Origin: Isurus oxyrinchus
Taxonomy: Eukaryota
Assembly: GCA_026770705.1 (NCBI GenBank)
Contig: JANJGN010001723.1
Location: 62,001 to 113,693, forward strand
Length of the DNA stretch: 51,693 nt
Reading direction: 5' to 3'
Part shown: one piece after another, positions 1-51,693 of the stretch
Layout of the letters: each line of letters opens with the position of its first letter
How positions within the stretch are numbered: position 1 is the stretch's first letter
Program-made: the position numbers and the translations under genes
The notes under the pieces: generated by a model
Told to the model about the DNA's origin: nothing
The model's input: only the letters and a program-made list of their open reading frames with translations
Databases searched by the model: none

Positions 1-3000
1 GGAGAGATGTACACAGAGAGAGAGTAAAAGGTGACAGAGAGAGAGAGAGATGTACACAGAGAGTAAAAGGTGACAGAGAGAGAGAGAGATGTACACAGAG
101 AGAGTAAACGGTGACAGAGAGAGAGAGAGATGTACACAGAGAGAGATTAAAAGGTGACAGAGAGAGAGAGAGATGTACACAGAGAGAGAGTAAAAGGTGA
201 CAGAGAGAGAGAGAGAGATGTACACAGAGAGAGTTAAAGGTGACAGAGAGAGGGCAGATGTACACAGAGAGTAAAAGGTGACAGAGAGAGGGAGAGATGT
301 ATACAGAGAGTAAAAGGTGACAGAGAGAGGGAGAGATGTACAGAGAGAGAGTAAAACGTGACAGAGAGAGGGAGAGATGTACACAGAGAGAGAGTAAAAG
401 GTGAAAGAGAGAGAGAGAGGGAGAGATGTACACAGAGAGAGTAAAAAGTGACAGAGAGGGAGAGATGTACACAGAGAGAGTAAAAGGAGACAGAGAGAGA
501 GAGATGTACAGAGAGAGAGTAAAAGTTGACAGAGAGAGGGAGAGATGTACACAGAGAGAGTTAAAGGTGACAGAGAGAGAGAGAGATGTACACAGAGAGT
601 AAAAGGTGACAGAGAGAGAGAGAGATGTGCACAGAGAGAGAGTAAAAGGTGACAGAGAGAGAGAGAGATGTACACAGAGAGTAAAAGGTGACAGAGAGAG
701 AGAGAGAGAGAGATGTACACAGAGAGCAAAAGGTGACAGAGAGAGAGAGAGAGATCTACACAGAGAGTAAAAGGTGACAGAGAGAGTGAGAGATGTACAC
801 AGAGAGTAAAAGGTGACAGAGAGAGAGAGAGAGAGAGATGTACACAGAGAGAGTAAAAGGTGACAGAGAGAGAAAGGGAGAGATGTACACAGAGAGTAAA
901 AGGTGACAGAGAGAGAGAGGGAGAGATGTACACAGAGAGTAAAAGGTGACAGAGAGAGGGAGAGATGTACACAGAGAGAGTAAAAGGTGACAGAGAGAGG
1001 GAGAGATGTACACAGATACTAAAAGTTGACAGAGAGAGGGAGAGATGTACACAGAGAGAGTAAAAGGTGACAGAGAGAGAGAGAGATGTACACAGAGAGA
1101 GAGTAAAAGGTGACAGAGGGAGAGATGTACACAGAGAGTAAAAGGTGACAGAGAGAGAGAGGGAGAGATGTACACAGAGAGTAAAAGGTGACAGAGAGAG
1201 AGAGAGAGAGATGTACACAGAGAGAGAGTAAAAGGTGTCAGAGAGAGAGAGGGAGAGATGTACACAGAGAGAGTAAAAGGTGTTAGAGAGAGAGAGGGAG
1301 AGATGTACACAGAGAGAGTAAAAGGTGACAGAGAGAGAGAGGGAGAGACGTGCAGAGAGAGTAAAAGGTGACAGAGAGACGGAGAGATGTACACAGAGAG
1401 AGAGTAAAAGGTGACAGAGAGAGAGAGGGAGAGATGTACACAGAGAGTAAAAGGTGACAGAGAGAGAGAGGGAGAGATGTACACAGAGAGAGTAAAAGGT
1501 GACAGAGTGAGAGAGGGAGAGATGTACACAGAGAGAGAGTAAAAGGTGACAGAGAGAGAGAGGGAGAGATGTACACAGATAGAGTAAAAGGTGACAGAGA
1601 GAGAGAGGGAGAGATGTACACAGAGAGTAAAAGGTGACAGAGAGAGAGAGGGAGAGATGTACACAGAGAGTAAAAGGTGACAGAGAGAGGGAGAGATTTA
1701 CACAGAGAGTAAAAGGTGACAGAGAGAGAGAGAGATGTACACAGAGAGAGTTAAAGTTGACAGAGAGGGAGAGATGTACACAGAGAGAGTAAAAGGAGAC
1801 AGAGAGAGAGAGATGTACAGAGAGAGAGTAAAAGTTGACAGAGAGAGGGAGAGATGTACACAGAGAGAGTTAAAGGTGACAGAGAGAGAGAGAGATGTAC
1901 ACAGAGAGTAAAAGGTGACAGAGAGAGAGAGAGATGTGCACAGAGAGAGAGTAAAAGGTGACAGAGAGAGAGAGAGATGTACACAGAGAGTAAAAGGTGA
2001 CAGAGAGAGAGAGAGAGAGAGATGTACACAGAGAGCAAAAGGTGACAGAGAGAGAGAGAGAGATCTACACAGAGAGTAAAAGGTGACAGAGAGAGTGAGA
2101 GATGTACACAGAGAGTAAAAGGTGACAGAGAGAGAGAGAGAGAGAGATGTACACAGAGAGAGTAAAAGGTGACAGAGAGAGAAAGGGAGAGATGTACACA
2201 GAGAGTAAAAGGTGACAGAGAGAGGGAGAGATGTACACAGAGAGTAAAAGGTGACAGAGAGAGAGAGAGATGTACACAGAGAGAGTAAAAGGTGACAGAG
2301 AGTGAGAGATGTACACAGAGAGAGTAAAAGTTGACAGAGAGGGAGAGATGTACACAGAGAGAGTAAAAGGTGACAGAGAGAGAGAGAGATGTACACAGAG
2401 AGAGAGTAAAAGGTGACAGAGAGAGAGAGAGATGTACACAGAGAGAGTAAAAGGTGACAGAGAGAGAGAGAGATGTACACAGAGAGAGAGTTAAAGGTGA
2501 CAGAGAGAGGGAGAGATGTACACAGAGAGTAAAAGGAGACAGAGAGAGAGAGGGAGAGATGTACAGAGAGAGAGTAAAAGGTGAAAGAGAGAGAGAGAGG
2601 GAGAGATGTACAGAGAGAGAGTAAAAGGTGACAGAGAGAGAGAGAGAGATGTACAGAGAGAGAGTAAAAGGTGAAAGAGAGAGGGAGAGATGTACACAGA
2701 GATAGTAAAAGGTGACAGAGAGAGGGAGAGATGTACAGAGAGAGAGTAAAAGGTGACAGAGAGAGAGGGAGAGATATACACAGAGAGTAAAAGGTGACAG
2801 AGAGAGGGAGAGATGTAAACAGAGAATAAAAGGTGACAGAGAGAGAGAGAGATGTACAGAGAGAGAGTAAAAGGTGACAGAGAGAGAGGGAGAGATGTAC
2901 ACAGAGAGTAAAAGGTGACAGAGAGAGGGAGAGATGTACACAGAGAGAGTAAAAGGTGACAGAGAGAGAGAGGGAGAGATGTACACAGAGAGTAAAAGGT

Positions 3001-6000
3001 GACAGAGAGAGAGAGAGAGAGATGTACACAGAGAGAGAGTAAAAGGTGTCAGAGAGAGAGAGGGAGAGATGTACACAGAGAGAGTAAAAGGTGTTAGAGA
3101 GAGAGAGGGAGAGATGTACACAGAGAGAGTAAAAGGTGACAGAGAGAGAGAGGGAGAGACGTGCAGAGAGAGTAAAAGGTGACAGAGAGACGGAGAGATG
3201 TACACAGAGAGAGAGTAAAAGGTGACAGAGAGAGAGAGGGAGAGATGTACACAGAGAGTAAAAGGTGACAGAGAGAGAGAGGGAGAGATGTACACAGAGA
3301 GAGTAAAAGGTGACAGAGAGAGAGAGGGAGAGATGTACACAGAGAGAGAGTAAAAGGTGACAGAGAGAGAGAGGGAGAGATGTACACAGATAGAGTAAAA
3401 GGTGACAGAGAGAGAGAGGGAGAGATGTACACAGAGAGTAAAAGGTGACAGAGAGAGAGAGGGAGAGATGTACACAGAGAGTAAAAGGTGACAGAGAGAG
3501 GGAGAGATTTACACAGAGAGTAAAAGGTGACAGAGAGAGAGAGAGATGTACACAGAGAGAGTTAAAGTTGACAGAGAGGGAGAGATGTACACAGAGAGAG
3601 TAAAAGGAGACAGAGAGAGAGAGATGTACAGAGAGAGAGTAAAAGTTGACAGAGAGAGGGAGAGATGTACACAGAGAGAGTTAAAGGTGACAGAGAGAGA
3701 GAGAGATGTACACAGAGAGTAAAAGGTGACAGAGAGAGAGAGATGTGCACAGAGAGAGAGTAAAAGGTGACAGAGAGAGAGAGAGATGTACACAGAGAGT
3801 AAAAGGTGACAGAGAGAGAGAGAGAGAGAGATGTACACAGAGAGCAAAAGGTGACAGAGAGAGAGAGAGAGATCTACACAGAGAGTAAAAGGTGACAGAG
3901 AGAGTGAGAGATGTACACAGAGAGTAAAAGGTGACAGAGAGAGAGAGAGAGAGAGATGTACACAGAGAGAGTAAAAGGTGACAGAGAGAGAAAGGGAGAG
4001 ATGTACACAGAGAGTAAAAGGTGACAGAGAGAGAGAGGGAGAGATGTACACAGAGAGTAAAAGGTGACAGAGAGAGGGAGAGATGTACACAGAGAGTAAA
4101 AGGTGACAGAGAGAGAGAGAGATGTACACAGAGAGAGTAAAAGGTGACAGAGAGTGAGAGATGTACACAGAGAGAGTAAAAGTTGACAGAGAGGGAGAGA
4201 TGTACACAGAGAGAGTAAAAGGTGACAGAGAGAGAGAGAGATGTACACAGAGAGAGAGTAAAAGGTGACAGAGAGAGAGAGAGATGTACACAGAGAGAGT
4301 AAAAGGTGACAGAGAGAGAGAGAGATGTACACAGAGAGAGAGTTAAAGGTGACAGAGAGAGGGAGAGATGTACACAGAGAGTAAAAGGAGACAGAGAGAG
4401 AGAGGGAGAGATGTACAGAGAGAGAGTAAAAGGTGAAAGAGAGAGAGAGAGGGAGAGATGTACAGAGAGAGAGTAAAAGGTGACAGAGAGAGAGAGAGAG
4501 ATGTACAGAGAGAGAGTAAAAGGTGAAAGAGAGAGGGAGAGATGTACACAGAGATAGTAAAAGGTGACAGAGAGAGGGAGAGATGTACAGAGAGAGAGTA
4601 AAAGGTGACAGAGAGAGAGGGAGAGATATACACAGAGAGTAAAAGGTGACAGAGAGAGGGAGAGATGTAAACAGAGAATAAAAGGTGACAGAGAGAGAGA
4701 GAGATGTACAGAGAGAGAGTAAAAGGTGACAGAGAGAGAGGGAGAGATGTACACAGAGAGTAAAAGGTGACAGAGAGAGGGAGAGATGTACACAGAGAGA
4801 GTAAAAGGTGACAGAGAGAGGGAGAGATGTACACAGAGAGAGTAAAAGGTGACAGAGAGAGAGAGAGAGATGTACACAGAGAGAGAGTAAAAGGTGACAG
4901 AGGGAGAGATGTACACAGAGAGTAAAAGGTGACAGAGAGAGAGAGGGAGAGATGTACACAGAGAGTAAAAAGTGACAGAGAGAGAGAGAGAGAGATGTAC
5001 ACAGAGAGAGAGTAAAAGGTGACAGAGAGAGAGAGGGAGAGACGTACACAGAGAGAGTAAACGGTGACAGAGAGAGAGAGGGAGAGATGTACACAGAGAG
5101 AGTAAAAGGTGACAGAGAGAGAGAGGGAGAGACGTGCAGAGAGAGTAAAAGGTGACAGAGAGAGGGAGAGATGTACACAGAGAGAGAGTAAAAGGTGACA
5201 GAGAGAGAGAGGGAGAGATGTACACAGAGAGTAAAAGGTGACAGAGAGAGAGAGGGAGAGATGTACACAGAGAGAGTAAAAGGTGACAGAGAGAGAGAGG
5301 GAGAGATGTACACAGAGAGAGAGTAAAAGGTGACAGAGAAAGAGAGGGAGAGATGTACACAGAGAGAGAGTAAAAGGTGACAGAGAGAGGGAGAGATGTA
5401 CACAGATAGAGTAAAAGGTGACAGAGAGAGAGAGGGAGAGATGTACACAGAGAGTAAAAGGTGACAGAGAGAGAGAGGGAGAGATGTACACAGAGAGTAA
5501 AAGGTGACAGAGAGAGGGAGAGATGTACACAGAGAGTAAAAGGTGACAGAGAGAGAGAGAGATGTACACAGAGAGAGTAAAAGGTGACAGAGAGGGAGAG
5601 ATGTACACAGAGAGAGTAAAAGGTGACAGAGTGGGAGAGATGTACACAGAGAGAGTAAAAGGTGACAGAGAGAGAGAGAGATGTACACAGAGAGAGAGTA
5701 AAAGGTGACAGAGGGAGAGATGTACACAGAGAGTAAAAGGTGACAGAGAGAGGGAGAGATGTACACAGAGAGAGAGTAAAAGGTGACAGAGAGAGAGAGA
5801 GATGTACACAGAGAGAGTAAAAGGTGACAGAGAGAGAGAGAGATGTACACAGAGAGAGAGTAAAAGGTGACAGAGAGAGAGAGAGATGTACACAGAGAGA
5901 GTTAAAGGTGACAGAGAGAGGGCAGATGTACACAGAGAGTAAAAGGTGACAGAGAGAGGGAGAGATGTATACAGAGAGTAAAAGGTGACCGAGAGAGGGA

Positions 6001-9000
6001 GAGATGTACACAGAGAGAGAGTAAAAGGTGACAGAGAGAGAGAGAGATGTACACAGAGAGAGTAAAAGGTGACAGAGAGAGAGAGAGATGTACACAGAGA
6101 GAGAGTAAAAGGTGACAGAGAGAGAGAGAGATGTACACAGAGAGAGTTAAAGGTGACAGAGAGAGGGCAGATGTACACAGAGAGTAAAAGGTGACAGAGA
6201 GAGGGAGAGATGTATACAGAGAGTAAAAGGTGACAGAGAGAGGGAGAGATGTACAGAGAGAGAGTAAAAGGTGAAGAGAGAGGGAGAGATGTACACAGAG
6301 AGAGAGTAAAAGGTGAAAGAGAGAGAGAGAGGGAGAGATGTACACAGAGAGAGTAAAAAGTGACAGAGAGAGAGAGAGATGTACTGAGAGAGAGTAAAAG
6401 GTGACAGAGAGAGAGAGAGATGTACAGAGAGAGAGTAAAAGGTGACAGAGAGAGAGAGAGATGTACAGAGAGAGAGTAATAGGTGAAAGAGAGAGGGAGA
6501 GATGTACACAGAGAGAGTAAAAGGTGACAGAGAGAGGGAGAGATGTACAGAGAGAGAGTAAAAGGTGACAGGGAGAGGGAGAGATGTACAGAGAGAGAGT
6601 AAAAGGTGACAGAGAGAGAGAGAGAGATATACACAGAGAGTAAAAGGTGACAGAGAGAGGGAGAGATGTACACAGAGAGTAAAAGGTGACAGAGAGAGAG
6701 AGTGATGTACAGAGAGAGAGTAAAAGGTGACAGAGAGAGAGGGAGAGATGTACACAGAGGGAGTAAAAGGTGACAGAGAGAGAGAGAGATGTACAGAGAG
6801 AGAGTAAAAGGTGACAGAGAGAGAGGGAGAGATGTACACAGAGAGAGTAAAAGGTGACAGAGAGAGAGGGAGAGATGTACACAGAGAGAGAGTAAAAGGT
6901 GAGCGAGAGAGAGAGGGAGAGATGTACACAGAGAGAGTAAAAGGTGACAGAGAGAGGGAGAGATGTATACAGAGAGTAAAAGTTGACAGAGAGGGGGAGA
7001 GATGTACACAGAGAGAGTTAAAGGTGACAGAGTGGGAGAGAATGTACACAGAGAGTAAAAGGTGACAGAGAGAGAGAGAGATGTACACAGACAGAGAGTA
7101 AAAGGTGACAGAGGGAGAGATGTACACAGAGAGTAAAAGGTGACAGAGAGAGAGAGAGAGATGTACACAGAGAGAGAGTAAAAGTTGACAGAGAGAGAGA
7201 GGGAGAGATGTACACAGAGAGAGTAAAAGGTGACAGAGAGAGAGAGAGGGAGAGATGTACAGAGAGAGTAATAGGTGACAGAGAGAGGGAGGGAGAGATG
7301 TACACAGAGAGAGATTAAAAGGTGACAGAGAGAGAGAGAGATGTACACAGAGAGTAAAAGGTGACAGAGAGAGAGAGAGAGAGAGATGTACAGAGAGAGA
7401 GATTAAAAGTTGACAGAGAGAGAGAGAGAGAGATGTACACAGAGAGAGTAAAATGTGACAGAGAGAGAGAGAGATGTACACAGAGAGAGAGTAAAAGGTG
7501 ACAGAGAGAGAGAGAGATGTACACAGAGAGAGTGAAAGGTGACAGAGAGAGGGAGAGATGTACACAGAGAGTAAAAGGTGACAGAGAGAGAGAGGGAGAG
7601 ATGTACAGAGAGAGTAAAAGGTGAAAGAGAGAGAGAGAGGGAGAGATGTACAGAGAGAGTAAAAGGTGACAGAGAGAGAGAGAGATGTACAGAGAGAGTG
7701 TAAAAGGTGAAAGAGAGAGAGAGAGGGAGAGATGTACAGAGAGAGTAAAAGGTGACAGAGAGAGAGAGAGATGTACACAGAGAGAGTTAAAGGTGACAGA
7801 GAGAGGGAGAGATGTACACAGAGAGTAAAAGGTGACAGAGAGAGGGAGAGATGTACAGAGAGAGAGTAAAATGTGACAGAGAGAGAGAGATGTACACAGA
7901 GAGAGAGTAAATGGTGACAGAGAGAGGGAGAGATGTACACAGAGAGAGTAAAAGGTGACAGAGAGAGGGAGAGATGTACAGAGAGAGAGTAAAAGGTGAC
8001 AGAGAGAGAGAGAGAGATATACACGGAGAGTAAAAGGTGACAGAGAGAGGGAGAGATGTACACAGAGAGTAAAAGGTGACAGAGAGAGAGAGAGATGTAC
8101 AGAGAGAGAGTAAAAGGTGACAGAGAGAGAGAGGGAGAGATGTGCACAGAGAGTAAAAGGTGACAGAGAGAGACAGGGAGAGATGTACACAGAGAGAGTA
8201 AAAGGTGACAGAGAGAGAGAGAGGGAGAGATGTACAGAGAGAGAGTAAAAGGTGACAGAGAGAGAGGGGGAGATGTACACAGAGAGAGTAAAAGGTGACA
8301 GAGAGAGAGAGAGATGTACAGAGAGAGAGAAAAAGGTGACCGAGAGAGAGTGAGAGATGTACACAGAGAGAGTAAAAGGTGACAGAGTGAGAGGGAGAGA
8401 TGTACACAGAGAGAGAGTAAAAGGTGACAGAGAGAGAGAGAGATGTACACAGAGAGTAAAAGTTGACAGAGAGATGGAGAGATGTACACAGAGAGAGTTA
8501 AAGTTGACAGAGAGAGAGAGAGATGTACAGAGAGAGAGTAAAAGGTGACAGAGTGAGAGGGAGAGATGTACACAGAGAGAGTAAAAGGTGACAGAGTGAG
8601 AGGGAGAGATGTACACAGAGAGAGTAAAATGTGACAGAGAGAGGGAGAGATGTACACAGAGATTAAAAGTTGACAGAGAGGGAGAGATGTACACAGAGAG
8701 AGTTAAGGGTGACAGAGAGAGAGAGAGATGTACACAGAGAGTAAAAGGTGACAGAGAGAGAGAGAGATGTGCACAGAGAGAGAGTAAAAGGTGACAGAGA
8801 GAGAGAGGGATGTACACAGAGAGAGAGTAAAAGGTGACAGAGGGAGAGATGTACACAGAGAGTAAAAGGTGACAGAGAGAGAGAGAGAGAGATGTACACA
8901 GAGAGTTAAAGGTGACAGAGAGAGAGAGAGATGTACACAGAGAGAGAGTAAAAGGTGACAGAGAGAGAGAGGGAGAGATGTACACAGAGAGAGTAAAAGG

Positions 9001-12000
9001 TGGCAGAGAGAGAGAGAGAGAGATGTACACAGAGAGAGTAAAAGGTGACAGAGAGAGAGAGGGATGTACACAGAGAGAGAGTAAAAGGTGACAGAGGGAG
9101 AGATGTACACAGAGAGTAAAAGGTGACAGAGAGAGAGAGAGATGTACACAGAGAGTTAAAGGTGACAGAGAGAGAGAGAGATGTACACAGAGAGAGAGTA
9201 AAAGGTGACAGAGAGAGAGAGGGAGAGATGTACACAGAGAGAGAGTAAAAGGTGACAGAGAGAGGGAGAGATGTACACAGAGAGAGAGTAAAAGGTGACA
9301 GAGAGAGGGAGAGATGTACACAGAGAGTAAAAGGTGACAGAGAGAGAGAGGGAGAGATGTACAGAGTGAGAGTAAATGGTGACAGAGAGAGGGAGAGATG
9401 TACACAGAGAGAGAGTAAAAGGTGACAGAGAGAGAGAGGGAGAGATGTACACAGAGAGAGTAAAAGGTGACAGAGAGAGTGAGGGAGAGATGTACACAGA
9501 GAGAGAGTAAAAGGTGACAGAGAGAGAGAGGGAGAGATGTACACAGAGAGAGAGTAAAAGGTGACAGAGAGAAGGAGAGATGTACACAGAGAGTAAAAGG
9601 TGACAGAGAGAGAGAGGGAGAGATGTACACAGAGAGAGTAAAAGGTGACAGAGAGAGGGAGAGATGTACACAGAGAGAGTAAAAGGTGACAGAGAGAGTG
9701 AGGGAGAGATGTACACAGAGAGAGTAAAAGGTGACAGAGAGAGAGAGGGAGAGATGTACACAGAGAGAGAGTAAAAGGTGACAGAGAGAAGGAGAGATGT
9801 ACACAGAGAGTAAAAGGTGACAGAGAGAGAGAGGGAGAGATGTACACAGAGAGTAAAAGGTGACAGAGAGAGGGAGAGATGTACACAGAGAGTGAAAGGT
9901 GACAGAGAGAGGGAGGGAGAGATGTACACAGAGAGAGAGTAAAAGGTGTCAGAGAGAGGGAGAGATGTACACAGAGAGTAAAAGGTGACAGAGAGAGAGG
10001 GAGAGATGTACACAGAGAGAGTAAAAGGTGACAGAGAGAGAGAAAGATGTACACAGAGAGAGTAAAAGGTGACAGAGAGAGAGATGGAGAGATGTACAGA
10101 GAGAGAGTAAAAGGTGACAGAGAGAGAGAGAGATGTACACAGAGAGAGAGTAAAAGGTGACAGAGAGAGAGAGAGATGTACACAGAGAGAGTTAAAGGTG
10201 ACAGAGAGAGGGCAGATGTACACAGAGAGTAAAAGGTGACAGATAGAGAGAGGGAGAGATGTACACAGAGAGTAAAAGGTGACAGAGAGAGGGAGAGATG
10301 TACACAGAGAGTAAAAGGTGACAGAGAGAGGGAGAGATGTACAGAGAGAGAGTAAAAGGTGAAGAGAGAGGGAGAGATGTACACAGAGAGAGAGTAAAAG
10401 GTGAAAGAGAGAGAGAGTGGGAGAGATGTACACAGAGAGAGTAAAAAGTGACAGAGAGAGAGAGAGATGTACAGAGAGAGAGTAAAAGGTGACAGAGAGA
10501 GAGAGAGATGTACAGAGAGAGAGTAATAGGTGAAAGAGAGAGGGAGAGATGTACACAGAGAGAGTAAAAGGTGACAGAGAGAGGGAGAGATGTACAGAGA
10601 GAGAGTAAAAGGTGACAGAGAGAGGGAGAGATGTACAGAGAGAGAGTAAAAGGTGACAGAGAGAGAGAGAGAGATATACACAGAGAGTAAAAGGTGACAG
10701 AGAGAGGGAGAGATGTACACAGAGAGTAAAAGGTGACAGAGAGAGAGAGTGATGTACAGAGAGAGAGTAAAAGGTGACAGAGAGAGAGGGAGAGATGTAC
10801 ACAGAGGGAGTAAAAGGTGACAGAGAGAGAGAGAGATGTACAGAGAGAGAGTAAAAGGTGACAGAGAGAGAGGGAGAGATGTACACAGAGAGAGTAAAAG
10901 GTGACAGAGAGAGAGGGAGAGATGTACACAGAGAGAGAGTAAAAGGTGAGCGAGAGAGAGAGGGAGGGATGTACACAGAGAGAGTAAAAGATGACAGAGA
11001 GAGGGAGAGATGTACACAGAGAGTAAAAGTTGACAGAGAGGGGGAGAGATGTACACAGAGAGAGTTAAAGGTGACAGAGTGAGAGAGAGATGTTCACAGA
11101 GAGTAAAAGGTGGCAGAGAGAGAGAGAGATGTACACAGACAGAGAGTAAAAGGTGACAGAGGGAGAGATGTACACAGAGAGTAAAAGGTGACAGAGAGAG
11201 AGAGAGATGTACACAGAGAGAGAGTAAAAGTTGACAGAGAGAGAGAGGGAGAGATGTACACAGAGAGAGTAAAAGGTGACAGAGAGAGGGAGAGATGTAC
11301 ACAGAGAGAGTAAAAGGTGACAGAGAGAGAGAGAGGGAGAGATGTACAGAGAGAGTAAAAGGTGACAGAGAGAGGGAGGGAGAGATGTACACAGAGAGAG
11401 ATTAAAAGGTGACAGAGAGAGAGAGAGATGTACACAGAGATTAAAAGGTGACAGAGAGAGAGAGAGAGATGTACAGAGAGAGAGATTAAAAGTTGACAGA
11501 GAGAGAGAGAGAGAGATGTACACAGAGAGAGTAAAATGTGACAGAGAGAGAGAGAGATGTACACAGAGAGAGAGTAAAAGGTGACAGAGAGAGAGAGAGA
11601 TGTACACAGAGAGACTGAAAGGTGACAGAGAGAGGGAGAGATGTACACAGAGAGTAAAAGGTGACAGAGAGAGAGAGGGAGAGATGTACAGAGAGAGTAA
11701 AAGGTGAAAGAGAGAGAGAGAGGGAGAGATGTACAGAGAGAGTAAAAGGTGACAGAGAGAGAGAGAGAGATGTACACAGAGAGAGTTAAAGGTGACAGAG
11801 AGAGGGAGAGATGTACACAGAGAGTAAAAGGTGACAGAGAGAGGGAGAGATGTACAGAGAGAGAGTAAAATGCGACAGAGAGAGAGAGATGTACACAGAG
11901 AGAGAGTAAATGGTGACAGAGAGAGGGAGAGATGTACACAGAGAGAGTAAAAGGTGACAGAGTGAGGGAGAGATGTACAGAGAGAGAGTAAAAGGTGACA

Positions 12001-15000
12001 GAGAGAGAGAGAGAGATATACACGGAGAGTAAAAGGTGACAGAGAGAGGGAGAGATGTACACAGAGAGTAAAAGGTGACAGAGAGAGAGAGAGATGTACA
12101 GAGAGAGAGTAAAAGGTGACAGAGAGAGAGAGGGAGAGATGTACACAGAGAGTAAAAGGTGACAGAGAGAGACAGGGAGAGATGTACACAGAGAGAGTAA
12201 AAGGTGACAGAGAGAGGGAGAGATGTACACAGAGAGAGTAAAAGGTGACAGAGAGAGAGAGAGGGAGAGATGTACAGAGAGAGAGTAAAAGGTGACAGAG
12301 AGAGAGGGGGAGATGTACACAGAGAGAGTAAAAGGTGACAGAGAGAGAGAGAGATGTACAGAGAGAGAGTAAAAGGTGACCGAGAGAGAGTGAGAGATGT
12401 ACACAGAGAGAGTAAAAGGTGACAGAGTGAGAGGGAGAGATGTACACAGAGAGAGAGTAAAAGGTGACAGAGAGAGAGAGAGAGATGTACACAGAGAGTA
12501 AAAGTTGACAGAGAGAGGGAGAGATGTACAGAGAGAGAGTAAAAGGTGACAGAGAGAGAGAAGGAGAGATGTACACAGAGAGAGTAAAAGGTGACAGAGA
12601 GAGAGAGAGATGTACAGAGAGAGAGTAAAAGGTGACAGAGTGAGAGGGAGAGATGTACACAGAGAGAGTAAAAGGTGACAGAGTGAGAGGGAGAGATGTA
12701 CACAGAGAGAGTAAAAGGTGACAGAGAGAGAGAGAGGGAGAGATGTACACAGAGAGTAAAAGGTGACAGAGAGAGGGAGGGAGAGATGTACACAGAGAGA
12801 GATTAAAAGGTGACAGAGAGAGAGAGAGATGTACACAGAGAGTAAAAGGTGACAGAGAGAGAGAGAGAGAGAGATGTACAGAGAGAGAGATTAAAAGTTG
12901 ACAGAGAGAGAGAGAGAGATGTACACAGAGAGAGTAAAATGTGACAGAGAGAGAGAGAGATGTACACAGAGAGAGAGTAAAAGGTGACAGAGAGAGAGAG
13001 AGATGTACACAGAGAGAGTGAAAGTTGACAGAGAGAGGGAGAGATGTACACAGAGAGTAAAAGGTGACAGAGAGAGAGAGGGAGAGATGTACAGAGAGAG
13101 TAAAAGGTGAAAGAGAGAGAGAGAGGGAGAGATGTACAGAGAGAGTAAAAGGTGACAGAGAGAGAGAGAGATGTACAGAGAGAGAGTAAAAGGTGAAAGA
13201 GAGAGAGAGATGTACACAGAGAGAGTAAAAGGTGACAGAGAGAGGGAGAGATGTACACAGAGAGTAAAAGTTGACAGAGAGGGGGAGAGATGTACACAGA
13301 GAGAGTAAAAGGTGACAGAGAGAGGGAGAGATGTACACAGAGAGTAAAAGGTGACAGAGAGAGAGAGAGATGTACACAGACAGAGAGTAAAAGGTGACAG
13401 AGGGAGAGATGTGCACAGAGAGTAAAAGGTGACAGAGAGAGAGAGAGATGTACACAGAGAGAGAGTAAAAGTTGACAGAGAGAGAGAGGGAGAGATGTAC
13501 ACAGAGAGAGTAAAAGGTGGCAGAGAGAGGGAGAGATGTACACAGAGAGAGTAAAAGGTGACAGAGAGAGAGAGAGGGAGAGATGTACAGAGAGAGTAAA
13601 AGGTGACAGAGAGAGGGAGGGAGAGATGTACACAGAGAGAGATTAAAAGGTGACAGAGAGAGAGAGAGATGTACACAGAGATTAAAAGGTGACAGAGAGA
13701 GAGAGAGAGAGAGATGTACAGAGAGAGAGATTAAAAGTTGACAGAGAGAGAGAGAGAGAGATGTACACAGAGAGAGTAAAATGTGACAGAGAGAGAGAGA
13801 GATGTACACAGAGAGAGAGTAAAAGGTGACAGAGAGAGAGAGAGATGTACACAGAGAGACTGAAAGGTGACAGAGAGAGGGAGAGATGTACACAGAGAGT
13901 AAAAGGTGACAGAGAGAGAGAGGGAGAGATGTACAGAGAGAGTAAAAGGTGAAAGAGAGAGAGAGAGGGAGAGATGTACAGAGAGAGTAAAAGGTGACAG
14001 AGAGAGAGAGAGAGATGTACACAGAGAGAGTTAAAGGTGACAGAGAGAGGGAGAGATGTACACAGAGAGTAAAAGGTGACAGAGAGAGGGAGAGATGTAC
14101 AGAGAGAGAGTAAAATGCGACAGAGAGAGAGAGATGTACACAGAGAGAGAGTAAATGGTGACAGAGAGAGGGAGAGATGTACACAGAGAGAGTAAAAGGT
14201 GACAGAGTGAGGGAGAGATGTACAGAGAGAGAGTAAAAGGTGACAGAGAGAGAGAGAGAGATATACACGGAGAGTAAAAGGTGACAGAGAGAGGGAGAGA
14301 TGTACACAGAGAGTAAAAGGTGACAGAGAGAGAGAGAGATGTACAGAGAGAGAGTAAAAGGTGACAGAGAGAGAGAGGGAGAGATGTACACAGAGAGTAA
14401 AAGGTGACAGAGAGAGACAGGGAGAGATGTACACAGAGAGAGTAAAAGGTGACAGAGAGAGGGAGAGATGTACACAGAGAGAGTAAAAGGTGACAGAGAG
14501 AGAGAGAGGGAGAGATGTACAGAGAGAGAGTAAAAGGTGACAGAGAGAGAGGGGGAGATGTACACAGAGAGAGTAAAAGGTGACAGAGAGAGAGAGAGAT
14601 GTACAGAGAGAGAGTAAAAGGTGACCGAGAGAGAGTGAGAGATGTACACAGAGAGAGTAAAAGGTGACAGAGTGAGAGGGAGAGATGTACACAGAGAGAG
14701 AGTAAAAGGTGACAGAGAGAGAGAGAGAGATGTACACAGAGAGTAAAAGTTGACAGAGAGAGGGAGAGATGTACAGAGAGAGAGTAAAAGGTGACAGAGA
14801 GAGAGAAGGAGAGATGTACACAGAGAGAGTAAAAGGTGACAGAGAGAGAGAGAGATGTACAGAGAGAGAGTAAAAGGTGACAGAGTGAGAGGGAGAGATG
14901 TACACAGAGAGAGTAAAAGGTGACAGAGTGAGAGGGAGAGATGTACACAGAGAGAGTAAAAGGTGACAGAGAGAGAGAGAGGGAGAGATGTACACAGAGA

Positions 15001-18000
15001 GTAAAAGGTGACAGAGAGAGGGAGGGAGAGATGTACACAGAGAGAGATTAAAAGGTGACAGAGAGAGAGAGAGATGTACACAGAGAGTAAAAGGTGACAG
15101 AGAGAGAGAGAGAGAGAGATGTACAGAGAGAGAGATTAAAAGTTGACAGAGAGAGAGAGAGAGATGTACACAGAGAGAGTAAAATGTGACAGAGAGAGAG
15201 AGAGATGTACACAGAGAGAGAGTAAAAGGTGACAGAGAGAGAGAGAGATGTACACAGAGAGAGTGAAAGTTGACAGAGAGAGGGAGAGATGTACACAGAG
15301 AGTAAAAGGTGACAGAGAGAGAGAGGGAGAGATGTACAGAGAGAGTAAAAGGTGAAAGAGAGAGAGAGAGGGAGAGATGTACAGAGAGAGTAAAAGGTGA
15401 CAGAGAGAGAGAGAGATGTACAGAGAGAGAGTAAAAGGTGAAAGAGAGAGAGAGATGTACACAGAGAGAGTAAAAGGTGACAGAGAGAGGGAGAGATGTA
15501 CACAGAGAGTAAAAGTTGACAGAGAGGGGGAGAGATGTACACAGAGAGAGTAAAAGGTGACAGAGAGAGGGAGAGATGTACACAGAGAGTAAAAGGTGAC
15601 AGAGAGAGAGAGAGATGTACACAGACAGAGAGTAAAAGGTGACAGAGGGAGAGATGTGCACAGAGAGTAAAAGGTGACAGAGAGAGAGAGAGATGTACAC
15701 AGAGAGAGAGTAAAAGTTGACAGAGAGAGAGAGGGAGAGATGTACACAGAGAGAGTAAAAGGTGGCAGAGAGAGGGAGAGATGTACACAGAGAGAGTAAA
15801 AGGTGACAGAGAGAGAGAGAGGGAGAGATGTACAGAGAGAGTAAAAGGTGACAGAGAGAGGGAGGGAGAGATGTACACAGAGAGAGATTAAAAGGTGACA
15901 GAGAGAGAGAGAGATGTACACAGAGATTAAAAGGTGACAGAGAGAGAGAGAGAGAGAGATGTACAGAGAGAGAGATTAAAAGTTGACAGAGAGAGAGAGA
16001 GAGAGATGTACACAGAGAGAGTAAAATGTGACAGAGAGAGAGAGAGATGTACACAGAGAGAGAGTAAAAGGTGACAGAGAGAGAGAGAGATGTACACAGA
16101 GAGACTGAAAGGTGACAGAGAGAGGGAGAGATGTACACAGAGAGTAAAAGGTGACAGAGAGAGAGAGGGAGAGATGTACAGAGAGAGTAAAAGGTGAAAG
16201 AGAGAGAGAGAGGGAGAGATGTACAGAGAGAGTAAAAGGTGACAGAGAGAGAGAGAGATGTACAGAGAGAGAGTAAAAGGTGAAAGAGAGAGAGAGAGGG
16301 AGAGATGTACAGAGAGAGTAAAAGGTGACAGAGAGAGAGAGAGATGTACACAGAGAGAGTTAAATGTGACAGAGAGAGAGAGAGATGTACACAGAGAGAG
16401 AGTAAAAGGTGACAGAGAGAGAGAGAGATGTACACAGAGAGACTGAAAGGTGACAGAGAGAGGGAGAGATGTACACAGAGAGTAAAAGGTGACAGAGAGA
16501 GAGAGGGAGAGATGTACAGAGAGAGTAAAAGGTGAAAGAGAGAGAGAGAGGGAGAGATGTACAGAGAGAGTAAAAGGTGACAGAGAGAGAGAGAGATGTA
16601 CAGAGAGAGAGTAAAAGGTGAAAGAGAGAGAGAGAGGGAGAGATGTACAGAGAGAGTAAAAGGTGACAGAGAGAGAGAGAGATGTACAGAGAGAGAGTAA
16701 AAGGTGACAGAGAGAGAGAGGGAGAGATGTACACAGAGAGTAAAAGGTGACAGAGAGAGACAGGGAGAGATGTACACAGAGAGAGTAAAAGGTGACAGAG
16801 AGAGGGAGAGATGTACACAGAGAGAGTAAAAGGTGACAGAGAGAGAGAGAGGGAGAGATGTACAGAGAGAGAGTAAAAGGTGACAGAGAGAGAGGGGGAG
16901 ATGTACACAGAGAGAGTAAAAGGTGACAGAGAGAGAGAGAGATGTACAGAGAGAGAGTAAAAGGTGACCGAGAGAGAGTGAGAGATGTACACAGAGAGAG
17001 TAAAAGGTGACAGAGTGAGAGGGAGAGATGTACACAGAGAGAGAGTAAAAGGTGACAGAGAGAGAGAGAGAGATGTACACAGAGAGTAAAAGTTGACAGA
17101 GAGAGGGAGGGAGAGATGTACACAGAGAGAGTAAAAGGTGACAGAGAGAGGGAGAGATGTACACAGAGAGAGTAAAAGGTGACAGAGAGAGTGAGGGAGA
17201 GATGTACACAGAGAGAGTAAAAGGTGACAGAGAGAGAGAGGGAGAGATGTACACAGAGAGAGAGTAAAAGGTGACAGAGAGAAGGAGAGATGTACACAGA
17301 GAGTAAAAGGTGACAGAGAGAGAGAGGGAGAGATGTACACAGAGAGTAAAAGGTGACAGAGAGAGGGAGAGATGTACACAGAGAGTGAAAGGTGACAGAG
17401 AGAGGGAGGGAGAGATGTACACAGAGAGAGAGTAAAAGGTGTCAGAGAGAGGGAGAGATGTACACAGAGAGTAAAAGGTGACAGAGAGAGAGGGAGAGAT
17501 GTACACAGAGAGAGTAAAAGGTGACAGAGAGAGAGAAAGATGTACACAGAGAGAGTAAAAGGTGACAGAGAGAGAGATGGAGAGATGTACAGAGAGAGAG
17601 TAAAAGGTGACAGAGAGAGAGAGAGATGTACACAGAGAGAGAGTAAAAGGTGACAGAGAGAGAGAGAGATGTACACAGAGAGAGTTAAAGGTGACAGAGA
17701 GAGGGCAGATGTACACAGAGAGTAAAAGGTGACAGATAGAGAGAGGGAGAGATGTACACAGAGAGTAAAAGGTGACAGAGAGAGGGAGAGATGTACACAG
17801 AGAGTAAAAGGTGACAGAGAGAGGGAGAGATGTACAGAGAGAGAGTAAAAGGTGAAGAGAGAGGGAGAGATGTACACAGAGAGAGAGTAAAAGGTGAAAG
17901 AGAGAGAGAGTGGGAGAGATGTACACAGAGAGAGTAAAAAGTGACAGAGAGAGAGAGAGATGTACAGAGAGAGAGTAAAAGGTGACAGAGAGAGAGAGAG

Positions 18001-21000
18001 ATGTACAGAGAGAGAGTAATAGGTGAAAGAGAGAGGGAGAGATGTACACAGAGAGAGTAAAAGGTGACAGAGAGAGGGAGAGATGTACAGAGAGAGAGTA
18101 AAAGGTGACAGAGAGAGGGAGAGATGTACAGAGAGAGAGTAAAAGGTGACAGAGAGAGAGAGAGAGATATACACAGAGAGTAAAAGGTGACAGAGAGAGG
18201 GAGAGATGTACACAGAGAGTAAAAGGTGACAGAGAGAGAGAGTGATGTACAGAGAGAGAGTAAAAGGTGACAGAGAGAGAGGGAGAGATGTACACAGAGG
18301 GAGTAAAAGGTGACAGAGAGAGAGAGAGATGTACAGAGAGAGAGTAAAAGGTGACAGAGAGAGAGGGAGAGATGTACACAGAGAGAGTAAAAGGTGACAG
18401 AGAGAGAGGGAGAGATGTACACAGAGAGAGAGTAAAAGGTGAGCGAGAGAGAGAGGGAGGGATGTACACAGAGAGAGTAAAAGATGACAGAGAGAGGGAG
18501 AGATGTACACAGAGAGTAAAAGTTGACAGAGAGGGGGAGAGATGTACACAGAGAGAGTTAAAGGTGACAGAGTGAGAGAGAGATGTTCACAGAGAGTAAA
18601 AGGTGGCAGAGAGAGAGAGAGATGTACACAGACAGAGAGTAAAAGGTGACAGAGGGAGAGATGTACACAGAGAGTAAAAGGTGACAGAGAGAGAGAGAGA
18701 TGTACACAGAGAGAGAGTAAAAGTTGACAGAGAGAGAGAGGGAGAGATGTACACAGAGAGAGTAAAAGGTGACAGAGAGAGGGAGAGATGTACACAGAGA
18801 GAGTAAAAGGTGACAGAGAGAGAGAGAGGGAGAGATGTACAGAGAGAGTAAAAGGTGACAGAGAGAGGGAGGGAGAGATGTACACAGAGAGAGATTAAAA
18901 GGTGACAGAGAGAGAGAGAGATGTACACAGAGATTAAAAGGTGACAGAGAGAGAGAGAGAGATGTACAGAGAGAGAGATTAAAAGTTGACAGAGAGAGAG
19001 AGAGAGAGATGTACACAGAGAGAGTAAAATGTGACAGAGAGAGAGAGAGATGTACACAGAGAGAGAGTAAAAGGTGACAGAGAGAGAGAGAGATGTACAC
19101 AGAGAGACTGAAAGGTGACAGAGAGAGGGAGAGATGTACACAGAGAGTAAAAGGTGACAGAGAGAGAGAGGGAGAGATGTACAGAGAGAGTAAAAGGTGA
19201 AAGAGAGAGAGAGAGGGAGAGATGTACAGAGAGAGTAAAAGGTGACAGAGAGAGAGAGAGAGATGTACACAGAGAGAGTTAAAGGTGACAGAGAGAGGGA
19301 GAGATGTACACAGAGAGTAAAAGGTGACAGAGAGAGGGAGAGATGTACAGAGAGAGAGTAAAATGCGACAGAGAGAGAGAGATGTACACAGAGAGAGAGT
19401 AAATGGTGACAGAGAGAGGGAGAGATGTACACAGAGAGAGTAAAAGGTGACAGAGTGAGGGAGAGATGTACAGAGAGAGAGTAAAAGGTGACAGAGAGAG
19501 AGAGAGAGATATACACGGAGAGTAAAAGGTGACAGAGAGAGGGAGAGATGTACACAGAGAGTAAAAGGTGACAGAGAGAGAGAGAGATGTACAGAGAGAG
19601 AGTAAAAGGTGACAGAGAGAGAGAGGGAGAGATGTACACAGAGAGTAAAAGGTGACAGAGAGAGACAGGGAGAGATGTACACAGAGAGAGTAAAAGGTGA
19701 CAGAGAGAGGGAGAGATGTACACAGAGAGAGTAAAAGGTGACAGAGAGAGAGAGAGGGAGAGATGTACAGAGAGAGAGTAAAAGGTGACAGAGAGAGAGG
19801 GGGAGATGTACACAGAGAGAGTAAAAGGTGACAGAGAGAGAGAGAGATGTACAGAGAGAGAGTAAAAGGTGACCGAGAGAGAGTGAGAGATGTACACAGA
19901 GAGAGTAAAAGGTGACAGAGTGAGAGGGAGAGATGTACACAGAGAGAGAGTAAAAGGTGACAGAGAGAGAGAGAGAGATGTACACAGAGAGTAAAAGTTG
20001 ACAGAGAGAGGGAGAGATGTACAGAGAGAGAGTAAAAGGTGACAGAGAGAGAGAAGGAGAGATGTACACAGAGAGAGTAAAAGGTGACAGAGAGAGAGAG
20101 AGATGTACAGAGAGAGAGTAAAAGGTGACAGAGTGAGAGGGAGAGATGTACACAGAGAGAGTAAAAGGTGACAGAGTGAGAGGGAGAGATGTACACAGAG
20201 AGAGTAAAAGGTGACAGAGAGAGAGAGAGGGAGAGATGTACACAGAGAGTAAAAGGTGACAGAGAGAGGGAGGGAGAGATGTACACAGAGAGAGATTAAA
20301 AGGTGACAGAGAGAGAGAGAGATGTACACAGAGAGTAAAAGGTGACAGAGAGAGAGAGAGAGAGAGATGTACAGAGAGAGAGATTAAAAGTTGACAGAGA
20401 GAGAGAGAGAGATGTACACAGAGAGAGTAAAATGTGACAGAGAGAGAGAGAGATGTACACAGAGAGAGAGTAAAAGGTGACAGAGAGAGAGAGAGATGTA
20501 CACAGAGAGAGTGAAAGTTGACAGAGAGAGGGAGAGATGTACACAGAGAGTAAAAGGTGACAGAGAGAGAGAGGGAGAGATGTACAGAGAGAGTAAAAGG
20601 TGAAAGAGAGAGAGAGAGGGAGAGATGTACAGAGAGAGTAAAAGGTGACAGAGAGAGAGAGAGATGTACAGAGAGAGAGTAAAAGGTGAAAGAGAGAGAG
20701 AGATGTACACAGAGAGAGTAAAAGGTGACAGAGAGAGGGAGAGATGTACACAGAGAGTAAAAGTTGACAGAGAGGGGGAGAGATGTACACAGAGAGAGTA
20801 AAAGGTGACAGAGAGAGGGAGAGATGTACACAGAGAGTAAAAGGTGACAGAGAGAGAGAGAGATGTACACAGACAGAGAGTAAAAGGTGACAGAGGGAGA
20901 GATGTGCACAGAGAGTAAAAGGTGACAGAGAGAGAGAGAGATGTACACAGAGAGAGAGTAAAAGTTGACAGAGAGAGAGAGGGAGAGATGTACACAGAGA

Positions 21001-24000
21001 GAGTAAAAGGTGGCAGAGAGAGGGAGAGATGTACACAGAGAGAGTAAAAGGTGACAGAGAGAGAGAGAGGGAGAGATGTACAGAGAGAGTAAAAGGTGAC
21101 AGAGAGAGGGAGGGAGAGATGTACACAGAGAGAGATTAAAAGGTGACAGAGAGAGAGAGAGATGTACACAGAGATTAAAAGGTGACAGAGAGAGAGAGAG
21201 AGAGAGATGTACAGAGAGAGAGATTAAAAGTTGACAGAGAGAGAGAGAGAGAGATGTACACAGAGAGAGTAAAATGTGACAGAGAGAGAGAGAGATGTAC
21301 ACAGAGAGAGAGTAAAAGGTGACAGAGAGAGAGAGAGATGTACACAGAGAGACTGAAAGGTGACAGAGAGAGGGAGAGATGTACACAGAGAGTAAAAGGT
21401 GACAGAGAGAGAGAGGGAGAGATGTACAGAGAGAGTAAAAGGTGAAAGAGAGAGAGAGAGGGAGAGATGTACAGAGAGAGTAAAAGGTGACAGAGAGAGA
21501 GAGAGATGTACAGAGAGAGAGTAAAAGGTGAAAGAGAGAGAGAGAGGGAGAGATGTACAGAGAGAGTAAAAGGTGACAGAGAGAGAGAGAGATGTACACA
21601 GAGAGAGTTAAATGTGACAGAGAGAGAGAGAGATGTACACAGAGAGAGAGTAAAAGGTGACAGAGAGAGAGAGAGATGTACACAGAGAGACTGAAAGGTG
21701 ACAGAGAGAGGGAGAGATGTACACAGAGAGTAAAAGGTGACAGAGAGAGAGAGGGAGAGATGTACAGAGAGAGTAAAAGGTGAAAGAGAGAGAGAGAGGG
21801 AGAGATGTACAGAGAGAGTAAAAGGTGACAGAGAGAGAGAGAGATGTACAGAGAGAGAGTAAAAGGTGAAAGAGAGAGAGAGAGGGAGAGATGTACAGAG
21901 AGAGTAAAAGGTGACAGAGAGAGAGAGAGATGTACAGAGAGAGAGTAAAAGGTGACAGAGAGAGAGAGGGAGAGATGTACACAGAGAGTAAAAGGTGACA
22001 GAGAGAGACAGGGAGAGATGTACACAGAGAGAGTAAAAGGTGACAGAGAGAGGGAGAGATGTACACAGAGAGAGTAAAAGGTGACAGAGAGAGAGAGAGG
22101 GAGAGATGTACAGAGAGAGAGTAAAAGGTGACAGAGAGAGAGGGGGAGATGTACACAGAGAGAGTAAAAGGTGACAGAGAGAGAGAGAGATGTACAGAGA
22201 GAGAGTAAAAGGTGACCGAGAGAGAGTGAGAGATGTACACAGAGAGAGTAAAAGGTGACAGAGTGAGAGGGAGAGATGTACACAGAGAGAGAGTAAAAGG
22301 TGACAGAGAGAGAGAGAGAGATGTACACAGAGAGTAAAAGTTGACAGAGAGAGGGAGAGATGTACACAGAGAGTGTTAAAGGTGACAGAGAGAGAGAGAG
22401 ATGTACAGAGAGAGAGTAAAAGGTGACAGAGTGAGAGGGAGAGATGTACACAGAGAGAGTAAAAGGTGACAGAGTGAGAGGGAGAGATGTACACAGAGAG
22501 AGTAAAAGGTGACAGAGAGAGAGAGAGGGAGAGATGTACACAGAGAGTAAAAGGTGACAGAGAGAGGGAGGGAGAGATGTACACAGAGAGAGATTAAAAG
22601 GTGACAGAGAGAGAGAGAGATGTACACAGAGAGTAAAAGGTGACAGAGAGAGAGAGAGAGAGAGATGTACAGAGAGAGAGATTAAAAGTTGACAGAGAGA
22701 GAGAGAGAGAGATGTACACAGAGAGAGTAAAATGTGACAGAGAGAGAGAGAGATGTACACAGAGAGACAGTAAAAGGTGACAGAGAGAGAGAGAGATGTA
22801 CACAGAGAGAGTGAAAGTTGACAGAGAGAGGGAGAGATGTACACAGAGAGTAAAAGGTGACAGAGAGAGAGAGGGAGAGATGTACAGAGAGAGTAAAAGG
22901 TGAAAGAGAGAGAGAGAGGTAGAAATGTACAGAGAGAGTAAAAGGTGACAGAGAGAGAGAGAGATGTACAGCGAGAGAGTAAAAGGTGAAAGAGAGAGAG
23001 AGATGTACACAGAGAGAGAGTAAAAGGTGACAGAGAGAGAGAGAGATGTACACAGAGGGAGTTAAAGGTGACAGAGAGAGGGAGAGATGTACACAGAGAG
23101 TAAAAGGTGACAGAGAGAGGGAGAGATGTACAGAGAGAGAGTAAAATGTGACAGAGAGAGAGAGATGTACACAGAGAGAGAGTAAATGGTGACAGAGAGA
23201 GGGAGAGATGTACACAGAGAGAGTACAAGGTGACAGAGAGAGGGACAGATGTACACAGAGAGAGTAAAAGGTGACAGAGAGAGAGAGAGAGAGATGTACA
23301 GAGAGAGAGTAAAAGGTGACAGAGAGAGAGAGAGAGATATACACGGAGAGTAAAAGGTGACAGAGAGAGGGAGAGATGTACACAGAGAGTAAAAGGTGAC
23401 AGAGAGAGAGAGAGATGTACAGAGAGAGAGTAAAAGGTGACAGAGAGAGAGAGGGATAGATGTACACAGAGAGTAAAAGGTGACAGAGAGAGACAGGGAG
23501 AGATGTACACAGAGAGAGTAAAAGGTGACAGAGAGAGGGAGAGATGTACACAGAGAGAGTAAAAGGTGACAGAGAGAGAGAGAGGGAGAGATGTACACAG
23601 AGAGAGTAAAAGGTGACAGAGTGAGAGGGAGAGATGTACACAGAGAGAGAGTAAAAGGTGACAGAGAGAGAGAGAGAGATGTACACAGAGAGTAAAAGTT
23701 GACAGAGAGAGGGAGAGATGTACACAGAGAGTGTTAAAGGTGACAGAGAGAGAGAGAGATGTACAGAGAGAGAGTAAAAGGTGACAGAGTGAGAGGGAGA
23801 GATGTACACAGAGAGAGTAAAAGGTGACAGAGTGAGAGGGAGAGATGTACACAGAGAGAGTAAAAGGTGACAGAGAGAGGGAGAGATGTACACAGAGAGT
23901 AAAAGTTGACAGAGAGGGAGAGATGTACACAGAGAGAGTTAAAGGTGACAGAGAGAGAGAGAGATGTACACAGAGAGTAAAAGGTGACAGAGAGAGAGAG

Positions 24001-26058
24001 AGATGTGCACAGAGAGAGAGTAAAAGGTGACAGAGAGAGAGAGGGATGTACACAGAGAGAGAGTTTAAGGTGACAGAGGGAGAGATGTACACAGAGAGTA
24101 AAAGGTGAGAGAGAGAGAGAGAGAGATGTACACAGAGAGTTAAAGGTGACAGAGAGAGAGAGAGATGTACACAGAGAGAGAGTAAAAGGTGACAGAGAGA
24201 GAGAGGGAGAGATGTACACAGAGAGAGTAAAAGGTGGCAGAGAGAGAGAGAGAGAGATGTACACAGAGAGAGTAAAAGGTGACAGAGAGAGAGAGGGATG
24301 TACACAGAGAGAGAGTAAAAGGTGACAGAGGGAGAGATGTACACAGAGAGTAAAAGGTGACAGAGAGAGAGAGAGAGATGTACACAGAGAGTTAAAGGTG
24401 ACAGAGAGAGAGAGAGATGTACACAGAGAGAGAGTAAAAGGTGACAGAGAGAGAGAGGGAGAGATGTACACAGAGAGAGAGTAAAAGGTGACAGAGCGAG
24501 GGAGAGATGTACACAGAGAGAGAGTAAAAGGTGACAGAGAGAGGGAGAGATGTACACAGAGAGTAAAAGGTGACAGAGAGAGAGAGGGAGAGATGTACAG
24601 AGAGAGAGTAAATGGTGACAGAGAGAGGGAGAGATGTACACAGAGAGTAAGAGGTGACAGAGAGAGAGAGGGAGAGATGTACACAGAGAGAGAGTAAAAG
24701 GTGACAGAGAGAGAGAGGGAGAGATGTACACAGAGAGAGTAAAAGGTGACAGAGAGAGTGAGGGAGAGTTGTACACAGAGAGAGTAAAACGTGACAGAGA
24801 GAGAGAGGGAGAGATGTACACAGAGAGAGTAAAAGGTGACAGAGAGAGGGAGAGATGTACACAGAGAGTAAGAGGTGACAGAGAGAGAGAGGGAGAGATG
24901 TACACAGAGAGAGAGTAAAAGGTGACAGAGAGAGAGAGGGAGAGATGTACACAGAGAGAGTAAAAGGTGACAGAGAGAGTGAGGGAGAGATGTACACAGA
25001 GAGAGTAAAACGTGACAGAGAGAGAGAGGGAGAGATGTACACAGAGAGAGTAAAAGGTGACAGAGAGAGGGAGGGAGAGATGTACACAGAGAGAGTAAAA
25101 GGTGACAGAGAGAGGGAGAGATGTACACAGAGAGAGAGTAAAAGGTGACAGAGAGAAGGAGAGATGTACACAGAGAGTAAAAGGTGACAGAGAGAGAGAG
25201 GGAGAGATGTACACAGAGAGAGTAAAAGGTGACAGAGAGAGAGAGGGAGAGATGTACACAGAGAGAGAGTAAAAGGTGACAGAGAGAGGGAGAGATGTAC
25301 ACAGGGAGTAAAAGGTGACAGAGAGAGGGAGAGATGTACACAGAGAGTGAAAGGTGACAGAGAGAGGGAGGGAGAGATGTACACAGAGAGAGAGTAAAAG
25401 GTGTCAGAGAGAGGGAGAGATGTACACAGAGAGTAAAAGGTGACAGAGAGAGAGGGAGAGATGTACACAGAGAGTAAAAGGTGACAGAGAGAGGGAGAGA
25501 TGTACACAGAGAGTATAAGGTGACCGAGAGAGAGAGGGAGAGATGTACACAGAGAGTAAAAGGTGACAGAGAGAGGGAGAGATGTACACAGAGAGTAGAA
25601 GGTGACAGAGCGAGAGGGAGAGATGTACACAGAGAGAGTAAAAGGTGACAGAGAGAGAGAGGGAGAGATGTACACAGAGAGTAAAAGGTGACAGAGAGAG
25701 AGGGAGAGATGTACACAGAGAGTAAAAGGTGACAGAGAGAGAGAGGGAGAGATGTACACAGAGAGAGTAAAAGGTGACAGAGAGAGAGAGGGAGAGATGT
25801 TCACAGAGAGAGAGTAAACTGTAACAGAGAGAGGGAGAGATGTTCACAGAGAGAGAGTAAAAGGTGGCAGAGAGAGGGAGAGATGTACACAGAGAGTAAA
25901 AGGTGACAGAGAGAGAGAGAGATGTACACAGAGAGAGAGTAAAAGGTGACAGAGAGAGGGAGGGATGTACACACAGAGTAAAAGGTGACAGAGAGAGAGG
26001 GAGAGATGTACACAGAGAGAGTAAAATGTGACAGAGGGAGAGATGTACACAGAGAGAG
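1..26058. repeat. GA-rich ~40-bp satellite array, consensus GATGTACAC(AG)nTAAAAGGTGAC(AG)n(GG)AGA, more than 600 units, running off the 5' end of the window
   Basis: Two fixed cores (ATGTACAC and TAAAAGGTGAC) are separated by variable (AG)n tracts throughout. The array decays into unique GA-rich sequence at about 26060. Identical ORF translations recur at fixed offsets, showing higher-order duplication. Confidence 0.98.
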
Positions 26059-26538
26059 AAGGGGACAGTCAGAGCATGAGGCTGAATGTGACACTGTGAG
26101 AGACGGAAACTAGGAGACAGAGAGAGTGAGAGAAGGGGAGAGAGAGTAGGACAGATAACCAGTGTGAGAGAGCGAGATCGGGGGAGACTGAGACACAAGG
26201 AGTATAACTGTCCATGCTCGCAAACGTGAACAATTTATTCACCCAACCTGGAATGAAAAATTATTCTCGGTGGTGCTGATGGTGATTAGAGTGGTAAGTT
26301 ATTAGAATCCACCAGTGTCAGGAGCCTTGGCACTCGACTCTGGCCCAGGACTGATTCAGACCCACAGCGATGTGGTGTGTGCATTAACTGTCCTCTCATA
26401 GGGCAAAGCCAGACACTCGGCTCGATCCCAGAAGGCAGGGCAGGCTGCGAACGGGGCCGGGAGATGCTGGAGGCACTGTCATTGGGGCTGAATAGGCAAT
26501 GGAACTTGTCTTAATAACTCCCCTCTCCCCTAATCCAG

Positions 26539-26630
26539 AAGCGCTCCAGCCACCAGAAGTCTGTTATGTCTTGGATGCTGCCCTGTTCGTCTATGGAATT
26601 GTTTTAACTGCTCTCTACTGTCGTCTGAAG
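26539..26630 (+). CDS. fcer1g: Fc receptor common gamma chain (FcR-gamma)-like gene, extracellular/transmembrane exon: xALQPPEVCYVLDAALFVYGIVLTALYCRLK
   Basis: Acceptor ccctctcccctaatccag| and donor AAG|gtaagg; 92 bp, phase 1 to phase 0. The translation aligns by eye to human FCER1G [31 protein letters not shown], keeping the dimer Cys, transmembrane Asp and YCRLK. As I recall, the human exon has the same length and phases. Confidence 0.93.
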
Positions 26631-26640
26631 GTAAGGGCTA

Positions 26641-27460
26641 GAGGGGTTACTGAGTGACAGTGTGAGCGAGCTGGATTAACATCAGTAGAGATACAGTCAG
26701 TAACACAGGGTGCTGGGGGAGAGGGATTACTGAGTGACAGTGTGAGGGAGTTGGATTAACATCAGTAGAGATACAGTCAGTAACACAGTGTGCTGGGGGG
26801 AGAGGGGTTACTGAGTGACAGTGTGAGGGAGCTGGATTAACATCAGTAGAGATACAGTCAGTAACACAGGGCGCTGGGGGGAGAGGGGTTACTGAGTGAC
26901 ATTGTGAGGGAGCTGGATTAACATCAATAGAGATACAGTCAGTAACACAGGGTGCTGGGGGAGAGGGGTTACTGAGTGACAGTGTGAGGGAGCTGGATTA
27001 ACATCAGTAGAGATACAGTCATTAACACAGGGTGCTGGGGGGAGAGGGGTTACTGAGTGACAGTGTGAGGAAGCTGGATTAACATCAGTAGAGATACAGT
27101 CAGTAACACAGGGTGCTGGGGGGAGAGGGGTTACTGAGTGACACTGTGAGGGAGCTGGATTAACATCAGTAGAGATACAGTCAGTAACACAGGGTGCTGG
27201 GGGGAGAGGGGTTACTGAGTGACAGTGTGAGGGAGCTGGATTAACATCAGTAGAGATACAGTCAGTAATACAAGGTGCTGGGGGGAGAGGGTTTACTGAG
27301 TGACAGTGTGAGGGAGCTGGATTAACATCATAGAGATACAGTCAGTAACACAGTGTGCTGGGGGAGAGGGGTTACTGAGTGACAGTGTGAGGGTGCTGGA
27401 TTAACATCAGTAGAGATACAGTCAGTAACACAGGGTGCTGGGGGGGGCGGGGTTAACATC
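26641..27460. repeat. 80/81-bp minisatellite, about 10 copies, intronic
   Basis: Unit GAGGGGTTACTGAGTGACAGTGTGAGGGAGCTGGATTAACATCAGTAGAGATACAGTCAGTAACACAGGGTGCTGGGGGGA starts at 26641, 26721, 26802, 26883 and onward. It begins 10 nt after the exon donor. Confidence 0.95.
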
Positions 27461-27710
27461 AGTGGGATTCAGTAGGCGCTCTCCGCTGTTTGGGAGTGAG
27501 GGCACCCCCGAATTTTGGAGATAATTCAGAGCAGGTTTGCCAAGACTCAGCTTGAAGCCACTAGATCAACGGGGGGGGGGGTGGTGGGTGAGGGTGGGGC
27601 GGAGAACGTGTGTCTTTTGAAAAAGAGTTCGGAGAAGGGATGGAGGAGAGAGAGGGTTTGTGCCTCACGCGCTGACCTTGACTCATTCTTTTCTCTTACA
27701 TCTTATTCAG

Positions 27711-27755
27711 TTACAGATGCGTAAGAAAGCTTCTGGCCAACCCTCCGTGTATGAG
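27711..27755 (+). CDS. fcer1g: FcR-gamma-like cytoplasmic exon LQMRKKASGQPSVYE, containing the first ITAM tyrosine
   Basis: Branch-like CTGAC and pyrimidine tract ending ...tcttattcag|; donor GAG|gtatgg; 45 bp, phase 0/0. It resembles human IQVRKA... and continues the frame of the transmembrane exon. Confidence 0.88.
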
Positions 27756-27889
27756 GTATGGAAAGTCCGATGCTTTGTTTGGGGGGGGGGTGGGGGAGGG
27801 GATGGAGGGTTTGGTGGGGGAGTGCGAGGATTCGGACTCTGTGTTGTAGAGGTGACTCGAAGTTCCAATATCGGGATACAGGCAAGAAA

Positions 27890-28196
27890 CTGACCAATGC
27901 CTGTCACCGGCAGCAATACTACCACTCTCCACGTCCCAGATACAAACATCCCTCCCCTCAATTCAAATCCGCACTCCCCGTGCAACGTAACATCTGACGC
28001 TGGGTGAAGACATCTGCCCTGGTCCTCGTCGGGCCCTCCTGGTCCTTTACCCTGATTCTCCTCAACCTGTGACCCACTGGTCACCGACCCTCCTACCACG
28101 GGGGACCGCTTCTCCACCTGCAATCCATGGAAACTCTCCCACCTTTAAAACGACTTGATTGAATCCCCTCTCAATCTCCCCTGCTCCAGGAGAGAA
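27890..28196 (-). mobile_element. Old, diverged CR1-type LINE 3' fragment (antisense)
   Basis: Motifs ctgggtgaaga...aacctgtgacccactggt...gaatcccctctcaatctcccctgctccaggagagaa resemble the reverse complement of vertebrate CR1 ORF2 3' ends. Recognised by eye only. Confidence 0.5.
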
Positions 28197-28205
28197 GGCA
28201 CCATT

Positions 28206-28419
28206 GGGTGAGAGGGTTAATCCCCCTCCGATAGGGAACAGGCTGCCCGGTGTGTGTAAATGGGGAGAGGTGTGTGAGAGGGTTAATCCCCCTCCGATAG
28301 GGAACAGGCTGCCCGGTGTGTGTAAATGGGGAGAAGTGTTTGAGAGGGTTAATCCCGCTCCGATTGGGAACAGGCTGCCCGGTGTGTGTAAATGGGGAGA
28401 GGTGGGTGAGAGGGTTAAT
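28206..28419. repeat. 66-bp minisatellite, about 3.2 copies, intronic
   Basis: Unit GAGAGGGTTAATCCCCCTCCGATAGGGAACAGGCTGCCCGGTGTGTGTAAATGGGGAGAGGTGTGT. It appears as a 22-aa repeat in ORF 28159..28485. Confidence 0.93.
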
Positions 28420-28445
28420 GCCAAAAAACTGTGTACATGTTTCAG

Positions 28446-28520
28446 GAAATTCGAGGTAACCAGAAGGATGTTTACCATGAACTGAAGTCTGGGAAAGTGG
28501 AATCTCGGAAGGAAATGCCA
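28446..28520 (+). CDS. fcer1g: FcR-gamma-like ITAM exon EIRGNQKDVYHELKSGKVESRKEMP
   Basis: Acceptor catgtttcag| and donor CCA|gtgagt; 75 bp, phase 0/0. Joined to the previous exon it gives a canonical ITAM YEEI-x7-YHEL, split after Yx| as in human YT|GL. Confidence 0.88.
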
Positions 28521-28596
28521 GTGAGTAGAAATTTAAACATGAAGAAAAAATTTCCCTGAAACCCTAAAGAGAGCAATGCTCTTAAAAACTGTTTTG

Positions 28597-31500
28597 TGTG
28601 TTTGATGGGGACAGTGTAGAGGGAGATTTACTCTGTATCTAACCCCGTGCTGTACCTGTCCTGGGAGTGTTTGATGGGGACAGTGTAGAGGGAGATTTAC
28701 TCTGTATCTAACCCCGTGCTGTACCTGTCCTGGGAGTGTTTGATGGGGACAGTGTAGAGGGAGCTTTACTCTGTATCTAACCCCGTGCTGTACCTGTCCT
28801 GGGAGTGTTTGATGGGGACAGTGTAGAGGGAGATTTACTCTGTATCTAACCCCGTGCTGTACCTGTCCTGGGAGTGTTTGATGGGGACAGTGTAGAGGGA
28901 GATTTACTCTGTATCTAACCCCGTGCTGTACCTGTCCTGGGAGTGTTTGATGGGGACAGTGTAGAGGGAGATTTACTCTGTATCTCACCCCGTGCTGTAC
29001 CTGTCCTGGGAGTGTTTGATGGGGACTGTGTAGAGGGAGATTTACTCTGTATCTAACCCCGTGCTGTACCTGTCCTGGGAGTGTTTGATGGGGGCAGTGT
29101 AGAGGGAGATTTACTCTGTATCTAACCCTGTGCTGTACCTGTCCTGGGAGTGTATGATGGGGACAGTGTAGAGGGAGCTTTACTCTGTATCTAACCCCGT
29201 GCTGTACCTGTCCTGGGATTGTTTGATGGGGGCAGTGTAGAGGGAGATTTACTCTGTATCTAACCCCGTGCTGTACCTGTCCTGGGAGTGTTTGATGGGG
29301 ACAGTGTAGAGGGAGCTTTACTCTGTATCTAACCCCGTGCTGTACCTGTCCTGGGAGTGTTTGATGGGGACAGTGTAGAGGGAGATTTACTCTGTATCTA
29401 ACCCCGTGCTGTACCTGTCCTGGGAGTGTTTGATGGGGGCAGTGTAGAGGGAGATTTACTCTGTATCTAACCCTGTGCTGTACCTGTCCTGGGAGTGTAT
29501 GATGGGGACAGTGTAGAGGGAGCTTTACTCTGTATCTAACCCCGTGCTGTACCTGTCCTGGGATTGTTTGATGGGGGCAGTGTAGAGGGAGATTTACTCT
29601 GTATCTAACCCCGTGCTGTACCTGTCCTGGGAGTGTATGATGGGGACAGTGTAGAGGGAGCTTTACTCTGTATATAACCCCGTGCTGTACCTGTCCTGGG
29701 AGTGTTTGATGGGGACAGTGTAGAGGGAGATTTACTCTGTATCTAACCCCGTGCTGTACCTGTCCTGGGAGTGTTTCATGGGGACAGTGTAGAGGGAGAT
29801 TTACTCTGTATCTAACCCCGTGCTGTACCTGTCCTGGGAGTGTTTGATGGGGGCAGTGTAGAGGGAGATTTACTCTGTATCTAACCCTGTGCTGTACCTG
29901 TCCTGGGAGTGTATGATGGGGACAGTGTAGAGGGAGCTTTACTCTGTATCTAACCCCGTGCTGTACCTGTCCTGGGATTGTTTGATGGGGGCAGTGTAGA
30001 GGGAGATTTACTCTGTATCTAACCCCGTGCTGTACCTGTCCTGGGAGTGTTTGATGGGGACAGTGTAGAGGGAGCTTTACTCTGTATCTAACCCCGTGCT
30101 GTACCTGTCCTGGGAGTGTTTGATGGGGACAGTGTAGAGGGAGATTTACTCTGTATCTAACCCCGTGCTGTACCTGTCCTGGGAGTGTTTGATGGGGGCA
30201 GTGTAGAGGGAGATTTACTCTGTATCTAACCCTGTGCTGTACCTGTCCTGGGAGTGTATGATGGGGACAGTGTAGAGGGAGCTTTACTCTGTATCTAACC
30301 CCGTGCTGTACCTGTCCTGGGATTGTTTGATGGGGGCAGTGTAGAGGGAGATTTACTCTGTATCTAACCCCGTGCTGTACCTGTCCTGGGAGTGTATGAT
30401 GGGGACAGTGTAGAGGGAGCTTTACTCTGTATCTAACCCCGTGCTGTACCTGTCCGGGGAGTGTTTGATGGGGACAGTGTAGAGGGAGCTTTACTCTGTA
30501 TCTAACCCCGTGCTGTACCTGTCCTGGGAGTGTTTGATGGGGACAGTGTACAGGGAGATTTACTCTGTATCTAACCCCATGCTGTACCTGTCCTGGGAGT
30601 GTTTGATGGGGACAGTGTAGAGGGTGCTTTACTCTGTATCTAACCCCGTGCTGTACCTGTCCTGGGAGTGTTTGATGGGGACAGTGTAGAGGGAGATTTA
30701 CTGTGTATCTAACCCCGTGCTGTACCTGTCCTGGGAGTGTTTGATGGGGACAGTGTAGAGGGAGATTTACTCTGTATCTAACACTGTGCTGTACCTGTCC
30801 TGGGAGTGTTTGATGGGGACAGTGTACAGGGAGATTTACTCTGTATCTAACACTGTGCTGTACCTGTCCTGGGAGTGTTTGATGGGGACAGTGTACAGGG
30901 AGATTTACTCTGTATCTAACACTGTGCTGTACCTGTCCTGGGAGTGTTTGATGGGGACAGTGTAGAGGGAGATTTACTCTGTATCTAACCCCGTGCTGTA
31001 CCTGTCCTGGGAGTGTTTGATGGGGACAGTGTAGAGGGAGATTTACTCTGTATCTAACCCCGTGCTGTACCTGTCCCGGGAATGTTTGATGGGGACAGTG
31101 TAGAGGGAGATTTACTCTGTATCTAACCCCGTGTTGTACCTGTCCTGGGTGTGTTTGATGGGGACAGTGTAGAGGGAGATTTACTCTGTATCTAACCCTG
31201 TGCTGTACCTGTCCTGGGAATGTTTGATGGGGACAGTGTAGAGGGAGATTTACTCTGTATCTAACCCCGTGTTGTACCTGTCCTGGGAGTGTTTGATGGG
31301 GACAGTGTAGAGGAAGCTTTACTCTGTATCTAACCCTGTGCTTTACCTGTCCTGGGAGTGTTTGATGGGGACAGTGTAGAGGGAGATTTACTCTGTATCT
31401 AACCCCGTGCTGTACCTGTCCTGGGAGTGTTTGATGGGGACAGTGTAGAGGGAGATTTACTCTGTATCTAACCCCGTGCTGTACCTGTCCTGGGAGTGTT

Positions 31501-32155
31501 TGATGGGGACAGTGTAGAGGGAGCTTTACTCTGTATCTAACCCCGTGTGGTACCTGTCCTGGGAGTGTTTGATGGGGACAGTGTAGAGGGAGCTTTACTC
31601 TGTATCTAACCCCGTGCTGTCCCTGTCCTGGGAGTGTTTGATGGGGACAGTGTAGAGGGAGCTTTACTCTGTATCTAACCCCGTGCTGTACCTGTCCTGG
31701 GAGTGTTTGATGGGGACAGTGTAGATGGAGATTTACTCTGTATCTAACACTGTGCTGTACCTGTCCTGGGAGTGTTTGATGGGGACAGTGTAGAGGGAGC
31801 TTTACTCTGTATCTAACCCCGTGCTGTACCTGTCCTGGGAGTGTTTGATGGGGACAGTGTAGAGGGAGATTTACTCTGTATCTAACCCCGTGCTGTACCT
31901 GTCCTGGGAATGTTTGATGGGGACAGTGTAGAGGGAGATTTACTCTGTATCTAACCCCGTGCTGTACCTGTCCTGGGAGTGTTTGATGGGGACAGTGTAG
32001 AGGGAGATTTACTCTGTATCTAACCCCGTGCTGTACCTGTCCTGGGAATGTTTGATGGGGACAGTGTAGAGGGAGCTTTACTCTGTATCTAACCCCGTGC
32101 TGTACCTGTCCTGGGAGTGTTTGATGGGGACAGTGTAGAGCGATATTTACTCTGA
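28597..32155. repeat. 69-bp satellite array 1, about 51 copies, intronic
   Basis: Unit GGGAGTGTTTGATGGGGACAGTGTAGAGGGAGATTTACTCTGTATCTAACCCCGTGCTGTACCTGTCCT, head-to-tail with no spacers. Confidence 0.98.
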
Positions 32156-32194
32156 ACCAGCTGACTGAAAGCTGCTATTTTCTGTGTTTGGCAG

Positions 32195-32218
32195 TCACGT
32201 TCTCTGAGATGCCATTAA
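32195..32218 (+). CDS. fcer1g: Probable terminal coding exon of the FcR-gamma-like gene (SRSLRCH*), followed by about 400 nt of 3' UTR
   Basis: CTGAC at 32161 and acceptor tattttctgtgtttggcag|. Phase-0 reading TCA CGT TCT CTG AGA TGC CAT TAA, followed by unique sequence and AATAAA at 32624. No homology support for these 7 residues. Confidence 0.6.
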   Translation, partial: SRSLRCH

Positions 32219-32623
32219 TCTTGGCCCAACGCTCTTGTCTTGTGTGAGAACAGCAGCTTGTTTTAATCTTTCTGTATCAGGCTCCGATCTTGGTTGTCAC
32301 TATCAGGCATGGTATTTCCTCAAGTTTAATCTTTGCCTCCTTCTGTGGTGCTGTCTGATTGTTATTTGACCATCACTGAGGGACGGATACTCCCCACTTT
32401 CAGGCTGCTCACAGTTCAGCCCTTCATCCACCTATTATTCTGCCAATCCTGGGGCTTTAGCCCTGGGGATGCTGTGTTGTGGGAGGGTGAGAACCACTGA
32501 GATCCTCATCCCCCGTCTAGGCTCTTCTTTATCAATAACCCTTTGAATGGAAGGAGTGTTTGCGTTCCTTCATCCCCCAGCAAGTGGACAATTTCAAATC
32601 CAGCAGCAAGTTTTTGTGGGTTA

Positions 32624-32629
32624 AATAAA
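32624..32629 (+). terminator. Candidate polyadenylation signal AATAAA of the FcR-gamma-like gene
   Basis: First canonical AATAAA after the stop at 32218. A T-rich run lies upstream (tttttgtggg) and GT-rich sequence downstream. Confidence 0.5.
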
Positions 32630-35600
32630 GATGCTTGTGATTGTTGGAGGTCAGTCATCTCAGCTCCAGGACATCACTGCAGGAGTTCCTCAGGGTAGTG
32701 TCCTCGGCCCAACCATCTCCAGCTGCTTCATCAATGACCTTCCTTCCATCATAAGGTCAGAAGTGGGGATGTTCACTGATAATTGCACAATGTTCAGCAC
32801 CATTCACAACTCCTCAGATACTGAAGCAGTCCATGTCCAAATGCAGCAAGACCTGGACATTATCCAGGCTTGGGCTGACAAGTGGCAAGTAACATTCACA
32901 CCACGCAAGTGTCAGGCAATGACCATCTCCAACAAGAGAGAATCCAACCATCGGCCCTTGATGTTCAATGGTATTACCATCACTGAATCCCCCCACTATC
33001 AACATCCTGGGGGTTACCACTGACCAGAAACTGAACTGGGACCAGCCATATAAATACTGTGGCTACAAGAGCAGGTCAGAGGCTGGGAATCCTGTGGAGA
33101 GTAACTCAGCTCCTGTCTCCCCAAAGCCTGTCCACCATCTACAAGGCACAAGTCAGGAGTGTGATGGAATACTCCCCACTTGCCTGGGTGAGTGCAGCTC
33201 CCACAACACTCGAGAAGCTCGACACCGTCCAGGACAAAGCAGCCCCGCTGGATTGGCACCCCATCCACAAACATTCACTCCCTCCACCACCGACACACAG
33301 TAGCAGCAGTGTGTACCATCTACAAGATGCACTGCAGGAATTCACCAAGGCTCCTTCGACAGCACCTTCCAAACCCACGACCACTACCATCTAGAAGGAC
33401 AAGGGCAGCAGATAGATGGGGACACCACCTCCTGGAAGTTCCCCTCCAAGTCACTCACCATCCTGACTGGGAAATATATCACCGTTCCTTCACTGTCGCT
33501 GGGTCAAAATCCTGGAACTCCCTCCCTAACAGCACTGTGGGTGTACCTACACCATAGGGACAAAATCCTGGAACTCCCTCCCTAACAGCGCTGTGGGTGT
33601 ACCTACACCACAGGGGACAAAATCCTGGAACTCCCTCCCTAACAGCACTGTGGGTGTACCTACACCACAGGGACAAAATCCTGGAACTCCCTCCCTAACA
33701 GCACTGTGGGTGTACCTACACCACAGGGACAAAATCCTGGAACTCCCTCCCTAACAGCACTGTGGGTGTACCTACACCACAGGGACAAAATCCTGGAACT
33801 CCCTCCCTAACAGCACTGTGGGTGTACCTACACCACAGGGACAAAATCCTGGAACTCCCTCCCTAACAGCACTGTGGGTGTACCTACACCACACGGGGAC
33901 AAAATCCTGGAACTCCCTCCCTAACAGCGCTGTGGGTGTACCTACACCACAGGGACAAAATCCTGGAACTCCCTCCCTAACAGCACCGTGGGTGTACCTA
34001 CACCACAGGGACAAAATCCTGGAACTCCCTCCCTAACAGCACGGTGGGTGTACCTACACCACACGGACAAAATCCTGGAACTCCCTCCCTAACAGCACTG
34101 TGGGTGTACCTACACCACACGGACAAAATCCTGGAACTCCCTCCCTAACAGCACTGTGGGTGTACCTACACCACACGGACAAAATCCTGGAACTCCCTCC
34201 CTAACAGCACAGTGGGAGTACCTACACCACAGGGACAAAATCCTGGAACTCCCTCCCTAACAGCACTGTGGGTGTACCTACACCACACGGACAAAATCCT
34301 GGAACTCCCTCCCTAACAGCGCTGTGGGTGTACCTACACCACACGGACAAAATCCTGGAACTCCCTCCCTAACAGCACTGTGGGTGTACCTACACCACAC
34401 GGACAAAATCCTGGAACTCCCTCCCTAACAGCACTGTGGGTGTACCTACACCACAGGGGACAAAATCCTGGAACTCCCTCCCTTACAGCACTGTGGGTGT
34501 ACCTACACCACACGGGACAAAATCCTGGAACTCCCTCCCTAACAGCACTGTGGGTTTACCTACACCACAGGGGACAAAATCCTGGAACTCCCTCCCTAAC
34601 AGCACTGTGGGTGTACCTACACCACAGGGACAAAATCCTGGAACACCCTCCCTAACAGCACTGTGGGTGTACCTACACCACAGAGACAAAATCCTGGAAC
34701 TCCCTCCCTAACAGCGCTGTGGGTGTACCTACACCACAGGGACAAAATCCTGGAACTCCCTCCCTAACAGCACTGTGGGTGTACCTACACCACAGGGGAC
34801 AAAATCCTGGAACTCCCTCCCTAACAGCACCGTGGGTGTACCTACACCACACGGGGACAAAATCCTGGAACTCCCTCCCTAACAGCACTGTGGGTGTACC
34901 TACACCACACGGACAAAATCCTGGAACTCCCTCCCTAACAGCACTGTGGATGTACCTACACCACAGGGACAAAATCCTGGAACTCCCTCCCTAACAGCGC
35001 TGTGGATGTACCTACACCACAGGGGACAAAATCCTGGAACTCCCTCCCTAACAGCACCGTGGGTGTACCTACACCACACGGGGACAAAATCCTGGAACTC
35101 CCTCCCTAACAGCGCTGTGGGTGTACCTACACCACACGGACAAAATCCTGGAACTCCCTCCCTAACAGCACGGTGGGTGTACCTACACCACACGGACAAA
35201 ATCCTGGAACTCCCTCCCTAACAGCGCCGTGGGTGTACCTACACCACACGGACAAAATCCTGGAACTCCCTCCCTAACAGCACTGTGGGTGTACCTACAC
35301 CACACGGACAAAATCCTGGAACTCCCTCCCTAACAGCACTGTGGGTGTACCTACACCACACGGACAAAATCCTGGAACTCCCTCCCTAACAGCACAGTGG
35401 GAGTACCTACACCACACGGACAAAATCCTGGAACTCCCTCCCTAACAGCACTGTGGGTGTACCTACACCACACGGACAAAATCCTGGAACTCCCTCCCTA
35501 ACAGCGCTGTGGGTGTACCTACACCACACGGGACAAAATCCTGGAACTCCCTCCCTAACAGCACTGTGGGTGTACCTACACCACAGGGACAAAATCCTGG

Positions 35601-36829
35601 AACTCCCTCCCTAACAGCGCTGTGGGTGTACCTACACCACAGGGACAAAATCCTGGAACTCCCTCCCTAACAGCGCTGTGGGTGTACCTACACCACACGG
35701 ACAAAATCCTGGAACTCCCTCCCTTACAGCACTGTGGGTGTACCTACACCACAGGGACAAAATCCTGGAACTCCCTCCCTAACAGCGCTGTGGCTGTACC
35801 TACACCACACGGACAAAATCCTGGAACTCCCTCCCTAACAGCACTGTGGGTGTACCTACACCACACGGACAAAATCCTGGAACTCCCTCCCTAACAGCGC
35901 TGTGGGTGTACCTACACCACAGGGACAAAATCCTGGAACTCCCTCCCTAACAGCGCTGTGGGTGTACCTACACCACACGGGACAAAATCCTGGAACTCCC
36001 TCCCTAACAGCGCCGTGGGTGTACCTACACCACAGGGGACAAAATCCTGGAACTCCCTCCCTAACAGCGCTGTGGGTGTACCTACACCACAGGGACAAAA
36101 TCCTGGAACTCCCTCCCTAACAGCACTGTGGGTGTACCTACACCACACGGACAAAATTCTGGAACTCCCTCCCTAACAGCATGGTGGGTGTACCTACACC
36201 ACAGGGACAAAATCCTGGAACTCCCCTCCCTAACAGCACTGTGGGTGTACCTACACCACAGGGACAAAATCCTGGAACTCCCTCCCTAACAGCGCTGTGG
36301 GTGTACCTACATCACAGGGACACAATCCTGGAACTCCCTCCCTAACAGCACGGAGGGTGTACCTACACCACACAGACACAATCCTGGAACCCCCTCCCTA
36401 ACAGCACGGTGGGTGTACCTACACCACACGGACAAAATCCTGGAACTCCCTCCCTAACAGCACTGTGGGTGTACCTACACCACACGGACAAAATCCTGGA
36501 ACTCCCTCCCTAACAGCACTGTGGGTGTACCTACACCACACGGACAAAATCCTGGAACTCCCTCCCTAACAGCGCTGTGGGTATACCTACACCACAGGGA
36601 CAAAATCCTGGAACTCCCTCCCTAACAGCGCTGTGGGTGTACCTACACCACAGGGACAAAATCCTGGAACTCCCTCGCTAACAGCACTGTGGGTGTACCT
36701 ACAGCACACGGGGACTGCAGCGGCTGAAGAAGGCAGCTCACCCCCCACCTTCTCAAGGGGGGCAATTAGGGATGGGCAATAAATGCTGGGCCCGGCCAGC
36801 GACACCCACACCCTGTCAATGAATAAAAA
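32627..36829 (+). mobile_element. 5'-truncated CR1-clade LINE (HER1-like): degenerate RT C-terminus and 3' end, interrupted by an internal tandem expansion
   Basis: ORF 32631..33023 has AGVPQGSVLGP...FINDL...MFTDNC (decayed FADD motif)...WADKWQVTF. It continues through frameshifts into LSTIYKAQVRSVMEYSPLAW. The 3' end ...GGCAATTAGGGATGGGCAATAAATGCTGG...GAATAAAAA finishes at about 36829. Confidence 0.92.
33501..36712. repeat. 56-58-bp minisatellite, about 57 copies, derived from the CR1 3' region
   Basis: Unit GGGACAAAATCCTGGAACTCCCTCCCTAACAGCACTGTGGGTGTACCTACACCACA. The first unit is contiguous with upstream LINE sequence and the last continues into GGACTGCAGCGG of the LINE tail. Confidence 0.97.
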
Positions 36830-36937
36830 CAGTTGACATGCTCAGCCTGACATCGAACTCCCCGGCTCTCCCCTCACACATACTTGCTCCAGAGGGGTAC
36901 AGTTATAGAGAATAGTGCACTTTTACAGGTTACCAAC

Positions 36938-36946
36938 AAGGAAGTG
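36938..36946 (+). promoter_or_regulatory. Possible ETS/PU.1-type site AAGGAAGTG in a candidate promoter
   Basis: The motif lies about 230 nt upstream of the candidate ATG at 37171, next to a locally CpG-retaining unique stretch. It is a short motif and may be chance. Confidence 0.25.
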
Positions 36947-37170
36947 ACTGTTCTGTTTTCGAGAACGTGCGTTCGCAGGCCCGCTGGAGGAGCTGTCTTC
37001 ACTGCAGACGTGCAGTTCGAGTAAATGCAGCAGCCCCTGTGGATTCCCGCATTCTCTGTAAGAGACGGACGGTCTGCAGCTCTGACTTGGGGTTGCCTGC
37101 AGCCCAGTTACCAGGAGCTCAGGTTGCTGTGTTGCGGAGCCTGATAAGCAACCGGCTGGGAGGCTTTGCG

Positions 37171-37257
37171 ATGTTACAGCCTCTGGGTCTAAAGGCGTCG
37201 GTGCTGTTGCCTTGGCTGCTGCTGCTGTCTCTCTCTCTACACACAACTCTTCATGAG
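37171..37257 (+). CDS. Candidate signal-peptide first exon of an unidentified second gene (MLQPLGLKASVLLPWLLLLSLSLHTTLHE)
   Basis: ATG with G at -3, a Lys followed by the hydrophobic core VLLPWLLLLSLSL, and a possible donor GAG|gtcaga. Unspliced, the frame runs to TGA at 37348-37350 (59 aa). No downstream exon was identified. Confidence 0.4.
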
Positions 37258-37379
37258 GTCAGAGGAGACCGTCAAGGCTGCCCTACCACGTGGCTCATCG
37301 TGGCTCCCTCGGGCCTAGGTTGGAGCAGCCGCAACCTGGGTTACTGTTGAGGGTATTAACCCCGCCGGGAGTTGAGACA

Positions 37380-37450
37380 ATGGGGTCCTAGTCTCTCCTA
37401 CTAATGGAAAACTCTTCCCAACGTCCGCTTTATCCAGACCTTTCAGTTTC
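37380..37450 (-). mobile_element. Short antisense CR1 3' fragment
   Basis: ggtcctagtctctcctactaatggaaaactcttcccaacgtccgctttatccagacctttcag; the minus strand translates as LKGLDKADVGKSFPLVGETRT, typical of the CR1 ORF2 C-terminus. Confidence 0.65.
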
Positions 37451-37694
37451 CTTTTGCCCTCAATAGACAGATTGGCACCTCCTGCGTTCCCAGGGCTGGT
37501 CAGATGACCCCCAGTGACCTTCGTCCGCAGCGCATATGCTTTCACGTTGTTTGGAAGGAAGGTCTGTCGCAAAAGGTTCTACATGGAGCAAGGTTCCTGG
37601 TTGGAAGGTTGTGACCAGGATATGACTTTGCTGGGCTTAACAGCTGCAATCCCGCGTGGGGCGCTCGCCCAAGGTAGGCTGCAAATCTTGCGGC

Positions 37695-38512
37695 CCTTAG
37701 GCCGCACAGCCTGGGCCTCTAGTTCCACATTGGGTCACACGCCCTTGGGCCCTCATTCCAGGTTAGGCCGCACAGCCTGGGGCTCCAGTTCTGGGTTAGG
37801 CCCTAAAGCAGGCTGCTATAGTCCCAGGTTAGGCCGCACAGCCTGGGGCTCCAGTTCTGGGTTAGGCCCTAAAGCACGCCGCTATAGTCCCAGGTTAGGC
37901 CGCACAGCCTGGGACTCCAGTTCTGGGTTAGGCCCTAAAGCACGCCGCTATAGTCCCAGGTTAGGCCACACAGCCTGGGGCTCCAGTTCTGGGTTAGGCC
38001 CTAAAGCAGGCCGCTATAGTGCCAGGTTAGGCCGCACAGCCTGGGGCTCCAGTTCTGGGTTAGGCCCTAAAGCAGGCCGCTATTGTCCTAGGTTAGGCCG
38101 CACAGCCTGGGGCTCCAGCTCTGGGTTAGGCCCTAAAGCAGGCCGCCATAGTCCCAGGTTAGGCCGCACAGCCTGGGGCTCCAGCTCTGGGTTAGGCCCT
38201 AAAAACACGCCGCTATAGTCCCAGGTTAGGCCGCACAGCCTGGGGCTCCAGTTCTGGGTTAGGCCCTAAAGCAGGCCGCTATAGTCCCAGGTTAGGCCGC
38301 ACAGCCTGGGGCTCCAGTTCTGGGTTAGGCCCTAAAGCAGGCCGCTATAGTCCCAGGTTAGGCCGCACAGCCTGGGGCTCCAGTTCTGGGTTAGGCCCTA
38401 AAGCAGGCCGCTATAGTCCCAGGTTAGGCCGCACAGCCTGGGACTCCAGTTGTGGGTTAGGCCCTAAAGCAGGGCCGCTATTGGCCTAGGTTAGGCCGCA
38501 CAGCCTGGGCCT
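37695..38512. repeat. 66-bp minisatellite (dimer of diverged 33-bp halves), about 12 copies
   Basis: Unit GGTTAGGCCGCACAGCCTGGGGCTCCAGTTCTG-GGTTAGGCCCTAAAGCAGGCCGCTATAGTCCCA; a 22-aa repeat in ORF 37514..38218. Confidence 0.95.
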
Positions 38513-39030
38513 CCTTATTTAAGGAAGGAGGTACTTGCATTGGAAACAGTTCCGAGACGCGTCACTTGGCCGAATCCTGGGACGAAGGGGCTGTCTTGTG
38601 AAGAAAGGGGTGGGTTGGCCCGGGATCCATTGGACTTGGTCGAATGAGGGGTGACCTTACTGAAAGCGTGCAGCATCCCCGTGGGGACCTGACAGGGCGG
38701 ATGCTGAGGGGGGGTTTCCACTCGGTGGAGGGGGTGGAGTAGGTGGGGGGGAGACTGGAACGAGGGGGCACGGTTTGAGAATCAGGCTCTAAGGGGCAGG
38801 TGAGGAGGAACTGTTCCCTCTCTCTGGGAGAGCAGTGGGAGCTGGGTCACGGAATATACTCCAGGCTGACTTAGATCGAGTTAGAGTGGCGAGAGAGTCA
38901 CAGGTGATGGGAGGGAGACAGGCAGGAAGCTGGAGCAGAGACCACCCTCAGTTCAGCTATGATCTTGATGAATGGTGGAGCAGGCTCGCTGGGCCGAATG
39001 GCCTACTTCTGCTCCTCATTTTGTGTTCTT
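38513..39030 (+). mobile_element. Diverged CR1 LINE 3' fragment (different subfamily from 32627-36829)
   Basis: cttatttaaggaagga...gaatgaggggtgaccttactgaaa...gacctgacaggg...gatcttgatgaatggtggagcaggctcgctgggccgaatggcctacttctgctcct matches the typical CR1 ORF2 end and 3' UTR pattern. Confidence 0.75.
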
Positions 39031-39036
39031 GTCACA

Positions 39037-41025
39037 AGCCGCAAAGCCTGGGGCTGTGGTTCAGTCAGGCCCGCAAAGCCTGGGGCTGTGGTTCTGTCAG
39101 GCCCGCAAAGCCTGGGGCTGTGGTTCAGTCAGGCCCGCAAAGCCTGGGGCTGTGGTTCTGTCAGGCCCGCAAAGCCTGGGGCTGTGGTTCAGTCAGGCCC
39201 GCAAAGCCTGGGGCTGTGGTTCAGTCAGGCCCGCAAAGCCTGGGGCTGTGGTTCTGTCAGGCCCGCAAAGCCTGGGGCTGTGGTTCAGTCAGGCCCGCAA
39301 AGCCTGGGGCTGTAGTTCAGTCAGGCCCGCAAAGCCTGGGGCTGTAGTTCAGTCAGGCCCGCAAAGCCTGGGGCTGTGGTTCTGTCAGGCCCGCAAAGCC
39401 TGGGCCTGTAGTTCATTCAGGCCGCAAAGCCTGGGGCTGTAGTTCAGTCAGGCCGCAAAGCCTGGGCCTGTAGTTCATTCAGGCCGCAAAGCCTGGGGCT
39501 GTAGTTCAGTCAGGCCGCAAAGTCTGGGGCTGTAGTTCACTCAAGCTGCATAGCCTGGGGCTGTAGTTCAGTCATGCCTGAAAGCCTGGGGCTGTAGTTC
39601 AGCCAGGGTTCAAAGCCTGGGCATGTAGTTCAGTTGGGCCGCAAAGCCTGGGGCTGTGGTTCAGTCAGGCCACAAAGCCTGGGGCTGTAGTTCAGTCAGG
39701 CCGCAAAGCCTGGGGCTGTGGTTCTGTCAGGCCACAAAGCCTGGGGCTGTGGTTCAGTCAGGCCTCAAAGCCTGGGGCTGTAGTTCTGTCAGGCCACAAA
39801 GCCTGGGGCTGTGGTTCAGTCAGGCCTCAAAGCCTGGGGCTGTGGTTCAGTCAGGCCGCAATACCTGGGGCTGTGGTTCAGTCAGGCCGCAAAGCCTGGG
39901 GCTGTGGATCAGTCAGGCCGCAAAGCCTGGGGCTGTAGTTCAGTCAGGCCACAAAGCCTGGGGCTGTAGTTCAGTCAGGCCCGCAAAGCCTGGGGCTGTG
40001 GTTCAGTCAGGCCGCAAAGCCTGGGGCTGTGGTTCAGTAAGGCCGCAAAGCCTGGGGCTATGGTTCAGTCAGGCCGCAAAGCCTGGGGCTGTGGTTCAGT
40101 CAGGCCACAAAGCCTGGGGCTGTGGTTCAGTCAGGCCCGCAAAGCCTGGGGCTGTAGTTCAGTCAGGCCGCAAAGCCTGGGGCTGTGGTTCAGTCAGGCC
40201 GCAAAGCCTGGGGCTGTGGTTCTGTCAGGCCACAAAGCCTGGGGCTGTGGTTCAGTCAGGCCGCAAAGCCTGGGGCTATGGTTCAGTCAGGCCGCAAAGC
40301 CTGGGGCTGTGGTTCAGTCAGGCCACAAAGCCTGGGGCTGTGGTTCTGTCAGGCCCGCAAAGCCTGGGGCTGTGATTCTGTCAGGCCACAAAGCCTGGGG
40401 CTGTGGTTCAGTCAGGCCGCAAAGCCTGGGGCTGTAGTTCAGCCAGGTCTCAAAGCCTGGGCATGTAGTTCAGTCAGGCCGCAAAGCCTGGGGCTGTGGT
40501 TCTGTCAGGCCACAAAGCCTGGGGCTGTAGTTCAGCCAGGTCTCAAAGCCTGGGCATGTAGTTCAGTTGGGCCGCAAAGCCTGGGGCTGTGGTTCAGTCA
40601 GGCCTCAAAGCCTGGGGCTGTAGTTCAGTCAGGCCGCAATACCTGGGGCTGTAGTTCAGTTAGGCCGCACAGCCTGGGGCTCCAGTTCTGGGTTAGGCCC
40701 TAAAGCAGCTCGCTATAGTCCTAGGTTCAGTCAGGCCTCAAAGCCTGGGGCTGTGGTTCTGTCAGGCCACAAAGCCTGGGGCTGTAGTTCACTCAAGCTG
40801 CATAGCCTGGGGCTGTAGTTCAGTCACGCCGCAATACCTGGGGCTGTAGTTCAGTTAGGCCGCACAGCCTGGGGCTCCAGTTCTGGGTTAGGCCCTAAAG
40901 CAGCTCGCTATAGTCCTAGGTTCAGTCAGGCCTCAAAGCCTGGGGCTGCAGTTCCAGGTCAGGCCTCAAAGCCTGGGGCTGTAGTTCAGTCAGGCCGCAA
41001 AGCCTGGGGCTGTAGTTCCAGGTCA
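39037..41025. repeat. 31/32-bp minisatellite, about 63 copies
   Basis: Unit GGCC(C)GCAAAGCCTGGGGCTGT(A/G)GTTCAGTCA. Two embedded copies of the 66-bp type unit occur near 40660 and 40855. Confidence 0.96.
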
Positions 41026-41242
41026 GTCTGAACACTTAATCTCTGCAGCAAAGACGAGCGTTAAAAACAGGCTCCTCTCCAACTGAGTTTATTGCAACAT
41101 AAGGATTCCCAATCCCATGGGAAAGATTTGAGGGGGACAGGAGTTTGTGAAGCATCCAGCTGTTCGACTGTGTGAGCCTCGCCGCCTGTAGGATGTCATC
41201 CCGTTCCTGTACGCCCTCTGCCCCCAAACACCCACTCGCTGC

Positions 41243-42046
41243 CCCCCACTGCTCCCCCTCCTCCCCACTGATCCCCCTCCTCCCCACTGATCCCCCTCCT
41301 CCCCACCGCTCCCCCTCCTCCCCACTGATCCCCCTCCTCCCCCTCCTCCCCACTGATCCCCCTCCTCCCCACTGCTCCCCCTCCTCCCCACTGATCCCCC
41401 CTGCTCCCCACTGATCCCCCTCCTCCCCACTGCTCCCCCTCCTCCCCCTCCTCCCCACTGATCCCCCTCCTCCCCACTGATCCCCCTCCTCCCCCTCCTC
41501 CCCACTGATCCCCCCTCCTCCCCACTGATCCCCCTCCTCCCCACTGATCCCCCTCCTCCCCACTGCTCCCCCTCCTCCCCCTCCTCCCCCTCCTCCCCAC
41601 TGATCCCCCTCCTCCCCACTGATCCCCCTCCTCCCCACTGATCCCCCTCCTCCCCCTCCTCCCCCTCCTCCCCACTGATCCCCCCTCCTCCCCACTGATC
41701 CCCCTCCTCCCCACTGATCCCCCTCCTCCCCACTGATCCCCCTCCTCCCCACTGATCCCCCTCCTCCCCCTCCTCCCCCTCCTCCCCACTGATCCCCCTC
41801 CTCCCCACTGATCCCCCTCCTCCCCACTGCTCCCCCTCCTCCCCACTGATCCCCCTCCTCCCCACTGCTCCCCCTCCTCCCCACTGATCCCCCTCCTCCC
41901 CACTGATCCCCCTCCTCCCCACTGATCCCCCTCCTCCCCACTGATCCCCCTCCTCCCCACTGATCCCCCTCCTCCCCCTCCTCCCCACTGCTCCCCCTCC
42001 TCCCCACTGATCCCCCTCCTCCCCACTGATCCCCCTCCTCCAACCC
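41243..42046. repeat. C-rich 19-bp minisatellite (CCCCACTGATCCCCCTCCT)n with interspersed 9-bp CCCCCTCCT units
   Basis: Direct inspection shows about 40 units. The minus strand is rich in G-runs. Confidence 0.96.
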
Positions 42047-42160
42047 CAGTGCAGTTTGTCCCTGTCCCCACCATATACAAGGCACTCACGCACATCTTTA
42101 AAAGCACTTTAATACAAATTAATACAAGAGAAATTGGCTGAGAGCTGAATGTCCTGTTGT

Positions 42161-44462
42161 GGGAGTGTTTGATGTGGACAGTGTACAGGGAGATTTACTC
42201 TGTATCTAACCCCGTGCTGTACCTGTCCTGGGAGAGTTTGATGGGGACAGTGTAGAGGGCGATTTACTCTGTATCTAACCCCCTGCTGTACCTGTCCTGG
42301 GAGAGTTTGATGGGGACAGTGTAGAGGGAGATTTACTCTGTATCTAACCCCGTGCTGTACCTGTCCTGGGAGTGTTTGATGTGGACAGTGTAGAGGGAGA
42401 TTTACTCTGTATCTAACCCCCTGCTGTACCTGTCCTGGGAGAGTTTGATGGGGACAGTGTAGAGGGAGATTTACTCTGTATCTAACCCCGTGCTGTACCT
42501 GTCCTGGGAGTGTTTGATGGGGACAGTGTAGAGGGAGATTTACTCTGTATCTAACCCCGTGCTGTACCTGTCCTGGGAGTGTTTGATGGGGACAGTGTAG
42601 ACGGAGCTTTACTCTGTATCTAACCCCGTGCTGTACCTGTCCTGGGAGTGTTTGATGGGGACAGTGTAGAGGGAGATTTACTCTGTATCTAACCCTGTGC
42701 TGTACCTGTCCTGGGAGTGTTTGATGGGGACAGTGTAGAGGGAGTTTTACTCTGTATCTAACCCTGTGCTGTACCTGTCCTGGGAGTGTTTGATGGGGAC
42801 AGTGTAGAGGGAGATTTACTCTGTATCTAACCCCGTGCTGTACCTGTCCTGGGAGTGTTTGATGGGGACGGTGTAGAGGGAGATTTACTCTGTATCTAAC
42901 CCCGTGCTGTACCTGTCCTGGGAGTGTTTGATGGGGACAGTGTAGAGGGAGATTTACTCTGTATCTAACCCCGTGCTGTACCTGCCCTGGGAGTGTTTGA
43001 TGGGGACAGTGTAGAGGGAGATTTACTCTGTATCTAACCCTGTGCTGTACCTGTCCTGGGAGTGTTTGATGGGGACAGTGTAGAGGGAGATTTACTCTGT
43101 ATCTAACCCCGTGCTGTACCTGTCCTGGGAGTGTTTGATGGGGACAGTGTAGACGGAGATTTACTCTGTATCTAACCCCGTGCTGTACCTGTCCTGGGAG
43201 TGTTTGATGGGGACAGTGTAGAGGGAGATTTACTCTGTATCTAACCCCGTGCTGTACCTGTCCTGGGAGTGTTTGATGAGGACAGTGTACAGGGAGATTT
43301 ACTCTGTATCTAACCCCGACCTGTACCTGTCCTGGGAGTGTTTGATGTGGACAGTGTAGAGGGAGATTTACTCTGTATCTAACCCCGTGCTGTACCTGCC
43401 CTGGGAGTGTTTGATGGGGACAGTGTAGAGGGAGATTTACTCTGTATCTAACCCTGTGCTGTACCTGTCCTGGGAGTGTTTGATGGGGACAGTGTAGAGG
43501 GAGATTTACTCTGTATCTAACCCCGTGCTGTACCTGTCCTGGGAGTGTTTGATGGGGACAGTGTAGACGGAGATTTACTCTGTATCTAACCCCGTGCTGT
43601 ACCTGTCCTGGGAGTGTTTGATGGGGACAGTGTAGAGGGAGATTTACTCTGTATCTAACCCCGTGCTGTACCTGTCCTGGGAGTGTTTGATGAGGACAGT
43701 GTACAGGGAGATTTACTCTGTATCTAACCCCGACCTGTACCTGTCCTGGGAGTGTTTGATGTGGACAGTGTAGAGGGAGATTTACTCTGTATCTAACCCC
43801 GACCTGTACCTGTCCTGGGAGTGTTTGATGGGGACAGTGTAGAGGGAGATTTATTCTGTATCTAACCCCGTGCTGTACCTGTCCTGGGAGTGTTTGATGT
43901 GGACAGTGTAGAGGGAATTTTACTCTGTATCTTATCCCGTGCTGTACCTGTCCTGGGAGTGTTTGATGGGGACAGTGTAGAGGGAGATTTACTCTGTATC
44001 TAACCCCATGCTGTACCTGTCCTGGGAGTGTTTGATGAGGACAGTGTAGAGGGAGATTTACTCTGTATCTTACCCCGTGCTGTACCTGTCCTGGGAGTGT
44101 TTGATGGGGACAGTGTAGAGGGAGATTTACTCTGTATCTAACCCCGTGCTGTACCTGTCCTGGGAGTGTTTGATGAGGACAGTGTAGAGGGAGATTTACT
44201 CTGTATCTAACCCCATGCTGTACCTGTCCTGGGAGTGTTTGATGAGGACAGTGTAGAGGGAGATTTACTCTGTATCTAACCCCGTGCTGTATCTGTCCTG
44301 GGAGTGTTTGATGAGGACAGTGTAGAGGGAGATTTACTCTGTATCTTACCCCGTGCTGTACCTGTCCTGGGAGTGTTTGATGGGGGCAGTGTAGAGGGAG
44401 AGTTACTCTGTATCTAACTCCATGCTGTACCTGTCCTGGGAGTGTTTGATGGGGACAGTGTA
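42161..44462. repeat. 69-bp satellite array 2, about 33 copies
   Basis: Same unit and orientation as 28597-32155. It explains the 23-aa-repeat ORF 42109..44532. Confidence 0.98.
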
Positions 44463-45348
44463 AAGGCTGTGTGTTGACATGGTGGATGTTAAATGCTGAG
44501 CAGCTCGAATCCCAGAGGGAAACTTGAAGCAACTCTCACAAATAATTCTCAATCTGTGTTAATTTCCAGTTGCATGACCAGCAAATCTTCCTAGTTTTTT
44601 CAGAACTAGATTCAACATTTATTACTAAGTAAACTGACTTTGGAGGTCTTACATCGATGTACACATTACTGCTGCAGTAATTTCTAAATCCCCTACTCAG
44701 CTAACTTGCAGTTATTCTTTCGGTAAGTCAACTGTAAGACACATCGATTCTAAGAGGCGCAGGCAATGAAACATGATACCCTGAACATGTCAACTTCCAA
44801 GTCAGTTTTCTTAACTCCAGTCCCGTGAAGACAGCAGGTTGAGCCATAGATGCCGAAGGCTTTTCACACACTTATAAGCTCTTAAAAATGCCTTCCCTAA
44901 CCAACTGCTCTGGCTTCCACTTTATACACATCTTCCTCTTTGAATGCAAATCCCCATTGTTTCACTCTGTCTTTGGACTTTATCTCCCTGATAATAAAGA
45001 CCTCTCGTAGTACTGAGTTTTACCAGTAATCTTTGGGAAAAGTGAACACACTGTTCTGAACTTCACCTGGCGAGGTGACATATTTCACCCCTCCCTTGAT
45101 AGCAATCCAGTCTGGTTTATTTCAAAATGCAAACTTTCCCTTGGCACCCATGTTTCTAAACTTCCCCATGTTTACCTAATTAACATTTCAAACCTAGCCA
45201 CTCTTCTTAGCTCAAAGCACCCAGACTAATTCAATTAATTCTCCCTCACACCCAGACAGACGTGGATGGGCACTTCGATACATCCAATGATTACTCTGTT
45301 TTACCAATAAATTCCAAAAAAATTGCGTCTCATTATATCTTCTTGACA
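44459..45348 (-). repeat. Putative 3' LTR (about 890 bp) of the Gypsy element
   Basis: On the minus strand it starts TGTCAAG at 45348, directly after a purine-rich tract AGTGAGGGGGTG (45349-45360), and ends ...TTACA at 44459. Segment 45112-45348 is homologous to 50317-50552. The distal boundary is inferred from the satellite junction. Confidence 0.7.
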
Positions 45349-45732
45349 CACCCCCTCACTGAACTGTAATAATCTAAAAAGATGGCTTCATTTTTATTAA
45401 CCAATTTGAAACTATCTCCTGTACTTATCTATATACTTACAGTATCACATTACCAGATGCATGCATTTAACATAACAGATATATAAATGCTTCACATCAG
45501 CAGAAATCATTCCAGTTCAGAGTCCAGGTTTTTAAACTCCAACCTTCCCTTTAAACTCCCAACTCTTGATAAATCATCTGCAATCAGATTTTCTTGTCCA
45601 GCGACATGTATAACCTGTGGATTAAGAGGTTGCAGTAATAACTTCCACCTGAATAGCCTCACACATCTGAATTGGGACATGTCCAGGAACCTTTCAGGAT
45701 TGCGTTCTATACAAAGAACCGTTTCCGACCAG

Positions 45733-45950
45733 AGCAAAATACTGCGGAGTCTGGAAACCGGAAACAAAACCGACAATCGCTGGGGAGACTCAGCAGGTCT
45801 GACAGCATCTTCATCGGAACATCTGGATTCATCTTCATCTGCTGATGAAGCGTCATACGGACTCGAAACCTTAACTCTGGCTTCCTCTGCTCAGATGTTG
45901 TCAGGCCTGCTGAGTTCATCCCAGCAATTTTTGCGATTGTTTCGGATTTC
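45733..45950 (+). mobile_element. Hairpin (inverted-repeat) non-autonomous element with a degenerate hammerhead-like core, inserted in the Gypsy RNase H region
   Basis: Arms GCTGGGGAGACTCAGCAGGTCTGACAGCATCT (45779-45810) and AGATGTTGTCAGGCCTGCTGAGTTCATCCCAGC (45893-45925) are imperfect reverse complements. The loop contains CTGATGA...CGAAAC. RNase H motifs resume on both sides. Confidence 0.7.
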
Positions 45951-46080
45951 AAAATGCTGCAATGCTCGCACCAAACCCAACTTCTCCTTTTCAATGGTTG
46001 AGTATATTCTCTGTTGTGCAATTAGCTTCTGTGAAAAATACCCTATCGGTTTTTCAACTGAATTGTCATCTTCCTGTAAC

Positions 46081-46292
46081 TGGGCCAAAACCCTGGAACT
46101 CCCCCTCCCCACCACCCACCACCACCCCCCTCCCCCCCCCACCCGCCTCTAACAGCGCTGTGGGTGTGCCTACACCACATGGAGATGTTCGAGAAAGCAG
46201 CTCACCGCCACCTTCTCAAGGGGCAATTAGGGATGGGCAATAAATGCTGGACCCAGCCAGCGAAACCCACATCCTGTGAACGGATAAAAAAA
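46081..46292 (+). mobile_element. CR1 (HER1-like)/HE1-type SINE 3' tail nested in Gypsy pol
   Basis: Homologous to one 56-bp unit plus the LINE tail at 36713-36829 (CCTGGAACTCCC...TAACAGCGCTGTGGGTGTGCCTACACCAC...GGGGCAATTAGGGATGGGCAATAAATGCTGG...ATAAAAAAA), with an internal C-rich expansion. Confidence 0.88.
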
Positions 46293-47607
46293 CTTGGGTA
46301 CTGTCAAAGCTGGTGTCGGAGTTCACACAGTTTTCAAACTACCGAATGATTCCTGACATTCCAGCGTCCACTGAAAATCCTTCGTTAATTGTTCAGTCAG
46401 TGGAACAACCACTCCTGCTAAAAGTGGCCCAAACTTCCAGTAAAACCCACTCATGCCCAGAAATCTCAAAACGTCCTGTTTTGTTGTAGGCACTGGGAAA
46501 TCCACCCTATTCTTAACTTTTTGCATCTCTTGGAACCACCCTACCACGTCCAATTGTGCGGTCCAGATAGATAACTTACGCTTTTGCATATTCACTTGTA
46601 GCCAAGTTCATCACCAAATTAGTTTCTTGCAATCGAAAAATGAATCCTTCCGGATGCTATAAGTGCTCCTCGCACGTCTGACTGAAAACTATTAAGTCAT
46701 CAATATAAACAGCGCGATTGCTTAGACCCGCAATTAATTTGTTCGTCACCTTTGAAGTATTTCAGGTGCAAGCTTCAAACCAAATTGCATTGACTTTCAG
46801 CTGATATAGTCCACTTGGCATTATGAAAGCTGATATCTCCTTTGCTCTCTCCAACGTGGTACTTGTCAGCGTCCTCTCAGCAAGTCAAACCTTGTGATAA
46901 ATTTTGATTGTCCCACTTTCTCAATACAATCCTCTAACCATGGTATAGGATATGAATCCTCTTATGTCACTACATTCACCTTTTGATAGTCCACACACAG
47001 TCTTTGTGTTCCATCCGGTTTCGGTACCAGTTCAATAGGCGGACTCCGGTTACTGCAACTGGACTCAGTGATATAATTTTGAAGCAGGAAATCAATTCCT
47101 TTGCGTACTTGTGATAATTTTGCTGGATTTAATCCATAAGGATGTTCCCTTATTGAAGATGCGACTTCTACAGACACATCATGTCCAGCTAAATCTGTCC
47201 TCCCCAATTTATTTCCATAAATAGCTTTGTGTGACCACAATAGCTTTTCCAAATCACATTGACACTTGTCTGGAAGGTAAATCAATATTACATTGAAGGT
47301 TTCAAGTAACCCCTCATAATCCCATTGGATTAAAGGAAAATCAATTTCAGAATCCTGCAATTCTAACTCTTTCTCATTATCTACCACCACAAATATCTCC
47401 TTTCGGTCCTCTTCCCTGTCAAAGTACTTGTTAAGCATATGTACATGACACACACCCTCTACTTTTTTCTTCAGCCTGGTGTATTTATTAAATAATTCAC
47501 TTCATTCAGTTCCTCTTCCATCCTGTAAGGCCCCCTTTCCTTTAATGAGTCACCCAGTGCTGGTAACAGAACTAGTACTTTCTCTCTAACAATAAAATTC
47601 GGAGTTG

Positions 47608-47742
47608 TAACTTTTAATTCCAGACATTTATTGAATTCAAATTCTACCATCTGCCTTGGTGGGATTTGAACCCAGAGAATTACCCTGGGTCTGCCAAGGT
47701 TACCAACCCAGTGACAATACCACTATGCCACTCTCTCTCCCC
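47608..47742 (-). mobile_element. tRNA-derived SINE 5' head (HE1-like) nested in the Gypsy integrase region
   Basis: The minus strand has A-box-like TGGCATAGTGG and B-box-like GGTTCAAATCC, followed by GGCAGATGGTAGAATTTGAATTCAATAAA, which I recognise as an elasmobranch SINE head. Confidence 0.75.
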
Positions 47743-49339
47743 ATATGAGACGCTGATGACTTAAATTGTTTTACCCCCAAATTGTTCATTACTTCCTCAA
47801 ACAGCTGTCACATAAAATTTGACCCCTGATCTGATTGTGTTTCCTTCGGTAAATCATGTCTTGGAAAAGATGAATTAACTCTTCCACAATCCTTTTTTTT
47901 TGTAATGTTTCTCAAAGGTATTGCTTCAGGAAATCTGGTAGATATATCCATTATTGTTGGGACATACTGAGTTCCAGTTTTAGTCTTAGGGAGGGTCCTA
48001 CACAATCAATTATGGCCCCAGTAAAAGGCTTTTCAAATGCTGGAATTGGTATTAAAGGGGCTTGAGGTTCCCCTATCACCTGACATGTATGACGTGCTGT
48101 ACAGGATTTGACTACATCACTGTGCAATCCAGGCCAATAAAAATGTTTTTTTGTATCTTCTCCCTTGTTTTCCTAATTCCTAAGTGTCCCCCCCATTGAA
48201 ACTTCATGAGTGATTCTCAGAATCCCATTTCTATACCCAATTGGGATAGCCACCTGATGTACCTCCCTCCAGCTTTCATTTGCTGAAACATAATAAGGCC
48301 TCCATTTTCTCATTAAAATATTACCCTTAAGGTAATTCTGGAATACATTTTGCCTCTGTTTTGGAGTAAGCTGTCTGATAAAAATAGTGTATGTGCAAAT
48401 CTTTTTTCTGTAACTCTACTAACTGTCTTGAGTTAAACACTTCAGCTGAATTGTCCTAGTCACCCTTCCTGAACAATGTTATCAAACACAGTGCCGGCTA
48501 ATTGGATTTCAACATGCCCTTTCTGCTTTTGAACTTCCTGTTATTCTTGTTTCGACATATCAGCTTGTGATCTGGTTGTCACATAATCAGGCAACAATCC
48601 AGGATGCGCTCCCTGTAACACTTCCGTTGAAGCCCCCTCTACAGGCTTCTCAACTACCATAGGCATCACCCACATTGGCGATCCAGCTGTACCATTACCC
48701 AGAATAAATTGAACCCCGGCAGTGAGCAATTTTTCCACCATCCCAACAGTCACTACCCCTGTTATCCACTTACTCTCTAAATTTACCTTCCACAAGGTTT
48801 AGCATCTCCATGAGCCCCACTGATGGGGTTCCTGTTCCTGCAATAGTACGCCTGAATAAAAAATATCACGACCTCACAACATTAAGGATAGACTGACCCC
48901 CCCCCCCATCTCTTAAAAGTTTATCAACTTGACCTATTCCACCCTGTATACGTTCCCTTCACACACAACGTCTGTAAACATTTCTGTGACCTGCTCCTCA
49001 TAACTCACTTGATGAAACTGTGAACACATTCCCCACTTGTTTACCTATCACTGATTCTACCTGTTTTACTTGTACACTGGCTTCTCCTGTGTCTGAGCCT
49101 CAGAATCAATAATACTTTTACTCCCAGAGATTTTTTTTCTACCCAAATAATCCCCGCAGATGTTTCCCGCAACCTCCAACACACTGGCTTTGTGTGCCCC
49201 ACTATATTACAATGACAACGCCTCAATTTTCGAAGGTCACTTCCACCCTCAACACCTTCCTTTATATTCTGAAAAAAAACAAAGAACTTCCTGGGAACTT
49301 CCAGTGAATCCTGCTCTTCCCTGAGTGGAATTCCAAGCT

Positions 49340-49574
49340 AGAGGGAAGGATAAACAGAGAGGTGAAGGCTGGAGAGAAGGAATGAGAAAGGGAATACCGG
49401 CTTAAAAGGCCGCAAGGTGAAATCGAGACCTCGTATTCTGAGGAAAGCTCTAACGGTGAAAAGAAGATTTAATTTCAGTCCCAGCGGGGAGATGTTTAAA
49501 TCTGTACCAGCTCTTCCAAAGCTGAAGGGGAGAGATGTTGCAGCATTCGTTATTTGATTTGAGAAGACAGCTAA
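49340..49574 (+). repeat. Inverted copy of the gag 5' segment at about 50064-50290
   Basis: ORFs 49338..49613(-) and 49748..50434(+) share the near-identical peptide AGTDLNISPLGLKLNLLFTVRAFLRIRGL.FTL.PFKPVFPFSFLLS, confirming an inverted repeat. Confidence 0.9.
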
Positions 49575-50316
49575 AGCTTCACATTCACCTGCCCGCTTCC
49601 TGTCCATTTCCAACTAGAAAGGGGTGATGGGAAAAAGGGGCTAGCCCCACGCATTAGCTCAAAGTCATCAGCTATCTCTGCTGTTTCTCTTACCATTGGA
49701 ACCCTCTGCCCCTCCTCATGAGTTGTCACGGCCGAAGGAGTTGAATCTTGAATCTCTTCCGGAAGAATCACTTCTCTAAGAAGGAAGAGGCTGCCTCGGT
49801 TTTTAACGCCCCATATCTACCCGTCAAAATGACTTTGTTTAACTCTTCCAAACTCAATAGAAGTTTGCCCAGGCTGTTTCCTCACATTCCTAAATCTCTG
49901 CCGGTATACTTCAGGCACTCGTATGCACTCAATATAGTCTTTGTTTTACCATGTCGTGAGTCACCGGCATTTCTCCTGACCGTGAAGCATAAACCTCATG
50001 TGCTCTACCCACCAACCTGCACTGTAACAGCGATGTCCAGTCTTCCAGGGACCATTTCATCTGCTTCGCTATCTTCCAAAATGAAGCAAAGAAATCTTCA
50101 ACATCGCTTAACTCAGAGCGCTGGTACAGATTTAAACATCTCCCCACTGGGTCTGAAATTAAATCTTCTTTTCACCGTTAGAGCTTTCCTCAGAATACGA
50201 GGTCTCTATTTCACCTTGTGGCCTTTTAAGCCGGTATTCCCTTTCTCATTCCTTCTCTCTATCCTTCGCCTCTCTGTTTATCCTTCTCTCCAGGTTGGAA
50301 TTTCAGTTCCAGCTTC

Positions 50317-50552
50317 CTGGTTTATTTCAAAATACACGTGTTCCCTTAACACCCATGTTTCTAAACTTCCCCATGTTTACCTAATTAATATTTCAGACCT
50401 AACCTCTCTTCTTAGATCAAAGCACCCAGACTAATTCAATTAGGTTTCACTCCCACACACAGGGATACAGACAGACACATACACACATCCGGATATTATT
50501 CTACTCAACAATAAATTCTAATAACAATGATAATTATAAAACCTACTTGACA
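50317..50552 (-). repeat. Truncated 5' LTR remnant of the Gypsy element
   Basis: Starts TGTCAAG on the minus strand at 50552 and is homologous to 45112-45348. It is joined almost directly to gag-like sequence, so the rest of the LTR and the primer-binding site are missing. Confidence 0.75.
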
Positions 50553-51693
50553 GGGAGATTTACTCTGTATCTAACCCCGTGCTGTACCTGTCCTGGGAGT
50601 GTTTGATGGGGACAGTGTAGAGGGAGATTTACTCTGTATCTAACCCTGTGCTGTACCTGTCCTGGGAGTGTTTGATGGGGACAATGTAGAGGGAGCTTTA
50701 CTCTGTATCTAACCCCGTGCTGTACTTGACCTGGGAGTGTTTGATGGGGACAGTGTAGAGGGAGATTTACTCTGTATCTAACCCCGTGCTGTACCTGTCC
50801 CGGGAGTGTTTGATGGGGACAGTGTAGAGGGAGATTTACTCTGTATCTAACCCCGTGCTGTACCTGTCCTGGGAGTATTTGATGGGGACAGTGTCGAGGG
50901 AGATTTACTCTGTATCTAACCCCGTGCTGTACCTGTCCTGGGAGTGTTTGATGGGGACAGTGTAGAGGGAGATTTACTCTGTATCTAACACCGTGCTGTA
51001 CCTGTCCTGGGAGTGTTTGATGGGGACAGTGTAGAGGGAGATTTACTCTGTATCTAACCCCGTGTTGTACCTGTCCTGGGAGTGTATGATGGGGACAGCG
51101 TAGAGGGAGATTTACTCTGTATCTAACCCCATGCTGTACCTGTCCTGGGAGTGTTTGATGGTGACGGTGCAGAGGGAGATTTACTCTGTATCTAACCCCG
51201 TGCTGTACCTGTCCTGGGAGTGTTTGATGGGGACAGTGTAGAGGGAGATTTACTCTGTATCTAAACCTGTGCTGTACCTGTCCTGGGAGTGTTTGATGGG
51301 GACAGTGTAGAGGGAGATTTACTCTGTATCTAACCCCGCGCTGTACCTGTCCTGGGAGTGTTTGATGGGGACAGTGTAGAGGGAGATTTACTCTGTGAAT
51401 AACCCCGTGCTGTACCTGTCCTGGGAGTGTTTGATGGGGACAATGTAGAGGGAGATTTACTCTGTATCTAACCCCGTGCTGTACCTGTCCTGGAGTGTTT
51501 GATGGGGACAGTGTAGAGGGAGATTTACTCTGTATCTCACCCCGTGCTGTACCTGTCCTGGGAGTGTTTGATGGGGACAGTGTAGAGGGAGATTTACTCT
51601 GTATCTAACCCCATGCTGTACCTGTCCTGGGAGTGTTTGATGGGGACAGTGTAGAGGGAGCTTTACTCTGTATCTAACCCCGTGCTGTACCTG
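50553..51693. repeat. 69-bp satellite array 3, about 16.5 copies, running off the 3' end
   Basis: Same unit and orientation as arrays 1 and 2. Confidence 0.98.

Follow-up and report, generated by a model that had tools for sequence, protein, structure and literature searches.

The window, that is the whole 51,693-nt stretch of Isurus oxyrinchus DNA that was analysed, carries, with a probability that we put at roughly 90%, exons 2 to 4 of a lamniform-shark FCER1G (FcR-gamma) gene that gives rise to a two-ITAM mRNA and whose six-exon form is probably ancestral in jawed vertebrates. Canonical splice sites flank each of the three exons (Table 1), which can be joined without a break of frame to encode 70 residues. 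The Cys-x3-Asp transmembrane helix, the sequence YCRLK and the tyrosine motif YEEI-x7-YHEL within them, like the splice sites, reproduce the reading in an earlier note on this DNA. That note had proposed four such exons; three are upheld, whereas the fourth, at 32195, is bypassed in spliced contigs.

Exon structure of the shark gene

Identity to the FCER1G-like protein XP_041036563.1 of the white shark, Carcharodon carcharias, extends over 69 of the 70 residues (30/30, 15/15 and 24/25 for exons 2, 3 and 4), the one difference being a Ser for Pro exchange in exon 4. Ungapped scores against this protein are 156/156, 75/75 and 125/133 for the three exons in turn, while the next-best scores of the corresponding white-shark segments in the window are 26, 25 and 28. 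The transmembrane region also matches the Pfam family TCR_zetazeta (PF11628; E=4.2e-15; 55.6 bits, where the cut-off is 25), so that by both measures the helix and the exons match far above chance. The junction 26630/27711 is predicted from the identity with shark proteins in RefSeq, which continues through it. The ITAM was identified by the pattern YxxL/I-x7-YxxL/I, and the exon border lies inside its first module, which is the rule given in passages of PMC4536121; the Pfam ITAM model PF02189 gave no match to the white-shark protein at E 0.05.

Table 1. Features of the window

Feature	Positions	Length and phase	Strand	Description
Part of intron 1 (presumed)	1..26538		+	Taken up almost entirely by a 41-bp tandem array rich in purines (2-26058)
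FCER1G exon 2	26539..26630	92 bp	+	Short ectodomain, Cys-x3-Asp transmembrane helix, YCRLK; AG/GT borders
FCER1G exon 3	27711..27755	45 bp	+	Juxtamembrane basic stretch; ends with the first half (Tyr-Glu) of the first module of ITAM1
FCER1G exon 4	28446..28520	75 bp, phase 0-0	+	Absent from mammals; completes ITAM1 and adds a 12-residue linker
Intron 4	28521..51693	>23 kb	+	Repeat-filled
Terminal exon of the earlier note	32195..32218		+	Acceptor-like site; at most a minor alternative end

Positions 28421-28596 of the window were compared with contigs from four of five runs of the same species label that were guessed to be RNA; the four represent at most three samples from three studies, and although their RNA status was guessed by a tool, the contigs themselves are spliced. 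The junction 27755/28446 is present in all four runs, with the 3' end of exon 3 as the upstream loose end, and cover on exon 4 spans exactly 28444-28520. All four contigs include the 75-bp exon and the five-exon, one-ITAM type was not encountered, in a comparison over exon 4 in which rare variants are dropped and an exon-4-skipping form could not appear. The extra exon bears out the non-mammalian exon layout claimed earlier. At 28488, a position that varies among runs, three of the four do not agree with the window and may represent other alleles or a relative. A run search with 27456-28200, which is mostly intron, returned no RNA run among the matches listed.

Downstream of 28520, the contigs of all four runs continue into KEDGIYT or KEEGIYT and then GLD, that is, into the usual 21-bp exon followed by the terminal exon (a loose end of 30 nt, with genomic borders outside the window); the C-terminus of the window gene is thus visible for the first 10 codons past exon 4. 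Three runs have Asp in exon 5 where the white shark has Glu. Within the window the 21-nt exon has no match at up to three mismatches, and a six-frame search found neither of the last two exons; since the contigs run from 28520 into both, the 21-bp exon is not missing, and exon 5 (21 bp) and the terminal exon 6, with ITAM2, presumably lie beyond the window end. The earlier suggestion that a single 45-bp exon replaces the human pair of 36 and 21 bp is therefore mistaken, the 21-bp exon coming after the 75-bp exon. Likewise, the visible ITAM, formerly taken as the canonical motif with a tail of about 19 residues, is an additional, membrane-proximal one, the second lying downstream.

That tail stems from joining 28520 to 32195, and a gene in which the 75-bp exon is the sole ITAM exon, spliced to 32195 as the main or a minor form, is very unlikely. 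The acceptor-like AG at 32195 is a good one (only 6 of 510 AG sites in non-repeat downstream DNA, itself included, are as good or better by a crude score), an in-frame stop after seven codons would leave 19 residues after YHEL, an AATAAA lies at 32624, the canonical exons 5 and 6 are more than 23 kb away or not in the window, and a minor 28520/32195 form could be lost from contigs that drop rare variants. However, all four contigs join 28520 to the canonical 21-nt exon and none has 32195 as a loose end, no C-terminus of this type occurs among nine shark proteins, and the AATAAA directly adjoins a fragment of LINE reverse transcriptase that starts at 32625.

Elsewhere in the window, no signal-peptide exon was found, the best match (29/76) falling within a LINE fragment. 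A Pfam scan of 13 downstream ORFs gave a single LINE reverse-transcriptase match and no second gene, and no flanking gene was recognised within the window.

FcR-gamma or CD3-zeta

FcR-gamma and CD3-zeta (CD247) share the TCR_zetazeta transmembrane family, and in CD247, too, there are multiple ITAMs, with an exon border falling inside each. That the shark gene is CD247, or a CD247-like paralogue cut down to two ITAMs, is nevertheless scarcely credible. The order of a transmembrane exon, an exon ending in Tyr-x and a long ITAM exon is that of CD247, the white-shark protein can be aligned to CD3-zeta over its residues 18-91 without interruption, and one Chiloscyllium model has been automatically named CD3-zeta-like. 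Yet the transmembrane exon scores 41.7 bits to FcR-gamma and at most 35.2 to CD3-zeta, and when the white-shark protein is searched against PDB sequences the scores are 67.5 and 51.3 bits, respectively, with its C-terminal ITAM lying over that of FcR-gamma. Both the 7-residue exon and the ITAM at the end are of FcR-gamma type, 101 of 102 profile matches are FcR-gamma-type by name or by eye, and the near-identical shark proteins carry two ITAMs, not the three of CD247. Pfam and score comparisons thus agree with the earlier note in placing the gene in the FcR-gamma/CD3-zeta family, as a cartilaginous-fish sequence nearest to FCER1G.

In the tree, the window falls inside a shark clade (99/96), and all 34 FcR-gamma rows are split (100/99) from eight teleost CD247-like rows, which sit on a separate long branch and are the only CD247 representatives; an Alosa CD247-like query for shark or tetrapod CD247 returned 13 teleost proteins and nothing else. 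An AU test retains placement of the sharks beside the teleost CD247-like outgroup (p=0.597), which leaves room for the CD247 reading, and the tree alone therefore does not fix the root.

The two-ITAM form across vertebrates

Elasmobranch RefSeq FcR-gamma models, XP_041036563.1 among them, show the same run into a 7-residue exon and terminal ITAM, and the six-exon, two-ITAM layout is found in database proteins of sharks, rays, skates, caecilians and frogs. As this arrangement is the usual one for chondrichthyans and amphibians, its novelty, which the earlier note had made depend on its not being standard in non-mammalian FCER1G, is at least in part removed. Of 19 long forms picked by hand from chondrichthyans and amphibians, 16 have two strict ITAMs and 14 the 7/17/7 spacing of tyrosine modules; Narcine (YEQM) and Callorhinchus (YGIE, spacer of six) depart from the pattern in ITAM1, and the Rhincodon model lacks ITAM2. 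By its description, the Xenopus gene likewise has an extra exon that makes a second ITAM: FcR-gamma of Xenopus laevis has six exons and two ITAMs, called a 'unique feature' (Guselnikov 2003, as restated in passages of PMC4536121). The form is now met in one shark and in database proteins of other groups and is not unique to X. laevis, contrary to those passages.

Mammalian FCER1G, with five exons and one ITAM, has in common with the shark gene the Cys-x3-Asp helix, YCRLK, the 7-residue exon and the terminal ITAM. It is without the 25-residue exon and hence without ITAM1, and its exon 3 is shorter (36 bp, against 45 bp in the shark) but keeps a lone Tyr. Among 108 rows with a single ITAM, 16 have such a Tyr at the end of the exon-3 segment (turtles, lizards, mammal-like rows, Latimeria and Amia) and the other 92, mostly teleosts, do not; the 16 include two skipped isoforms and one likely chance case. 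Annotated isoform pairs in Scyliorhinus torazame and Geotrypetes differ by exactly the 25 residues homologous to exon 4. Over its first 16 residues, exon 4 of the window resembles amphibian segments above composition shuffles in five of five comparisons (p 0.0001-0.006), a test driven in part by tyrosine anchoring; for Callorhinchus, p is 0.0007 when anchored on the second Tyr, an anchor chosen post hoc after another Tyr had given 0.18.

This distribution suggests that two ITAMs are the ancestral state of jawed vertebrates, later lost in ray-finned fish and amniotes. It is probable that the ancestral FcR-gamma had two ITAMs and a skippable 75-nt cassette, which is still spliced in and out in sharks and caecilians, setting the ITAM number. 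Amniotes, coelacanth and ray-finned fish would each have lost the cassette independently, with the lone Tyr ahead of the 21-bp exon as its remaining trace. FcR-gamma would therefore have existed before bony fish and before the Fc receptors known so far. The earlier guess at a relic of a multi-ITAM ancestor was thus right in direction and wrong as to the exon, which is the 75-bp one and not one downstream. Separate gains of the extra exon in an FCER1G of chondrichthyans and amphibians are unlikely, although two gains against three losses is the smaller number by simple count, and basal ray-finned fish (Erpetoichthys, Polypterus, Acipenser, Amia) and the sole Latimeria model have a single ITAM. 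A quick tree requires at least three state changes, a count that cannot separate gain from loss. Against separate gains stand the common position, 25-residue length, 7/17/7 spacing and sequence likeness of the extra exon in sharks and caecilians, the leftover Tyr in amniotes, Latimeria and Amia, and the three ITAMs of the paralogue CD247 (passages of PMC4536121). The ancestral skippable cassette was not found stated in the literature searched; the 2003 Xenopus and 2017 catshark TCR papers may state part of it.

Proposed protein and its significance

The spliced contigs show that the shark mRNA joins exon 3 to exon 4, the 21-nt exon and on into the terminal exon, so that the protein has two ITAMs, with about 116 residues if the second is as in close relatives (YEEI-x7-YHEL, a 17-residue gap, YTGL-x7-YESL). 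Mammalian FcR-gamma and CD3-zeta form disulphide dimers, pair through a transmembrane Asp, and carry ITAMs that are phosphorylated by Src-family kinases and on which Syk/ZAP-70 docks. By analogy, and from the conserved residues, the shark protein would be a dimer linked through its transmembrane Cys and carrying four ITAMs instead of two, its Asp may pair with ligand-binding receptor chains, and its ITAMs may be phosphorylated by Src-family kinases and bound by Syk/ZAP-70. Because exon 4 is of phase 0-0 and ITAM1 is split inside its first module, skipping would remove ITAM1 cleanly and leave a mammal-like one-ITAM chain. From an ancestral six-exon gene, this skipped form may have been fixed separately by ray-finned fish, amniotes and probably coelacanth.

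FcR-gamma has been said to be lacking in cartilaginous fish (PMC4016189, PMC5742104), which the shark gene contradicts; passages of PMC5278576, PMC6795676, PMC11929736 and PMC10507400 hold nothing on shark FcR-gamma. The gene is already automatically annotated in RefSeq for many elasmobranch genomes, and the surprise is moderate. A two-ITAM FcR-gamma would bridge the one-ITAM FcR-gamma and the three-ITAM CD3-zeta, the natural pair of long and short isoforms would offer a test of what ITAM number does, and shark FcR-gamma could serve as bait for the activating receptors of sharks.

Gene structure and family identity

The gene is a six-exon FCER1G of the Xenopus type, a form already annotated automatically in close relatives. 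The border of exons 3 and 4 falls inside the first module of ITAM1 (YEEI-x7-YHEL), and the canonical ITAM2 is split by the border of exons 5 and 6.

Exons of the Isurus oxyrinchus FCER1G gene (window coordinates)
Feature	Position	Strand	Evidence
Signal exon (exon 1)	outside window
TM exon (exon 2)	26539-26630	+	AG/GT ends, Pfam match
45-bp exon (exon 3)	27711-27755	+	identity to white shark, contig loose ends
Extra 75-bp exon (exon 4)	28446-28520	+	identity to white shark, contig cover
21-bp exon (exon 5)	outside window		contig loose ends, shark proteins
Terminal exon (exon 6)	outside window		contig loose ends, shark proteins

Inspection of the sequence upheld the three upstream exons placed by the earlier note, with AG/GT ends and in-frame joining. 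Exon 2 matches Pfam TCR_zetazeta (E=4.2e-15) and, in a PDB sequence search, scores best against FcR-gamma (41.7 bits; CD3-zeta at most 35.2), while all six shark proteins returned by a homolog search are annotated as FcR-gamma or FcR-gamma-like. Exons 2, 3 and 4 are identical to white-shark XP_041036563 at 30/30, 15/15 and 24/25 residues respectively, and that protein aligns with mammalian FcR-gamma in two pieces either side of an insert (67.5 bits, against 51.3 for CD3-zeta). The earlier observation is partly confirmed and its interpretation partly supported: membership of the FcR-gamma/CD3-zeta family holds, but the contigs give no support to the terminal exon proposed at 32195. Despite its name, 'CD3 zeta chain-like', XP_072420861.1 of Chiloscyllium punctatum has the sequence of this two-ITAM FcR-gamma and is likely misannotated. 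The stretch 26499-26538 carries an in-frame ATG, 40 bases before exon 2, whose frame runs on into the TM exon. In the Cetorhinus gene model this part of the intron is translated too, with Lys at the ATG position, so the ATG is probably not a conserved start.

Splicing after exon 4

Contigs from four of the five listed runs guessed to be RNA (at most three samples and three studies) were aligned to 28421-28596. All four cover exactly 28444-28520 and none of the intron, and their upstream loose ends carry the 3' part of exon 3, which supports the junction 27755/28446. Downstream they continue as KEDGIYT-GLD (KEEGIYT-GLD in X16), a sequence other than that of the exon proposed at 32195. In eight long forms among nine shark proteins the 75-bp-exon peptide is likewise followed by a seven-residue block (K/Q-EEGIYT) and the terminal ITAM; the ninth skips that peptide and has the same C-terminal end. 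Neither this block nor the terminal ITAM segment matched the window in any frame, and the 21-nt exon of the contigs had no match within it at up to three mismatches. Therefore either intron 4 passes the window end (>23 kb), or exons 5-6 were assembled elsewhere. A minor isoform may use 32195 as its terminal exon, since the acceptor scores well (6 of 510 AG sites are as good or better, on a crude score in non-repeat downstream DNA) and contigs drop rare forms, which could let it escape this test; nothing directly supports such use.

Over exon 4, contig X15 equals the window, and X12, X13 and X16 differ at 28488, where a linker codon outside the ITAM reads Ser, Ala or Pro among window and runs. 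The variants are either alleles or related species.

Repeats around the exons

A 26-kb tandem array (2-26058; 41-bp purine-rich unit, ~617 copies, GC skew ~0.7) apparently lies inside intron 1. Owing to this and other arrays, a gene for ~116 residues spans >51 kb. Three separate intron 4 arrays share a 69-bp unit (28598-32154, 42153-44466 and 50552-51693), and further arrays (81, 66, 56, 66, 31 and 19 bp units) fill the other introns. A LINE reverse-transcriptase fragment occupies 32625-36830 (Pfam RVT_1, E=2.5e-12 at 32625-33020); by eye, the 56-bp array at 33501-36708 seems to be its amplified 3' part, and one related copy stands alone near 46090-46290. The AT-richer stretch 44500-50500 resembles, by eye, a decayed minus-strand LTR-retrotransposon; the stop-free ORFs tested there gave no Pfam match.

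Distribution and phylogeny of the two-ITAM form

Nineteen long forms from named chondrichthyans and amphibians were hand-picked from homolog-search matches; 16 carry two strict ITAMs, the exceptions being Narcine (YEQM), Callorhinchus (YGIE, six-residue spacer) and a Rhincodon model whose sequence is divergent past exon 5. The 7/17/7 spacing (within ITAM1, between ITAMs, within ITAM2) is common to 14 of the 19, two caecilians and Bombina included. FcR-gamma-type proteins of named ray-finned fish, amniotes and Latimeria carry a single ITAM or are truncated at the end; one Diretmus model has extra ITAM-pattern matches. Scyliorhinus torazame (118/93 aa) and Geotrypetes (120/95 aa) each have an annotated long and short isoform, and in both species the 25 residues of exon 4 are exactly what the short one lacks. 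Splice forms of both lengths, and loss of the ITAM exon, were reportedly described by Guselnikov 2003 as well. Over its first 16 residues, the window's exon 4 resembles the five amphibian segments more than shuffled sequence does (p 0.0001-0.006), a likeness helped by Tyr anchoring. Of 108 single-ITAM rows, 16 keep a lone Tyr, which would be human Tyr58, directly before the seven-residue block: turtles, squamates, mammal-like rows, Latimeria, Amia, the two skipped isoforms and one teleost. The other 92, which lack it, are mostly teleosts.

In the tree, the window groups with Carcharodon and Cetorhinus (support 99/96); together with the identity to the white-shark protein, this makes a lamniform shark the very likely source of the window. 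All 34 FcR-gamma rows separate from eight CD247-like rows (100/99), which are teleost only, as the search for shark or tetrapod CD247 gave nothing but teleost proteins. Placement of the sharks next to this outgroup was not rejected by an AU test (p=0.597), and the tree program gave a long-branch warning.

According to PMC4536121, FcR-gamma genes have six exons in Xenopus and five in mammals and teleosts. The additional exon yields a second ITAM with an exon border in its first module; the two-ITAM form, attributed first to Guselnikov 2003, is there termed unique to X. laevis. Cartilaginous fish are stated to lack the gamma chain (PMC4016189, PMC5742104), which RefSeq and UniRef entries, Callorhinchus V9LFN2 among them, contradict, as does the window. 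The literature searched, which covers few subscription journals, held no account of an FcR-gamma with two ITAMs in sharks. Shark genome papers may include the gene in their supplements.

Function and ancestry

FcR-gamma and zeta chains form Cys-linked dimers, assemble with ligand-binding chains through Asp, and signal by Src-kinase phosphorylation leading to Syk/ZAP-70 docking. The shark protein, with the required residues present, most likely works as they do. Its long form would double the docking sites of a one-ITAM chain, which skipping of exon 4, a phase 0-0 cassette, would restore. The six-exon, two-ITAM layout would be ancestral, and the five-exon gene would have arisen by permanent skipping of exon 4, more than once. 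Two independent gains of the extra exon would need fewer events, but would leave its identical position, length and spacing to be explained, and we consider them improbable; the three state changes counted on a quick tree do not separate gain from loss. The value of the finding lies in the cross-lineage reading, in which two ITAMs would be ancestral and repeatedly lost.
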